A DNA stretch of 37,582 bases, taken from the NCBI GenBank assembly GCA_964624805.1, contig CAZUYM010000001.1, positions 1 through 37,582 of the forward strand. The letters run 5' to 3'. The translations under genes were made by a program, and so were the position numbers. This document shows, piece after piece, positions 1 to 37,582 of the stretch. Below the pieces are notes generated by a model. It saw only the letters and a program-made list of their open reading frames with translations, did no database searches and had not been told where the DNA came from. The DNA comes from an uncultured Planctomycetia bacterium (lineage in GTDB: Bacteria > Omnitrophota > Gorgyraeia > Tantalellales > Tantalellaceae). Numbering within the stretch: position 1 is the first letter of the stretch; each line of letters begins with the position of its first letter.

Positions 1-77
1 GGACAGCCGCCATTTACTTATCACCTATATATGATAAAATAGCCCTTTGGCGGATTTGGGGAGAGGACAGTATCTAA

Positions 78-1925
78 ATGATAGTATTACAAAACATAAA
101 AAAAGAATATGCTGATCAGCTTCTTTTTGAAGAGGTCACTTTAAATATCGATCCCGGTGAGCGCATAGGTCTTCTCGGCAGGAACGGGCATGGAAAGTCG
201 ACTTTGTTCAGAATGATCGCGGGGCAAGAGCGCGCGGATGAAGGCCGTATAATAATACCAAAAAGATATAACATAGGATTTCTTCGGCAGGAAATAAGCT
301 TCACTAAAGATGTTATTTTAGAGGAAGTCTGCAGCATGCTGCCAAAAGAGCATGAGACTGAACAGTGGAAAGCCGAGAAGATACTTGCAGGGTTGGGGTT
401 CACTGAAAAGGCAATGCTGGACGATCCGGCTACTCTCTCGGGCGGGTACCAGGTAAGGGTTGAACTGGCGAAGGTGCTGGTCTCCGAACCTGATATGCTG
501 CTGCTCGACGAACCTACGAACTTTCTGGATATAGTATCTATACGGTGGCTGGAAGGGTTCCTAAAAAAATGGAGAGGTGAGCTTATGGTAATAAGCCACG
601 ACAGGAACTTTATCGACAGCGTTACCACGCATATTGTGGGTATACACAGGCACAGGGTAAGAAAAGTATCAGGCGGGACAGAAAAATATTACAACCAGGT
701 GCTGAGGGAAGAAGAGACACATGAGAAGCAAAGGGTCAATGACCAGAAGAAACGAAAACAGATCGAAGAATATGTTAACAGTTTCAGGGCGAAAGCGCGC
801 CGCGCTAAATCCGTGCAGTCAAGCATCAAAAGACTTGACCGGATGGGAAATCTGGACAAGCTTGAGACCGTAGAATCGGTTTCTTTTAAATTCAACAGCG
901 CTCCCTTCAGGCCTCCGGTTGTTATGGAATCCAGGGGGATATCATTCTCTTATGATGGAAAAGAACCTTATCTTATAAAAGATCTTAGCTTTACGGTAGA
1001 GCGCGGAGATAAAATATGTATCGCCGGTCCTAACGGAAAGGGAAAAACGACTTTGGCCAAACTTCTTACAGGCCAAATGTCTCCCTCAAACGGAGAGATC
1101 GTCATTAATCCTCAGGTGGAAACGGCTTATTTTGAGCAGGGTAACATAGCCAAACTGGATGATTCCAGGACGGTAGAGGAAGAAATGGCCCTCGCCGCTC
1201 CCGGAAAGGACAGGGGATACTCGAGGGATATCTGCGGTGCAATGATGTTTTCGGGAGATAACGCTCTTAAAAAGATATCCGTATTGTCCGGAGGGGAAAG
1301 GAGCAGAGTGCTTTTGGGGAAGACGCTATTGTCACCCGCGAACCTTCTGGTGCTTGACGAGCCCACGCACCATCTTGATATGGTCACGTGCAGCAGCCTT
1401 TTTGACGCGGTAAATGATTTCGACGGAGCAGCATTCGTGATCACCCACGATGAATATTTTCTGCATAAAGTCGCCACAAAACTTATACTTTTTCTGGAAG
1501 ACCGTATACTTGTTTATCCAGGAAAATATTCCGAGTTTCTGGAACAGATGGGTTGGGACCGGTTTTCTGCGGATATCAGTGGCAATGAGGAAGAGGACAA
1601 GAATGCGTCCAATAAAAAGGAAGCCAGGAAAGCCCGCGCGGAATGGAGAAATAAAAGAACTAAGACCCTCGTGCCCCTGGAGAAAAAATTAAAGAAGATA
1701 GAGGAAAATATAGAAAGAGTTGAAGCTGATCAAAGAAGATTAACAGAGAAAATGATCGAAGCGACTTCAGCGCATGACAGCGCCAGCATACAGAAGACAT
1801 CAAAAGATCTTCATGCGAATCAGAAAGAGATAAATATGTTCTATGGCGTTCTTGAGAGCGCGATGAATGAATATGAAGACGCAAAGACAGCGTTCAAGGA
1901 CGAGTATGGCGATCATGGCGAATAA
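78..1925 (+). CDS. ABC-F family ATPase (two tandem ABC domains, no membrane domain, charged coiled-coil tail)
   Basis: Two Walker A loops (GRNGHGKST, GPNGKGKTT), two ABC signatures (LSGGYQ, LSGGER), two Walker B motifs (LLLDEPTN, LVLDEPTH). K/E/R-rich inter-domain linker and C-terminal tail, typical of ABC-F translation factors. Confidence 0.9.
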   Translation: MIVLQNIKKEYADQLLFEEVTLNIDPGERIGLLGRNGHGKSTLFRMIAGQERADEGRIIIPKRYNIGFLRQEISFTKDVILEEVCSMLPKEHETEQWKAEKILAGLGFTEKAMLDDPATLSGGYQVRVELAKVLVSEPDMLLLDEPTNFLDIVSIRWLEGFLKKWRGELMVISHDRNFIDSVTTHIVGIHRHRVRKVSGGTEKYYNQVLREEETHEKQRVNDQKKRKQIEEYVNSFRAKARRAKSVQSSIKRLDRMGNLDKLETVESVSFKFNSAPFRPPVVMESRGISFSYDGKEPYLIKDLSFTVERGDKICIAGPNGKGKTTLAKLLTGQMSPSNGEIVINPQVETAYFEQGNIAKLDDSRTVEEEMALAAPGKDRGYSRDICGAMMFSGDNALKKISVLSGGERSRVLLGKTLLSPANLLVLDEPTHHLDMVTCSSLFDAVNDFDGAAFVITHDEYFLHKVATKLILFLEDRILVYPGKYSEFLEQMGWDRFSADISGNEEEDKNASNKKEARKARAEWRNKRTKTLVPLEKKLKKIEENIERVEADQRRLTEKMIEATSAHDSASIQKTSKDLHANQKEINMFYGVLESAMNEYEDAKTAFKDEYGDHGE

Positions 1926-2814
1926 GTTTAAAAGGATCTACATAGAGATAACCAATGTGTGTAATTCAGATTGCGGGTTTTGTCCTAAAACTTCGCGAAA
2001 GCCTGAGTTTATGGGGTTAGATCTCTTTGAAAAGATACTTGATGAAGTAAAGGGGTATTCAGAGTATCTTTATTTTCACGTGATGGGGGAGCCTCTGTTG
2101 CATCCGGAGATAGGCGCTTTTCTGGATCTGTGCGGAGAAAAAGGATTTAGGGTTAACATTACTACCAATGGCAAACTCATCAAAGAAACAAAGGAAAAAC
2201 TGCTAACAAGCCCCGCCATACGCGCTATAAATTTTTCGCTGCATAACTTCGATAAGAGCACACCCAAAAATGTTATAGACGGTTATCTTGATGACATTTT
2301 TGCTTTTTTGTCTGAAGCGGGAGATCCTCCCGGGTTTATTGCCTGTTTAAGGTTGTGGAACATGGAAACTAAAAATGAAGCTGACCATGCTCAGAACACA
2401 GAGAGCCCCGGTATGAATTCATATATGCTGGGAAGGATCGAAAAGTTTTTTGAAGTTCTCCGCGGGATTGAAGAGATCCCGGACGAAGGGAACGGCATTA
2501 AGATAAGGGACAATATCTATATAAGCCAGAGGTCCTTTTTTGACTGGCCCGATAAAACTCTCCCGGAGATAAGTGAGGAAGGGTTCTGTTTGGCCCTCAG
2601 GCAGCAGGTCGCGATCCTTGTGGATGGAACGGTAGTCCCGTGCTGTCTGGACAGCGAGGGGAGTATCGATCTGGGGAACATGAACGGATCCGGGTTTAAA
2701 CAGATCCTCGAAGGTAAAAGAGCCATGGACCTGTACGGTGGGTTTTCGGAAAGAAAAGTAGTTGAGAGTCTGTGCCGGAAATGCGGCTATAGAAAAAGAT
2801 TTGATCAAAAGTAA
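1915..2814 (+). CDS. Radical SAM protein with a Cys-rich C-terminal (SPASM/twitch-like) region, function unknown
   Basis: CNSDCGFC (CxxxCxxC) within 25 aa of the ATG at 1915. C-terminal VPCCLDSEG...CRKCGY. The ORF-track start at 1867 adds a basic non-conserved extension; the ATG at 1915 overlaps the ABC-F stop by 11 nt. Confidence 0.8.
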   Translation: MANKFKRIYIEITNVCNSDCGFCPKTSRKPEFMGLDLFEKILDEVKGYSEYLYFHVMGEPLLHPEIGAFLDLCGEKGFRVNITTNGKLIKETKEKLLTSPAIRAINFSLHNFDKSTPKNVIDGYLDDIFAFLSEAGDPPGFIACLRLWNMETKNEADHAQNTESPGMNSYMLGRIEKFFEVLRGIEEIPDEGNGIKIRDNIYISQRSFFDWPDKTLPEISEEGFCLALRQQVAILVDGTVVPCCLDSEGSIDLGNMNGSGFKQILEGKRAMDLYGGFSERKVVESLCRKCGYRKRFDQK

Positions 2815-2884
2815 CTGCGCATGACGTATACGCCGGTTCCCGACAGAATTTTGAGTACTTTAGGGAAAATCAGGTCTTTAGCTA

Positions 2885-2912
2885 TTGTTTTATTAGCGGG
2901 TAGTACTATAAT
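2885..2912 (+). promoter_or_regulatory. Candidate sigma70-type promoter for the hdeD-like gene
   Basis: TTGTTT (2885-2890), 16-nt spacer, TATAAT (2907-2912). AGGAGG SD lies just before the ATG at 2966. Confidence 0.4.
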
Positions 2913-2965
2913 ATAACTCAATAAAGCTCATAAAAGAAGTTCTGCGAAAAAAGAGGAGGATCGAT

Positions 2966-3493
2966 ATGGCAAACGAGATAAAAAGATCAAAAGGATGGTT
3001 TCTGACGGCGGGTATTCTTCTTATGGTTATCGGCATGGCAGCTATTACCGTTCCGTTCGCGTTCTCTATCGCTATTGAGATCCTGGTGGGCTGGGTGCTC
3101 ATAGTAAGCGGTGTTGTACAGATCGTCCATTCGTTCAAAGCGCTTAATACCGGTAGATGCATAATGAGGCTCGTAGGCGGGTTGGTTTATCTCGTGGTCG
3201 GAGGTATCTTCCTGGCTTATCCCATGCAGGGCGTTCTCACTCTAACACTTATCTTGGCGGCTCTCTTTCTCTTCGAGGGTCTTCTGAAGATAGTCATTTC
3301 GCTCCAGCATCGTCCGGAACAGAACTGGGTCTGGCTCCTTATCAGCGGTCTGGCGGGTATTGTTATCGCTACCATCATATGGGCCGGCTGGCCAAGCACC
3401 TCAGCGTGGGTAATAGGCCTTCTTGTGGGGATAAACCTGATATTCGGCGGGATGTCGCTTATAATGCTGTCATCGTCTTTGCACGAGGAATAG
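2966..3493 (+). CDS. hdeD: HdeD/DUF308-family acid-resistance membrane protein
   Basis: 175 aa with six predicted TM helices in the paired-repeat arrangement of DUF308. Resembles E. coli HdeD in layout and in the C-terminal LVGINLIFGG segment. Strong AGGAGG SD. Confidence 0.7.
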   Translation: MANEIKRSKGWFLTAGILLMVIGMAAITVPFAFSIAIEILVGWVLIVSGVVQIVHSFKALNTGRCIMRLVGGLVYLVVGGIFLAYPMQGVLTLTLILAALFLFEGLLKIVISLQHRPEQNWVWLLISGLAGIVIATIIWAGWPSTSAWVIGLLVGINLIFGGMSLIMLSSSLHEE

Positions 3494-3515
3494 GGAATAG
3501 AGAATAGAGGCGACC

Positions 3516-4940
3516 CTACAACATCATGCTGAGTTCTTCGAGAGACCTGTTCTTGGTCTCTACCCTGAAGATGAGCGTCACCATGAAGGCAAGGACCGAT
3601 AGCATCGCCAGCATGATAAGCGTGAAAGTCATACCCACCGAGGCCTTGACCACCGGCAGCATGAAGATCCCTAAAGCTGCCCCCAGTTTTGCCACCGCCG
3701 CGGCGAACCCGTGACCTGAACCGCGCATATTCGTCGGATAAAGCTCGGCCGGTATTATGAAAGTCGTGGCGTTCGGTCCCATGTTCATAAGAATATTGAA
3801 TATAATGAATCCGGAAAAAACCAGGATAAGGTTTCCGGTATTGCCGGCGTTCGCGACGGTGGAGGCGGCCAGGACCAGAAGCCCCAGTATCATTCCTCCG
3901 AAACCAAAGAGCTGCAGCTTTATGCGGCCCCATTTATCTATAAGCATGATGTTGAGCAGAAACCCCACAACAAGAAAAATATCAAGGAACATCGCTCCTT
4001 CGGTGGCCTTGAAGTCGCTGGCTATTGTGCCGAGGCCTTCCCCTGAAAAGGCCATCGCTGCCAGAATTATGGGCGTAAAGATACCCACGGCATAAGTGAT
4101 GATATCCATAAGAAACCACGGGACGACCGCGAGTGTCGTGCGTTTAATGAATTTTTTATTAAAAAGATCCCTGTAGTTGGACTTTTCAACCTTAAACTCG
4201 TCCGGAAGTTTATGGGCTTCCGCAGCCAGCTTGTGGATCTCGGATCCTCTGGAAGGCACCAGTTTCTTGATAACCTCCGCGGCTTCAGCATGTTTGCCGT
4301 GCAGAAGGTACCACCGGGCGCTTTCGGGAACGGACATCCTTAAGAGGATGACGACGATCGCCGGAAGGGCTCCGAAAGCCAGCATGAAACGCCAGGCTCC
4401 GAAAGAGGGGAATATCTTCAGTATAACCAGTCCCACAGCCGCCCCGGCGGCCATTCCAAGTGCCTGGAAACTGAAAGCTCCTATCAGCATGCGGCCTCGA
4501 GTACGGGCGGGCATGAATGCCGAAATGTAGGAAGCGCATATGGGGTAATCAGCTCCTATGCCTATTCCAAGGAGAAATCGGAACGTTATGAGGGAGACCA
4601 CATTCCACGAAAACGCCGAAAAAAGAGACAAAATAATAAAAACCACCAGATCCAGCATATATAATGCTTTTCGGCCCCACCGGTCGCTCAAAGTCCCGCC
4701 GACCGACGCCCCGACTACCGCGCCCAGGACTGCCGCCGCGCCTATTAAGCCGACTATATAAGGGGAGGTCGGGAAGGTCTTCATTATCAGAGGCAGCGCC
4801 ACCCCTATGATGAAAAGGTCGAAACCGTCCAGGAATATTCCCATCGCGGACAGCCACCATATCTTCCAGTGGACAGGTGTGAGCGGCGCCTCGTCCATCA
4901 GGCGTGTCATCTCTCTGTGAATGGATGCTCGTGTATTCAT
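3516..4940 (-). CDS. MFS transporter (sugar-porter/metabolite:H+ symporter-like), substrate unknown
   Basis: 12-TM layout, motif-A-like GTLSDRWGRK, PESARW after TM6, central cytoplasmic loop. Diverges from the decarboxylase operon. Confidence 0.85.
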   Translation of the reverse strand: MNTRASIHREMTRLMDEAPLTPVHWKIWWLSAMGIFLDGFDLFIIGVALPLIMKTFPTSPYIVGLIGAAAVLGAVVGASVGGTLSDRWGRKALYMLDLVVFIILSLFSAFSWNVVSLITFRFLLGIGIGADYPICASYISAFMPARTRGRMLIGAFSFQALGMAAGAAVGLVILKIFPSFGAWRFMLAFGALPAIVVILLRMSVPESARWYLLHGKHAEAAEVIKKLVPSRGSEIHKLAAEAHKLPDEFKVEKSNYRDLFNKKFIKRTTLAVVPWFLMDIITYAVGIFTPIILAAMAFSGEGLGTIASDFKATEGAMFLDIFLVVGFLLNIMLIDKWGRIKLQLFGFGGMILGLLVLAASTVANAGNTGNLILVFSGFIIFNILMNMGPNATTFIIPAELYPTNMRGSGHGFAAAVAKLGAALGIFMLPVVKASVGMTFTLIMLAMLSVLAFMVTLIFRVETKNRSLEELSMML

Positions 4941-5039
4941 GGTCTACTATAGTATACAGCAAAAAAAAGATATTTATAAGCCCTTCATCAAAAGAGACGA
5001 GAGGATAGCTCGGTTTTTTTTGTGACGATAATATTGCCG

Positions 5040-5067
5040 TTGCAGTATGGGGGCATAGTGTTATAAT
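5040..5067 (+). promoter_or_regulatory. Candidate promoter (extended -10) for the decarboxylase-porin-antiporter operon
   Basis: TTGCAG (5040-5045), 16-nt spacer, TGT-TATAAT (5059-5067). Confidence 0.5.
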
Positions 5068-5115
5068 TACTGTATTATGAGTTTTTACAGTGCATGCCGC
5101 AATAAAGGAGGAGTT

Positions 5116-7422
5116 ATGAAATCCAACAAGATCACCTGGCCGATATTGATAATTTCAGGACAGTTTAACGAGGCAAACGATGAAGGATTCCGTTTGAGAG
5201 AGCTGGAAGAGGAACTTCTTGAGGTTCAGGAATGCAGCGTGATCCCCTCATTCAGCTACGAAGACGGATATGAGATATTCCGCTCCAGAGCCGATTTCGG
5301 ATGTATCGTTATAGACTGGGATATTCCCTCGGAAACGGCGAAAGAGAAAATATCTCCGATGAAGATCATCCGGCTTATCCGGGAAAGGGATAAAAAAGTG
5401 CCGATACTCCTTTTGACGGGACGCATGGCTACGGGGAACATTCCGGCGGAGACCCTTGAAGATATCAATGAATGTCTCTGGAAAACAGCCGACACTGTGG
5501 AATTTCTGGCAGGAAGGATCGAGAGACACATTTCAGAATACGTAGAGGAAGTCTATCCTCCTTTTTTCGGAGAGCTTGTCGAATATGCCAGCGAATTTAA
5601 ATACGCGTGGCACACCCCGGGCCATATGGGTGGTACCGGTTTTCTGCGGTCCCCGGCGGGCGCGGCATTTTTTAAGTTTTTTGGCGAGAACATGTTCCGC
5701 TCCGACCTTTCGATCTCGGTGCCGGAACTCGGCTCTTTGTTGGATCATAGCGGAGTGACAGGCGACGCGGAGAAGAATTCCGCGAAGGCTTTCGGGGCGG
5801 ATTACAGCTATTATGTCCTGAACGGGACATCTAACGCGAATCAGATCATCTGGAGGAGCCAGCTGGTTCGGGATGATATCGCTTTTGTTGACCGCAACTG
5901 CCACAAATCGCTTAATTATTCCATGGTAATAACGGATGCTTTTCCGGTTTACATGATACCCCGGAGGAATAAGCGCGGTATAATCGGACCTGTGCGCCTT
6001 GCCGAGTTCACACCTTCCTTCATCAAGGGGAAGATAAAAGAGAACAAGCTTATTCCCGCCACGCTTAAAAAGAATAAGGTCAAGATGTCGGCTTTGACGA
6101 ATTCTACCTACGACGGCATCTGCTACAACGTTACAAAAATAAAGAAGCAGCTTGAAAAAAGTGTCGAGAACCTTCATTTTGACGAGGCCTGGTACGCGTA
6201 CGCGCATTTTCATCCTGTGTATAAGGGGTTTTATGGCATGACAGATGAAAAAGTGGACAAAAACCATCCTCCCGTATTTTGTTCCCAGTCCACGCATAAG
6301 CTGCTTACCGCGCTTTCTCAGGCGTCGATGATACATGTAAAGAACGGAGGAGCGGTAAAGGTCGAACCCGATGAATTCAACGAATCGTATATGATGCATG
6401 GTTCCACATCGCCTCAATACACGATGATAGCGTCACTGGACGTTGCTACGCGGATGATGCAGGATAACGGCCCGGTAATGATGAATGATATCATCACCGA
6501 AGCTATCCATCTCAGAAAGAATGTTGTCAGGGTAAAGAAGGAGGTTCAGAAGAAAAAGAAAGGGGACTGGTTCTTTGACATGTGGCAGCCGAAAAAGGTC
6601 AAGGTCAAGGGGAAGATGGTGGACTTTGAAGACGTCGACACCGGCTACCTTGCCGCCCATCAGGACGCGTGGGTGTTAAGCAAAAATAATAACTGGCACG
6701 GGTTCGGCGACATAGAGGATGATTTCGTCATGCTTGACCCGATAAAGCTTACCTTTACGACTCCCGGCATCGACGAGAAAGGAACGATGGCCTCCGACGG
6801 TATCCCGGCTTCAATAGTTACAAACTATCTGATAGATAAGGGAATAGTCTGCGAGAAGACCGATTATTATTCGTTCCTGCTTCTCAATTCTCTGGGTACC
6901 ACCGAAGCCAAACAGGGGACTCTTCTTTCGGCAATGCTCGGTTTTAAAAGGCTTTATGACAGAAACGCACCCTTGAGCGAGGTTTTCCCTGAGCTGGTCA
7001 CGGCCTATCCCGAAAGATACGAAAAGGTGGGTCTCAAAGACCACTCCTCGGCCATACACAAGTATTTCAAGAAACACGCGATACTTGATATGATGCAGGA
7101 GGCCTTTGAGGTCATACCGGACCAGGTCATGAAACCCGCGGAAGCGTATCACGAGGTGGTGCGCAAGAACGTGGAGTACGTCGATCTTAAAGACATGATG
7201 GGACGCGTACCCGCTGTAATGATGGTCCCTTATCCTCCCGGGATACCGATAATGATGGGAGGGGAAGCGATGAATAAAAAGGCAAAACCGATCTTCGAAT
7301 ATCTTACGCGCCGTCAGGACTTCGAAAATGAATTTCCCGGATACGAAAGCGATATCCACGGGGTGGAAAGGACGGAGAAGGACGGGAAAAAATATTTCAA
7401 AACGATGTGCATAAAAAAATGA
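5116..7422 (+). CDS. Large PLP-dependent Orn/Lys/Arg decarboxylase (fold-I, biodegradative type; most like arginine decarboxylase AdiA)
   Basis: N-terminal receiver-like wing domain. PLP-lysine motif SQSTHKLL. DRNCHKS, HFDEAWYAYA, PYPPGIP. Long collinear similarity to my recollection of E. coli AdiA (WFF..W, WHGF, MLDPIK, FKRLYD..APL..V.PEL). ATG at 5116 follows AGGAGG; the ORF-track start at 5077 lacks an SD. Confidence 0.9.
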   Translation: MKSNKITWPILIISGQFNEANDEGFRLRELEEELLEVQECSVIPSFSYEDGYEIFRSRADFGCIVIDWDIPSETAKEKISPMKIIRLIRERDKKVPILLLTGRMATGNIPAETLEDINECLWKTADTVEFLAGRIERHISEYVEEVYPPFFGELVEYASEFKYAWHTPGHMGGTGFLRSPAGAAFFKFFGENMFRSDLSISVPELGSLLDHSGVTGDAEKNSAKAFGADYSYYVLNGTSNANQIIWRSQLVRDDIAFVDRNCHKSLNYSMVITDAFPVYMIPRRNKRGIIGPVRLAEFTPSFIKGKIKENKLIPATLKKNKVKMSALTNSTYDGICYNVTKIKKQLEKSVENLHFDEAWYAYAHFHPVYKGFYGMTDEKVDKNHPPVFCSQSTHKLLTALSQASMIHVKNGGAVKVEPDEFNESYMMHGSTSPQYTMIASLDVATRMMQDNGPVMMNDIITEAIHLRKNVVRVKKEVQKKKKGDWFFDMWQPKKVKVKGKMVDFEDVDTGYLAAHQDAWVLSKNNNWHGFGDIEDDFVMLDPIKLTFTTPGIDEKGTMASDGIPASIVTNYLIDKGIVCEKTDYYSFLLLNSLGTTEAKQGTLLSAMLGFKRLYDRNAPLSEVFPELVTAYPERYEKVGLKDHSSAIHKYFKKHAILDMMQEAFEVIPDQVMKPAEAYHEVVRKNVEYVDLKDMMGRVPAVMMVPYPPGIPIMMGGEAMNKKAKPIFEYLTRRQDFENEFPGYESDIHGVERTEKDGKKYFKTMCIKK

Positions 7423-7451
7423 TTTCAAACTGTTGTTAGTTTGTAAAAAAT

Positions 7452-8747
7452 ATGAATTTTTTCCACAAAACACTATCGATGATCCTTGCGATCCTTCTGG
7501 CAGGATGTGTATTCGCTACCTATGGGGAGGCTAACACTTATCGTCGAATAACCAGAACGCATGGGTTGACCCGGGAGAAGGTCGAGCCTGTGAAAGAAGG
7601 GGAACAGGTTAGTAAAGAGCCCGGGCTTACATATGCACCCGAAACCGGGCTCACCGTGGACGCCTGGGACCTGACGTTCGATCCTTCCACCACTTTTGTT
7701 TTTCAGGGCACGCCTGACCCTAATGTGCCAGGCGCCCGAAAGACGGGGGTTTCCTGGGTGCTTTACCTGGATTTTATCAAGAAGTTCGAAGACTGGGGGG
7801 TAGCTTTTTTCGAACTCAAAACCGGTATGGGGCGCGCGCTGGCGAATTCTTTAAGCCTTTTCAACGACGTCAATTATAATTCGGACGACGTCGGAGGGAA
7901 CGCAAAAGCGCATGTTTTCTGGTACAAACAGTTTTTATTCGACAGGCAGCTTTCCATACTCTGCGGCAAGATCCTGTCCCGGGGACTTTTCGCCCAGAGC
8001 GAGTATGCCGGTGACGACGATACGCAATTCCTCGGCTATATCTTCAACGAGTCACCAACGATCGAATGGCCGTGGGATAATGCCTTTACGATAAACTCGG
8101 AATTGTGCCTGGACTCGATGGATTATCTCGAATATTCGTTCAATTACTGGGAAGGCGACGCGGACTGGCAGAAAGTATTTAAAGGCGGGATATACACCAT
8201 GCAGGTCAATGTAAAGCCTTCAAAGTTATTTGACCTGGACAAGTCGCAGTGGGACGGGAACTACAGGTTTTATGCCTGGCTGAACACGCTTTTCCATACA
8301 AAGCTTGTAGATACGGGAAGCACGCCGACGACCGACACGAAGGAATTCAATTACGGTTTCGGGTTGAGCTTTGACCAGATGATAACGGATGTATACGGTG
8401 TATTTGTCCGATGCGGTTTCCAGAGGCCCGACCTTATACCGGCGGCGGGCGGCCCCACGATCGGTTTTTCCTGGGCGGCGGGTGGACAGATGAACGGAAA
8501 GTACTGGGGAAGAGAAAATGATGTTCTCGGTCTCGGGGTAGGGCAGGTGGTGACCAGCAAAGAATACGTGGACGCGGGTAACCCGGGAAAGACCGAAGGT
8601 CATCTTGAAGCATATTACAGTTTCGCCGTGACAGATTATTTGTTTATCAGCCCTGACGCGCAGTTGGTATGGAATCCGGCCGGGGCTCCGGCCGGAGCTA
8701 CGGATCCTGTATTTGTGTACGGTGTCAGAGTGCATGCGGATTTTTGA
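7452..8747 (+). CDS. OprB-family (carbohydrate-selective-porin-like) outer-membrane beta-barrel porin
   Basis: N-terminal signal peptide. Alternating beta-strand pattern. C-terminal EAYYSFAVTDYLFISPDAQLVWNPAG...VYGVRVHADF ends in a terminal Phe, typical of OprB-family barrels. Confidence 0.7.
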   Translation: MNFFHKTLSMILAILLAGCVFATYGEANTYRRITRTHGLTREKVEPVKEGEQVSKEPGLTYAPETGLTVDAWDLTFDPSTTFVFQGTPDPNVPGARKTGVSWVLYLDFIKKFEDWGVAFFELKTGMGRALANSLSLFNDVNYNSDDVGGNAKAHVFWYKQFLFDRQLSILCGKILSRGLFAQSEYAGDDDTQFLGYIFNESPTIEWPWDNAFTINSELCLDSMDYLEYSFNYWEGDADWQKVFKGGIYTMQVNVKPSKLFDLDKSQWDGNYRFYAWLNTLFHTKLVDTGSTPTTDTKEFNYGFGLSFDQMITDVYGVFVRCGFQRPDLIPAAGGPTIGFSWAAGGQMNGKYWGRENDVLGLGVGQVVTSKEYVDAGNPGKTEGHLEAYYSFAVTDYLFISPDAQLVWNPAGAPAGATDPVFVYGVRVHADF

Positions 8748-8784
8748 TAAAGTTATACCAATGGGTTTTAAAAAAAAGGAGAAG

Positions 8785-10203
8785 ATGATGGCAGATCCGA
8801 AAAAAGGCCTTAAGCTGGGGATATTTACCCTCGCGATGATAAATGTTGCCGCGGTACTTTCACTGCGGAGTCTTCCCGCGATGGCGGATTACGGGTACGC
8901 CTTGATCTTTTATCTGGGGTTATCCTCTCTCTGCTTTTTTGTCCCGTCAGCGCTGGTATCCGCCGAACTTGCTTCAGGATGGCCCAAAGAGGGTGGTGTA
9001 TTTTTATGGGTCAAAGAGGCTTTCGGGCCCAAATGGGGTTTTGTCGCGATATTTATGCAGTGGGTCGAGAACCTGCCCTGGTTTCCGGCGGTACTGGCTT
9101 TCGCGGCATCGGCTCTCGCCTATGTCGTAAACCCGGCGTTGGCGTCCAATAAACTGTTTGTTATAGTGGTCATATGGGTCACACTCTGGATAGCTACATT
9201 CCTTAATTTCAGGGGGATGAAATTATCCGCTTTTCTCAGTTCCTCGGGTGTTATTTCCGGAACGATCATACCAGGAGTCCTTATTATTATCCTCGGGGTA
9301 ATACACGTATTTTCCGGAAAGACTCTCGCCATAACATATTCACCCGCCGCGCTTATCCCCAAGCTTGACAACCTTAACCAGTTAATGCTGCTTTCCGGTA
9401 TGATGATGGCCATTTCCGGCATGGAAATGTCTGCCGTTCACGTTACCGACGTCGAGAATCCTAAGAAAAATTTCCCGAAAGCTATCTTTATCGCCTGCGC
9501 GATAATTATCTTTTTATGCGTTGTGGGGTCCCTGTCGATAGCCATAGTCATACCGAGAATGGACATGAGTTTAAATGCGGGTGTATGCCAGGCTTTTGCC
9601 GAGTTGTTCAAAATTCACGGTATTCCCTGGATAATGCCGATAATATCCATACTTTTGGCTTACGGCGCGATTACGATGGTCGTGACATGGATGGTGGGAC
9701 CGTCAAAAGGTATGCTGGAGGTGGCAAAAGACGGATATCTGCCAAAATTCATGCAAAAGCAGAATTCCTACGGGATGCCTACCGGCACCCTGATCGTGCA
9801 GGGAGTATTCTCGAGTATAATTTCTTTAGCCGTTCTTTTTATGCCGACCGTCAGCAGCGCGTTCTGGATAATGAGCGCGCTGGCCGCGCAGCTATACCTT
9901 GTCATGTATCTTTTGATGTTCGCCGCGGCCATTAAACTGCGCTATTCTCAGCCGGAAGTCGAAAGGGCGTACGCGATCCCCGGCGGGAAGATCGGCATGT
10001 GGCTGGTTTCGGGAGTGGCGTTTGTTACGTCTCTTTTTGTTATTGTGTTCGGTTTTATTCCCACCTCCGCCGTACGTAAGGAAGGGCCGCCTGCCGTGAT
10101 CGCGTATGTCGGGTTCCTTCTTATAGGGGTGGTAGTTTTCGTTGCCGCGCCGCTTGTCTTGTATCACAACGAAGAGAGAAGAAAAAGAAAGGCGATACAA
10201 TAA
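8785..10203 (+). CDS. APC-superfamily amino acid/amine antiporter, glutamate:GABA antiporter (GadC)-family-like
   Basis: 12-TM permease. Collinear with recalled E. coli GadC blocks: GGVFLWVKEAFGPKWGF vs GGVFAWVSNTLGPRWGF; LNAGVCQAF vs LSAGVMQTF; WMVGPSKGM vs WIVGPSRGM; AIPGGK vs NIPGGK. Lacks the long GadC C-terminal plug. ATG at 8785 follows AGGAG. Confidence 0.85.
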   Translation: MMADPKKGLKLGIFTLAMINVAAVLSLRSLPAMADYGYALIFYLGLSSLCFFVPSALVSAELASGWPKEGGVFLWVKEAFGPKWGFVAIFMQWVENLPWFPAVLAFAASALAYVVNPALASNKLFVIVVIWVTLWIATFLNFRGMKLSAFLSSSGVISGTIIPGVLIIILGVIHVFSGKTLAITYSPAALIPKLDNLNQLMLLSGMMMAISGMEMSAVHVTDVENPKKNFPKAIFIACAIIIFLCVVGSLSIAIVIPRMDMSLNAGVCQAFAELFKIHGIPWIMPIISILLAYGAITMVVTWMVGPSKGMLEVAKDGYLPKFMQKQNSYGMPTGTLIVQGVFSSIISLAVLFMPTVSSAFWIMSALAAQLYLVMYLLMFAAAIKLRYSQPEVERAYAIPGGKIGMWLVSGVAFVTSLFVIVFGFIPTSAVRKEGPPAVIAYVGFLLIGVVVFVAAPLVLYHNEERRKRKAIQ

Positions 10204-10220
10204 GTAGCGCCTTTCTTTTG
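10188..10220 (+). terminator. Possible intrinsic terminator at the end of the antiporter gene
   Basis: AAAGGCG (10188-10194) pairs with CGCCTTT (10208-10214), 13-nt loop, then CTTTTG. Overlaps the stop codon. Confidence 0.35.
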
Positions 10221-10237
10221 ATGAACCCTAAATAAAT

Positions 10238-11083
10238 TTATTTACTGAAGCCCTGTGCTTTTTCCCATTCGGGCAATGTCATTGAAAGCATGTCAGACGG
10301 CAGAGCGCCTTTGGGTATGGCGTTTTTAGCGAACACGGCATACGGAGCGCAGGTGAGCGCGCATCCCACGTAACCTTCCGGTATCCATTCGGTCTTATAT
10401 CCCAGGAAGATCTCCTTGTACTTGACGTTCGAATCGTCGCCGCAGCGCACGATGCTTGTAGCGATATTTTCCATCAGCTTATCGAGATAGGCCACTCTGG
10501 CTTCGTCGCTGTCATGAGGAATGGAATCACCGGCATCTTCGATAAAAAGGTTAGAATCTTTCTCCCGGTCTTCGGCTATCGCCAGAGCGATAGCGCACCA
10601 GATGGAAGTAGGTCCGGTGACCGTATTATCTTTGACCGCGCAGTTCACGTGAGCTCCCGGGAGCAGGGGAAACCTTCTCTGGTCGTTAGTCCCGAAAAGG
10701 CGGCTGCCCGCGTTAAGCAGGGGTTCGACTGAATATACCGGGATCTCGACCCCATCTGAGCGTTTTCTGGTGAATAAAGGCTTAATGGATCCGTCGGCGA
10801 TCGATTCCTGCTTTGCCAGATGGTATCCCCAGACCGCGCCGTTGAGGCCGTTAAAAGAAGAGGCGGCGATCATATTTATCTGTCCCACGTATGTGCCCAG
10901 GGTCTCGGCCCTGTCGTATGAGACGATAGTCTCCAGGACAGTATCCATATCTTTTTTCACCTTGCCGGTCTGAAGCTTCAGGACGGAGATATATCCTAAG
11001 CCAGTCGCTCCGGGGTTTCCGTATCCATCACAATATGAGTCAAAGGGTCCGACTGCTCCATTTACTATATCTTCCAGCTTCAT
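10238..11083 (-). CDS. hdcA: Pyruvoyl-dependent histidine decarboxylase proenzyme (HdcA-like)
   Basis: IVSYDRAETLGTYVGQINMIAASSFNG matches the Lactobacillus 30a HdcA block IVSYDRAETKNAYIGQINMTTASSFTG, which contains the Ser-Ser autocleavage site (codons at 10856-10861). Further collinear similarity (SIWCAIALA, LFIEDAG, PEW). The ORF track starts at a GTG (11092); the ATG at 11083 has better spacing from AAGGA. Confidence 0.85.
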   Translation of the reverse strand: MKLEDIVNGAVGPFDSYCDGYGNPGATGLGYISVLKLQTGKVKKDMDTVLETIVSYDRAETLGTYVGQINMIAASSFNGLNGAVWGYHLAKQESIADGSIKPLFTRKRSDGVEIPVYSVEPLLNAGSRLFGTNDQRRFPLLPGAHVNCAVKDNTVTGPTSIWCAIALAIAEDREKDSNLFIEDAGDSIPHDSDEARVAYLDKLMENIATSIVRCGDDSNVKYKEIFLGYKTEWIPEGYVGCALTCAPYAVFAKNAIPKGALPSDMLSMTLPEWEKAQGFSK

Positions 11084-11206
11084 GATGATCACCGTCCTTT
11101 TTTGGTTGTAAGCGTATATTATATCGCACCATCACCGTCCTGAAAATAAGAAAATGGGAGAGAGATCCAAATAGCTGCCGCCCCTGAGCTAAAACTGCCA
11201 GGAAGC

Positions 11207-11235
11207 TTTACATAAAGCGCTTCTCGTAGTATAGT
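11207..11235 (+). promoter_or_regulatory. Near-consensus sigma70-type promoter
   Basis: TTTACA (11207-11212), 17-nt spacer, TATAGT (11230-11235). Confidence 0.55.
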
Positions 11236-11241
11236 TATATC

Positions 11242-11310
11242 TCTAACTGATCCCCGTTCGCGCGGGGATGGCAGCCACGAGGATGTTAGTTCTTAACCTC
11301 GTGGTTTTTT
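11242..11310 (+). ncRNA. Candidate ~70-nt small RNA or terminating leader of typA (two hairpins, second is an intrinsic terminator)
   Basis: Lies downstream of the promoter above. Hairpin 1 is ATCCCCG/CGGGGAT (11250-11256/11263-11269). Hairpin 2 is CCACGAGG/CCTCGTGG (11275-11282/11297-11304) followed by T6 (11305-11310). Confidence 0.35.
11275..11310 (+). terminator. Intrinsic terminator-like hairpin 55 nt upstream of typA
   Basis: Perfect 8-bp GC-rich stem, 14-nt loop, T6 tail. Confidence 0.6.
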
Positions 11311-11365
11311 ATTTGTCTTATCAGGGGGCGGCAAGAGAGAAAAGCCAAAAGGAAACAGTGGTATT

Positions 11366-13192
11366 ATGTCGAATCAAAAGAGAAGAAAAGATATAAGGAA
11401 TATCGCGATCATCGCGCATGTCGATCATGGCAAAACCACGCTTGTCGACGCGCTGCTGAAATATACCGGCGCGTATGATTTTAAATCCGGGGAAACCACG
11501 ATCATGGATTCAAATCCTCTCGAGAAGGAGAGAGGGATAACCATACTTTCCAAAAACGCTTCACTTCAATATAAGGGGGTGCAGTTTAACATAGTCGACA
11601 CCCCGGGACATGCTGATTTCGGCAGTGAAGTGGAGAGGATACTTCAAATGGTAGATGGGGTGCTTCTTCTGGTGGATGCTTTTGAAGGGCCGATGCCGCA
11701 GACAAAATTTGTATTAAAAAAATCTCTGGAGCTGCACCTGAAGCCGATACTTGTAGTTAATAAGCTGGACCGTCCTCACGCGCGTCCAAATGAAGTCGCC
11801 GATATGACTTTTGATCTTTTCTGTGACTTGAACGCTACGGATGAGCAGCTCGATTTTCCCATAGTGTACGCCTCGGGAAAGGACGGGTACGCGACACTCG
11901 ACCTTGATGAGCCGAGCGATTCCGTGAAGCCGCTTCTTGAGACTATACTGCACAGGGTACTTCCCCCGGTAGCTGACCCGGATATGCCTTTTCAGATGCT
12001 TGTTACGATGCTTGATTATGATTCATATGTAGGCATTATAGCTATTGGGCGCATATTTCACGGAGAGGTCTGTGTCGGAGAAACTGTTTCGGTTGTAAAA
12101 CGTAACGGCACTGTCGATAAGGCTAAAGTAACAAAGATAATGAAATATAAGGGATTAGTGCGTGTAGAAGCCGATAAAGCGATCGCGGGGGATATTATTA
12201 CTCTTGCAGGAATGGAAAATGTGCAGGTTGGCGAGACGCTGGCCTCTCTTAAAGATCCAAAGGGACTTCCAACAGTAAAGATCGATGAACCGACGATCTC
12301 CATGAATTTTTCTCATAATACCAGCCCGCTTGCCGGTAAGGATGGAGGAAGATTTTTAACGTCCAGGCATATCCGCGAACGACTGCAGCATGAAGCAAAG
12401 ATAAACGTCGGGATAAAGGTTGAAGAGGCAGATGGAGGCGAGCGCTTCAAAGTTTCGGGACGGGGAGAATTGCATTTATCCATATTGATAGAGACGATGC
12501 GCCGGGAAGGATATGAGATGGAAGTGTCCCGGCCTCAGGTAATTTTAAAAAAATTGGGGGACCAGGTGCTTGAGCCTGTTGAGGAAGTAGTGATCGAAGT
12601 AGATCCCCAATATCAGGGCTCCGTTATGCAGGCTATTGGAGAGCGCAAAGCGGCGATGCAAAAGATGGAGACAACTTCAGCCGGCGCGATGAGGATGGAA
12701 TTCACTATCGCCTCCAGAGCGCTTATCGGGTTCAGGAGCGATTTTTTGCTCATGACGCGCGGCAACGGGATCATGTACCAGAACTTTCTGGAATATCAGA
12801 CATATAAAGGGGATATGCCCGAGAGGCAGAGGGGGGTGCTCGTTTCACAGTCGGCGGGTGAGGCGGTTGCCTACGCGCTTTTTAATCTGCAGGCGAGGGG
12901 AGAGATATTTATCAGTCCCGGGGACGACCTTTATGAGGGGATGGTCCTGGGGGTCAACAATAAGGGAGTCGACCTGGTTGTCAACGCTTTGAAGGGTAAA
13001 AAACTCACTAATATGCGTTCGTCCGGGTCCGACGACGCTATTCAGCTTATCCCTCCCCGGGAAAAGACGCTTGAATTCGCTCTTGAGTTTATCGAAGATG
13101 ATGAACTGGTCGAGATAACCCCCCAGAATATCCGGATCAGAAAGTCTCATTTGACCGAGAACGCCCGCAAGCTGATAAATAAGAAGAAATAA
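11366..13192 (+). CDS. typA: Translational GTPase TypA/BipA
   Basis: G1 AHVDHGKTT, G3 DTPGH, G4 NKLD. EF-G-like domain order with the BipA-specific C-terminal domain. 608 aa. Confidence 0.95.
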   Translation: MSNQKRRKDIRNIAIIAHVDHGKTTLVDALLKYTGAYDFKSGETTIMDSNPLEKERGITILSKNASLQYKGVQFNIVDTPGHADFGSEVERILQMVDGVLLLVDAFEGPMPQTKFVLKKSLELHLKPILVVNKLDRPHARPNEVADMTFDLFCDLNATDEQLDFPIVYASGKDGYATLDLDEPSDSVKPLLETILHRVLPPVADPDMPFQMLVTMLDYDSYVGIIAIGRIFHGEVCVGETVSVVKRNGTVDKAKVTKIMKYKGLVRVEADKAIAGDIITLAGMENVQVGETLASLKDPKGLPTVKIDEPTISMNFSHNTSPLAGKDGGRFLTSRHIRERLQHEAKINVGIKVEEADGGERFKVSGRGELHLSILIETMRREGYEMEVSRPQVILKKLGDQVLEPVEEVVIEVDPQYQGSVMQAIGERKAAMQKMETTSAGAMRMEFTIASRALIGFRSDFLLMTRGNGIMYQNFLEYQTYKGDMPERQRGVLVSQSAGEAVAYALFNLQARGEIFISPGDDLYEGMVLGVNNKGVDLVVNALKGKKLTNMRSSGSDDAIQLIPPREKTLEFALEFIEDDELVEITPQNIRIRKSHLTENARKLINKKK

Positions 13193-13195
13193 CCG

Positions 13196-13213
13196 GCCCG
13201 AGGGGGCTTTTTT
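13196..13213 (+). terminator. Weak terminator-like element after typA
   Basis: GCCC/GGGC 4-bp stem (13196-13199/13204-13207) followed by T6 (13208-13213). Confidence 0.3.
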
Positions 13214-13252
13214 GAAAAAATATCAGAGGGGTAAAAAAAAACAGTATTTATG

Positions 13253-13280
13253 TTGACGTGGGGGGACTATGAGGTATAAT
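13253..13280 (+). promoter_or_regulatory. Near-consensus promoter of the cold-shock protein gene
   Basis: TTGACG (13253-13258), 16-nt spacer, TATAAT (13275-13280). Implies a 5' UTR of about 120 nt. Confidence 0.6.
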
Positions 13281-13320
13281 ACACCTTGTAGAGGTAGTAA
13301 ATGAGGAGTGATAGTTTTAA

Positions 13321-13358
13321 ACCACAGGGTTAGGAACATAATCGCCTTGTGGTTTTTT
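13321..13358 (+). promoter_or_regulatory. Terminator-like hairpin inside the csp 5' leader (possible attenuator or thermosensor element)
   Basis: ACCACAGGG (13321-13329) pairs with CCTTGTGGT (13345-13353) with one G-U pair, 15-nt loop, T-run to 13358. Lies 50 nt before the ATG. Confidence 0.45.
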
Positions 13359-13408
13359 GCATTAGGCCTTATTTACGGTAAAGTAATTTTTAACAGGAGG
13401 TAGAAGCA

Positions 13409-13612
13409 ATGGCAACAGGAACAGTAAAATGGTTCAATGACTCAAAAGGTTATGGTTTTATTACACCGGATGACGGAAGCAAAGATTGTTTCGTTCATCA
13501 CAACGCGATCCAGGGCGAAGGTTTCAAGTCTCTGGGCGAAGGCCAGAAGGTCCAGTTTGACGTCGAAGAAGGCGCCAAAGGTCCGCAGGCTACAAATGTA
13601 GTAAAGCTGTAA
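13409..13612 (+). CDS. cspA: Cold-shock domain protein (CspA family)
   Basis: 67 aa. RNP1 KGYGFI and RNP2 CFVHH motifs. AGGAGG SD. Confidence 0.95.
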
Positions 13613-13629
13613 TTTGCTGAATAGAAGAT

Positions 13630-13664
13630 AAGGCCTGGCAAGAAATTGCCAGGCCTTTTTTTTT
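13630..13664 (+). terminator. Strong intrinsic terminator after csp
   Basis: 11-bp perfect stem (AAGGCCTGGCA/TGCCAGGCCTT), 6-nt loop, T-run of about 9. Confidence 0.85.
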
Positions 13665-13752
13665 GGAAAGAGCTATAACTTAACCGGAAAGTCTTTATGG
13701 TATCTGCTTCACCGTGATCGCTTTAGGGGCATGGAGATATGGATAAAGGATA

Positions 13753-14970
13753 TCAGGATATTTCGCCGGCGCTTTTAAGGGCTTTTTTCACAAAGATGGG
13801 ACCGATAAATTCGTTGATTATGGTTCCGCCAACGATGATGCTGATAAGATAGTTGGAGATATCTTTGAAAACGGGATTTTGGTTCAACAAGAGGGCAAGG
13901 CCTATAACTATGCCCCCGAAGGGGATAAGCCCGCTCGCCGTGTATTTTTTGATCCGGGGAGAGGATCCCGCGATCTTCGCGCCAATCGCTGTACCCGCGT
14001 ATTTTCCGATGATCCTGAATATCACGAAACATATTATCAGGGCGAAGATGATGTGGGGCACACCGAAATCCAGATGCATGCCGCTTAGCACAAAAAATAT
14101 CAGGAAAATAAGCTCTTCTGAATATCTTTCCAGCATGGCGAAGACCTTTTTGGGTTGCGGATTATAATTCGCAACGACTATTCCCATAATCATTATTGAG
14201 AGGATCTCTTCCGCGCCGAGCGTGGTGGCAAGCCCCCAGCATATTGTGAGGAAACTGAGTATCAGAACGAAAAACATTCCCTCGCTCTCTTTTGATATCC
14301 GCCTTGTAATGAAGTTAAAAATAAATCCAAGAGTGCAGCCAAGAACGACGGAACCGAGCAGGATAAGCGCAGGGGTAAGGATCACGGCATACACGCTGAA
14401 TGCCTCCTTTGTGATGATCGCCTGGGCAATGACGATCGCGACACTGTAATTTATGATCCCCAGCACGTCGTCAAATCCGGCTATGCTCAGCATGGTCGAG
14501 GAGACCTCGCCTTTGGCCTTATACTCATGGGTTACCGCCAGCGCGACAGAAGGGTCCGTCGGAGACCCGAGACACCCCAGAAGAAGGCTGAACGGGATGA
14601 CTGTCGCGAACCAGGATGCCATGGGAAAATCTGTTACCAGAGGCAGGAGCACGACGAATCCGGCTGTGATCATCAGAAAAGTTATCTCGGCCTCAAATAG
14701 CGTGATAAAAAATATGCCCCGTCCAAGCTTTTTTATTTTCGGGAACTCTATGGTGCCGCCTATCGCGAAAGCTATGAAAGCGATAGCGATGTTTTCTATT
14801 ATGTCGGTGTCGGATGTGATGTTCGAGGGGACGAAATGGCATATCTGGGGATTAAGTATGAGTCCCGCCAGAAGGTATCCGACGATCTTCGGCAATTTGA
14901 GACGATGAAGCACTTGTCCAAAGACAAAACCAAAAAAAAGAATAACCCCCACCAGTAAGAATTTATTCAT
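13753..14970 (-). CDS. Cation:proton antiporter (CPA2 / Na+/H+-exchanger-domain protein, no RCK domain)
   Basis: 405 aa, about 12 TM helices. N-terminal LKLPKIVGYLLAGLILNP is typical of Kef/CPA2 membrane domains. Confidence 0.8.
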   Translation of the reverse strand: MNKFLLVGVILFFGFVFGQVLHRLKLPKIVGYLLAGLILNPQICHFVPSNITSDTDIIENIAIAFIAFAIGGTIEFPKIKKLGRGIFFITLFEAEITFLMITAGFVVLLPLVTDFPMASWFATVIPFSLLLGCLGSPTDPSVALAVTHEYKAKGEVSSTMLSIAGFDDVLGIINYSVAIVIAQAIITKEAFSVYAVILTPALILLGSVVLGCTLGFIFNFITRRISKESEGMFFVLILSFLTICWGLATTLGAEEILSIMIMGIVVANYNPQPKKVFAMLERYSEELIFLIFFVLSGMHLDFGVPHIIFALIICFVIFRIIGKYAGTAIGAKIAGSSPRIKKYTASGLIPFGGIVIGLALLLNQNPVFKDISNYLISIIVGGTIINEFIGPIFVKKALKSAGEIS

Positions 14971-15091
14971 CTTCTGTCCTCATATCAGACCTCCGTTAAG
15001 ATATAATATACCCCAAAAAGTGTGCAAGCACAAAGAGAATAAAGTGATGTTAAATGACCGAGTACTTTCTATTTGAATATTCCTTGAACGG

Positions 15092-16231
15092 TCAATATAT
15101 GTCGTATTTAAGCAGCCGGCACTCAATGTCGCCGGTATGAAAAGGTATGCGTTTCGTCGAGCGGAGACCGACTTTTTTCGCGAGGGCAAGGTTTCCGGTA
15201 AAGATGAATCCGGAATACCCGCCGCATTTCTGTTTGAAAAAATCTCCTATTTCCTTGTAGGTCTCAGCGAGCTTCTCCACTTCACCCATGCGCTCACCGT
15301 ATTCCGGGTTGAGTATCACCTCACCGCCGCCGGCCGGTATGTCCGTATCCCTGAAATCACATACTTTGAAGTCTATAAGGTGGTCAACTCCGCAGGTTTT
15401 CGCGTTTTTGACAGCCGCGTTAACAGCTTCTTCGAGGATATCCGTCGCGATTATACGATTCTGTGGTTTTTTTTCGGATCTGGAGAGGGCGTCTTTTCGG
15501 AGGTCCTGCCAGTATTGCTTATCATAATTTTTAAAATGCATAAAACCGTAGTTTGAATGCAGAAGTCCCGGTGCTTTGTTCAATGCTATCAGCGCCGCTT
15601 CTATCGCGATAGTGCCGCTGCCGCACATAGGGTTGATGAGATTCCCGGTTCCATCGTACCCGGACGCGAGAAGGACGGCGCTCGCGAGGGTTTCCTGCAT
15701 GGGGGCTTTAAGGGGTATCTTGCGGTAGCCCCTGTCTGCCAATTTGGTGCCCGAAGTGTTCAGGTATATCCAGGCACGGTCATTTTTCCAGTACAGGTTT
15801 ATGACTATATTACGTCTCTCGGGGCCGGAGTCCGGGCGGCGGCCTGTTTTTTCAAGCATACGGTCGACGATCGCGTCTTTAAGCCTTTGATTGGAGAACA
15901 TAGTATTTTTTATCGTGGGATTCGAGACCTGCGAAACAACCGAAATATATTCATCTTCCGGGATGATGTCCTCCCATTGCAGCTGGTATGTCTTGCTATA
16001 GAGGTCATCGGCGGAAACGCAATGAAACTCTTCCAGCAGGAAGAGGACATTAAAGGCTGTTCGTAATTCAAGGTTAAGTTTATATGTGTCCCGAAAGGAG
16101 GACCGGATCACGACGCCGGTATCATGTGAGGAGTCCACTGTAAACCCGAGCGAGCTGACCTCATCCTCCAGGAAGGGGGAGATCCCGCGCGCGCAGGTGA
16201 TAAGTATATTGTTGGTATCGTTGAGGTCCAT
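15092..16231 (-). CDS. THUMP-domain class I SAM-dependent RNA methyltransferase (RlmL N-half/YpsC-like)
   Basis: N-terminal THUMP-like region. SAM motif I INPMCGSGTIAIEAA and motif IV LNPEYGER. The ATG at 16231 (MDLNDTNN...) is preferred over the ORF-track start at 16309, whose 26-aa extension looks non-coding. Confidence 0.8.
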   Translation of the reverse strand: MDLNDTNNILITCARGISPFLEDEVSSLGFTVDSSHDTGVVIRSSFRDTYKLNLELRTAFNVLFLLEEFHCVSADDLYSKTYQLQWEDIIPEDEYISVVSQVSNPTIKNTMFSNQRLKDAIVDRMLEKTGRRPDSGPERRNIVINLYWKNDRAWIYLNTSGTKLADRGYRKIPLKAPMQETLASAVLLASGYDGTGNLINPMCGSGTIAIEAALIALNKAPGLLHSNYGFMHFKNYDKQYWQDLRKDALSRSEKKPQNRIIATDILEEAVNAAVKNAKTCGVDHLIDFKVCDFRDTDIPAGGGEVILNPEYGERMGEVEKLAETYKEIGDFFKQKCGGYSGFIFTGNLALAKKVGLRSTKRIPFHTGDIECRLLKYDIY

Positions 16232-16412
16232 ATGCAAGTTAGAGTATAACGCACTTGGAGGGTTATGACAATAGTTCAGAGGCCCTGACGGCGGCCTGAA
16301 ATTAAACATAAAGCTTTTGCGGGGTTTTTAGTGTAAAATAGATGAAGTTCCAAGATAGATGAGGATAATAGATAGTACTGCATAGAAACAGAAAATGAGG
16401 AGTTAAGATCTT

Positions 16413-17633
16413 ATGAGTAAAAAAGCGGAGATGGATATTTCTTTTGACGGACTGGGAATAGCCCCTAAAATAATTGAAGTGTTGGACCGGTTAAAGTTCA
16501 CCCATCCGACCCCGATCCAGCATAAAGCGATCCCCCTCGGGATAGAAGGTACTGACATTATCGGCGTAGCGCAGACAGGTACGGGCAAGACCCTGGCCTT
16601 CGCTATCCCTGTTGTACAGCGTCTTTCACGCAGTGCTGGTAAGTGTCTGGTTATCGTTCCCACCAGGGAACTGGCCATGCAGGTGGATGAGACATTTAAG
16701 AAGGTAGCGCCCAAGTTCGGGTTGAACACCGTGGTGATAATAGGGGGAGTTCCTATACAATCGCAGCTGAAGACCCTGAAAAAGAACCCCCGGATCATCA
16801 TTGCTACACCCGGAAGGCTTGTGGATCACCTGACCCAGAAGACGATGAGGTTGAATGACGTCGAGGTCCTTGTCCTGGACGAAGCTGACAGGATGCTGGA
16901 TATGGGGTTCAAACCTGACATAGAACGTATCCTTAAGGTCATTCCGAAAAAAAGACAGACTATGCTTTTTTCCGCGACGATCCCGGGAGAAGTTGTTTCA
17001 ATAGGAACCGCCCACATGAAGCTTCCCGTGCACGTAGAGGTAGCGCCGTCGGGGACCGCGGCCGAACGTATTGTCCAGGAGCTGTTCATCATCAAAAAAG
17101 AATCCAAAAAAAACCTGCTGTCAAAACTGCTCGTTCAGTACCGCGGTTCGGTTCTGCTTTTTTCACGGACAAAAAGGGGCGCGACCAAGATAAAACGTCA
17201 GATACAAGACATGGGCCATAGCGTGGCAGAGATACATTCCGACCGTACGCTCGGCCAGCGGAAGGAAGCGCTTGAGGGTTTCAAGACCGGTAAGTACAGG
17301 ATACTTGTCGCGACTGATATAGCGGCCAGAGGGATAGATGTTATCGGGATAGAAACGGTCATAAATTACGATATCCCGGATGATACGGAGAATTACGTGC
17401 ACAGGATCGGCCGCACGGGCCGGGCCGGGCATAAGGGGCGCGCCATATCGTTCGCCACGCCGGAACAGGGAAAAGATATCCGCAACATCGAGAACCTTAT
17501 CAAGACAGCCTTACCCGTTTTAGAACATCCCGATCTCCCGGGTGAGAAGTTCCATAAGCCTCAGACGATATTCCAGAGCAGGAGGGGTTCTACGGGAAGA
17601 GGCGGGAAGGCGATCCCCCGCAGACGCCGTTGA
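16413..17633 (+). CDS. DEAD-box ATP-dependent RNA helicase (RhlE/CsdA-like) with a basic C-terminal tail
   Basis: Q-motif region, AQTGTGKT, PTRELA, TPGR, DEAD, SAT, HRIGRTGRAG. RG-rich tail. Confidence 0.95.
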   Translation: MSKKAEMDISFDGLGIAPKIIEVLDRLKFTHPTPIQHKAIPLGIEGTDIIGVAQTGTGKTLAFAIPVVQRLSRSAGKCLVIVPTRELAMQVDETFKKVAPKFGLNTVVIIGGVPIQSQLKTLKKNPRIIIATPGRLVDHLTQKTMRLNDVEVLVLDEADRMLDMGFKPDIERILKVIPKKRQTMLFSATIPGEVVSIGTAHMKLPVHVEVAPSGTAAERIVQELFIIKKESKKNLLSKLLVQYRGSVLLFSRTKRGATKIKRQIQDMGHSVAEIHSDRTLGQRKEALEGFKTGKYRILVATDIAARGIDVIGIETVINYDIPDDTENYVHRIGRTGRAGHKGRAISFATPEQGKDIRNIENLIKTALPVLEHPDLPGEKFHKPQTIFQSRRGSTGRGGKAIPRRRR

Positions 17634-17657
17634 CACAGGAGACTTTATTAGCTGTTC

Positions 17658-18605
17658 CTATCCCACCGCGGGTTCGTTAAAAATAACCTTTCCATTATCA
17701 GCGTCAAGGGTGACCGATACCCCCAACGGGAGGGTGATGTTGAATTCACCCACGTCTCTATGTCCGGAGGGAAAACCGTAGATTATAGGGATCTTTACGT
17801 CTTTAAGGATATCCTTGAGGACGTCTTTTATCGAATATTCCGCCCCCGAGAAGTTCAAACAGTCTTTCATCTTTCCAAATATTATACCTTTGACCTTGTT
17901 CAATTTCCCGGCAAGCTTAAGATGCGCAAGACAACTGTCAATGACTTCAAGCTCTTCTCCGACGTCTTCAATAAACAGTATCTTATGGTCGGTCTTCAGG
18001 TCATAAGGAGTTCCTATAGCGTCTCTTATGAGGGATAGATTACCGCCCATGAGCTCTCCGGTGACCTTACCCGGCTGTAAGGCCCTGAGCCCGGGAGAAG
18101 ATATCTCTCCGAGGGGTTGGGGCCGTGTTATTGCTTTTATCAGCGAGCCTAAGGAGTCAGGGTTCATTTTCTTATGTATTTCTCCGGATACGACCGGACC
18201 GTGGAATACTACCATTTTAGATATTCTCTGCAAGTATGAGAGGAGAATAGTGATATCACTGTATCCCACAAATATCTTGTGGTTATGAGCCAGTACTTTT
18301 TTATCAAGGTAGGGGAGAGTCCTGATGGAGCCATATCCTGCCTGCGCGCAAAAGATCGCCTTTACGCTTTTGTCCGCGAACATGCGGTTTATCTGTTTGG
18401 CGCGCACGTCGTCCTTTCCCGCGAGGGACCAGTACTTCTTGAATATGTGGGGATCAAATTTTACTTTATAGCCCAGAGATCTAAGGTATTCAACACCTTC
18501 CCGGAACTTTTTTGGGTCAAAGTGGCAGGCCGGAGCGACTATTCCGATAGTGTCGCCTTTTTTGAGGCGGTTAGGAAGTATTTTTTTATAACGTGATCTT
18601 TTCAT
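17658..18605 (-). CDS. ldcA: LD-carboxypeptidase (peptidase S66, LdcA-like)
   Basis: GDTIGIVAPA, nucleophile motif GYSDITIL, C-terminal GFPSGH. Start is uncertain: ATG at 18605 or GTG at 18626. Confidence 0.8.
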   Translation of the reverse strand: MKRSRYKKILPNRLKKGDTIGIVAPACHFDPKKFREGVEYLRSLGYKVKFDPHIFKKYWSLAGKDDVRAKQINRMFADKSVKAIFCAQAGYGSIRTLPYLDKKVLAHNHKIFVGYSDITILLSYLQRISKMVVFHGPVVSGEIHKKMNPDSLGSLIKAITRPQPLGEISSPGLRALQPGKVTGELMGGNLSLIRDAIGTPYDLKTDHKILFIEDVGEELEVIDSCLAHLKLAGKLNKVKGIIFGKMKDCLNFSGAEYSIKDVLKDILKDVKIPIIYGFPSGHRDVGEFNITLPLGVSVTLDADNGKVIFNEPAVG

Positions 18606-18768
18606 GAGATTATTGCATGGATACACGACTATAGCATAATGGGTGTTTTATATTCAAGAAAAATAACCAGGAGCTTAGACGGCAGTTCTCGACAAGGGGG
18701 TTGCCGTCTATGAACTTGTTCCTTGTCACTTGTTGCCTTTAGCTATAAAATGAACATATAGGTTACTT

Positions 18769-20019
18769 ATGAATATAGAGATAATGAGATACATAGACTG
18801 CTACTGCGGGGTGCCGATCACCTTTGCGCTGACGTGGATGTTGAGGGTGATATCGGTATTCTCGCCAAAAGGCGGGATAAAGCCCAAAAAGATATTGTTC
18901 ATAGAACTGTCAGAGATGGGGAGCGCTATACTCGCCGACCCTGCCATGCGGAAAGCCCGGAAGGCCTTTGACGCCGAACTTTTTTTCTGTATATTCGAAC
19001 GGAATAAAGAAAGCCTGCTCCTTCTAAGGACTATAGAAAAAAATAACGTTTTTACGCTTCGCGACACAAATCTTTGGACGCTTCTCACCGACAGCATAAA
19101 GTTCTTTTTCTGGACGAGGAAAAGGAGGATAGACACTGTTGTGGACCTCGAACTTTTCGCGAGGGTCACCGCCATTCTTACGGGACTTTCCGGAGCGCGG
19201 AACCGGGTCGGGTTCTTTTCTTTTTACAATGAGGGTTTATACCGAGGGAACATGATGACGCACAAGGTGGCCTATAACCCGCATATCCACATTGCTAAGA
19301 ACTTCATGGCATTGGCCAACGCCCTTATCTCGGATAACGGAGAGATCCCGTATTCGAAGACCCGTGTCGGGGATGAGGAAATAATAGCTCTTGAAAAAAT
19401 TTATCCGGATACTAAGGAAAAGGCCCGCATGCTGGAGAAGGTAGGGGACGTATATCCTGGATTTGACCAGAAAAAAGACCATGTAGTACTGGTTAACGCC
19501 AATGTCGGAGATCTTCTCCCTCAGCGCCGCTGGCCTATTGAGAGATTTGCCGGACTTATCAAGAGAATACTTGAGCGTGACAGGAACGCGCTGGTCCTTT
19601 TAACCGGAGCGCCTTCGGAACGGGAAGGGTTGCAACTGCTGGAGGAGATGGTTCCCGGGGGACGGTGTGTGAATTTTGCCGGTGAAGTTAAATTATCAGA
19701 ATTACCGGTGCTTTATTCGATCGCGTCATTTATGGTAACCAATGATTCCGGCCCGGGACATTTTTCGTCCGTGACCGATATGCCCACGTTCATATTGTTC
19801 GGCCCGGAAACTCCGGCCCGCTACGGCCCGCTCGGTAACGGAACGGCGATATACGCGGGACTTGCGTGTTCGCCATGCGTTACCGCGGCGAACCACCGCA
19901 AAACTCCCTGCAAAGATAATGTCTGTCTTCAGGTCATATCCGAAGAAGAAGTGTTCAGCAAAATAGAAGCATATTTGAACAAAAAAGAAGCGGAGTCTGC
20001 CACCGATATAAAAAAGTGA
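18769..20019 (+). CDS. Glycosyltransferase family 9 (LPS heptosyltransferase-like)
   Basis: GT-B layout. TNDSGPGHF motif followed by LFGP. Confidence 0.75.
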   Translation: MNIEIMRYIDCYCGVPITFALTWMLRVISVFSPKGGIKPKKILFIELSEMGSAILADPAMRKARKAFDAELFFCIFERNKESLLLLRTIEKNNVFTLRDTNLWTLLTDSIKFFFWTRKRRIDTVVDLELFARVTAILTGLSGARNRVGFFSFYNEGLYRGNMMTHKVAYNPHIHIAKNFMALANALISDNGEIPYSKTRVGDEEIIALEKIYPDTKEKARMLEKVGDVYPGFDQKKDHVVLVNANVGDLLPQRRWPIERFAGLIKRILERDRNALVLLTGAPSEREGLQLLEEMVPGGRCVNFAGEVKLSELPVLYSIASFMVTNDSGPGHFSSVTDMPTFILFGPETPARYGPLGNGTAIYAGLACSPCVTAANHRKTPCKDNVCLQVISEEEVFSKIEAYLNKKEAESATDIKK

Positions 20020-20121
20020 GCCGTCAGGGACGTTTCTCATTCTAAGAGCAGACCTGTCCCTGATCTTGTGTCCAGACCTGCCCCCGGGGCTGCTACAGCG
20101 CTCTAATATGTTCCCGAATTC

Positions 20122-20149
20122 TTGAGATTTTGTAAGAACATGATATAAT
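20122..20149 (+). promoter_or_regulatory. Candidate promoter (extended -10) of the RR-HK-STAS operon
   Basis: TTGAGA (20122-20127), 16-nt spacer, TGA-TATAAT (20141-20149). Confidence 0.5.
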
Positions 20150-20198
20150 GAGACGTCGTGATCTGAATAATAGTTAAATCCTAAGGAGGAAGAGAGAA

Positions 20199-20591
20199 AT
20201 GAAGAAGATCTACATTGTTGATGATGATAAGGATATTATCGAAGCGTTGACCATTGTTCTGGAATCAAAAGGGTATGAGGTCGCTTCGCAGACTACCGAA
20301 GAGTCTATTATTGAGAACGTCAAGGCAGCAGTCCCCGCCCTGATAATCCTGGATGTCATTTTTCCGGAAAACCCCAGCGCGGGATTCGAGATGGCGAGAG
20401 AGCTATCGAGAGATGCCGGTACGAAAGATATACCGATACTGATGCTGTCTGCTGTAAACGAAAAAGGCGAGTACGGGTTCAGCTTCTCGAACAGAGACCG
20501 GGATGAGGAATACCTGCCGGTAAGTGAATTTGTGGAGAAACCGATACAGCCTGAGGCATTGCTGGAAAAAGTGGCAAAATTGACGGCCTGA
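20199..20591 (+). CDS. Single-domain (CheY-like) response regulator, no output domain
   Basis: Acidic pocket IVDDD, phospho-acceptor in LIILDVIFP, conserved Ser (LSA) and Lys (EKP). 130 aa. AGGAGG SD. Confidence 0.9.
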   Translation: MKKIYIVDDDKDIIEALTIVLESKGYEVASQTTEESIIENVKAAVPALIILDVIFPENPSAGFEMARELSRDAGTKDIPILMLSAVNEKGEYGFSFSNRDRDEEYLPVSEFVEKPIQPEALLEKVAKLTA

Positions 20592-20617
20592 GGCCGTGTT
20601 TCCTGGAGAGAGAGTTC

Positions 20618-21790
20618 ATGCTGACCAATACATGCATAGCATTAGTGGGAGCCGGAAAGGGCGGGAAAGCCTTACTTGAGGATTTTGTAAAGATCCCGGG
20701 AGTCCTGGTTAAATACGTGTGTGATATCGACCCTGCGTCCGAAGGTGTTGTATTCGCGGAAAAAGCGGGACTTTCTGTCTGCTCGTGGGAAGATATAGAT
20801 AAGATCCTTACCGATACCGATCTTGATCTCATCCTTGAAGTGACCGGGAAAGCGGATGTTTTTGAGGAGCTCTCCCGCCGCAAGGATCCGTCCATCAACC
20901 TGGTCGGTGCTGATACCACAAAGATCATATTCCACTTTCTAGAGTCTCAGCAGAAGGTCACGAATGAGCTGGAAGGATATAAGGAGAGGCTGGAAGAGAG
21001 GATAATCGAGAGGACCGAGCAGATAGAAGCGACAAATGTCGAGCTTCAGGAAAAGGTGCGTGAGCTCAAAGAGCTTACCGAAAAACTGCAGGAGATCAAT
21101 GACTCCAAGACGAAATATCTTCTTCATTCCACCCACCAGCTAAAAGCCCCTTTCGCCGCTATACAGAGTTATGCCGACATCCTGCTGCAGGGATACGCGG
21201 GTGACCTCCCGGAAAGAGCGCACAATATAGTCGATAAAATAAAGAAAAGATGCGACTTTCTGTCCATGTCGATAAAAGAAATGCTTGGCTTGGCGAACCT
21301 CAACTCATGTGTCGTCGAAAATGTTAAGATGCAGCGAATAAGCCTGGAGGAGATCGTTTCGCAGGTGGTGGAGTCTTTGGCGACGGTTATTGCCCGCCGG
21401 AGTATCCGGGTCAAGTATGGGAATACCACGGACAATGATCTGGTGGTATGCAACAGAGATCAGATCGTCACAATGATAAATAACATACTTGGGAATGCTA
21501 TTAATTACTCTAAGGACAATACTGAAATATGCATCGGGATAGGGGTGGCCCCCGACGGGCGGGTGTTCCTTGAGATCGCCGATCAGGGGGTAGGGATACC
21601 CAAGGATAATATTAAAAAGGTCTTTGACGAGTATTTCAGGTCGAATAATGCCGTGAAACAGTATGACAGGGGCACGGGGCTTGGAATGGCTATTGTTAAA
21701 AGGATAGCCGATATACATAAATGCGGCACCAAGATCGAAAGCGAGCTGAACAAAGGAACGGTCGTAACTGTTTTCTTTCCCAGGAAATAG
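20618..21790 (+). CDS. Cytoplasmic sensor histidine kinase with an N-terminal Rossmann-like (GxGxxG) domain and a coiled coil
   Basis: No TM segment. N-terminal IALVGAGKGGKALL...VCDIDP. Coiled-coil linker. H-box HSTHQLKAPFAAI, N-box NNILGNAINYS, G1 DQGVGIP, G2 GTGLGMAIV. Confidence 0.9.
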   Translation: MLTNTCIALVGAGKGGKALLEDFVKIPGVLVKYVCDIDPASEGVVFAEKAGLSVCSWEDIDKILTDTDLDLILEVTGKADVFEELSRRKDPSINLVGADTTKIIFHFLESQQKVTNELEGYKERLEERIIERTEQIEATNVELQEKVRELKELTEKLQEINDSKTKYLLHSTHQLKAPFAAIQSYADILLQGYAGDLPERAHNIVDKIKKRCDFLSMSIKEMLGLANLNSCVVENVKMQRISLEEIVSQVVESLATVIARRSIRVKYGNTTDNDLVVCNRDQIVTMINNILGNAINYSKDNTEICIGIGVAPDGRVFLEIADQGVGIPKDNIKKVFDEYFRSNNAVKQYDRGTGLGMAIVKRIADIHKCGTKIESELNKGTVVTVFFPRK

Positions 21791-21852
21791 GGGTGGGTCA
21801 TTCTGTTCCGGGACAAGAGCGGAGCGCGCAAAAGACAGAAAAAGGAGAAGAT

Positions 21853-22308
21853 ATGGGTATAAAAAAACTTTATCATGAGCATACGAGTGTTTTTGGCTTT
21901 GAGATCGAAGGTAAGCTTACTGTCGAGGAGATCGAGGAATTTCTTCCCGCGATGGAAGAGGCTGTCGCCCAGGCGAATAAAAGGCTGAGGCTTCTTGTGG
22001 ATGTCTCAGCAATGCATGGGGCAAACGTGAAATCAGACTGGGACATATTTGAGTTTCTCAAAAAGCACCTCCGGGATATTGAGTATATAGCGCTTGTGGG
22101 GACCCATTCCTGGTCCAAGGTCATGAGTGCTATTCTTGTCGAGTCGGTCTTCGTAGAGGCCGAAACGCGCTATTTCAAGACAGACGAAATAGAGTATGCC
22201 TGGAAATGGCTCACCGGTGCGCCTCATCCGAAGCACATCCCGGTACGCAGGGTGATAGACTCTGATAAGGGTCTTTTCACGAAATTCAGTTCACCGGACT
22301 ATATTTGA
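21853..22308 (+). CDS. STAS/SpoIIAA-like (DUF3478-type) protein
   Basis: The pattern EIEGKLTVEEIEEFLP...LRLLVDVS...DWDIFEFLKKHLRDIEYIALVG...RYFKTDEIEYAWKWL is typical of SpoIIAA-like STAS_2 proteins. ATG at 21853 follows AAAGGAGAAG. The ORF-track start at 21721 overlaps the kinase. Confidence 0.65.
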   Translation: MGIKKLYHEHTSVFGFEIEGKLTVEEIEEFLPAMEEAVAQANKRLRLLVDVSAMHGANVKSDWDIFEFLKKHLRDIEYIALVGTHSWSKVMSAILVESVFVEAETRYFKTDEIEYAWKWLTGAPHPKHIPVRRVIDSDKGLFTKFSSPDYI

Positions 22309-22309
22309 T

Positions 22310-22401
22310 CAGTGAACTGTAAACAGTAAACGGTAAACAGATATGCTGATAAAAAGCTACTAGATATCGCGCTGTTCCCAGTTCCCAGTTTACAGTTTAC
22401 C
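22310..22401. repeat. Two blocks of phased heptamer repeats in dyad arrangement
   Basis: Left block: CAGTGAA CTGTAAA CAGTAAA CGGTAAA CAG (22310-22340). Right block: CTGTTCC CAGTTCC CAGTTTA CAGTTTA CC (22372-22401). The blocks are partly reverse-complementary (CTGTAAAC 22317-22324 vs GTTTACAG 22388-22395). Confidence 0.8.
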
Positions 22402-22432
22402 ATTCAAATAATCAAAATTAACCAGGTTAAAA

Positions 22433-22456
22433 GGGGGGGGTAGACCGCCCCCCCCC
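22433..22456. repeat. G8-N7-C9 homopolymer hairpin
   Basis: GGGGGGGG (22433-22440), TAGACCG, CCCCCCCCC (22448-22456). Ends 12 nt upstream of the -35 box of the Rrf2 promoter. Confidence 0.85.
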
Positions 22457-22468
22457 TGAAAGTAATCC

Positions 22469-22497
22469 TTGACAAAAATATCAAAAAAACGTATAAT
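22469..22497 (+). promoter_or_regulatory. Perfect-consensus sigma70 promoter of the Rrf2 regulator gene
   Basis: TTGACA (22469-22474), exactly 17-nt A-rich spacer, TATAAT (22492-22497). Confidence 0.7.
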
Positions 22498-22500
22498 TGG

Positions 22501-22523
22501 ACTAAGTTGATAAAGATAGTAAT
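22501..22523 (+). promoter_or_regulatory. Copy 1 of the exact 23-bp repeat ACTAAGTTGATAAAGATAGTAAT (candidate Rrf2 operator or leader motif)
   Basis: Starts 4 nt after the -10 box, overlapping the expected transcription start. Identical to 22987-23009. Confidence 0.5.
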
Positions 22524-22541
22524 GTAAAATTTGAGGTGAAT

Positions 22542-22964
22542 ATGAGGGTTTCAGCGAGATGTGATTATGCATGCAGGGCTCTTTTGGAGCTGTCTTTACA
22601 TTGGCCGGATAAGACCCCGGTGCATATACATCAAATATCCGAAAACCAGGAAATGCCCGAAAGGTATCTGGTACATATCCTGCTGCAGCTCAAAAGACTC
22701 GGCCTGGTAACCAGCTTGAGGGGCAAGGAAGGCGGATATACTCTAGCCAAGTCCCCGGAAGACATAAGGCTTGGCGAAGTAATGAAGGCGATAAGCGGCG
22801 ATCTTTTGCCGATATCAGACTCTGCCTTGATCAGTGGATCCGTTTTTGTAGGTATATGGAAAGAAGTAGAGGGGGTCATGGGGGACATTTTAGGTAAGGT
22901 TTCTTTTGCTGATATTTGTAAAAAGATGACGCAGAAAGAAAAAGTTATTATGTACCAGATCTGA
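22542..22964 (+). CDS. Rrf2-family transcriptional regulator without the Fe-S Cys triad (CymR-like)
   Basis: Winged-HTH block ISENQEMPERYLVHILLQLKRLGLVTSLRGKEGGYTLAK. No C-terminal Cys cluster. ATG at 22542 lies 5 nt after GAGG. Confidence 0.85.
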   Translation: MRVSARCDYACRALLELSLHWPDKTPVHIHQISENQEMPERYLVHILLQLKRLGLVTSLRGKEGGYTLAKSPEDIRLGEVMKAISGDLLPISDSALISGSVFVGIWKEVEGVMGDILGKVSFADICKKMTQKEKVIMYQI

Positions 22965-22986
22965 TATTTTTTTTGTGTTTAACATT

Positions 22987-23009
22987 ACTAAGTTGATAAA
23001 GATAGTAAT
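22987..23009 (+). promoter_or_regulatory. Copy 2 of the exact 23-bp repeat. Here it forms a longer dyad, ATTACTA-N12-TAGTAAT.
   Basis: Lies 22 nt after the Rrf2 stop and 13 nt before the GTG of the DUF2061 gene. Confidence 0.5.
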
Positions 23010-23022
23010 AAATGGAGATAGC

Positions 23023-23244
23023 GTGGAACATCCTAAAAGATCATTTATTAAAAGTATAACCTGGAGGATCATTGCGGTCTTGACTACAATGATCGCTGTG
23101 TACATATACAGCAAGGACCTTAAAGAGTCTTTTGTTATCGGTGTAGGGGCGAATTTTGTGAAATTCTTTTTGTATTACGCGCATGAACGATGGTGGAATA
23201 AGCTGAAGTTCGGGTTGAAGGAACAGCCCGAATATCAGATCTAA
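23023..23244 (+). CDS. DUF2061-family small membrane protein
   Basis: KRSFIKSITWRIIAVLTT...FFLYYAHERWWNK matches the DUF2061 pattern as I recall it. GTG at 23023 follows GGAGA. The ORF-track start at 22975 would read through the 23-bp repeat. Confidence 0.6.
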   Translation: MEHPKRSFIKSITWRIIAVLTTMIAVYIYSKDLKESFVIGVGANFVKFFLYYAHERWWNKLKFGLKEQPEYQI

Positions 23245-23297
23245 GTGAGGCACAAAATTATGGAACGAAGTGAACATAAATTGTATAGCCGAACTTA

Positions 23298-23322
23298 CCC
23301 TTGACATCAAAGATGTCAAGGG
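23298..23322. promoter_or_regulatory. Perfect 11-bp inverted repeat (CCCTTGACATC-AAA-GATGTCAAGGG) upstream of the APS reductase gene
   Basis: Read directly from the sequence. Contains TTGACA (23301-23306). No T-run follows. Confidence 0.45.
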
Positions 23323-23393
23323 TTAATTCGACCATATTATTTACGCTTCTTGTTGTCGCGTAAATAATGGTCTCTAAAAAAAGGAGGAAGAAA

Positions 23394-24119
23394 ATGAGTT
23401 TGCTCGGAACGAAGGAAGATTTGAAGACACTGGTGGAGAAGCTGAACTTCAAGGAGAAAGTGGATAGGTCGCTTCAGCTGATAGATGAAGCTTACCGTAA
23501 ATTCGGTGACGGTCTTGTCGTGGCTAACAGCCTGGGAAAAGATTCCGTCCTGGTATGGGACCTTGCTAAAAAGGTAAGCCCCGACATAAGGGGTTTTATC
23601 GTGACGACGCGTTTCAAACCGAAAGAAACTATTGATCTCATGGATGATGAGGTCGCCAGGTATCCGGAGATGAAAATTTTTAAAAATGACGCGCCTGTAG
23701 CGGATAAACTTTATGAAACACAACCTGACAAATGTTGTGATATACTAAAGGTCGAGCCTACAAGACAGGCCATTGATGAAATGAAAGTCGATTGTTGGGT
23801 TACCGGTCTGCGTTGTACGGAAGGAAGAACGCGAACAGATTTCGAAGAGGTCGAGGAACGGGATGAGGGGCTGGTTAAACTCAATCCTATTCTCATCTGG
23901 AAAGAAAGGGAAGTCTGGCAGTATCTGGCTCTTTATGGAGTGAAGGTCAATCCTCTTTATAAGGAAGGATATCGTTCTCTTGGCTGCGCTCCGTGTTCGA
24001 AGATAACTACGGATGACAATGAGCGTGCCGGACGATGGATAGGGACAAGTAAATGCGGCGGCGAATGCGGCATACATACCAGGCCTCTTAAGAACAATAT
24101 GGATGGCGAGGGTATTTAA
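23394..24119 (+). CDS. cysH: Assimilatory adenylylsulfate (APS) reductase, Fe-S-containing CysH-family
   Basis: PAPS_reduct fold (ANSLGKDS). Cys pair KCCDILKVEP plus GCAPC (the CC...CxxC 4Fe-4S ligand pattern of APS reductases). C-terminal ECGIH catalytic motif. AGGAGG SD before the ATG at 23394. Confidence 0.85.
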   Translation: MSLLGTKEDLKTLVEKLNFKEKVDRSLQLIDEAYRKFGDGLVVANSLGKDSVLVWDLAKKVSPDIRGFIVTTRFKPKETIDLMDDEVARYPEMKIFKNDAPVADKLYETQPDKCCDILKVEPTRQAIDEMKVDCWVTGLRCTEGRTRTDFEEVEERDEGLVKLNPILIWKEREVWQYLALYGVKVNPLYKEGYRSLGCAPCSKITTDDNERAGRWIGTSKCGGECGIHTRPLKNNMDGEGI

Positions 24120-24133
24120 ACTCGGAGAAAAAA

Positions 24134-24607
24134 ATGGATTATCTGCCGGTAGCGGTAAAACTCAAAGGACGAAGAGTAATAGTTGTCGGCGGAGGAAAAG
24201 TGGCGCTGCGCAAGATCCAAAATTTTCTGGATGCGGGCGCCCTTGTTCATGTAGTGTCGCCTTTGCTTGAGACAGAGGTCAAAGGGCTTCACGAACGGGG
24301 AGAGATAACCTGGACGCCGCGGAAGGTATCCGATGAGGATATTTCTGACGCGGTACTTCTTGTATCCGCGACGGATGATACTGAGACCAACGAGAGGGTG
24401 AGCCGCCTGGCCAGAGAAAGAGGCATACCGGTCAACGTCGTTGACCAGCCCATCTTGAGCGATTTTATTTCTCCAGCGGTCATCCGTGCGGATAAAGCGC
24501 TGATCGCCGTATATACCGACGGCAAGGATCCGGTCCTATCCAGGGACCTCAAGGATTATTTAAAGGAAAAGTGGAATGATTTTCTTCTGTTTAGGGATAG
24601 ATCATAA
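24134..24607 (+). CDS. sirC: Short precorrin-2 dehydrogenase / siroheme synthase N-terminal-domain protein (SirC/CysG-N-like)
   Basis: VVGGGKVALRKIQNFLDAGALVHVVSP Rossmann motif. 157 aa. Confidence 0.75.
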   Translation: MDYLPVAVKLKGRRVIVVGGGKVALRKIQNFLDAGALVHVVSPLLETEVKGLHERGEITWTPRKVSDEDISDAVLLVSATDDTETNERVSRLARERGIPVNVVDQPILSDFISPAVIRADKALIAVYTDGKDPVLSRDLKDYLKEKWNDFLLFRDRS

Positions 24608-25586
24608 AAGTTCCCCCCTTCGCGACAGGGAAGAAGCGTTCAGGTCGAGGCGGAGAATAGAGAAGGCTTGTCTCGATGTAGGAGTCAGCGCGCGAGCGCT
24701 GTTTACCTGCAACAGGACGGAGATCTACGGAGAGGCCGCAGATGATGCCGCGGCTTTGGTCATCACCCGGCGCATATGTGCCGCTTTCCCGGATGTTTTC
24801 GAAAAGGCTTATATCAAGGCAGGCGACAGGGAAGTGTTCCGCCATGCCTTGAGGCTGGCCGCAGGTCTTGAATCACAGTTGATCGGAGAACGAGAGATCC
24901 TGGCGCAGCTTGATGCCTGGAACAGCACAAACGAATCCCCGGACATGTACGGTTTCTGGGCCGGTATACTGGGTATAGCCCGGGGTATTAGGGAACATTC
25001 CGGACTTGAGGGAGTTGTTTCAAATATCGCGGAGCTCATACGGGATGACCTGAGGAAGCGGATCTCTCCGCATGGACCCAGGTCGATAGCTGTCGTGGGC
25101 ACCGGAAAAATAGCGGAACTTTTTGCCGAGAACTCCAGATCTGACGAAGAGATCTTTTTCGTCGCTCGAAAAAGGCATAAAAAAGCAAGACGACTGGCCA
25201 GGAGATCCGGCGCTCAAGCAGTCCTGGTTAGCGATCTCCCGGAGATACTTTCAGTAGTTGACGCCGTCGTAAGCGCTACTTCCAGCCCCCACCGGGTGTT
25301 GAGTGAAAAAGATCTGGCGCATGTGACGGGAAAAAGAAAATCTGATCTTTACATATACGACCTTGCCGTACCCGGAGATGTGGCTCCCGGAGCAGGAGAC
25401 CTGGAGGGGGTAGTTTTGAACAGGCTTGATGGCCTGAAGACGGTTTTTGACGAACATAATGCATCGGCGGGCCGCTGTATCGCAAAAGCGGAAATGTTAG
25501 TTGAGAAGGCTATACTGAGAAGAGAAAGGGAAGAAAAAGAAAATGGAACTAAGAGTAGGGACACGTACCAGTCCGTTAGCGCTTAA
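24576..25586 (+). CDS. hemA: Glutamyl-tRNA reductase (short form)
   Basis: GIDHKSSPLRDRE, catalytic Cys in TCNRTEIY, NADPH loop VVGTGKIAE. 336 aa. Overlaps sirC by 32 nt and hemC by 44 nt. Confidence 0.85.
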   Translation: MIFFCLGIDHKSSPLRDREEAFRSRRRIEKACLDVGVSARALFTCNRTEIYGEAADDAAALVITRRICAAFPDVFEKAYIKAGDREVFRHALRLAAGLESQLIGEREILAQLDAWNSTNESPDMYGFWAGILGIARGIREHSGLEGVVSNIAELIRDDLRKRISPHGPRSIAVVGTGKIAELFAENSRSDEEIFFVARKRHKKARRLARRSGAQAVLVSDLPEILSVVDAVVSATSSPHRVLSEKDLAHVTGKRKSDLYIYDLAVPGDVAPGAGDLEGVVLNRLDGLKTVFDEHNASAGRCIAKAEMLVEKAILRREREEKENGTKSRDTYQSVSA

Positions 25587-26190
25587 GCAGATAGATGAAC
25601 TACGAGAAAAGGTCCCGGGAGTCGTATTCCGGACGGTCGGGATAGAAACAAGGGGAGACAAGGATAAGACGACCCCGCTTGACTCGGTTGAGAACGGCGA
25701 TTTTTTCACGCATGAAATTGAGCAGGCACTTTTGGCCGGCGAGATAGATGTCGCGGTGCACAGCGCGAAAGACCTGGAAGAAAATATACCGGAGGAGCTT
25801 GTAACGGCGGCTGTAACGGCATCGATAAGCAGGTTCGACTGTCTGGTCTCGGGAGGAGGCCAGACATTCTGTACTCTGCCAGGACAAGCGATAGTTGGCA
25901 CCAGCAGCAAGACAAGGAAAGACGGGGTCCTCGGATATCGCAATGACCTTGTCGTCCGGGATATCCGTGGGGATATAGATGAAAGGCTCGAGCTTCTCGA
26001 TGAGGGTGACTATGACGCTGTGATAGTGGCGCAGGCTGCTCTTATGCGCTTGGGGTACTATGAAAGAATGACCGGGGTGATCCCTTTCAGCATAATAGAG
26101 CCTAACCCTTTGCAGGGAAGTTTGGCGGTGCAGGTGCATAGGGAAAGGAAAGATCTCCAAGAAATATTCAGGTTAATAGATGGGAAATAA
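25543..26190 (+). CDS. hemC: Hydroxymethylbilane synthase domains 1-2 only (C-terminal domain 3 absent)
   Basis: LRVGTRTSPLALKQ, VHSAKD, IVGTSS, GDIDERL, YDAVIVAQAAL, QGSLAVQV align along E. coli HemC up to about residue 220. The ORF then stops at 215 aa. Confidence 0.8.
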   Translation: MELRVGTRTSPLALKQIDELREKVPGVVFRTVGIETRGDKDKTTPLDSVENGDFFTHEIEQALLAGEIDVAVHSAKDLEENIPEELVTAAVTASISRFDCLVSGGGQTFCTLPGQAIVGTSSKTRKDGVLGYRNDLVVRDIRGDIDERLELLDEGDYDAVIVAQAALMRLGYYERMTGVIPFSIIEPNPLQGSLAVQVHRERKDLQEIFRLIDGK

Positions 26191-26899
26191 ATCAGGAAAA
26201 GTATATATAGTCGGCGCGGGTCCCGGTGATCCGGAGCTGATAAGTGTTAAAGGCCTGAATGCCTTAAAGGCGGCGGACTGTATTCTTTATGATTTTCTGT
26301 CCGCGCCGGAACTTCTGTCGTACGCGAAAGAAGACGCCGAACAAATATGTGTGGGAAAATCCGACGGGTTACACCTGAAAGAGCAGGATGAGATCAACCG
26401 GCTGTTGTATGAAAAGGCGGATGAACATGAAAAAGTTGTACGGCTCAAAGGGGGTGATCCTTTTGTTTTCAGCAGGGGCGCTGAAGAAGCGGACTTCCTG
26501 GGATCTAAAGGGGTGGACGTAGAGGTCATCCCCGGCATAACTTCGGCGTTCGCGGGGCCGCTCGCCGCCGGCATTCCGCTCACCGTCAAGAACGAGGTGC
26601 AGTCGGTGGCGGTGGTAACGGGGCGAAAAAAAGACCCGGATGCCGAGATAGACGCTCCGAATGCGGGAACGCTTATATATCTTATGGCCGTAGCTAATAT
26701 AGCGAATGTGGTAAAAGCTTTGAGAAAAAGTGGCAGGGGCAATGATGTTCCATGCGCGTTCATCGAAAAAGTTACAAGGCCCGATCAGCGTGTAGTTGTG
26801 GCTACTGTAGGAACAGTAGAGGAAAAGGTAAAAACCGAGGATATAAGACCGCCGGCGGTATTTATTGTCGGAGAAACGGTAAATAAGATAAAGAGATGA
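26180..26899 (+). CDS. cobA: Uroporphyrinogen-III C-methyltransferase (SUMT; CobA/SirA)
   Basis: VYIVGAGPGDPELISVKG, VRLKGGDPFVF, VIPGITS. 239 aa, no fused HemD domain. Confidence 0.9.
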   Translation: MGNKSGKVYIVGAGPGDPELISVKGLNALKAADCILYDFLSAPELLSYAKEDAEQICVGKSDGLHLKEQDEINRLLYEKADEHEKVVRLKGGDPFVFSRGAEEADFLGSKGVDVEVIPGITSAFAGPLAAGIPLTVKNEVQSVAVVTGRKKDPDAEIDAPNAGTLIYLMAVANIANVVKALRKSGRGNDVPCAFIEKVTRPDQRVVVATVGTVEEKVKTEDIRPPAVFIVGETVNKIKR

Positions 26900-27804
26900 A
26901 AGTAGACGTAAAGAAACTTATATATCCGCTTTTTGTAAAAAAAGGCGTCGGTCTTAAGGAAGAGATCCCTCATCTGGAAGGCCTTTACAGGATGTCTCCC
27001 GATGTGTTCCTGGACGAGGTAAAAGAGCTGGAGGGTTTAGGGATAGAGAACATCCTTATATTCGGCATTCCCGAAGCGAAAGATCCTGAAGGAAGCGAAG
27101 CTTACTCGGAAGATAATCCCGTGAGCATAGCTGTAAAACTTTTAAAAGATAATAACATCAACGTTAAGGCCTTCACGGACGTTTGTCTTTGCGCGTATAC
27201 ATCGCATGGGCATTGCGGAATAACAGGGACGGACGGGGTTGAAATTGACAGCGAAAAAACACTGCGTGCCTTAAACCGGGTCGCGCTCCGGCATGCCGAA
27301 GCCGGAGCGGATTACGTAGCGCCGTCGGCCATGGCTAAAGGGCAGGTGGGAGCCATCAGGAAAGCTTTGGATGAGAACGGGTTCAATAAAGTTAAAGTAA
27401 TGGGATATTCCGCGAAGTTCGCCTCGAACGCGTACGGTCCTTTCCGGAACATAGCGGATTCGGCGCCTAGATCCGGCGACAGGTCCGGATATCAGCTTGA
27501 CCATACGGATAGAGAGACGGCTTTTGAAAAGATAAAAGAAGATGCCGCCCAGGGCGCGGATATAGTTATGGTGAAACCTGCTCTGTGGTATCTTGATATT
27601 ATAAAAGAGGCCGGGGCTATTGTTGAACTCCCACTGGCTGTCTACAATGTCAGCGGGGAGTATCACATGATAAGAGAAGGTGCTAAGAAAGAACTCTGGG
27701 ATGAACAAAGAATGGTGGAAGAGATAATGAATTCGTTTGAGAGGGCAGGAGCGGATCTCATAATAACATATCACGCGAAAGACATCGCTAACTGGGCTAA
27801 ATAG
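26896..27804 (+). CDS. hemB: Porphobilinogen synthase (Zn-type)
   Basis: Cys-rich Zn site DVCLCAYTSHGHCG. Schiff-base lysine context VMVKPAL. ATGA overlap with cobA. Confidence 0.9.
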   Translation: MKVDVKKLIYPLFVKKGVGLKEEIPHLEGLYRMSPDVFLDEVKELEGLGIENILIFGIPEAKDPEGSEAYSEDNPVSIAVKLLKDNNINVKAFTDVCLCAYTSHGHCGITGTDGVEIDSEKTLRALNRVALRHAEAGADYVAPSAMAKGQVGAIRKALDENGFNKVKVMGYSAKFASNAYGPFRNIADSAPRSGDRSGYQLDHTDRETAFEKIKEDAAQGADIVMVKPALWYLDIIKEAGAIVELPLAVYNVSGEYHMIREGAKKELWDEQRMVEEIMNSFERAGADLIITYHAKDIANWAK

Positions 27805-27805
27805 A

Positions 27806-29035
27806 ATGAGGGAAAAAATAAAAAAGGCGAAACAGCTTTTAGTAGGGGGAGTAAACAGCCCGGTACGTTCTTTCGGAAACGTCGGGATGGAACCCTTTTT
27901 CGCTGAAAAAGCGAAAGGGTCCAGGATATATGACGAAAAAGGGAAAAGCTATATAGACTATGTCCTTTCTTTCGGAGCTAATATACTGGGGCACGCTCAC
28001 GGTGAAGTGGTTAAAGCCGCGAAAGCTGCCGCTGAAAAAGGCATGAGTTACGGAATGACTACGCATTACGAAGTAGATCTGGCCGGGATAATAGAGGGGG
28101 CAGTTGAAGGCATTGAGAAGATAAGGTTCGTAAATTCCGGGACCGAAGCTGTTATGAGCGCCATACGGCTTGCCCGGGGATACACTTCAAGGGACAAGAT
28201 AGTCAAGTTTACGGATTCATATCACGGACATGCCGATCATCTGCTGGTTAAAGGGGGGTCGGGCCTGGCGACGCTGGGGATCCCCTTTAGCAGCGGAGTT
28301 CCCGCCGATTTTGTAAAACATACACTTTTGACCGGCTATGGCGACAAAAAGAATATAGATAAGATATTCAGAAAATACGGCGACAAAATAGCGGCGGTCA
28401 TTGTTGAGCCCGCGGGGGGCAATTACGGTGTTATCCCGCCGGACGCGGATTTTCTGAAGCACATAAGAAAACTTACTCGCAAATATGGAACGCTACTTAT
28501 CTCTGACGAAGTCATAACGGCTTTCAGGTTCTCCTTCGCCGCGCTGTCGGACGAGCTGGGCATTAAACCGGACTTGTATTGCCTGGGAAAGATCATAGGC
28601 GGAGGGCTCCCCGTGGGCGCTTACGGAGGCAGCAAAAAAATAATGAAATGTCTCGCGCCGGAAGGAAAGGTATATCAGGCTTCGACGTTTGGCGGGAACC
28701 CGGTCGTAATGAATAGCGGCATAGCGGCGCTGAAAGTATTGTCAAAGAACAAAAGCCGTTATAAAGATCTCGAGGAGAGGGTGCGCCAGCTGGCAGACAC
28801 GTTCACAAAAGAATCTAAAGACAACGGACATTCCCTGGAAGTCTCGAGATACGGGTCGATGTTCAGCATTAAGTTCGCCAGAAGAGGGGACTTCGGAAAA
28901 TTTTACAAAAAAATGTTCTCGAACGGGGTGTTGCTCGCGCCTTCAGAATATGAAGCTGATTTTATATCGTTCGCTCATACCGGCGAAGATATAAAGAATA
29001 CCAAAACAGCCATCAGGAAGGCAATGCGTTTTTAA
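27806..29035 (+). CDS. hemL: Glutamate-1-semialdehyde 2,1-aminomutase
   Basis: Class-III aminotransferase pattern. NSGTEA, DEVITAFR, PLP-lysine context LGKIIGGGLP. Confidence 0.9.
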   Translation: MREKIKKAKQLLVGGVNSPVRSFGNVGMEPFFAEKAKGSRIYDEKGKSYIDYVLSFGANILGHAHGEVVKAAKAAAEKGMSYGMTTHYEVDLAGIIEGAVEGIEKIRFVNSGTEAVMSAIRLARGYTSRDKIVKFTDSYHGHADHLLVKGGSGLATLGIPFSSGVPADFVKHTLLTGYGDKKNIDKIFRKYGDKIAAVIVEPAGGNYGVIPPDADFLKHIRKLTRKYGTLLISDEVITAFRFSFAALSDELGIKPDLYCLGKIIGGGLPVGAYGGSKKIMKCLAPEGKVYQASTFGGNPVVMNSGIAALKVLSKNKSRYKDLEERVRQLADTFTKESKDNGHSLEVSRYGSMFSIKFARRGDFGKFYKKMFSNGVLLAPSEYEADFISFAHTGEDIKNTKTAIRKAMRF

Positions 29036-29055
29036 AAGAAGGAACAGGAGGGGAA

Positions 29056-29787
29056 ATGGCAAGCCATGAAATAGATTATGACGCGCTGAAAGAAAGGGGA
29101 TTTCTTCAGGCCCGGGAAAAGGGCCATGTCACGTTAAGGACCAGGTTCCCGGCGGGGAATTGCACAAGTGATGACCTTGAAAAGTTAGGGGATATCGCGA
29201 GAAAATATGCCGGAGGGGCGCTGCATTGTACCGTAAGGCAGGGCATAGAGATACCTAACATAAAACTTGAAGATGTCGACAACGTGGAGAAGGAAATAAT
29301 AGCTTCCGGGATCGATGTGGGGGCCTGCGGCCCCAGACTGAGGGCGATCACATGCTGCCCGGGCAAGAACTGGTGCAAAAGAGGTCTTGTTAGCACGATC
29401 TCACTGTTTGAGAGACTGGAAAACGAACGCGGGATAAAATGCGGCATGCATCTTCCGCATAAGTTCAAGATATCTATTTCCGGGTGTCCGAATACCTGTA
29501 CCCGGGTCCAGGGAACAGAGTTCGGCCTGCACGGCGCGGTTGATGTAAACCATCCCGAGAAACGAGCAGGTTACATCGTATACGTGGGCGGATGCGGAGG
29601 CAAAACTCCGCATGAGGGGATAAAACTCAGCAAGGTCTATACCGAGGATGAGGGTATGGATGTGATCGAGAAAGTAGTGGAATTCTTCAAAAACAACGCT
29701 AAGACCAGACAAAGATTAGCGTTATTGATAGACGAGATGGGGAAAGAAAATTTTCTGAAAGCTATAGGAGAAAAAGAAGCAAATTAG
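29056..29787 (+). CDS. Small siroheme/[4Fe-4S] sulfite reductase (low-molecular-weight assimilatory type)
   Basis: 243 aa. Nitrite/sulfite-reductase ferredoxin-like half-domain, then the coupled cluster motif CCPGKNWC ... GCPNTC (C-x5-C...C-x3-C). AGGAGG SD. Confidence 0.75.
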   Translation: MASHEIDYDALKERGFLQAREKGHVTLRTRFPAGNCTSDDLEKLGDIARKYAGGALHCTVRQGIEIPNIKLEDVDNVEKEIIASGIDVGACGPRLRAITCCPGKNWCKRGLVSTISLFERLENERGIKCGMHLPHKFKISISGCPNTCTRVQGTEFGLHGAVDVNHPEKRAGYIVYVGGCGGKTPHEGIKLSKVYTEDEGMDVIEKVVEFFKNNAKTRQRLALLIDEMGKENFLKAIGEKEAN

Positions 29788-29792
29788 GGAAT

Positions 29793-30461
29793 ATGCCGGT
29801 CATGGAAACTTTTGAAAAAAAAGCCAAAGAGATCAATGATATTTTAGCGGATTTGACGCCGATAGAACGGATAAAATGGGTCGGTAAAAAATTCAAGAGC
29901 GGCATAGTGGCAACGACCAGCGGAGGACGTACATCGCGCGTAATTCCGGCTCTTGTGCAAAAGGCCCTGGGAGGATCGGTGCCGACGATATTCGTCGATA
30001 CCGGACATTATTCCAAAGAGACCTATATTTTCGTGGACAGGATGCAATCAGAAGGCGTTGACATAAGGTATTATCAGGCCAGTATGAGTATAAAAAGAAT
30101 GCAGGCGCTGCACGGGGATCTCTGGCTAAGCAAAGACAAAAAATTCGAAAAGTTTTTAGATATAACCAAGCATGAACCCCTGAACAGGGCGTTCAGGGAA
30201 TTAGGCGCGACCGTGTGGGTCAGGGGAATAATGGGTTTCCAGACTTCCGAACGTTCAAAATCACATATATTCGAATATAAGAACGGCTTGTACAGGCTGC
30301 ATCCAATTATTGACTGGACACATAAACAGGCTCAAAACTATATAGAGGAAAACGGTCTACCTGTCAATCCGCACCACTTTGATATAACGAAAGGTCTCCA
30401 GGGTAAACTTGAGTGTAAGATCGGCGAAAAAGGCGGATTCAAGCAGGGGGAGGGGATCTAG
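29793..30461 (+). CDS. Second CysH-family (PAPS-reductase-like) protein lacking the Fe-S cysteines, with an altered C-terminal motif
   Basis: VATTSGGRTS, IFVDTGHYSKETY, ITKHEPLNRA, LHPIIDWT are collinear with E. coli CysH. No CC or CxxC. The C-terminus reads KLECKIGE instead of ECGLH. Confidence 0.75.
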   Translation: MPVMETFEKKAKEINDILADLTPIERIKWVGKKFKSGIVATTSGGRTSRVIPALVQKALGGSVPTIFVDTGHYSKETYIFVDRMQSEGVDIRYYQASMSIKRMQALHGDLWLSKDKKFEKFLDITKHEPLNRAFRELGATVWVRGIMGFQTSERSKSHIFEYKNGLYRLHPIIDWTHKQAQNYIEENGLPVNPHHFDITKGLQGKLECKIGEKGGFKQGEGI

Positions 30462-30507
30462 TACTTTGCTTGCCGATAGTCGACAGACAACAGTCCACAC
30501 ACCAGAT

Positions 30508-30625
30508 AAAATCCCAATGTCAAAATTCAAATGACAAATGAAATCCAAATGACTAAATCCAAAACATGGCGTTTTTGGATTTTGGATCTAGGAATTCTTT
30601 TGGATTTTGGGTTTTGGATTTTGAG
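30508..30625. repeat. Array of AAATCCAAA / TTTGGATTT nonamers arranged as a large interrupted inverted repeat between convergent genes
   Basis: AAATCCAAA at 30541-30549 and 30555-30563, with degenerate copies at 30508-30517 and 30522-30530. TTTGGATTT at 30574-30582, 30599-30607 and 30613-30621, plus TTTGGAT at 30581-30587. The central 10-bp hairpin is 30555-30564/30573-30582. Confidence 0.8.
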
Positions 30626-30654
30626 TTTATATTCGAACGGATCTTAGGATTTAA

Positions 30655-32259
30655 TTACTTCTTCCACGAGATCGGCGCGAGGGCTATAAGGACTGTGTAG
30701 ATCTCCAGCCTTCCGAGAAGCATGCAGAGGGAGAGGACCCATTTCCCGGAGATCGGGATCCAGGCATAGTTTTCTGTAGCCCCGATACCGGAAAGTCCCG
30801 GACCGATGTTACACATAGTGGCGATGACCGACGTGACGGCAGTAGTAAAATCGCTTATCAGAAAACTCATCACTCCGGAAAAGAACACAAAGCACCCCAG
30901 AAAAAGCGCGATAAATCCCACAATATTAGCCACCTGTTTTTCTTCAATCCCTTTTTCCGCTATCTTGATAGGAGAAATAAGCCGCGGTTGTATCAGGGTC
31001 TTCATCTCACGCCACGCGGTTTTGATACCTACCATGACCCGGATCATTTTCATTCCGCCCCCGGTAGATCCGGCGCAGCCTCCGCAGAACATAAGGATAA
31101 CCAGCATAAACCGGATAAGGTTCGGCCACATGTCGAAATCGGCGGTTGAATAGCCGGTAGTGGTGGTGATGGAGACCACCTGGAAAGCCGCGTAACGCAC
31201 TGTGTCGTGGACCGAATCAAGCTTTTCTTCCTGTTGTATCATCTTTTTAGCTATCATGTTTTCCTGTATAGGCTGGCTGCGGAAACTTCCTTCTATCTGT
31301 TCCTTTGGAGCTATGCCCCGTGTTTGCAGGACAACGGTAGCGATCACGATCGCTAACAGGATAACTCCGGCATAGAACCGGAACTCCCGGTCGGTCTTCA
31401 CAAGACTCCATTTTCTTGCGAAAAGCACCTGGTAATGGATAATGAAGTTCATTCCGGCGAAAAACATGAAGATGATTATGACCCAGTCGATAAAAGCGCT
31501 GTTGTATGCCGCGATAGACGCGTTTTTTGTGGAAAACCCGCCGGTAGCCATGGTCCCGAAAGCGTGGCACAGTGAATCGAAAACGGACATGCCGCCGATA
31601 TTAAGAAGAATGACTTCGGCTAGAGTGAGCAGCGCGTATACACCCCACAAGATCTTGGCGGTCTGGGCGAGACGGGGTTTTAGCCGTTCAGAAGAAGGCC
31701 CCGGCACTTCGCCCCGGAACATCTGGTAACTGGCTATGCCGAAAGCCGGCAGTATTGCCAGAGCCAGAGTTACTATACCCATGCCGCCGAGCCAGTGGGT
31801 CATGCTGCGCCAGAACAATATCCCGCGCGGCAGTACCTCTATATCTGTCAGTATGCTCGCCCCGGTAGTCGTGAATCCGCTCATGATCTCAAAATAGGAG
31901 TCGGTGAACGAGCGGATTACAGTGGTTGCCGTCGTTGCCTCTACTTGCGACATAAAATACACGAAAAGGGGTATCGCGCCGAAAAGGGTAAGGATGATCC
32001 ATCCGAAAGTAACGATAGCGAAGCCTTCGCGTATGCCGGTCCCCTTGAGTTCCTTGCTTCCGACAAGCTTGAGGCAGTTGCCGCAGATGAGAGAGGAAAC
32101 TATCGCGATGATAAAACCAAGGAGCTTGTAATTTAAAAGGACATCAGGAAAGACTTTTGAAGGTATCTCAAAAAAAGCTATCCCCGCCGGTATGAGCAGT
32201 ACCAGGGCGAGTATCTCGAGGAGCTTGCCGATAGAATATGTAATAAAACGTTTATTCAT
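30655..32259 (-). CDS. trkH: TrkH/KtrB-family K+ uptake membrane subunit
   Basis: Four MPM repeats with filter-like TTTGAS, ATGGFS, TTTGYS and NIGPGL segments. 534 aa. Confidence 0.9.
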   Translation of the reverse strand: MNKRFITYSIGKLLEILALVLLIPAGIAFFEIPSKVFPDVLLNYKLLGFIIAIVSSLICGNCLKLVGSKELKGTGIREGFAIVTFGWIILTLFGAIPLFVYFMSQVEATTATTVIRSFTDSYFEIMSGFTTTGASILTDIEVLPRGILFWRSMTHWLGGMGIVTLALAILPAFGIASYQMFRGEVPGPSSERLKPRLAQTAKILWGVYALLTLAEVILLNIGGMSVFDSLCHAFGTMATGGFSTKNASIAAYNSAFIDWVIIIFMFFAGMNFIIHYQVLFARKWSLVKTDREFRFYAGVILLAIVIATVVLQTRGIAPKEQIEGSFRSQPIQENMIAKKMIQQEEKLDSVHDTVRYAAFQVVSITTTTGYSTADFDMWPNLIRFMLVILMFCGGCAGSTGGGMKMIRVMVGIKTAWREMKTLIQPRLISPIKIAEKGIEEKQVANIVGFIALFLGCFVFFSGVMSFLISDFTTAVTSVIATMCNIGPGLSGIGATENYAWIPISGKWVLSLCMLLGRLEIYTVLIALAPISWKK

Positions 32260-32281
32260 GGGGTATTATCCGGGTATAGGA

Positions 32282-33640
32282 TCAGTCCTTAGGCTTGAAA
32301 ACTTTGTTTACCAGAGCGATATTCTCTTTACGGCTCAATACCATAACTTCATCGTTTTCGTTCAGGATAGTATCACCCTGAGGTATGATCACCTCATTGT
32401 CCCGGATCAGGCACCCGACGGTAATGGATTTTTTAAAAGTTTTGTCGAGAGCCTTAAGCGACTTGCCAGCGACAGGGCTTTCTTTTCGGACTTTAATGCG
32501 CAGGACCTCAAGGTCAGCCGTCTTAAGCTGAAGGTGGGTTCTGATAGAAACCAGCTGACTCTTTTCTATTATCGCGTTCAAGGTGATCTCCTGCGGGTAT
32601 ATGATATGGTCCATACCGAGGGTGGTGAACAGTCTGTCATAGCGTTTATCCTCACGCAGGGCGATGACCATTTTCGCGCCTTCTACTTTCGCCAGGAGGC
32701 ATGACATGATATTGTCCTCTGCGTCTTTTCCCGCCGCGATAAAACAATCGGCATGGCTGATGTTTATCTCTTCAAGCATGTCGGTGTCAGTGCTGTCTAT
32801 ATGAAAAACTTCCACGCCGTGAAGGCCCGCCGCTGCCGTACGGCCGTGTTCCAGGTCCGGATCCGCCAGTATTACCTGCTCGCATAATGGCTGTAACGCT
32901 TCGGCGAGATGTACGGCGGTTAAGGTATCTCCTGAGACGATGATCTTTTTCATCTTTGAAGCTTTACGATTTATAAGGGAAAGGAAAGTCTTAAAAGAGT
33001 CCTTAGGCATCATAGCCACGATCTTGTCGCCCGGAAGAAGTTTCTGATCGCCTCTGGGGAGGAGAGACTCTCCCGACCGGACCAGGACGACGAAAAGTAT
33101 TGGTGACTCTTCAGCCATCTGCCTGACTTCGGCGATAGTTTTGTGGGCGATAGGCATGTCTTCGGTCACCCGGTAGCCGCGAAGATATATGTTGTTAGAC
33201 TGGAAATTCGCAGTTTCAATAACATCGGGAAGTTCAACGTACTGGAGGATGCGCTGCATTACCTCGCGTTCCGGTTCGATAACACTGGTGACCCCCAGTG
33301 TTTCCAGGCTGATATTAGGCGTGTTCTCGGTGTAAAGGTCCGATTTGACCCTGGCGATACGTTTTTTAACGCCGTTCTGCATAGCAAAGTTGCAGACCAG
33401 AAGATTTGTCTCGTCGCTGGGAGTAACGGCAATAACGAGGTCCGCCGATTTTATGTCCGCTTCATCAAGGACGGCCGGGCTTGAGCCTACGCCCTCTACA
33501 ACGAAAACATCAAGTTTGTTATTGATGTGTTCGCAAAGAGCTTTATCTTTTTCAATTACCGTAATGCTGTGGTTCAGGCCTGAGAAATATTCAGCAAGGC
33601 TGTAACCGACCATTCCGGCTCCGACAATGACCATTCTCAT
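32282..33640 (-). CDS. trkA: TrkA K+ uptake regulatory subunit (tandem RCK domains)
   Basis: MVIVGAGMVG Rossmann motif, second RCK half from about residue 230, 452 aa. AGGAGG SD. Confidence 0.9.
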   Translation of the reverse strand: MRMVIVGAGMVGYSLAEYFSGLNHSITVIEKDKALCEHINNKLDVFVVEGVGSSPAVLDEADIKSADLVIAVTPSDETNLLVCNFAMQNGVKKRIARVKSDLYTENTPNISLETLGVTSVIEPEREVMQRILQYVELPDVIETANFQSNNIYLRGYRVTEDMPIAHKTIAEVRQMAEESPILFVVLVRSGESLLPRGDQKLLPGDKIVAMMPKDSFKTFLSLINRKASKMKKIIVSGDTLTAVHLAEALQPLCEQVILADPDLEHGRTAAAGLHGVEVFHIDSTDTDMLEEINISHADCFIAAGKDAEDNIMSCLLAKVEGAKMVIALREDKRYDRLFTTLGMDHIIYPQEITLNAIIEKSQLVSIRTHLQLKTADLEVLRIKVRKESPVAGKSLKALDKTFKKSITVGCLIRDNEVIIPQGDTILNENDEVMVLSRKENIALVNKVFKPKD

Positions 33641-33767
33641 GATTCCTCCTTAATAAAATACAAACGATATTATATACCGACTTTGGAGCATATTGGAAGG
33701 AAAAACGCCGGCATGGTCCCAAAAGGCAGTTCTTTACTATTTTCCTCAAAAAATGTATGATATTTCC

Positions 33768-34598
33768 ATGCAGAAGAGAGAAGCCGTATCGAAATATGAG
33801 TCTCTTAAGGGCGTATTGAAAGAGATGGAAAGCACTCTTGTGGCTTTTTCAGGAGGGGTAGACAGCACTTTTCTCCTGAAAGTGGCTTCGGATGTGCTCA
33901 AAGACAAGGTTATCGCGGTAACCGCCTCCTCAGCTACTTATCCCGAAAGGGAAGATCTGGCGGCCGAAAAACTCTGCCTGGATCTAGGGGTAGAGCAGAT
34001 AAAGATGTTTACGGACGAGCTTAAGGACCGGAATTTTACCGCCAATACTACCGAGAGATGTTATTATTGTAAAAAAGAGTTGTTTTCAAAAATGAAAGAG
34101 TTGGCGCGGCAGCACCGGATGAAGTTTGTTTCTGAAGGGTCTAATCTTGATGATATAGACGATTTCCGGCCCGGGATGAAAGCGGTGGAGGAACTCGGGA
34201 TCAGGAGTCCCCTAAAAGAGAGCAAACTGACAAAAGATGAGATCAGATATTTTTCAAAAGAGCTGGGGCTCTCTACGTGGAATAAACCATCTTTTGCCTG
34301 TCTTTCATCAAGGTTCCCATACGGCACCCCGATCACCGCAGAAGAGCTTCTTAAAGTGTCCAGAGCGGAAGAACTTCTACTCGGTCTTGGATTCGCTCAG
34401 CTGAGGGTAAGGGTGCACGGGAGTATCGCCAGAATAGAGGTCCCCGTAGTTGACCTGCCTCGATTTTTAGACAAAGGAGAGAGAGCGGAAATAATAAAAA
34501 AGATGAAAGATATAGGGTATTCCTACATAACCGTGGATATCGAGGGGTACCGGACCGGAAGCATGAACGAGAACCTGTCATGGAAAGAAAAAAAATAA
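33768..34598 (+). CDS. larE: LarE-like PP-loop ATP-dependent sulfur transferase (nickel-pincer cofactor biosynthesis)
   Basis: PP-loop VAFSGGVDS. CYYC plus ACLSSRFPYG cysteines. Start is uncertain: the ATG at 33768 fits homologue length; the TTG at 33693 has a GGAG SD. Confidence 0.75.
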   Translation: MQKREAVSKYESLKGVLKEMESTLVAFSGGVDSTFLLKVASDVLKDKVIAVTASSATYPEREDLAAEKLCLDLGVEQIKMFTDELKDRNFTANTTERCYYCKKELFSKMKELARQHRMKFVSEGSNLDDIDDFRPGMKAVEELGIRSPLKESKLTKDEIRYFSKELGLSTWNKPSFACLSSRFPYGTPITAEELLKVSRAEELLLGLGFAQLRVRVHGSIARIEVPVVDLPRFLDKGERAEIIKKMKDIGYSYITVDIEGYRTGSMNENLSWKEKK

Positions 34599-35320
34599 AA
34601 AAGATACTGCAGGATGTTAGATCGGGAAAGACCGGCGTCGCGGGGGGGATGGACGCTTTGAAGGGGTTTCCGTATGACGATATAGGTTTCGCGAAACTGG
34701 ATTCTCACAGGGATCTGAGAAAAGGGTTCCCCGAGGTAATATTCTGCAGGGGGAAAAGTATTAAGCAGATAACGGGTATCTTCAAAAGGCGCAAAGCTCC
34801 GGGTATCATGATGGCTACGCGGGCATCAGCGGAAATATATGAGGCCGTGAAAGAAATACGGAAAGACGCGGTTTATTACGAAGAAGCGGGAATAATTTTT
34901 GCCGGTAAAAAGAAAAAGACATCGGGTAAGACCATAATTGTGGTTTCTGCCGGAACCGCGGATATATCCGTCGCGGAAGAGGCCGCGGTGACCGCCGAAA
35001 TGATGGGTAACAGTGTCGACCGCGTATATGACATAGGGGTAGCGGGAATACACCGGATGCTGTCGAGCCGCAAGAAACTGCAAAAAGCGAATGTCGTTAT
35101 AGTCGTCGCGGGAATGGACGGCGCTTTGCCGAGCATAGTGGGAGGCATTGTAAGCCGTCCGGTCATAGCTGTTCCGACAAGCGTAGGTTACGGCGCCAAC
35201 TTTCAGGGTCTCGCGCCGCTTCTTACGATGCTCAACAGCTGCGCGCCGGGGGTCACTGTAGTTAATGTTGATAACGGTTTCGGGGCCGGGTACAGCGCGT
35301 CCCTGATAAATAAAAAATAA
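34580..35320 (+). CDS. larB: LarB-like (PurE/AIR-carboxylase-fold) nickel-pincer cofactor biosynthesis protein
   Basis: IIVVSAGTADISVAEEA and VIVVAGMDGALPSIVGG blocks. 246 aa. 19-nt overlap with larE. Confidence 0.8.
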   Translation: MERKKIKKILQDVRSGKTGVAGGMDALKGFPYDDIGFAKLDSHRDLRKGFPEVIFCRGKSIKQITGIFKRRKAPGIMMATRASAEIYEAVKEIRKDAVYYEEAGIIFAGKKKKTSGKTIIVVSAGTADISVAEEAAVTAEMMGNSVDRVYDIGVAGIHRMLSSRKKLQKANVVIVVAGMDGALPSIVGGIVSRPVIAVPTSVGYGANFQGLAPLLTMLNSCAPGVTVVNVDNGFGAGYSASLINKK

Positions 35321-35334
35321 ACGAGAGAGTCAGG

Positions 35335-35661
35335 ATGGAACCTTTAAAGATCAAGATAACCGGCGAGGGAAAATACCAGCGATTGCTTGCCGGACCGCCC
35401 GAGACACTTACCATGAAATCTGGAAGCGTTGTCCTTCTTCCGGGAGAATCTGTGGGGGAACACATTGCTGATTCCAGGGAGGAAACTTTAATAGTACTCG
35501 AAGGGCGGGGGGAGATAGTTTGTGAAGGTACAGGCGCTATGTGTGTCGAGGAAAAGGAGCTGGTATATATCCCTCCCGGCACCAAACATGATGTGAAGAA
35601 TACGGGCGATATACCCCTGAAATATGTTTACGTGGTCGCGCTTTTAGAAAAGGGAGAATGA
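35335..35661 (+). CDS. Small cupin-domain protein
   Basis: Cupin motifs GESVGEH...E...LEG and YIPPGTKHDVKN. 108 aa. Confidence 0.75.
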   Translation: MEPLKIKITGEGKYQRLLAGPPETLTMKSGSVVLLPGESVGEHIADSREETLIVLEGRGEIVCEGTGAMCVEEKELVYIPPGTKHDVKNTGDIPLKYVYVVALLEKGE

Positions 35662-35716
35662 TGGGGAAACTATCCGTTGAGGCGAAAAGCTGTCCCGGCA
35701 GCAGTATTTTAAACAG

Positions 35717-35745
35717 TTGATTTGTACGGTATTCGAGAGTATAAT
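35717..35745 (+). promoter_or_regulatory. Candidate promoter of the NMO-family gene
   Basis: TTGATT (35717-35722), 17-nt spacer, TATAAT (35740-35745). Confidence 0.5.
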
Positions 35746-35813
35746 ACGGCTTGGAAATATCGGCGTTTTGGTGTAATATAAATGTAAGTTAGAATAAACG
35801 CTCAGGAAATATT

Positions 35814-36920
35814 ATGAAAAATACTTTAAAACCATTGATGATAGGCGATCTCGAGCTTAAAGTCCCCATAATACAGGGGGGGATGGGAGTCCGGGTCAGC
35901 ATGGCGCCTCTTGCGGCGGCGGTAGCGGATTGCGGCGGTGCGGGCACTATAGCCAGCGTCGGGCTTCCTCCGGATACGCCCGAGAACCGCGCGGATGTGC
36001 CCAAGTCCTGCCGCGAGTATCTTCAAAAAGAAATAAGGCTGGGGAAAAAACTTTCGAGCGGAGTCATAGGTGTGAACATAATGGTGGCTCTGAGCAATTA
36101 TGAGGACATGGTGAGGGCCGCAGTAAAGGAGAAGACAGATTTTATCATCTCCGGCGCGGGACTGCCCATAAGCCTGCCGGAATACGCTGAAGGGTCATCA
36201 GCGAAACTTATTCCCATCATAGCCTCGGCAAGAGGCGGGAAGCTTCTCCTGAAAACCTGGCAGAGGAGGTACAATCGCTTCCCTGACGCTATTATAGTTG
36301 AGGGGCCGCTATCCGGCGGACATATAGCCGGATACAGCCTGGAAGAGCTGAAAGCCCAAAAAGACACGATCCAGAAAGAACCCTTATTAGAGAACGCGGT
36401 AAAAGAAGTCCTGGAACTTGTGGATGAATACGAAGAAAAGTACAGCGTCAGCATTCCAGTTATAGCGGCAGGCGGCATATTTGATGGCAAGGACGTAGCC
36501 CATTTTTTGAAACTCGGGGCAAAAGGGGTGCAGATAGGATCCAGGTTCGTCGCTACCGAAGAATGTACGGCGGCTGAGGAGTTCAAGCAGCTTTATCTCG
36601 ATTCGGATGGGGGTGACCTGGTTATCATACAAAGTCCGGTGGGCATGCCGGCAAAAGCAATAAGAACAAAGTTTCTTGATGATGTCCTGCGAGGAGAGAG
36701 AAAAAAGTTCGATTGCAACTATCAATGCCTCAGGACCTGCGACCCAGCTACCGTTCAGTTTTGCATTGCCAAAGGCCTTATAGATGCCGTGGAAGGGGAC
36801 ATCGACAACGCAGTGGTCTTCGCCGGCACCAATGTCTCAAGAATAAATAAAATAGTTACCGTTAAAGAGCTCATAGACGAAATAGTCTCTGAGGCGTCAG
36901 AAGAACTTGATAAAGCGTAA
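35814..36920 (+). CDS. Nitronate monooxygenase-family FMN oxidoreductase (FabK-like)
   Basis: PIIQGGMGV near the N-terminus. TIM-barrel flavoenzyme pattern IAAGGIFDG...GVQIGSRF. Confidence 0.8.
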   Translation: MKNTLKPLMIGDLELKVPIIQGGMGVRVSMAPLAAAVADCGGAGTIASVGLPPDTPENRADVPKSCREYLQKEIRLGKKLSSGVIGVNIMVALSNYEDMVRAAVKEKTDFIISGAGLPISLPEYAEGSSAKLIPIIASARGGKLLLKTWQRRYNRFPDAIIVEGPLSGGHIAGYSLEELKAQKDTIQKEPLLENAVKEVLELVDEYEEKYSVSIPVIAAGGIFDGKDVAHFLKLGAKGVQIGSRFVATEECTAAEEFKQLYLDSDGGDLVIIQSPVGMPAKAIRTKFLDDVLRGERKKFDCNYQCLRTCDPATVQFCIAKGLIDAVEGDIDNAVVFAGTNVSRINKIVTVKELIDEIVSEASEELDKA

Positions 36921-36988
36921 CGCCAGCACCTACCCGAACCTGTAGTAAGCTCCCGAAATACCTTAATATGAATAATCCGTTGTTATGC

Positions 36989-37017
36989 TTGCATACCCTA
37001 GGGGGGTATGGTATACT
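36989..37017 (+). promoter_or_regulatory. csoR promoter with an embedded CsoR-type operator palindrome
   Basis: TTGCAT (36989-36994), 17-nt spacer, TATACT (37012-37017). The spacer holds CATACCC-TAGGG-GGGTATG (36992-37010), which resembles known G/C-tract CsoR operators of the ATACCC...GGGTAT type. Confidence 0.6.
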
Positions 37018-37032
37018 TAAAGTGGAGATACT

Positions 37033-37311
37033 ATGAATAAAAAGACAACCCACAAAGAGCAACAAGTCGCCCTGAAGCGTATCGAAGGGCAGATACGTGG
37101 CATACAAAAGATGATCGAGGATGAGCGGTATTGTGTTGATATACTGACACAACTGCACTCGGTCGTAGGAGCCATTTTGCGTGTTGAGGATAATATCCTC
37201 TCAAAACATCTTCAAATGTGTGTATCGGAAAGCCTTAAGGCGGGATCCGCGCTTGATAAAAAAGAAAAGATAGAAGAGATAACGCGATTGTTAAAAAGAT
37301 TCAGGAAGTAG
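37033..37311 (+). CDS. csoR: CsoR/RcnR-family metal-sensing repressor (x-C-H-C, copper-sensor-like fingerprint)
   Basis: LKRIEGQIRGIQKMIEDERYCVDILTQLHSV...KHLQMC. Has the Cys (YC) plus H-x3-C pattern. Confidence 0.85.
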   Translation: MNKKTTHKEQQVALKRIEGQIRGIQKMIEDERYCVDILTQLHSVVGAILRVEDNILSKHLQMCVSESLKAGSALDKKEKIEEITRLLKRFRK

Positions 37312-37374
37312 GCCTCATTGAAATATAAAATGTCGGCGGAAAGGATAGACCGTCCAAAGAGCGAGGGAAAACAA

Positions 37375-37582
37375 ATGAAAAGATCTCTGACATTAGGGGT
37401 TTTGCTGATGAGCATAATGATTATAGCTCCCAGTGGATATGCTCAGGAAAAGCCGGTGGAAAATTTACAGGATTTCCCGCAGAAATATACAGTGGAAACT
37501 CTTCAAGGGTTTACAGAGGAAGCGATAAGTAACAATCCATCCATTCAAGAAGCTTATGGCCAGTGGGAGGCAGCAGTCTACA
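37375..37582 (+). CDS. TolC/CusC-family outer-membrane efflux protein, 5' fragment (runs off the window)
   Basis: Signal peptide MKRSLTLGVLLMSIMIIAPSGYA. The following L..F.EEAISNNPSIQEAYGQWEAA is typical of OMF N-termini. Not in the ORF track because there is no stop before the window end. Confidence 0.6.
   Translation, partial: MKRSLTLGVLLMSIMIIAPSGYAQEKPVENLQDFPQKYTVETLQGFTEEAISNNPSIQEAYGQWEAAVY

What the first reader, a model, noticed from the sequence alone, without database searches (positions are those of the whole stretch)
2966..11092. Composite acid-resistance/amine-forming island: two unrelated decarboxylases around one antiporter, plus porin, HdeD and MFS
Seen in the sequence: hdeD-like (+), MFS (-), then an apparent operon of an AdiA-like PLP decarboxylase, an OprB-type porin and a GadC-family antiporter (+), with a convergent pyruvoyl HdcA-like gene (-). 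Established knowledge: canonical decarboxylation-antiport modules pair one decarboxylase with one cognate antiporter (AdiA/AdiC, GadB/GadC, CadA/CadB, HdcA/HdcP). Inference: this locus combines a fold-I PLP enzyme and a pyruvoyl enzyme with a single recognisable antiporter of a third lineage and an outer-membrane channel. That suggests either a multi-substrate proton-consuming system or a new substrate pairing. I saw no mobile-element genes at its borders.
Basis: partly seen in the sequence, partly recalled or inferred. Interest (0 to 1): 0.7.

Follow-up and report, generated by a model that had tools for sequence, protein, structure and literature searches.

The report
Lysine-histidine decarboxylase cassette with porin
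An Omnitrophota bacterium carries a 6.2 kb strain-variable block of four genes (a probable lysine decarboxylase, an outer-membrane porin, one amino-acid/amine antiporter and a pyruvoyl histidine decarboxylase) that looks like a proton-consuming system in which two enzymes share one transporter; the basic design was described from genome surveys in 2021 and has not been tested experimentally.

Summary
Only four of them form a unit. A near-identical sibling contig (97-99% nucleotide identity on both flanks) has 24 bp in place of window 4979-11201. So the decarboxylase, porin, antiporter and hdcA are one presence/absence cassette, and the HdeD-like and MFS genes belong to the chromosomal backbone.

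The trio of large PLP decarboxylase, GadC-family antiporter and pyruvoyl HdcA recurs. In other phyla it is a tight co-directional operon, and in bog Acidimicrobiia it appears in a second gene order. Mou et al. 2021 already reported this design as an "arginine/histidine three-component decarboxylation system".

Three points here are new:
- The PLP enzyme carries the lysine epsilon-ammonium pocket (T/S/S/E, as in LdcI and LdcA; AdiA has A/G/E/T). Its close relatives sit beside CadB-like antiporters. It is probably a lysine decarboxylase, not an arginine decarboxylase.
- An OprB-fold porin lies inside the operon, as AaxA does in the chlamydial aaxABC operon.
- hdcA is inverted relative to the conserved operon.

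Orthologues of the antiporter pair with either decarboxylase alone, which supports a shared transporter. All functions are inferred from sequence. I rate this a new variant of a known kind, of moderate interest.

The parts
4979..11201 (.). 6223-bp accessory cassette (islet) carrying the four genes below. A near-identical sibling genome has 24 bp in its place.
   Evidence: blastn of L096 against the window gives 96.8% identity to 1033-4978 and 99.3% to 11202-15740. L096 has GGACAAACAGGCCGGGACCATTGT at the junction. No direct repeats and no mobility genes were seen.
5116..7422 (+). Wing-domain AAT-fold PLP decarboxylase of the LdcA/Adc/LdcI group, predicted to be a lysine decarboxylase. The mechanical ORF and the database gene call start at 5077.
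   Evidence: Pfam OKR_DC_1_N, OKR_DC_1 and OKR_DC_1_C. Best PDB match is P. aeruginosa LdcA 6Q6I at 702 bits, against 620-630 for AdiA. Pocket residues are T/S/S/E, as in CadA and LdcA; AdiA has A/G/E/T and SpeF has C/C/A/E. The PLP-lysine motif THK is present. AAGGAGG lies 5 nt before ATG 5116.
7452..8747 (+). OprB-family outer-membrane porin inserted between the decarboxylase and the antiporter.
   Evidence: Pfam PF04966 at 81 bits. The protein has an N-terminal signal-type helix with a possible lipobox (LLAGC) and a C-terminal Phe. The model has pLDDT 87 and pTM 0.82, and its best PDB match is OprB 4GEY. Named homologues are almost all Omnitrophota 'carbohydrate porin'.
8785..10203 (+). APC-superfamily antiporter of the glutamate:GABA (GadC/TyrP) lineage, proposed to exchange lysine/cadaverine and histidine/histamine. 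The mechanical ORF starts at TTG 8713.
   Evidence: AA_permease_2 at 231 bits. TIGR03813 at 498 bits (cut-off 650), TyrP 342, AdiC 49, TIGR04298 49. PDB GadC 4DJI at 230 bits. Only 24% identity over about 230 residues to L. reuteri HdcP. Orthologues at 64% identity or more pair with the decarboxylase only, with HdcA only, or with both. AAGGAG precedes ATG 8785.
10183..10219 (.). Hairpin between the convergent antiporter and hdcA genes, overlapping the antiporter stop codon; a likely bidirectional terminator.
   Evidence: AAAGAAAGGCG-12 nt-CGCCTTTCTTT. RNA fold gives -18.9 kcal/mol, z = -7.1 against shuffles.
10238..11083 (-). Pyruvoyl-dependent histidine decarboxylase proenzyme (HdcA-type), inverted relative to the conserved operon. 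The mechanical ORF runs to GTG 11092.
   Evidence: PF02329 at 284 bits; TIGR00541 at 257 bits (cut-off 347). Alignment to 1PYA/1HQ6 shows the Ser78-Ser79 cleavage site, I56/Y59/D60 (= I59/Y62/D63) and F183/E185 (= F195/E197). These residues are invariant in 26 relatives. The 281-aa product is on record as P0001.
11118..11146 (-). Promoter-like site for hdcA, inside the cassette.
   Evidence: TTTTCA-17-TATAAT, 10 of 12 matches. This is a consensus match only.
5040..5068 (+). Promoter-like site upstream of the decarboxylase, inside the cassette (TTGCAG ... TGT-TATAAT).
   Evidence: Read directly from the sequence. The scanner did not list it. Weak evidence.
2966..4940 (.). DUF308/HdeD-like gene (+) and MFS gene (-). 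These are chromosomal backbone, not part of the cassette.
   Evidence: Both are present at more than 90% protein identity in the sibling contig L096, which lacks the cassette. Neither has a homologue next to the module in any of 160 related loci, except one 26%-identical MFS in L013.

Best explanation
Window 4979-11201 is a strain-variable four-gene cassette in the chromosome of an Omnitrophota bacterium. I propose that it encodes a decarboxylation/antiport system in which two enzymes share one inner-membrane exchanger and one outer-membrane channel.

Proposed mechanism:
1. Lysine and histidine cross the outer membrane through the OprB-type porin.
2. The GadC-lineage antiporter takes them up in exchange for their amines.
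3. In the cytoplasm the LdcA-like PLP enzyme converts lysine to cadaverine, and the pyruvoyl enzyme HdcA converts histidine to histamine. Each reaction consumes one proton.
4. The more positively charged amines leave through the same antiporter and porin.

The net effect is alkalinisation of the cytoplasm plus an outward movement of positive charge. That gives acid resistance, proton-motive-force generation, or both.

What is shown:
- gene families, folds and catalytic residues;
- the cassette boundaries;
- recurrence of the three-gene module;
- pairing of antiporter orthologues with either enzyme alone.

What is inferred:
- the substrates (lysine; histidine);
- the dual specificity of the antiporter;
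- the role of the porin;
- the physiological purpose.
For: Cassette: the sibling contig L096 matches both flanks at 97-99% and lacks exactly these 6223 bp.

Recurrence of the module:
- Decarboxylase -> antiporter -> HdcA is a tight co-directional operon in MAGs labelled Actinomycetes, Gaiellales, Planctomycetia and unclassified bacteria. Identities to the window proteins are 67-90% (decarboxylase), 73-82% (antiporter) and 76-86% (HdcA) for most of these loci.
- In L084 the antiporter and hdcA genes overlap by 11 nt.
- A second order, antiporter -> HdcA -> decarboxylase, occurs in about 11 Acidimicrobiaceae/Dormibacteraeota MAGs, several of them from bogs.

Lysine assignment:
- The LdcI epsilon-ammonium pocket is T149/S181/S183/E526 (PMC12091041).
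- The pattern is T/S/S/E in the window enzyme, in all 19 module-linked homologues, in 70 of 70 metagenomic relatives, in CadA and in LdcA.
- It is A/G/E/T in E. coli AdiA. The first three positions (A, G, E) are also seen in the Salmonella and P. stuartii Adc alignments. It is C/C/A/E in SpeF.
- Relatives at 70-74% identity sit beside CadB-like antiporters. In L097 the neighbour scores 576 bits against NF007754 and 401 against AdiC.

Histidine assignment: the self-cleavage site and the imidazole-binding and proton-donor residues of 1PYA are conserved and invariant in the clade.

Shared antiporter: within the clade at 64% identity or more to the window antiporter, members stand with the decarboxylase only (L112-L115, L119, L120, L005), with HdcA only (L005, L008, L010), or with both.

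Porin:
- OprB fold.
- OprB porins of another lineage also sit between the antiporter and HdcA in L007 and in the Chlamydiae MAG L010.
- AaxA of chlamydial aaxABC is the functional precedent (PMC2720952; bioRxiv 10.1101/2025.07.10.664186).

Design precedent: PMC8465708.

Host: the best named TypA hits are all Omnitrophota, at 91% identity.
Against: - No experiment exists for any member of these three clades.
- In the window hdcA is convergent, with its own promoter-like site and a terminator hairpin, so it is not co-transcribed with the antiporter.
- The closest HdcA relative (87%, L002/L004) stands alone, with no transporter within 10 kb.
- Among the 80 best decarboxylase relatives in metagenomes, only one has an HdcA nearby. 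The triple is therefore a minority arrangement from the decarboxylase side.
- One genome (L005) splits the system into two pairs with paralogous antiporters. This could mean each paralogue is specific for one substrate.
- All characterised members of the GadC lineage in the profile libraries carry Glu/Gln/GABA or Tyr/tyramine. None carries basic amino acids.
- P. aeruginosa LdcA, the closest solved relative, is not an acid-stress enzyme (PMC6257575).
- The pocket rule rests on a handful of characterised enzymes.
Confidence: 0.6

Rival explanations
1. There are two unrelated functions side by side. Decarboxylase-porin-antiporter is an ordinary two-component lysine/cadaverine system. hdcA is an independently transcribed gene that does not use this antiporter; it might use another transporter or serve an intracellular role.
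For: hdcA is convergent, has its own promoter-like site and is separated by a strong hairpin. The nearest HdcA homologues (87%) are solitary genes. Decarboxylase -> antiporter pairs exist without HdcA (L114, L115, L119). In L005 the two enzymes have separate paralogous antiporters.
Against: All four genes are gained or lost together as one cassette. In at least five other lineages hdcA is the last gene of the same operon, and in one it overlaps the antiporter gene. A second gene order preserves the same trio. Orthologues of this antiporter also pair with HdcA alone (L008, L010).
Confidence: 0.18
2. It is the arginine/histidine three-component system exactly as labelled by Mou et al. 2021. The PLP enzyme is an AdiA-type arginine decarboxylase, and the antiporter exchanges arginine/agmatine and histidine/histamine.
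For: The best NCBIfam model is the AdiA equivalog NF011603 at 737 bits, against 650 for LdcC. PMC8465708 annotates such clusters as adiA/antiporter/hdcA. Carriel et al. found the relationships among the Adc, LdcA and LdcI groups unresolved.
Against: The score is far below the AdiA cut-off of 1167. All four pocket positions match the lysine enzymes and none matches E. coli AdiA. The first three AdiA residues are also seen in Salmonella and P. stuartii Adc. The best solved relative is the lysine decarboxylase LdcA. Close relatives neighbour CadB-like rather than AdiC-like antiporters.
Confidence: 0.1
3. The cassette is biosynthetic or catabolic rather than a stress or energy device. It would make cadaverine and histamine for polyamine pools, cell-envelope modification, siderophores or signalling, with the transporter acting as a plain importer or exporter. 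A further variant is that the PLP enzyme has a non-basic substrate such as glutamate, which would match the GadC-like carrier.
For: LdcA of P. aeruginosa is growth-phase regulated, supplies cadaverine and does not affect low-pH survival (PMC6257575). A member of the same superfamily long annotated as a Lys/Orn/Arg decarboxylase proved to be a glutamate decarboxylase (PMC13506015). No pH-sensing regulator lies in the cassette.
Against: A catabolic-type wing-domain decarboxylase tightly coupled to an exchanger-family transporter and a porin is the hallmark of precursor/product antiport systems. Many carriers of the module come from bog or peat MAGs (record titles). The Rv2531c-type enzyme is a distant long form (146 bits). 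It relies on arginine residues that H. alvei LdcI lacks at the corresponding positions, whereas the window enzyme keeps the acidic and polar lysine pocket.
Confidence: 0.1

Closest known systems
adiA/antiporter/hdcA 'arginine/histidine three-component decarboxylation system' predicted by Mou et al. 2021 (BMC Genomics 22:695, PMC8465708)
   Same: It has the same three protein families side by side: an OKR-type PLP decarboxylase, one APC antiporter (their 'gadC' type occurs with pyruvoyl hdcA in a Parachlamydiales MAG and in Actinobacteriota) and a pyruvoyl HdcA. Their Table S1 contains two genomes that are also among my loci: GCA_002773835 (L016) and the Acidimicrobiia ATN3 MAG (L047).
   Different: Their survey lists no Omnitrophota or Planctomycetota. 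The text I read mentions no porin component. They call the PLP enzyme arginine decarboxylase from annotation, whereas the pocket residues and neighbours examined here indicate lysine. In the window hdcA is inverted, and the whole unit is a strain-variable cassette. Neither study includes experiments.
[quoted passage not shown] 2013, as cited in PMC8465708)
   Same: Two decarboxylases are served by one promiscuous amino-acid/amine exchanger. It is the only such system described as experimentally established in the text I read.
   Different: Both of its enzymes are PLP ODC-type and its transporter is PotE-like. Its genes lie 24 kb apart, the host is Gram-positive, and there is no porin.
Chlamydial aaxABC arginine:agmatine exchange system (Smith & Graham 2008, as cited in PMC2720952)
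   Same: An OprB-superfamily porin is encoded in one operon with a pyruvoyl decarboxylase and an APC antiporter. The porin stimulates the system. The host belongs to the PVC group.
   Different: It has one decarboxylase only (a pyruvoyl arginine decarboxylase of a different family from HdcA). Its antiporter is of the AaxC/AdiC type. I could not compare the window porin with AaxA by sequence, because no AaxA sequence was available to me.
E. coli CadA/CadB and P. aeruginosa LdcA
   Same: The window decarboxylase has the same three-domain architecture, the PLP-lysine motif and the T/S/S/E lysine pocket. It is 44% identical to LdcA and 39% to CadA.
   Different: There is no CadC-type regulator. 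The partner antiporter is of the GadC lineage, not CadB. LdcA itself has no adjacent antiporter role in acid stress.
HdcA/HdcP(/HdcB/HisRS) histidine decarboxylation loci of lactic acid bacteria
   Same: The enzyme is a pyruvoyl HdcA with a conserved cleavage site and active-site residues. It is 35.8-40% identical to the LAB, staphylococcal and Tetragenococcus HdcA genes found on plasmids.
   Different: There is no hdcB and no hisS. The antiporter belongs to another APC lineage: 24% identity over about half its length to L. reuteri HdcP. The TIGR00541 score is below its cut-off.

Membership tests
Pyruvoyl-dependent histidine decarboxylase (HdcA; PF02329 / TIGR00541) | HDC proenzyme domain over the full length | tested here: met
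   PF02329 at 284 bits, covering profile positions 4-291 of 294.
Pyruvoyl-dependent histidine decarboxylase (HdcA; PF02329 / TIGR00541) | Ser-Ser self-cleavage site that generates the pyruvoyl group | tested here: met
   S78-S79 align with S81-S82 of L. saerimneri 30a HDC, at the end of the beta chain and the start of the alpha chain (1HQ6/1PYA). Both are invariant in 26 relatives. Cleavage itself was not testable.
Pyruvoyl-dependent histidine decarboxylase (HdcA; PF02329 / TIGR00541) | Histidine-binding and catalytic residues (I59, Y62, D63, F195, E197 of 1PYA; the residue list is from my own knowledge of that structure) | tested here: met
   I56, Y59, D60, F183 and E185 are aligned and identical, and invariant in alignment A1.
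Pyruvoyl-dependent histidine decarboxylase (HdcA; PF02329 / TIGR00541) | Score above the curated equivalog cut-off | tested here: not met
   TIGR00541 scores 256.9, below the cut-off of 346.65. The protein belongs to a divergent environmental clade, 36-40% identical to the Firmicutes enzymes.
Pyruvoyl-dependent histidine decarboxylase (HdcA; PF02329 / TIGR00541) | Histidine decarboxylase activity | not testable with these tools
   Needs an enzyme assay.
Lysine decarboxylases of the wing-domain AAT-fold group (LdcI/LdcC/LdcA) | Three-domain architecture (wing, PLP core, C-terminal domain) with the PLP-binding lysine | tested here: met
   OKR_DC_1_N, OKR_DC_1 and OKR_DC_1_C. The THK motif aligns with CadA K367, and H245 is conserved.
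Lysine decarboxylases of the wing-domain AAT-fold group (LdcI/LdcC/LdcA) | Epsilon-ammonium pocket T149/S181/S183/E526 (H. alvei LdcI cryo-EM, PMC12091041) | tested here: met
   T/S/S/E in the window enzyme, in all module-linked homologues, and in CadA and LdcA (T/S/S also in LdcC). AdiA has A/G/E/T and SpeF has C/C/A/E.
Lysine decarboxylases of the wing-domain AAT-fold group (LdcI/LdcC/LdcA) | Curated NCBIfam cut-off for LdcC or CadA | tested here: not met
   NF011928 scores 650, below 968. NF011929 scores 597, below 1056. The output listed no LdcA-specific model.
Biodegradative arginine decarboxylase AdiA (NF011603) | Equivalog cut-off and the Adc-type pocket residues | tested here: not met
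   The score is 737, below the cut-off of 1167. None of the four pocket positions matches AdiA.
Glutamate:GABA antiporter lineage of the APC superfamily (GadC / TyrP) | Closest profile and closest solved structure are GadC | tested here: met
   TIGR03813 at 498 bits, NF053662 at 460, TyrP at 342; all other APC models score 98 or less. 4DJI scores 230 bits against 46 for AdiC.
Glutamate:GABA antiporter lineage of the APC superfamily (GadC / TyrP) | Orthology to GadC itself (equivalog cut-off; adjacency to a glutamate decarboxylase or glutaminase) | tested here: not met
   The score is below the cut-offs of 650 and 640. The neighbours are Lys-type and His-type decarboxylases.
Known histidine/histamine antiporters (TIGR04298; NF040512; L. 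reuteri HdcP) | Sequence membership | tested here: not met
   TIGR04298 scores 49 bits against a cut-off of 750. NF040512 is not among the hits. Identity to L. reuteri HdcP is 24% over about 230 residues.
OprB porin family (PF04966) | Profile match and a 16-18-stranded OprB-like barrel | tested here: met
   PF04966 at 81 bits, above the cut-off of 22.9. The model has pLDDT 87 and its top PDB hit is 4GEY (E 4e-20, TM 0.67/0.69). I did not count the strands.
Three-component decarboxylation system (two decarboxylases, one exchanger) | Two decarboxylases co-located with a single antiporter, recurrently | tested here: met
   19 of 80 HdcA-centred loci carry a decarboxylase homologue and a homologue of the window antiporter. 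Two gene orders occur, across several phyla. In the window the genes form one cassette.
Three-component decarboxylation system (two decarboxylases, one exchanger) | The one exchanger transports both substrate/product pairs | not testable with these tools
   Only indirect support: orthologues pair with either enzyme alone.
HdeD acid-resistance protein (NF007577), as part of the island | Equivalog score and co-inheritance with the cassette | tested here: not met
   The score is 88, below the cut-off of 189. The gene is present in the sibling that lacks the cassette. It is absent from all related loci.
Mobile genomic island | Presence/absence polymorphism between close relatives | tested here: met
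   6223 bp against 24 bp, with flanks 97-99% identical.
Mobile genomic island | Integrase or transposase, flanking direct repeats, tRNA target | tested here: not met
   None was seen in the ORFs or at the junctions. I did not scan for tRNAs; the flanks are the MFS and typA genes.

The most novel reading that the evidence does not exclude
The GadC-lineage transporter is a previously uncharacterised cation-selective exchanger. It would handle both lysine/cadaverine and histidine/histamine, a specificity unknown in that lineage. Together with a dedicated OprB-type channel, it would make a portable four-component 'basic amino acid' proton sink or proton-motive-force generator. This cassette moves between strains and phyla (Omnitrophota, Planctomycetota, Chlamydiota, Actinomycetota). 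In energy-limited, ultra-small Omnitrophota it might serve mainly for energy conservation rather than acid defence.
Probability: 0.4. Interest if true: 0.55.

Novelty: new variant of a known kind. Interest (0 to 1): 0.4.

Why it matters
If the inference holds, three things follow.

First, the environmental 'arginine/histidine' three-component clusters in the literature are really lysine/histidine systems. Annotation pipelines that call these enzymes AdiA and these carriers GadC would be wrong for a widespread group of uncultured bacteria.

Second, the glutamate:GABA antiporter lineage would gain a branch that works on basic amino acids and can serve two enzymes. That is a useful case for studying how APC exchangers change or broaden specificity.

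Third, the clean presence/absence polymorphism gives a natural experiment in Omnitrophota, a phylum without cultured representatives in this clade. It could show what such a cassette contributes in situ, for example tolerance of acidic or fermentative micro-niches, or energy from amino-acid decarboxylation. Cadaverine and histamine producers also matter for biogenic-amine budgets in sediments, peat and guts.

Tried and rejected
- Exact look-up of the mechanical HdcA ORF failed because the recorded gene starts 3 codons later; P0001 worked.
- I tested whether the antiporter is simply the Gram-positive HdcP. It is not: 24% identity over half the length.
- I checked whether the closest porin homologues (74% and 67%) also sit in decarboxylase operons. 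They do not; their neighbours are ion channels, Trk genes and two-component genes. The porin is therefore a local recruit from the general Omnitrophota OprB pool. Only the 56% homologue is linked to a GadC-lineage carrier, and that one is with an asparaginase.
- I asked whether the 346-aa gene upstream of the operon in L084, and the one in L005, is a hidden porin. In L084 it is a repeat protein without a family. In L005 it reads as a LacI-type regulator from its sequence (N-terminal helix-turn-helix motif).
- My greedy ORF maps failed in high-GC loci, where opposite-strand ORFs won. I relied on tblastn instead.
- Rfam found nothing inside the cassette.
- No direct repeats were visible at the cassette junctions.
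- Base composition does not set the cassette apart from its flanks.
- Smith & Graham 2008 is not held in the library, so the AaxA facts come from papers that cite it.
- An NJ tree of the decarboxylases did not resolve the placement relative to AdiA and LdcA, in line with the published lack of resolution. I therefore used the pocket residues and the neighbouring genes instead.
- I considered glutamate as substrate because of the GadC-like carrier and the Rv2531c precedent. I rejected it because the pocket is the acidic and polar lysine type and Rv2531c is only distantly related.

Full report

Yes.

| Coordinates | Strand | Gene | Evidence |
|---|---|---|---|
| 2966-3493 | + | DUF308/HdeD-like membrane protein | Pfam 81 bits |
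| 3516-4940 | - | MFS transporter | Sugar_tr 202 bits |
| 5077-7422 | + | three-domain Orn/Lys/Arg-type PLP decarboxylase | OKR_DC_1 473 bits |
| 7452-8747 | + | OprB-family porin | PF04966 81 bits |
| 8713-10203 | + | APC-superfamily transporter | closest model GadC |
| 10238-11092 | - | pyruvoyl histidine decarboxylase | PF02329 284 bits |

The flanks are ordinary chromosomal genes: ABC-F and radical-SAM/SPASM on the left, TypA and a cspA leader on the right. Further on come RlmL, a DEAD-box helicase, heme and Trk genes.

Shine-Dalgarno sequences suggest slightly later starts than the mechanical ORFs: ATG 5116 for the decarboxylase and ATG 8785 for the transporter.

The host is an Omnitrophota bacterium. 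The best named TypA hits, at 91% identity, are all Omnitrophota. Nearly all named porin homologues are too.

**2. What is the unit?**

A JGI contig (L096) carries the same backbone: ABC-F, rSAM, DUF308, MFS, TypA, CSD and CPA2. It is 96.8% identical to the window on the left of the locus and 99.3% on the right. It has 24 bp where the window has positions 4979-11201.

The decarboxylase, porin, transporter and hdcA are therefore one 6223-bp presence/absence cassette between near-identical strains. The HdeD-like and MFS genes stay behind in the cassette-free strain. They have no counterparts next to the module in any of 160 related loci, so they are backbone and not part of an 'acid island'. No integrase, transposase or direct repeat marks the junctions.

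**3. Does the synteny recur?**

I scanned one genome per species for HdcA relatives and ran tblastn with the window proteins.
- 19 of 80 loci carry both a homologue of the large decarboxylase and a homologue of the window transporter.
- 10 more carry the transporter homologue without the decarboxylase. In most of these it lies directly beside hdcA.
- The closest group is a tight co-directional operon, decarboxylase -> transporter -> hdcA. It is found in MAGs labelled Actinomycetes, Gaiellales, Planctomycetia and BMS3Abin01, and in unclassified bacteria. Identities are 67-90% (decarboxylase) and 73-82% (transporter).
- In L084 the transporter and hdcA genes overlap by 11 nt.
- About eleven Acidimicrobiaceae/Dormibacteraeota MAGs, several of them from bogs, keep the same trio in another order: transporter -> hdcA -> decarboxylase.

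The window differs from the conserved operon in two ways. A porin gene is inserted between decarboxylase and transporter. And hdcA is inverted, so it now converges on the transporter gene. A strong hairpin (-18.9 kcal/mol, z -7.1) lies between them, and hdcA has its own promoter-like site.

**4. Is this already known?**

Largely yes. Mou et al. 2021 (PMC8465708) surveyed GTDB and UHGG for histidine decarboxylase clusters.
- They found it in Actinobacteriota, Fusobacteriota and Bacteroidota.
- They also noted 'gadC'-type antiporters beside pyruvoyl hdcA in a Parachlamydiales MAG and in Actinobacteriota.
- Two of their genomes are among my loci: L016 and L047.
- They cite the L. saerimneri lysine/ornithine system as the first three-component system.

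Their list has no Omnitrophota or Planctomycetota, and the text I read mentions no porin.

**5. What does the PLP enzyme act on?**

Profile and structure-sequence searches place it in the AdiA/LdcA/LdcI group, below every curated cut-off.

| Reference | Score (bits) |
|---|---|
| AdiA NCBIfam model | 737 (cut-off 1167) |
| P. aeruginosa LdcA (6Q6I) | 702 |
| AdiA structures | 620-630 |
| LdcI structures | about 520 |

The deep branching of these groups is unresolved in the literature (PMC6257575) and in my NJ tree. I therefore used two other lines of evidence.

(a) Pocket residues. Cryo-EM of H. alvei LdcI with a lysine analogue defines the epsilon-ammonium pocket as T149, S181, S183 and E526 (PMC12091041). 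I aligned E. coli CadA, AdiA and SpeF, taken from the MG1655 record, and LdcA, rebuilt from the PDB alignment.

| Enzyme(s) | Pocket pattern |
|---|---|
| CadA, LdcA | T/S/S/E |
| LdcC (first three positions only seen) | T/S/S |
| E. coli AdiA | A/G/E/T |
| Salmonella AdiA, P. stuartii Adc (first three positions only seen) | A/G/E |
| SpeF | C/C/A/E |
| Window enzyme, all 19 module-linked homologues, 70 of 70 metagenomic relatives | T/S/S/E |

(b) Neighbouring genes. In a decarboxylase-centred metagenome scan, relatives at 70-74% identity sit beside APC antiporters whose best model is the cadaverine/lysine antiporter CadB. In L097 the neighbour scores 576 bits (cut-off 585), against 401 for AdiC.

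Both lines point to lysine. This is an inference, not a measurement. The recent finding that another member of this superfamily is a glutamate decarboxylase (PMC13506015) shows how fragile such labels are.

**6. Is the pyruvoyl enzyme a histidine decarboxylase?**

Aligned to the L. saerimneri 30a enzyme (1PYA/1HQ6), it keeps several features:
- the Ser-Ser cleavage site (S78-S79);
- the residues that line the imidazole pocket (I56, Y59, D60, F183);
- the proton donor (E185).

All of these are invariant in 26 clade members. The clade is large, with 804 hits at 68-87% identity among the best 120. It spans MAGs labelled Omnitrophota, Auribacterota, Planctomycetota, Chlamydiota, Deltaproteobacteria and Actinomycetota.

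It scores below the TIGR00541 cut-off and has no hdcB or hisS partner. Histidine is the best-supported substrate.

**7. What does the transporter carry?**

It belongs to the GadC/TyrP lineage. It is not related to either known type of histidine/histamine antiporter.

A tree of its homologues, labelled by gene context, shows three kinds of context within the clade at 64% identity or more:
- members with both enzymes;
- members with the lysine-type decarboxylase only (L112-L115, L119, L120, and one copy in L005);
- members with HdcA only (L008, L010, and the other copy in L005).

The simplest reading is that this lineage handles basic amino acids and their amines, and can serve either enzyme or both. 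L005, where the trio is split into two pairs with paralogous carriers, is compatible with that reading. It would also fit sub-specialisation of the paralogues.

**8. The porin**

The model is confident (pLDDT 87, pTM 0.82). Its best solved match is P. putida OprB.

Its nearest sequence relatives lie in unrelated contexts, so it was recruited locally. But porins of the same family, from a different lineage, also sit between the transporter and hdcA in L007 and in a Chlamydiae MAG, L010. A 56% homologue heads a porin -> GadC-lineage carrier -> asparaginase operon.

The functional precedent is AaxA of the chlamydial aaxABC operon. It is an outer-membrane porin that stimulates an arginine decarboxylase/antiporter system (PMC2720952). 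It is reported to belong to the OprB superfamily and to resemble 4GEY (bioRxiv 10.1101/2025.07.10.664186).

**9. Proposed mechanism**

Lysine and histidine would enter through the porin and the shared exchanger. Each is decarboxylated in the cytoplasm, which consumes one proton per turnover. Cadaverine and histamine then leave by the same route, carrying out one extra positive charge.

This would raise cytoplasmic pH and build membrane potential. Whether its main value is acid defence or energy conservation cannot be decided from sequence.

**10. Verdict**

The locus is a four-gene variant, with an added porin and an inverted hdcA, of a three-component design already predicted in 2021. It is newly seen in Omnitrophota as a strain-variable cassette. 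I re-assign the PLP enzyme from arginine to lysine.

I rate it a new variant of a known kind, with interest 0.4. Confidence in the overall explanation is 0.6, broken down as follows:
- about 0.9 for the cassette and the family assignments;
- about 0.7 for lysine as the PLP enzyme's substrate;
- about 0.5 for a truly dual-specificity carrier.

Noticed in passing
L093:5669-9464 and L094:1147-4942: An OprB porin (56% identical to the window porin) is followed by a GadC-lineage APC carrier (42% identical to the window carrier; TIGR03813 424 bits) and then a type II asparaginase. This looks like an amidase-based counterpart of the decarboxylase cassette. From my own knowledge, it recalls the E. coli glutaminase YbaS/GadC system.
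   Followed up: partly
L005:3-2322 and L005:7466-10840: One MAG contig carries the system split in two. One part is decarboxylase -> carrier (78% identical). The other is a LacI-type regulator (by its sequence) -> carrier (73%) -> HdcA (82%). A third, 41%-identical carrier converges on hdcA.
   Followed up: partly
window 11207-11320: A promoter-like site (TTTACA-17-TATAGT) is followed by two hairpins, the second ending in a T7 run, just upstream of typA. The region is 99% conserved in the cassette-free sibling, so it is backbone. It could be a leader/attenuator or a small RNA. There is no Rfam match.
   Followed up: no
window 13348-13660: Rfam cspA thermoregulator (RF01766, 101 bits; gathering score 78) on the + strand. 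The sibling contig L096 has a cold-shock-domain gene at the corresponding place.
   Followed up: no
window 5077-5116 and 8713-8785: The database gene call for the decarboxylase starts at ATG 5077. However, AAGGAGG lies 5 nt before ATG 5116, and the relatives are 768 aa, so the start is probably mis-called by 13 codons. The transporter likewise has AAGGAG before ATG 8785. None of my three guessed start variants for the transporter (8761, 8785, 8788) was found in the protein collection.
   Followed up: partly
L002:10001-10852 and L004:10001-10849: The closest HdcA relative (87%) is a solitary gene in an Omnitrophota MAG, with no transporter within 10 kb. L002 comes from the same metagenome (JGI 3300060480) as the cassette-free sibling L096. 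It is unexplained how a solitary enzyme of this clade obtains and disposes of substrate and product.
   Followed up: no
window 7452-7530: The porin N-terminus contains LLAGC, a lipobox-like motif. The database gene call starts 9 codons later, at MILAILLAGC. It is not resolved whether the protein is a lipoprotein-type porin or is cut by signal peptidase I.
   Followed up: no

Follow-up and report, generated by a model that had tools for sequence, protein, structure and literature searches.

The gene at positions 10238–11083 of the window, which is the whole 37,582-nucleotide stretch of DNA analysed here, probably codes for a functional, HdcB-independent L-histidine decarboxylase (HDC) of the pyruvoyl type that acts in the cytoplasm and forms part of a chromosomal decarboxylation/antiport module of an Omnitrophota bacterium. 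In the proposed mechanism, HdcB-free self-cleavage of the 281-aa proenzyme at the Ser75-Ser76 bond would yield a beta chain of 75 aa and an alpha chain of 206 aa, and Ser76, now at the N-terminus of the alpha chain, would be converted into the pyruvoyl cofactor. The mature enzyme would then turn histidine into histamine and CO2, using one cytoplasmic proton per turnover. An OprB-family porin would let basic amino acids through the outer membrane, and a GadC-like APC antiporter would exchange the external amino acid for the internal amine. This one antiporter would be common to two decarboxylases of different cofactor classes, an AdiA-like PLP enzyme and the pyruvoyl HDC. Overall, the module would make the cytoplasm more alkaline and/or generate a proton-motive force, and so serve in acid stress or energy supply. 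The observations counted in favour of this explanation are the full identity of ten active-site residues, purifying selection, the frequent adjacency of an antiporter gene in related loci, a recurring gene trio, and the tight packing of the adiA-like, porin, and antiporter genes.

The Decarboxylase Gene and Its Family

The gene, its predicted products, and its flanking elements are as follows.

10183–10219, no strand assigned: inverted repeat between the two convergent genes that overlaps the stop codon of the antiporter gene; likely bidirectional terminator
10238–11083, minus strand: hdcA-like gene, predicted pyruvoyl-dependent histidine decarboxylase proenzyme, 281 aa, without a signal peptide
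10241–10858, minus strand: predicted alpha chain, residues 76–281, with F77, K151, F180, and E182; aligns to alpha residues 2–218 of the Lactobacillus saerimneri 30a (L. 30a) enzyme
10856–10861, minus strand: predicted serinolysis site Ser75-Ser76, with Ser76 giving the putative pyruvoyl group
10859–11083, minus strand: predicted beta chain, residues 1–75, ending in Ser75; aligns to L. 30a beta residues 16–81
11118–11146, minus strand: sigma-70-like promoter match TTTTCA-17-TATAAT, 5' of hdcA (10/12 in a consensus scan)

The reading frame runs on the minus strand from an ATG at 11083 to a TAA stop at 10240–10238, and its translation includes IVSYDRAETLGTYVGQINMIAASSFNG. The start Met is the same in the relatives, whose consensus reads MKLEDVVNGAVGPFD. 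A first-pass annotation of this DNA had recognised a pyruvoyl-type HDC by the block SYDRAE..Y.GQINM..ASSF.G and by a Ser-Ser pair encoded at 10856–10861. The block is present in the translation, the two serine codons (tct tct) fall exactly at 10861–10859 and 10858–10856, and the family assignment holds far beyond chance. Pfam PF02329 (HDC) is matched over its full length with E=1.8e-84 and 283.8 bits (cut-off 25), residues 5–279 of the protein corresponding to profile positions 7–291 of 294. Sequence matches to the PDB chains of L. 30a HDC (1PYA/1HQ6) have E=4e-31 for alpha and 1e-13 for beta. The NCBIfam model TIGR00541 (hisDCase_pyru) gives 256.5 bits, below its equivalog cut-off of 346.65. 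By these profile scores, the protein is a family member outside the TIGR00541 equivalog range, which is calibrated on Firmicutes enzymes. The sub-cut-off score counts against the proposed function, as does an identity of only about 40% to any characterised HDC.

The gene is separated from the antiporter gene by a 34-nt intergenic space and from typA by a 282-nt divergent spacer. An SD-like sequence is present. The promoter match is weak evidence, because such sites are no commoner in this region than in shuffled sequence. The inverted repeat has 16-nt arms (94% complementary), a 5-nt loop, and T/A runs on both sides. Around hdcA, the search for inverted repeats that could explain the inversion of the gene relative to its relatives yielded only this terminator-like hairpin and short pairs at chance level. 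Rfam and tRNA scans nearby returned nothing except a cspA thermoregulator at a distance of about 2.3 kb. A horizontally acquired island was considered on the basis of base composition and rejected, the GC content being flat (0.43–0.52) across the window.

Neighbouring Genes and Host

Four genes on the plus strand bear on the proposed module.

2966–3493, plus strand: HdeD-family (DUF308) acid-resistance membrane protein (Pfam DUF308, 81 bits; NCBIfam HdeD, 87.9 bits, below cut-off)
5077–7422, plus strand: AdiA-like PLP-dependent (Orn/Lys/Arg family) biodegradative decarboxylase (Pfam OKR_DC_1_N, OKR_DC_1, and OKR_DC_1_C)
7452–8747, plus strand: outer-membrane porin of the OprB family (Pfam PF04966, 80.9 bits), N-terminal signal sequence present, gene located between those for the PLP decarboxylase and the antiporter
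8758–10203, plus strand: amino-acid/amine antiporter of the APC family, GadC/TyrP-like, gene convergent with hdcA (Pfam AA_permease_2, 231 bits)

The adiA-like gene is the first in a row of three on one strand with gaps of at most 29 nt: the porin gene follows it after 29 nt and abuts the antiporter gene. The AdiA-like enzyme scores 736.6 bits with the NCBIfam arginine decarboxylase model, below the cut-off of 1167, and in the PDB it matches biodegradative arginine decarboxylases (702 and 623 bits) better than lysine decarboxylase (524 bits). The best NCBIfam matches of the antiporter are GadC models (498 and 460 bits, below their cut-offs) and TyrP (342 bits), and in the PDB it comes nearest to E. 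coli GadC 4DJI (230 bits, against 46 for AdiC). The curated histidine-histamine antiporter model his_histam_anti (TIGR04298) gives only 49.5 bits, and NF040512, on which HdcP of Limosilactobacillus reuteri scores 895 bits, does not figure among its matches listed. The carrier is not of the HdcP type and shares only 24% identity with the L. reuteri protein, and this mismatch to both models and protein weighs against the preferred explanation. The antiporter is presumed to be a His/histamine exchanger, possibly also serving Arg/agmatine.

No sequence match to the porin was detected in NCBIfam or the PDB. Its only metagenome relative (51% identity, locus L038) also lies 5' of a pair consisting of a decarboxylase-like gene and an AspT-type antiporter gene. 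This arrangement and the AaxA precedent in Chlamydia aaxABC were counted in favour of a role for the porin, whereas the lack of an OprB porin in the other HDC loci examined was counted against it. The HdeD-like gene possibly belongs to the same acid-stress neighbourhood, judging by proximity only.

TypA of the window is 91% identical to Candidatus Omnitrophota proteins, and the contig is placed in this phylum by that sequence comparison. The phylum comprises very small bacteria that are uncultured and physiologically little known. A diderm host had been proposed earlier from an OprB porin, an LPS heptosyltransferase, and a TolC-type gene. The diderm-type assignment is borne out by TypA, by the porin, and by a GT9 heptosyltransferase-family gene at 18769–20019 (Pfam 72 bits, below the NCBIfam equivalog cut-offs). 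The TolC-type gene is not confirmed: the outer-membrane efflux family is matched by no ORF of at least 120 aa and by neither end of the window.

Relatives and Genomic Context of the Decarboxylase

The protein database contains 713 homologues of the window HDC. The best 120 of these 713 are 68–88% identical, come from MAGs of Omnitrophota, Auribacterota, Planctomycetota, Chlamydiota, and similar groups, and are already annotated as 'histidine decarboxylase, pyruvoyl type'. Homologues also occur in Desulfobacterota and Legionellaceae MAGs, and the PF02329 family is found on plasmids of Salipiger, Methylocystis, and Rhizobium. Clusters of pyruvoyl HDC and antiporter genes have been described in Proteobacteria, Bacteroidota, Fusobacteriota, and 'Verrucomicrobiota' (Mou et al. 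2021, PMC8465708); the last entry corresponds to the Chlamydiae MAG CG10_35_9 (L016), whose HDC is 78% identical to that of the window. Of the earlier interpretation, the pyruvoyl HDC family, the diderm host, and the lack of HdcB on the contig stand. The unusualness that it attached to such an enzyme in a diderm does not, given the many homologues in the database and the clusters in diderm phyla that Mou et al. had already catalogued. Because HdcB-less pyruvoyl HDCs are already widespread outside Gram-positives, the window HDC is an ordinary addition to a known family. The searchable library yielded no papers on an Omnitrophota HDC or a periplasmic pyruvoyl HDC.

In a neighbour-joining (NJ) tree of pyruvoyl HDCs, the window HDC falls in a clade separate from the characterised enzymes. 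Between the window HDC and its relatives, pN is 0.09–0.16, synonymous sites are saturated (pS of at least 0.7), and the estimable dN/dS values are well under 0.1. Judged from these substitution values, the gene is under strong purifying selection. Recent horizontal transfer was considered as the origin of the tight multi-phylum clade and rejected on account of the synonymous saturation, from which it also follows that the high protein identity reflects constraint and not recency. Transfer between phyla is implied by the NJ tree, but it would be old.

It is necessary to consider whether the enzyme and the neighbouring operon work together. Among 31 related loci, which come from several phyla, 20 have a homologous GadC-like antiporter gene next to that of the HDC, and in most of these 20 it lies directly upstream in the same orientation. 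The order AdiA-like enzyme, antiporter, HDC recurs in L002, L027, and L021 (90, 82, and 82% identity) and also in Actinomycetota loci. A real pyruvoyl HDC could, however, make histamine for another purpose, as a precursor, signal, or osmolyte, uncoupled from the antiporter/AdiA-like operon, with the adjacency being an ancestral remnant. Such an arrangement would fit the strand of hdcA, which is opposite to that of the operon, and the separate spacer and promoter-like site that precede the gene. It would also fit the closest relatives, all from Omnitrophota (L006 at 87%, P0002/L036 at 88%), which have no neighbouring antiporter gene and lie alone among unrelated genes. Both the convergent orientation, which unlike that of the relatives precludes co-transcription, and the solitary close relatives count against the coupled module. 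However, the 20 loci across phyla, the recurrence of the trio at 82–90% identity, the nearby HdeD-like gene, and the lack of any histamine-consuming biosynthetic cluster in the window make uncoupled histamine production unlikely.

Active Site, Fold, and Predicted Substrate

The cleavage-site motif of the family, (T/A)ASSF, appears in the window HDC as A74-S75-S76-F77. Both serines are invariant in the 35-member clade of the window HDC, and the equivalent of Ser82 is Ser in 112 of 115 other PF02329 family representatives. The ten L. 30a catalytic and substrate-pocket residues I59, Y62, D63, E66, S81, S82, F83, K155, F195, and E197 are all identical in the window HDC (10/10). I59, Y62, D63, E66, and the cleavage serine S81 correspond to I53, Y56, D57, E60, and S75, and F83, K155, F195, and E197 correspond to F77, K151, F180, and E182. 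All ten are invariant in the 35-member clade, except the F195 equivalent (34/35). An AF2 model of the window HDC (pLDDT 78.6, pTM 0.82) was compared with known structures by Foldseek, and the sole significant match was 1PYA_B (E=6e-15, TM 0.74 normalised to the target). The modelled protein has the HDC alpha/beta sandwich fold.

The first-pass annotation had allowed for a substrate other than histidine, and the identity of all ten active-site residues lends this no support. The idea can be put more specifically as a pyruvoyl decarboxylase of HDC fold acting on, e.g., another basic or aromatic amino acid. It would agree with the sub-cut-off TIGR00541 score, the approximately 40% identity to characterised enzymes, the separate NJ clade, and a transporter closest to Glu/Gln-GABA and Tyr-tyramine antiporter models instead of HdcP. 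However, every L. 30a pocket residue, including Y62, I59, F195, and E197, is identical and clade-invariant, and the same is true of D63, which binds the imidazole in the L. 30a enzyme. PF02329 is not known to include a non-histidine specificity. A different substrate is therefore regarded as very unlikely, and histidine is the predicted one.

Predicted Maturation without HdcB

The earlier observation that no hdcB-like ORF lies beside hdcA is confirmed, since the flanks are bounded by the antiporter and typA genes and HdcB searches were empty. HdcB (PF17528) was sought in the 37.6-kb window and 37 other loci with phmmer --max, using L. reuteri HdcB, and with an HMM built from 74 HdcB clusters. 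The distant-homology search covered six-frame ORFs of at least 40 aa at E up to 10. The 448 six-frame ORFs of the window gave no match (best E=10), nor did the other loci, including L034; the one exception was the L. reuteri reference operon, which served as a control (L033, E=5e-85). The family is narrow: 5.8 billion proteins contain no more than 74 clusters of it, and every named cluster belongs to Lactobacillales or Clostridium. The hdc loci of S. capitis and C. perfringens also lack HdcB (PMC6351943), and hdcB accompanies pyruvoyl HDC clusters only 'occasionally' (Mou et al. 2021, PMC8465708). Being a narrow Firmicutes family that neither the S. capitis nor the C. perfringens locus contains, HdcB is dispensable elsewhere. 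An 81-aa ORF located 3' of signal-peptide HDCs was considered as an alternative maturase and rejected, as the ORFs of equal length are mutually unrelated and absent from the window.

Efficient HDC maturation in S. thermophilus is reported to need HdcB (Trip et al. 2011), and together with the inverted orientation of hdcA this could suggest a decaying copy that fails to mature and was cut off from its operon, but such decay is extremely unlikely for an intact, full-length frame with every catalytic residue, an SD-like sequence, a promoter-like site, and dN/dS well below 0.1, in a diderm clade that is strongly conserved although HdcB is absent from all of its loci searched.

Comparison with Known Systems

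The window HDC resembles HdcA of L. 30a and L. reuteri (PDB 1PYA, PF02329) in fold, family, the ASSF Ser-Ser motif, and the remaining active-site equivalents, and D53 of the pH-sensing helix is kept. Unlike L. 30a HdcA, it is about 30 residues shorter, has Thr in place of D54, and, at about 40% identity, belongs to its own clade. The locus also differs from those of L. 30a and L. reuteri, as it lies in a diderm candidate-phylum host and its transporter belongs to a different APC subfamily. Of the classical Firmicutes operon hdcP-hdcA-hdcB-hisS, the window lacks HdcB, an HdcP-type antiporter, and the hisS paralogue, no tRNA-synthetase domain being present among its ORFs.

A further likeness is to the adiA/antiporter/hdcA three-component ('two-decarboxylase, one-transporter') clusters described by Mou et al. 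2021 (PMC8465708), in which a pyruvoyl hdcA, a gadC-like antiporter gene, and a PLP adiA-like decarboxylase gene occur without hdcB. The window contains all three (5077–7422, 8758–10203, and 10238–11083), as do L002, L021, and L027. However, Omnitrophota are absent from their list, and the window differs in having a porin gene between the adiA-like and antiporter genes and an inverted hdcA convergent with the latter.

In Chlamydia, AaxA is an OprB-superfamily porin (bioRxiv 10.1101/2025.07.10.664186) that stimulates the pyruvoyl decarboxylase/antiporter system aaxABC (PMC2720952). As in the AaxABC system of Chlamydia pneumoniae, which performs arginine:agmatine exchange, an OprB-superfamily porin, an APC antiporter, and a (predicted) self-cleaving pyruvoyl decarboxylase are encoded together. 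The window system is analogous to AaxABC and not a member of it, because its decarboxylase belongs to PF02329 and not to the small PvlArgDC enzymes, the two being only remote structural relatives (Foldseek E~1e-2), and because its antiporter is GadC-like and not of the AaxC/AdiC type. The window also contains an extra PLP decarboxylase. The E. coli AR2 (GadA/B-GadC) and AR3 (AdiA-AdiC) systems share the logic of a proton-consuming decarboxylase with a substrate/product antiporter, and an HdeD-like gene lies near the window module too. However, the window mixes an AdiA-like enzyme with a GadC-like carrier and adds a pyruvoyl HDC and a porin, and all scores against AR2/AR3 components are below the equivalog cut-offs.

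If the window HDC is active, histamine production and decarboxylation-driven acid/energy homeostasis would extend to Omnitrophota, and maturation of pyruvoyl HDCs would not be generally HdcB-dependent. The textbook rule that pyruvoyl enzymes are Gram-positive and PLP enzymes Gram-negative no longer holds. Consequently, a large environmental clade escapes those PCR and annotation screens for histamine producers that are built on this rule.

Only two features offer a possible new mechanistic lesson, namely the arrangement with the porin and the relatives with signal peptides. Tentatively, OprB-family porins might be dedicated to decarboxylation/antiport modules well beyond Chlamydia, and the HDC clade might be split into cytoplasmic antiporter-coupled and Sec-exported, periplasmic, antiporter-free forms, although this combined reading is doubtful. 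In it, the window porin may serve the GadC-like carrier, while its L038 relative sits with an AspD/AspT-like pair. If it is true, the Sec-exported forms would be the first amino-acid decarboxylases to consume protons in the periplasm. About 20% of the close HDC relatives have a signal peptide and no antiporter, a combination that points to periplasmic HDCs.

Decarboxylase gene and its neighborhood

The pyruvoyl-dependent histidine decarboxylase (HDC) gene of the window, hdcA, is read from an ATG at 11083 and encodes 281 amino acids. Starting instead at an in-frame GTG (11092) would lengthen the protein by just three residues, and a stop just upstream leaves no space for a signal peptide. The product matches Pfam PF02329 (HDC) over its full length (283.8 bits, E=1.8e-84), and a sequence search recovers the alpha (E=4e-31) and beta (E=1e-13) chains of the enzyme from Lactobacillus saerimneri 30a (L. 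30a). For the AlphaFold2 model (pLDDT 78.6, pTM 0.82), 1PYA_B of the L. 30a enzyme is the single significant PDB neighbor (E=6e-15), with pyruvoyl arginine decarboxylases next at merely E~1e-2. The HdcA-family ORF recognized in the first-pass annotation is therefore real and far from a chance match. The protein includes IVSYDRAETLGTYVGQINMIAASSFNG, and the serine codon pair (tct tct) occupies 10861-10856, exactly where the Ser-Ser site had been placed. The surrounding features are as follows.

2966-3493, HdeD-family acid-resistance membrane protein
3516-4940, minus strand, MFS transporter
5077-7422, plus strand, PLP decarboxylase of the Orn/Lys/Arg family, 781 aa
7452-8747, plus strand, OprB-family porin, starting 29 nt 3' of the PLP decarboxylase gene
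8758-10203, plus strand, APC antiporter, abutting the porin gene
10183-10219, hairpin with 16-bp arms, between the antiporter gene and hdcA
10238..11083, minus strand, hdcA, convergent with the antiporter gene
11366-13192, typA, divergent from hdcA across a 282-nt spacer

The hairpin looks like a bidirectional terminator, and the hdcA-typA spacer contains a sigma-70-like match. The PLP decarboxylase is nearest to biodegradative arginine decarboxylases (NCBIfam 737 bits, PDB 6Q6I 702 bits), scoring 623 bits with E. coli AdiA versus 524 bits with lysine decarboxylase.

Probable coupling to a GadC-like antiporter

GadC (NCBIfam 498 and 460 bits, PDB 4DJI 230 bits) and TyrP (342 bits) are the nearest matches of the window antiporter, which is distant from AdiC (46 bits). 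A homologue adjoins the HDC gene in 20 of 31 related loci, in most of them directly upstream on the same strand and often overlapping or at most 25 nt apart. These HDC-linked antiporters form two groups, with 69-82% and 38-47% identity to the window protein; three sampled from the latter have GadC/TyrP as top models, like the window antiporter. Firmicutes loci carry instead an unrelated carrier (NF040512, 'histam_anti_2'), and L. reuteri HdcP shares only 24% identity with the window antiporter. Exactly the window's pairing, a GadC-like carrier with a pyruvoyl HDC, was described by Mou et al. in 'Verrucomicrobiota' and Actinobacteriota (PMC8465708); their 'Verrucomicrobiota' genome is the Chlamydiae MAG CG10_35_9, fetched here as locus L016 (78% identity).

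In three loci (L002/L027/L021, 90/82/82% identity to the window proteins), genes for the AdiA-like enzyme, antiporter and HDC abut in this order on one strand, which matches the 'two-decarboxylase, one-transporter' system of Mou et al. The window differs in that hdcA is inverted and convergent with the antiporter gene, and in that a porin gene separates the adiA-like and antiporter genes. No flanking repeats that could explain the inversion were found in the window.

Taken as a whole, a decarboxylation/antiport mechanism is probable. The cytoplasmic proenzyme would cleave itself at Ser75|Ser76, Ser76 becoming the pyruvoyl cofactor. Histidine would cross the porin and be taken up by the GadC-like antiporter, with histamine leaving in return, and each decarboxylation would use up one cytoplasmic proton. 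The AdiA-like enzyme may do the same with arginine through the common carrier, the outcome being acid tolerance and/or proton-motive force. That histamine serves another purpose, uncoupled from the antiporter, appears unlikely; the inverted hdcA of the window speaks for this reading, the antiporter linkage in related loci against it.

Diderm pyruvoyl HDCs, gadC-type partners, adiA/antiporter/hdcA trios and HdcB-less loci are already published, computationally only (PMC8465708). New here are the host phylum Omnitrophota, the inserted porin and the inverted hdcA; a literature search found no paper pairing Omnitrophota with histidine decarboxylase.

Porin

The window porin type is absent from all other HDC loci examined. 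Its single detectable metagenome relative (51% identity) lies in L038 (L038:1-4187, contig Ga0208325_1003040), where two further genes follow it on the same strand. The first encodes a 529-aa protein with an aminotransferase fold that matches aspartate 4-decarboxylase (AspD) in size, the second a transporter (Asp-Al_Ex/TrkA_C) from the AspT family of aspartate:alanine antiporters. The porin type thus accompanies a decarboxylase/antiporter pair in both of its known occurrences. A precedent is Chlamydia aaxABC, in which the porin AaxA, classed in the OprB superfamily, stimulates arginine:agmatine exchange by a system that pairs a pyruvoyl decarboxylase with an APC antiporter (PMC2720952; bioRxiv 10.1101/2025.07.10.664186). 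The architecture is alike, but decarboxylase and antiporter come from different families, and the window system is no Aax member. The N-terminus of the window porin (7452-7530, plus strand; MNFFHKTLSMILAILLAGCVFATYGEA) has a lipobox-like motif, LAGC, so lipidation might take the place of cleavage by signal peptidase I in this protein.

Substrate of the decarboxylase

With residues numbered as in L. 30a, I59, Y62, D63 (which binds the imidazole), E66, S81, S82, F83, K155, F195 and E197 each have an identical counterpart in the window HDC (I53, Y56, D57, E60, S75, S76, F77, K151, F180 and E182). Across 35 clade members they do not vary, save for a leucine at the F195 equivalent in one. That these residues make up the active site and the substrate pocket of the L. 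30a enzyme is reported to have been established by structural and mutagenesis work (Gallagher in 1989, McElroy and Robertus in 1989, and Pishko and Robertus in 1993). The score against the NCBI equivalog model is 256.5, under its cut-off of 346.65. A substrate other than histidine is nevertheless quite improbable given the identical pocket, and residue conservation makes histidine, by strong inference, the predicted substrate.

Relatives, phylogeny and host

A collection of 5.8 billion proteins holds 713 homologues of the window HDC, and at 50% identity the entire family falls into ~370 clusters within a set of 1.84 billion representatives. The best 120 of the 713 (68-88% identity, ~280 aa) are of metagenomic origin, with Candidatus Auribacterota, Omnitrophota, Planctomycetes, Chlamydiota and 'bacterium BMS3Abin01' among the source names. 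The clade already has annotations in public databases, several of these 120 being labeled 'histidine decarboxylase, pyruvoyl type'. Among GTDB species representatives it includes Omnitrophota (87%), Planctomycetia, Chlamydiae, Legionellaceae and Syntrophales/Desulfarculaceae/'Deltaproteobacteria', with a sister group in Solirubrobacteraceae and Acidimicrobiaceae (64-66% identity). Family members also occur on plasmids of Salipiger, Methylocystis and Rhizobium.

In a neighbor-joining tree, the phylogenetic placement that had been proposed as a check, the window HDC falls within a tight multi-phylum diderm clade, apart from the clade of the L. reuteri/L. 30a and S. capitis enzymes, which have been studied by experiment and are ~40% identical to it. 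The view of pyruvoyl HDC as a Gram-positive trait does not hold, given the close homologues in Omnitrophota, Planctomycetes and Chlamydiota and the published cases in diderm phyla. Compared with six relatives, hdcA shows 9-16% nonsynonymous differences and saturated synonymous sites, which points to strong purifying selection and old divergences; that hdcA is a decaying gene is accordingly highly improbable.

A diderm host, as first proposed, is well supported. TypA, encoded next to hdcA, shares 91% identity with proteins named Candidatus Omnitrophota, and the named matches among its best 120 are all Omnitrophota/Omnitrophica but two, labeled 'PVC group bacterium' and 'bacterium' only. The contig also encodes the OprB porin, with a signal peptide, and a GT9 glycosyltransferase, in line with the porin and heptosyltransferase originally listed. 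The 'TolC-type' gene was not recovered: Pfam scans of ORFs of at least 120 aa and of the window 3' end, which codes for a small CsoR/RcnR-like protein, gave no outer-membrane efflux family. Contig GC is uniform, with no compositional sign of an island.

Absence of HdcB

The reference operon was the L. reuteri plasmid locus L033 (hdcP-hdcA-hdcB-hisS). Neither the sequence of the helper protein HdcB (Pfam PF17528) nor an HMM from its 74 database clusters found a match in the window or any related locus (best window match E=10, control E=5e-85), which bears out the reported lack of hdcB. Clustered at 90% identity, HdcB forms just 74 clusters across the entire collection, the named ones all Lactobacillales or Clostridium, and the HDC family is far broader. 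A review lists the S. capitis and C. perfringens loci as lacking hdcB (PMC6351943), the S. capitis plasmid locus fetched here lacks it too, and Mou et al. found hdcB only 'occasionally' (PMC8465708). Outside a small set of Firmicutes, then, HdcB is as a rule missing.

Relatives with signal peptide-like extensions

The window HDC itself is not of the signal-peptide type. Of the 120 closest homologues, 118 could be anchored on a conserved N-terminal motif, and 24 (~20%) of these close homologues (70-80% identity) have an N-terminal extension of 22-52 residues. Like Sec signal peptides, these extensions each start rich in K/R, continue with a hydrophobic core and finish with an AxA-like motif. 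Their carriers include P0017, P0019, P0022, P0027, P0028, P0034, P0041, P0045, P0049, P0054, P0058, P0061, P0066, P0075 and others, and their loci are L008:639-1598, L014:7887-8852, L015:991-1971, L039:5001-5960, L041:3252-4199 and L042:5001-5960. The six extended members sampled in the neighbor-joining tree all share one sub-clade. No adjacent APC antiporter was present in any of the four contexts with enough flank (P0017, P0034, P0066, P0075/L014). Together with the Sec-like extensions, this suggests exported, periplasmic pyruvoyl HDCs, on which a literature search found nothing.

Other features of the window

The typA leader (11250-11310, plus strand) contains two stem-loops without an Rfam match at the gathering threshold. 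The second (arms ~11275-11282 / 11297-11304, CCACGAGG/CCTCGTGG, then TTTTTT), just 5' of the typA start at 11366, resembles an intrinsic terminator or attenuator. The Rfam cspA thermoregulator RF01766 matches at 13348-13660 (plus strand; 101 bits, gathering score 78), spanning both the leader and the coding sequence of a gene (13409-13612) for a 67-aa cold-shock protein, after which a strong bidirectional terminator with a 12-bp stem lies at 13630-13657.

A co-oriented sulfate assimilation and sirohaem/tetrapyrrole synthesis cluster, preceded by an Rrf2 regulator, occupies 23367-30461 (plus strand). Its members are PAPS reductase, NAD_binding_7, GlutR, porphobilinogen deaminase, TP_methylase, ALAD, a class-III aminotransferase, a NIR_SIR sulfite/nitrite reductase and a second PAPS reductase. 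Two of these ORFs, for GlutR (336 aa) and for porphobilinogen deaminase (215 aa), overlap and are unusually short.

Follow-up and report, generated by a model that had tools for sequence, protein, structure and literature searches.

Regulators of the Rrf2 family combine a winged helix-turn-helix at the N-terminus with a long helix for dimerisation, and bind AT-rich dyads of about 23-27 bp that overlap promoters. IscR, which has three Cys and one His as cluster ligands and controls isc or suf genes, recognizes 25-26-bp operators and autoregulates from a site overlapping its own promoter. The known system closest to the one described below is CymR (YrzC) of B. subtilis and S. aureus, a master cysteine repressor of the same family that works with CysK, the protein into which CysE normally docks by its carboxy-terminal Ile. 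The tail of S. aureus CymR (...YMFYI), like that of CysE (...DDYII), enters the active site of CysK through a conserved terminal Ile; for the CymR tail the affinity is nanomolar (bioRxiv 10.1101/2024.09.19.614015). PMC9338935 states that B. subtilis CymR binds DNA solely when complexed with CysK (Tanous 2008, cited there), and describes the NsrR and RsrR operators as 23-bp 11-1-11 inverted repeats that overlap promoters and are bound by dimeric Rrf2 proteins.

The locus considered here lies in a 37,582-nt stretch of DNA (the window) from an uncultured bacterium placed by GTDB in the Omnitrophota (assembly GCA_964624805.1, contig CAZUYM010000001.1). A first-pass annotation of the window had pointed to an exact 23-bp repeat on either side of an rrf2 gene, proposing a pair of operators or, alternatively, a shared leader motif acting in the mRNA close to two start codons. 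The 23-mer, ACTAAGTTGATAAAGATAGTAAT, was found on the + strand at 22501-22523 and at 22987-23009, with the starts 486 bp apart, which confirms the coordinates and spacing first reported. The elements of the region are as follows.

22469..22497, + strand: promoter P1 (TTGACA at 22469-22474, 17-nt spacer, TATAAT at 22492-22497)
22498..22523, + strand: candidate operator O1, TGGACTAAGTTGATAAAGATAGTAAT (PWM score 30.3; position kept in relatives)
22542..22964, + strand: rrf2, coding for a 140-aa cluster-less CymR-like regulator ending ...VIMYQI (Pfam Rrf2, 7.7e-28)
22967..22974, + strand: T8 run directly 3' of the rrf2 stop (from spacer comparison)
22984..23009, + strand: candidate operator O2, ATTACTAAGTTGATAAAGATAGTAAT (PWM score 37.1; second sites in relatives)
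23023..23244, + strand: gene for a DUF2061 small membrane protein, GTG start, the first gene past O2 (Pfam, 1.3e-13; syntenic in relatives)
23394..30461, + strand: structural genes presumed to be controlled (Pfam and NCBIfam matches)
23394-24119, + strand: cysH1, PAPS/APS reductase

Downstream of cysH1 come six tetrapyrrole/siroheme genes (a cysG-N-like gene, hemA, hemC, cobA, hemB and hemL), then a small NIR_SIR sulfite reductase gene and the CysH-like cysH2, which ends at 30461 and closes the operon before the convergent trkH/trkA. Profile matches bore out the gene calls of the first-pass annotation for Rrf2, DUF2061, PAPS reductase, the siroheme genes and NIR_SIR.

Several further repeats were noted in the same region. 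Blocks of heptamers repeated in phase (GTAAACA... / CAGTTTA...), partly complementary to each other, are found with a G8-N7-C9 hairpin between the upstream STAS gene and P1 (22311-22410 and 22433-22459); similar heptad-repeat spacers are found in two other loci, L044 and L040. A 25-bp palindrome, CCCTTGACATC-NNN-GATGTCAAGGG, lies at 23298-23322, between the DUF2061 gene and cysH1. It occurs three times in the genome (the other two places being C13:7180 and C151:3134) and once in another Omnitrophota genome, beside an Rrf2 homologue (L047:228); it is a small dispersed palindrome family and not a site private to cysH. The AT-rich spacer that follows cysH2 (30500-30640) contains many short repeats (AAATCCAAA... 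/ GGATTTTGG...), which make up a long, imperfect dyad ahead of the convergent trkH. The genome also carries a second DUF2061 paralogue (C50:808-999, 50% identity), and no operator-like site was found on its contig.

The 26-bp dyad, its position and its conservation

The first-pass annotation had extended copy 2 of the repeat to the dyad ATTACTA-N12-TAGTAAT, and this motif is indeed present at 22984-23009. While the dyad as such stood, its extent did not: the true symmetric unit is longer, a 26-bp dyad of 11-4-11 architecture, and is found at both copies, namely at 22498-22523 (O1) and 22984-23009 (O2), the reported repeats being the last 23 nt of each. P1 is a perfect TTGACA-17-TATAAT promoter (12/12 in a consensus scan). 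O1 adjoins its -10 box, copy 1 beginning, as had been noted, on the 4th nucleotide after 22492-22497. The transcript is expected to start at ~22503-22506, as judged from the consensus -10 box, inside the left arm of O1. O2 is located 20 nt past the rrf2 stop and ends 13 nt short of the DUF2061 GTG; copy 2, which starts 22 nt past that stop, was correctly placed between the stop codon (22962-22964) and the GTG at 23023.

Orthologous rrf2 loci were gathered within the same family and class, and a scan of 185,579 species genomes contributed 80 more loci. Among named relatives, Ca. Aadella gelida stands closest, at 86% protein identity. Directly 3' of the rrf2 -10 box, the dyad is found in ~28 of 34 same-class relatives, and it is present in ~55 of the 80 loci from public genomes. 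Among close orthologues almost all, and among distant ones many, have it behind a TTGACA-17-TATAMT promoter, and the dyad begins at or beside the last base of the -10 box, before rrf2 orthologues ranging from 35 to 86% in protein identity. Most orthologous loci of the Omnitrophota have it at the rrf2 promoter, and so do MAGs labelled Planctomycetes, Zixibacteria, Nitrospirales and Dictyoglomaceae. Alignment of the relatives' sites yields the consensus TTTACTAWGTT-GATA-AACWTAGTAAA, which several genomes match as a perfect dyad (L025, L026, L061, L067). When the genome was scored with a PWM made from these sites, O2 gave the best value (37.1) and O1 reached 30.3, the next-best place scoring 15.8. 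In related loci, 784 kb in total, the PWM matches were nearly all at two places: ~45 nt 5' of rrf2 or just past its stop.

In the genome itself, the two sites have no companions. No further match to ACTAAGTTGATAAAGATAGTAAT with up to 3 mismatches exists elsewhere in the window, and dinucleotide shuffles (n=100) gave 0 matches even with 3 mismatches allowed. Additional copies had been expected upstream of sulfur genes; with 3 mismatches allowed, a search of all 214 contigs of the genome (1.44 Mb) returned no copy beyond the two, nor did the PWM scan reveal any other candidate regulon site above noise. The genome searched is 91% complete, and regulon members on missing contigs are possible. With two copies in the genome and nothing else above noise, the reading as a dispersed repeat family, which the first-pass annotation had named as a ground against its own proposal, is rejected. 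A weak PWM match at C13:203 falls in AT-rich spacer DNA ahead of an unrelated gene and was taken as chance. A search for a wider regulon in 19 relative genomes, allowing 2-3 mismatches, gave matches that were mostly intragenic or on a par with the reversed-pattern control. One operator-like site with 3 mismatches was noted where a PiT-family permease gene begins, immediately behind cysH (G187:C20:2994-3015, locus L161); the permease, by analogy with B. subtilis CysP, is a candidate sulfate permease. If real, this would be the sole extra regulon member seen. As regulon members, both this site and a further one, found at the promoter of a brnT-like toxin gene in genome G057, are possible but unconvincing.

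Altogether, comparison across genomes indicates that the dyad pair is a real and well-supported regulatory element, and the phylogenetic footprint strongly backs the operator-pair reading first proposed. The repeat very probably represents the cores of two palindromic operators of the adjacent cluster-less CymR-like Rrf2 protein, whose binding to O1 and O2 we infer from the distribution of the sites.

The regulator, its paralogues and their gene neighbourhoods

The protein is a typical Rrf2, scoring above the cut-offs of the family profiles PF02082 (97.7 bits, cut-off 30) and TIGR00738 (96.1 bits, cut-off 73.3). With the NCBIfam CymR equivalog NF047409 it reaches 69.8 bits, below the cut-off of 195, and was thus filed as CymR-like and not as CymR proper; its score with the IscR profile TIGR02010 (66.5 bits) is likewise below the cut-off (207). 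By sequence, the closest solved relative is the IscR of T. potens (4CIC, 3.5e-19). An AF2 model (pLDDT 85.4, with the tail, residues 133-140, disordered) matches the structures of IscR, CymR, RsrR and NsrR with E values down to 8e-11, the best matches being T. potens IscR and B. subtilis CymR, at an rmsd of about 2 A. As the first-pass annotation had noted, Fe-S ligand cysteines are missing; the region that binds the cluster in IscR, NsrR and RsrR has none. Indeed, no Cys occurs between residues 12 and 125, and C11 is the only Cys invariant in 14 orthologues. The analogy with CymR drawn at that stage is strengthened by a conserved carboxy-terminal tail: the ending [YF]-x-I is shared by 78 of 80 homologues, many distant ones having M-Y-Y-I, and the terminal Y-Q-I is invariant among close orthologues.

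Linkage to sulfur genes is seen throughout. In ~70 of the 80 loci, rrf2 is the leading gene of an operon that includes cysH, cysK, sir and siroheme genes, and no isc or suf genes lie near the present rrf2. By this gene context, Rrf2 control is linked to the genes of cysteine and sulfur assimilation.

Four Rrf2 paralogues are encoded in the genome. Two are of the Fe-S type and have no [YF]-x-I tail; the IscR-like paralogue on contig C42 ends in KKNPF. A second cluster-less paralogue (C130:177-2952) ends in ...EELNYFI and heads a metY-like gene, coding for an O-acetylhomoserine sulfhydrylase, and cysK. Its own promoter, TTGACA-17-TAAACT, is followed by a different palindrome, CTATATGTATATAG. The sulfur regulon may thus be divided between the two paralogues that bear a tail. 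The genome has cysK on C130 and cysE on C5 (about 3230-3980): the serine acetyltransferase scores 238.8 bits with TIGR01172 and ends in ...DDTKGKD, without a terminal Ile.

The second site and alternative readings of the pair

A second site following rrf2 is found in at least 12 other loci. It stands before DUF2061, directly after rrf2, in L050, L051, L053, L062, L070 and L075, and before cysH, again directly after rrf2, in L063, L068, L069, L083, L084 and L101. In two close relatives O2 is decayed (L052) or absent (L054), which indicates that it is dispensable and accessory. Short-spacer loci, including the present one, share the same layout, consisting of the rrf2 stop, a run of 7-8 T residues, ~10 nt with a weak -10-like hexamer (TAACAT in this genome) and then the site. 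The T run is conserved over many lineages, with or without O2, and has no stem before it; no intrinsic terminator was found between rrf2 and DUF2061, nor any conserved stem ahead of the run. Distances between O1 and O2 (473-501 bp, plus 591 and 671 bp) reveal no conserved helical phasing and so lend no support to a phase-dependent loop. We favour a role for O2 as a roadblock or auxiliary operator in this genome. In four loci (L008, L030, L031 and L033), the spacer between rrf2 and cysH has no O2 and was observed to hold a T run, a TATAAT-like box and the palindrome ATATAAAT-ATC-ATTTATAT, sometimes twice per spacer; this palindrome is possibly a variant operator or another factor's site.

Alternatively, O2 could be the operator of an internal promoter, P2, serving DUF2061, cysH and the siroheme genes, with no role as roadblock or in looping. 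Such an arrangement is suggested by L068, where the second site sits directly behind a canonical TTGACA-17-TATACT, and there it would indeed be the operator of an internal promoter. L093, with a site before its cysH gene 1.3 kb from rrf2, points the same way, as do the many short spacers in which a -10-like hexamer (TATAAC, TAATAT, TATCTT, TATGTT; here TAACAT) adjoins the site behind the conserved T run. However, the consensus promoter scan of this genome detected no plausible -35 element before O2 and no promoter ending there. The spacer measures just 19 nt, and the place of a -35 is taken by the conserved YQI-stop codons. We thus regard P2 as unlikely here, while keeping it as a serious candidate.

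Other explanations bear on the nature of the pair itself. Since the 23-nt identical copies directly bracket one gene, and O2 is decayed or absent in some close relatives, the pair might be a by-product of duplication or gene conversion, or repeats left for rrf2 excision, with a second copy that is not regulatory. Yet the identity stops exactly at the dyad edges and the flanks are unrelated. Moreover, where a genome has two sites, 2-5 of their 26 positions usually differ, with the consensus kept in both, and second sites recur in distant lineages before different genes. The 23-nt identity seen here is the upper end of constrained evolution and is not proof of a recent duplication. A by-product without regulatory function is a reading we consider very improbable. 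Scarcely more credible is that the sites are bound by a different regulator, be it the cluster-less paralogue encoded on C130 or an unrelated protein. Although the genome has four Rrf2 proteins to choose from, and a similar dyad precedes a paralogous Rrf2 gene in genome G016, the site accompanies this particular orthologous group across phyla, at the group's own promoter, and the C130 paralogue has its different palindrome.

The remaining possibility, that the motif acts in the mRNA as a leader element or hairpin upstream of both start codons, affecting translation or stability, draws on the position of the copies: both end 13-18 nt before a start codon, beside the Shine-Dalgarno sequence, relatives keep a gap of 11-22 nt, and the dyad could fold in principle. 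The pattern of sequence changes argues otherwise. When 63 distinct sites are compared, departures from the consensus affect one side only in 173 arm cells and are compensatory in 23, and the asymmetric centre reads GATA relative to the gene in 51 and TATC in 12, so the site occurs in both orientations. Over 62 sites, 74.2% of the arm cells are paired (26% unpaired), barely above the 72.1% obtained after within-column shuffling. A match of each arm to one consensus thus accounts for the dyad, the pattern that a symmetric protein dimer, and not an RNA helix, would impose. In addition, among the 8 inner arm positions in this genome 2 are not complementary, and a transcript starting inside the left arm of copy 1 would be without part of the stem. 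An RNA hairpin is rejected on the pair counts, and the shared-leader alternative of the first-pass annotation, finding no support, is the reading to which we give the least credence.

Proposed mechanism and comparison with known systems

Our preferred reading remains that of two operators served by the adjacent Rrf2 protein. As a dimeric winged-helix regulator, it would bind both O1 and O2 on the flanks of its gene. Under cysteine sufficiency, the dimer would occupy the two sites, probably with CysK held on its tails, the flexible ...YQI end docking in the CysK active site as in CymR. Because O1 adjoins the -10 box and spans the start, bound repressor would block initiation at the very strong P1 and turn off the whole operon, rrf2 included (negative autoregulation). 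Occupied O2 would add a second layer of repression confined to DUF2061, cysH, the siroheme genes and the sulfite reductase, sparing rrf2. It might do so as a roadblock, in cooperation with O1, or by covering an internal promoter in some of the relatives; this specific role is our conjecture. When sulfur is short, O-acetylserine would accumulate and compete for the CysK active site, the complex would dissolve and the operon would be derepressed. That the regulation is negative is suggested by the Rrf2 family and the tail, and the parts given to CysK as co-repressor and to O-acetylserine as inducer are modelled on CymR. Such a two-operator bracket would allow an autoregulated repressor to stay expressed while its targets are shut off more tightly.

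A broader reading, which we offer tentatively and with more doubt than confidence, combines several of these points. Co-repression by CysK through docking of a regulator tail may be an ancient and widespread device and not a speciality of the Firmicutes. A large clade of tail-bearing cluster-less Rrf2 proteins (Omnitrophota, Planctomycetota, Hydrogenedentota, Zixibacteria and others) may head sulfate-assimilation operons, with, in the present genome, one paralogue on the sulfate-reduction/siroheme operon and the other on the metY-cysK operon. Lastly, because the serine acetyltransferase is without a terminal Ile, Rrf2 regulators, rather than CysE, may be the main partners of CysK.

In the literature we found no description of this Rrf2 subfamily or of its operator motif, nothing relevant either on DUF2061 or, beyond the Firmicutes, on sulfate assimilation under an Rrf2 regulator, and no account of transcriptional regulation of sulfur assimilation in the Omnitrophota and several other uncultured phyla. 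The present analysis offers for these organisms an operator consensus and a putative regulator of sulfur assimilation, and the aromatic-x-Ile tail could serve as a simple sequence marker for CymR-type, CysK-dependent regulators far outside the Firmicutes.

Conceptually, this is a standard repressor-operator system. Like NsrR and RsrR, it is predicted to place a dimeric Rrf2 protein on an inverted repeat with 11-bp arms at a promoter; it differs from them in the conserved asymmetric 4-bp centre (GATA) in place of a 1-bp one, in the sequence of the operator and in the absence of a cluster. With IscR of E. coli and Thermincola potens it shares an AT-rich dyad of similar operator length. In contrast to IscR, the protein is without the Cys triad or the His ligand, and its gene sits among those for sulfate reduction and siroheme synthesis and not with isc or suf; we know of no [YF]-x-I tail of this kind in IscR. 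The likeness to CymR goes further. It comprises the winged-helix fold (2Y75 of B. subtilis, rmsd about 2 A, TM 0.79-0.87), the lack of Fe-S ligands, the linkage to cysH, cysK and sulfur genes, and a flexible carboxy-terminal tail ending in aromatic-x-Ile (compare YMFYI in S. aureus). To our knowledge, the CymR box has no evident likeness to the clean 11-4-11 operator of this locus. Identity to CymR in the structural alignment is about 21%, and the present regulator belongs to the Omnitrophota and other mostly uncultured phyla, not to the Firmicutes. Unlike CymR, it appears to be autoregulated, its gene heading its own operon, its regulon seems local instead of global, and a second operator frequently completes the bracket around the repressor gene.

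Follow-up and report, generated by a model that had tools for sequence, protein, structure and literature searches.

A HemC family made of domains 1 and 2 only in Omnitrophota and Chlamydiota

In characterised HemC enzymes the cofactor is bound covalently to a cysteine of domain 3 (Cys242 in E. coli), and the solved structures of hydroxymethylbilane synthase (HMBS), about two dozen in number, are all of proteins of 310-389 aa that contain domain 3. The Cys-linked dipyrromethane is considered essential in the accepted mechanism of the canonical enzymes (PMC7242693, PMC13564367). Here we analyse a hemC gene that ends before domain 3, carried on a 37,582-nucleotide stretch of DNA (the window) from a Candidatus Omnitrophota genome, a 91% complete metagenome-assembled genome (MAG) of 1.44 Mb in 214 contigs. 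Short proteins of this kind are already labelled 'hydroxymethylbilane synthase' in the databases; our literature searches on domain-3-less HemC, on tetrapyrrole synthesis in Omnitrophota and on chlamydial HemC found no relevant paper.

The hemC gene and its operon

The hemC product of the window matches PF01379 over residues 3-206 (profile positions 1-206 of 207, E = 6e-56) and has no Pfam match to PF03900, the model of domain 3. Against TIGR00212 it scores 189.3 bits, over the cut-off of 164, while spanning only profile positions 1-215 of 293. Its alignment with E. coli HemC extends over E. coli residues 4-222, with the C-terminus ..RLIDGK pairing with A217-H222, on the hinge (218-221) ahead of domain 3, and the stop codon, TAA, lies at 26188-26190. 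The initial annotation had described a 215-aa HemC ending ahead of domain 3, and the near-complete PF01379 match, the lack of PF03900 and the end at the E. coli hinge bear this out. A residue equivalent to E. coli C242, the site of the dipyrromethane thioether, is absent from the protein, whose two cysteines, C100 and C110, are both unconserved in the family.

The cobA gene had been placed with its start 11 nt ahead of the hemC stop and with an intact N-terminus, and its ATG at 26180 and full TP_methylase N-terminus agree with that description. Because cobA, which is in the +1 frame relative to hemC, overlaps the hemC end by 11 nt with a complete N-terminus, there is no room for a frameshifted domain 3, as was argued at the outset, and there is no domain-3 coding downstream in any frame. 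The two genes are translationally coupled in the window, and this cobA has no HemD domain. At its other end, hemC overlaps the 3' end of hemA by 44 nt.

From cysH to the sulfite reductase the genes lie on one strand, tightly packed and with no unassigned gene among them (Table 1). The operon joins sulfur assimilation to the making of its cofactor, siroheme, of which the small sulfite/nitrite reductase is the likely consumer. Much of this arrangement recurs in relatives, where cysH holds the same position (78-82% identity), the small sulfite reductase is kept at the operon end, hemC sits between hemA and cobA/hemD-hemB-hemL, and, in most loci, the roughly 335-aa form of hemA is kept upstream of a domain-3-less hemC.

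Table 1. Genes of the hemC operon in the window
Gene or product	Coordinates	Strand	Description
cysH (APS/PAPS reductase)	23367..24119	+	PF01507, E = 9e-39; first gene of operon
sirC-like precorrin-2 dehydrogenase (157 aa)	24134..24607	+	PF13241 NAD_binding_7, E = 2.5e-32
hemA (glutamyl-tRNA reductase, short 336-aa form)	24576..25586	+	GlutR_N and Shikimate_DH domains
hemC, domain-3-less form (215 aa)	25543..26190	+	HemC domains 1-2 only; ends at hinge preceding domain 3
cobA (uroporphyrinogen-III C-methyltransferase, 239 aa)	26180..26899	+	PF00590 at residues 7-213, E = 2e-52
hemB (porphobilinogen synthase, 302 aa)	26896..27804	+	PF00490, E = 1.4e-115; supplies HemC substrate
hemL (glutamate-1-semialdehyde aminomutase, 409 aa)	27806..29035	+	PF00202, E = 2.5e-66
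Small sulfite/nitrite reductase (243 aa)	29056..29787	+	NIR_SIR_ferr and NIR_SIR domains

We searched the source genome for the missing domain and for a second synthase. PF01379 matched exactly once, so that hemC is single-copy and a second, full-length hemC, which the initial annotation had named as a finding that would overturn its reading, was not found. PF03900 gave nothing at E <= 10. A domain-3 HMM made from canonical Omnitrophota HemC and the E. coli protein was applied, with --max, to the six frames of the genome (24,699 segments), and its best E was 0.9, which is noise. HemD was also sought, and a lineage HemD HMM had no match in the source genome; the sole Pfam HemD match (C9, E = 0.016) was rejected, being a class-V aminotransferase. 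HemD likewise went undetected in five near-complete relatives (G174, G161, G090, G144 and G150), whereas the sister operon types do have a CobA-HemD, unlike the window type. UroS sequences are highly divergent, and some haem-making organisms have no annotated one (PMC13564367). Since these sequences diverge so strongly, the missing HemD of the source genome and its closest operon type may be a failure of detection. The absence could also mean that the short HemC system makes the III isomer by another route.

Spread, ancestry and conservation of the short form

The short hemC is not peculiar to the source genome. Among 41 relatives 13 carry hemC, nine of them in the short form with the same end column in the alignment. 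When related loci were collected with one genome per species, the best 80 of 167 were all domain-3-less, with no domain-3 similarity near hemC in any of these 80, and the best 120 proteins of a database search were without exception 187-237 aa long with PF01379 only; one of the 120 lies on a 1.99-Mb Omnitrophota contig within the same operon. For an even sample of the phylum we used 251 Omnitrophota species genomes, of which 128 contain PF01379. PF03900 directly follows PF01379 in the same ORF in 68 of these, and occurs nowhere in the genome in the remaining 60, one of which (G174) is assembled in two contigs. The initial annotation had offered, as one explanation, a split enzyme whose domain 3 would come from another gene, and the lack of PF03900 from these 60 genomes, together with the lack of any PF03900 or lineage-HMM match in the source genome, gives that idea no support. 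At 91% completeness, a partner on an absent contig is possible for the source genome itself, but it is less likely across 60 genomes.

Chlamydial proteins, retrieved with a chlamydial sequence as the query, belong to the same picture. HemC of C. felis, C. abortus, C. pneumoniae, C. avium and other Chlamydia species is 234-258 aa long with PF01379 only, and comes from chromosomes of 1.0-1.3 Mb. The NCBIfam 'hydroxymethylbilane synthase' equivalog NF002202/PRK01066 (241 positions), which represents Chlamydia HemC, is itself a model without domain 3; the window protein aligns with its profile positions 20-229 of 241 at 162.8 bits, under the cut-off of 251. Three small unannotated ORFs after the C. 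felis hemC were considered as domain-3 analogues and found no support.

The end point of hemC is therefore identical in more than 100 independent assemblies, among them contigs of 1-2 Mb and closed Chlamydia chromosomes. So many independent genomes agree on the end of the gene that neither chance nor assembly accounts for the stop, and an assembly indel whose correction would restore a full-length HemC, raised earlier as a possible refutation, is contradicted by the comparative data. Quick tree searches on the domains 1-2 region separated 26 domain-3-bearing sequences (25 from Omnitrophota and that of E. coli) from 95 domain-3-less ones with an SH-aLRT of 100. In a second quick tree, Chlamydia and environmental Chlamydiota joined the domain-3-less HemC of Omnitrophota, and the split from the canonical proteins had an SH-aLRT of 99. 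The first topology fits one ancient loss of domain 3 followed by long diversification. Judged from these sequence comparisons, the short HemC is a distinct, old family made of domains 1-2 only, to which about half of the hemC-bearing Omnitrophota, and the Chlamydiota, belong.

Short hemC occurs in four kinds of locus: stand-alone and followed by a stand-alone CobA, as in the window; stand-alone and followed by a CobA-HemD fusion; as a HemC-HemD fusion of about 450-560 aa, at loci without an adjacent CobA; and as a HemC-CobA-HemD fusion of about 680-780 aa. The fusion partner starts 0-26 residues from the would-be start of domain 3. One short hemC lies beside cbiE, cbiL, cbiF, cbiG and cbiH, and would therefore feed cobalamin synthesis too. 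The C-terminal extensions of two relatives were examined as a hidden domain 3 and rejected, as they are a LMW-phosphatase/ArsC-like domain and an HD domain.

Selection on the short form was estimated from nine informative pairs of domain-3-less hemC, which gave dN/dS of 0.09-0.15, and conservation from a set of 95 non-identical domain-3-less sequences. Fifteen positions, the counterparts of E. coli R11, S13, Q19, F62, S81, K83, D84, S128, S129, R132, R149, R155, R176, Q198 and G199, are conserved in 100% of the 95 and in the window protein, and they serve substrate and polypyrrole binding and catalysis (PMC3945110, PMC7242693). The truncation is thus shown to be family-wide and under purifying selection. 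That the gene is a non-functional remnant, another suggestion of the initial annotation, we reject, given its presence in 60 of 128 Omnitrophota genomes and in Chlamydia, the low dN/dS and the invariant active site.

Residues that canonical HemC keeps in connection with domain 3 or the cofactor have been lost or relaxed. R101 and E102 of the hinge, and T154, never vary in canonical HemC but are replaced in the domain-3-less family, and R131, whose mutation in E. coli abolishes cofactor binding (PMC3945110), is Arg in 67% of the family and Thr in the window protein. Cysteine is missing altogether from 28 of the 95 members, and Cys reaches at most 28% in any alignment column; the Cys-free members exclude, for the family, a thioether link to the polypeptide itself, and with it an alternative conserved Cys inside HemC. 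A cysteine in the linker of HemC-HemD fusions, in the motif TS(V/I)C(V/I), is present in 7 of 11 and replaced by Tyr in the other four, and since the position varies in this way it was rejected as a universal anchor. Conversely, the family has gained invariant residues relative to E. coli, namely E19 (Y22), D41 (I48), E50 (G57) and F54 (L61). K42 and D53 are invariant in the short HemC of Omnitrophota only, as, for the most part, is E147, a position with Q/D/K/R variants; D53 is not conserved in Chlamydia, nor E147 in environmental Chlamydiota. Positions 48 and 57 of the E. coli enzyme belong to the flexible active-site loop, and Y22 touches the leaving product in simulations (PMC3945110). An AF2 model built from 84 homologues (pLDDT 95.1, pTM 0.88) superposes on E. 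coli HMBS (1PDA/1AH5) with a TM of 0.90 and an rmsd of 1.6-1.9 A over 217 columns.

A proposed synthesis without a tethered cofactor, and its rivals

We consider it probable that the window protein is a functional hydroxymethylbilane synthase and does its work with no dipyrromethane tethered to a Cys; the particular primer mechanism that follows we hold with less confidence than this overall statement. As the sole HemC of the cell, the protein would make the linear tetrapyrrole for the siroheme needed by the operon's sulfite reductase. Support for a conversion of four PBG to hydroxymethylbilane comes from context, the only hemC of the genome being placed between hemA and cobA-hemB-hemL. As a non-covalently bound primer, either the first pyrrole or a short oligopyrrole would fill the sites that the cofactor rings occupy in canonical enzymes, held there by the conserved Arg/Ser/Lys sites. 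E19, D41 and E50 (with D53 and E147 in Omnitrophota), on the lid loop or cleft wall, would help to hold the primer, and those newly gained in the lid loop would position its aminomethyl group or the growing chain. The product would be hydroxymethylbilane, or aminomethylbilane that is deaminated in the same site, and the finished bilane would pass straight to CobA or HemD, which in the fusions would be seated where domain 3 would otherwise be. A relaxed R131, and a position 147 that varies between E, Q, D and K, are more readily reconciled with a non-permanent, non-covalent arrangement than with a fixed cofactor. There is no precedent for a mechanism that is cofactor-free or non-covalent, because the Cys-linked dipyrromethane of the canonical enzymes is considered essential, and the need to stop the chain at four rings without either tether or domain 3 counts against our reading. 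The initial annotation had also proposed a minimal synthase with a different mode of cofactor attachment, which remains the best-supported direction, with the exception that attachment to another Cys of the protein is excluded by the Cys-free members.

Two other ways of keeping a covalent link have to be weighed against such a primer. The function of the cofactor domain could be supplied in trans, by a separate protein that docks on the cleft and contributes both the tethering Cys and a lid; this could be an unrecognisably diverged analogue of domain 3, or it could be CobA, HemD or another product of the operon. The coupling of hemC to cobA, the HemD or CobA-HemD that in relatives is joined to HemC precisely at the would-be start of domain 3, and the linker Cys of most HemC-HemD fusions would all suit a docking partner. 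However, neither PF03900 nor the lineage HMM finds a candidate here, nor was one found in the 60 domain-3-less genomes, the operon has no unassigned gene to offer, the linker Cys gives way to Tyr in 4 of 11 fusions, and no partner is universal, given stand-alone-CobA (type-B) genomes without HemD and HemC-HemD loci without an adjacent CobA. We therefore think an in-trans partner unlikely. Alternatively, the anchor, whether for a permanent cofactor or for a transient first pyrrole, would be covalent and made to a residue of domains 1-2 other than Cys, for instance as an ester to E19, D41 or E50 or as an amine link to a lysine. It is in favour of such a bond that these three acidic residues, on the lid loop or cleft wall, are invariant in the domain-3-less family and not in canonical HemC, yet there is no precedent for it, E147 has Q/D/K/R variants, D53 is not conserved in Chlamydia, and the relaxed R131 speaks against a permanently bound dipyrromethane, so that we would regard a non-Cys anchor as quite improbable.

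A third alternative would be that the short protein is no HMBS at all, but binds PBG or polypyrroles in some other role while tetrapyrroles or siroheme come from partners. Many Omnitrophota are small, host-dependent cells, and the missing cofactor domain, the undetected HemD of the source genome and the small size of these genomes (1-2 Mb) could be read in this light. Against it, the catalytic Asp and the substrate-binding residues are invariant, the gene always lies within an otherwise complete hemA-hemB-hemL-cobA operon under equal selection, no other hemC exists in the domain-3-less genomes, and there would be no point in keeping four to seven dedicated genes of a pathway without its third step; such a role is to our minds very improbable. 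As for a normal hemC cut short by an error of sequencing or assembly, or by recent decay into a pseudogene, the fragmentation of the source MAG would speak for it, but with the same end in more than 100 independent assemblies, closed Chlamydia chromosomes included, a cobA that begins inside the last hemC codons and no downstream domain-3 coding potential in any frame, we give it practically no credence. A further step beyond the preferred reading of an untethered synthase would combine it with the absent HemD: the short HemC would be a cofactor-independent polymerase and, in the window operon type, uroporphyrinogen III would be formed without a separate synthase, by HemC alone or with CobA. 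This extension is speculative and we doubt that it is correct.

Significance and comparison with known systems

What is new here is a whole HemC family that has neither domain 3 nor a conserved Cys while keeping its active site perfectly, and that provides the only HemC in genomes encoding siroheme, cobalamin or haem pathways. If the short form is active, then the covalent cofactor is dispensable or replaceable and the accepted mechanism changes; should the cofactor-independent reading be true, it would be the first HMBS that needs no covalently bound dipyrromethane. An active short form would also give engineers a minimal polymerase of 215 residues and mark a step that distinguishes Chlamydia from its host, and the Chlamydia members of the family can be cultured in host cells. 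The absence of HemD from the window operon type bears, in addition, on organisms without an annotated uroporphyrinogen III synthase.

One such organism is Plasmodium falciparum, whose PBGD is reportedly bifunctional, with UroS activity as well. It resembles the source genome in having no annotated uroporphyrinogen III synthase, but differs in that domain 3 and the cofactor are present in the Plasmodium enzyme. A later study reports that this PBGD has no cosynthase activity (bioRxiv 10.1101/2021.02.09.429727).

The short HemC of Chlamydia shares with that of Omnitrophota the E at the position of E. coli residue 22, the D at 48, the E at 57 and the F at 61, as well as the loss of R101 and E102. 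It differs in an N-terminal extension of about 20 aa, absent in Omnitrophota, in which a Cys (DFCLG) is largely conserved, and in its genomic setting, as hemC lies outside any hem operon at the C. felis locus.

The canonical enzymes (E. coli 1PDA, B. megaterium 4MLQ and human 3ECR) have in common with the window protein the fold of domains 1-2, at about 33% identity, together with the catalytic Asp84, the Arg cluster and the Ser/Gln/Gly residues that bind pyrroles, and the position of the gene in the operon between hemA and hemD/cobA is likewise the same. The window protein differs from them in lacking domain 3 (E. coli 222-313), including the Cys242 turn and R232, and in a lid loop remodelled to GDKDK..E..DFFT, with its new invariant acidic residues.

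Fusions and shortened enzymes

Domain-3-less HemC occurs naturally fused to its pathway partners, either to HemD (about 450-560 aa in total) or to CobA-HemD (about 690-750 aa), and in these proteins the partner begins at the expected start of domain 3. The HemC-HemD linker carries a Cys (TS[VI]C[VI]) in 7 of 11 fusions and a Tyr in the remainder. Two relatives have a short HemC ORF that runs on into an additional, unrelated domain: one is LMW phosphatase/ArsC-like, the other is an HD-domain. These ORFs may be true fusions or may have lost their stop codons. One Omnitrophota genome, G152, has a canonical hemC as well as a domain-3-less one.

Other enzymes of the window operon are also shortened: HemA (336 aa) lacks the dimerisation region at its C-terminus, HemB (302 aa) is short at its N-terminus, and relatives of the same operon type keep these lengths (about 325-345 aa and 300-315 aa, respectively).

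HemD and cobalamin synthesis

HemD (uroporphyrinogen III synthase) was undetectable across the whole genome that carries the window operon, and likewise in relatives with the stand-alone-CobA operon type, including G174 (two contigs); sister operon types have CobA fused to HemD. A protein of ~660-690 aa, recurrent in many Omnitrophota, weakly matches positions 95-146 of the HemD profile (E 0.002-0.07), but it is probably unrelated to HemD, since it is present in genomes both with and without true HemD. At one locus, cbiE, cbiL, cbiF, cbiG and cbiH immediately precede a domain-3-less hemC operon, and thus some Omnitrophota appear to make cobalamin via the short HemC.

Coordinates of the features discussed (G, genome; C, contig; L, short-hemC locus)
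Feature	Location	Remark
Operon	window 23367-29787	
hemA	window 24576-25586	
hemB	window 26896-27804	
Canonical hemC	G152:C45:15894-16763	334-aa frame
Domain-3-less hemC	G152:C28:1736-2335	230-aa frame
HemC-HemD and HemC-CobA-HemD fusions	L071:5989-7404; L075:5989-7347; L070:5989-8061; L107:844-3090	
HemC with unrelated domain	L065:5986-7044; L079:4829-6004	
Weak HemD-profile matches	G028:C26:26838-27059; G026:C11:19954-20109; G227:C1:54678-54899	and others
Short hemC with cbi genes	L102:698-4475	
Chlamydia felis hemC	L151:8001-8732	chromosome

Comparison with Chlamydia

The HemC of Chlamydia (234-258 aa; database proteins P0121-P0137) lacks domain 3 as well, and in C. felis its gene, which overlaps a radA-like gene at the latter's end, lies outside any hem operon. 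The chlamydial proteins bear an N-terminal extension of roughly 20 aa with a mostly conserved Cys (DFCLG), which Omnitrophota HemC lacks.
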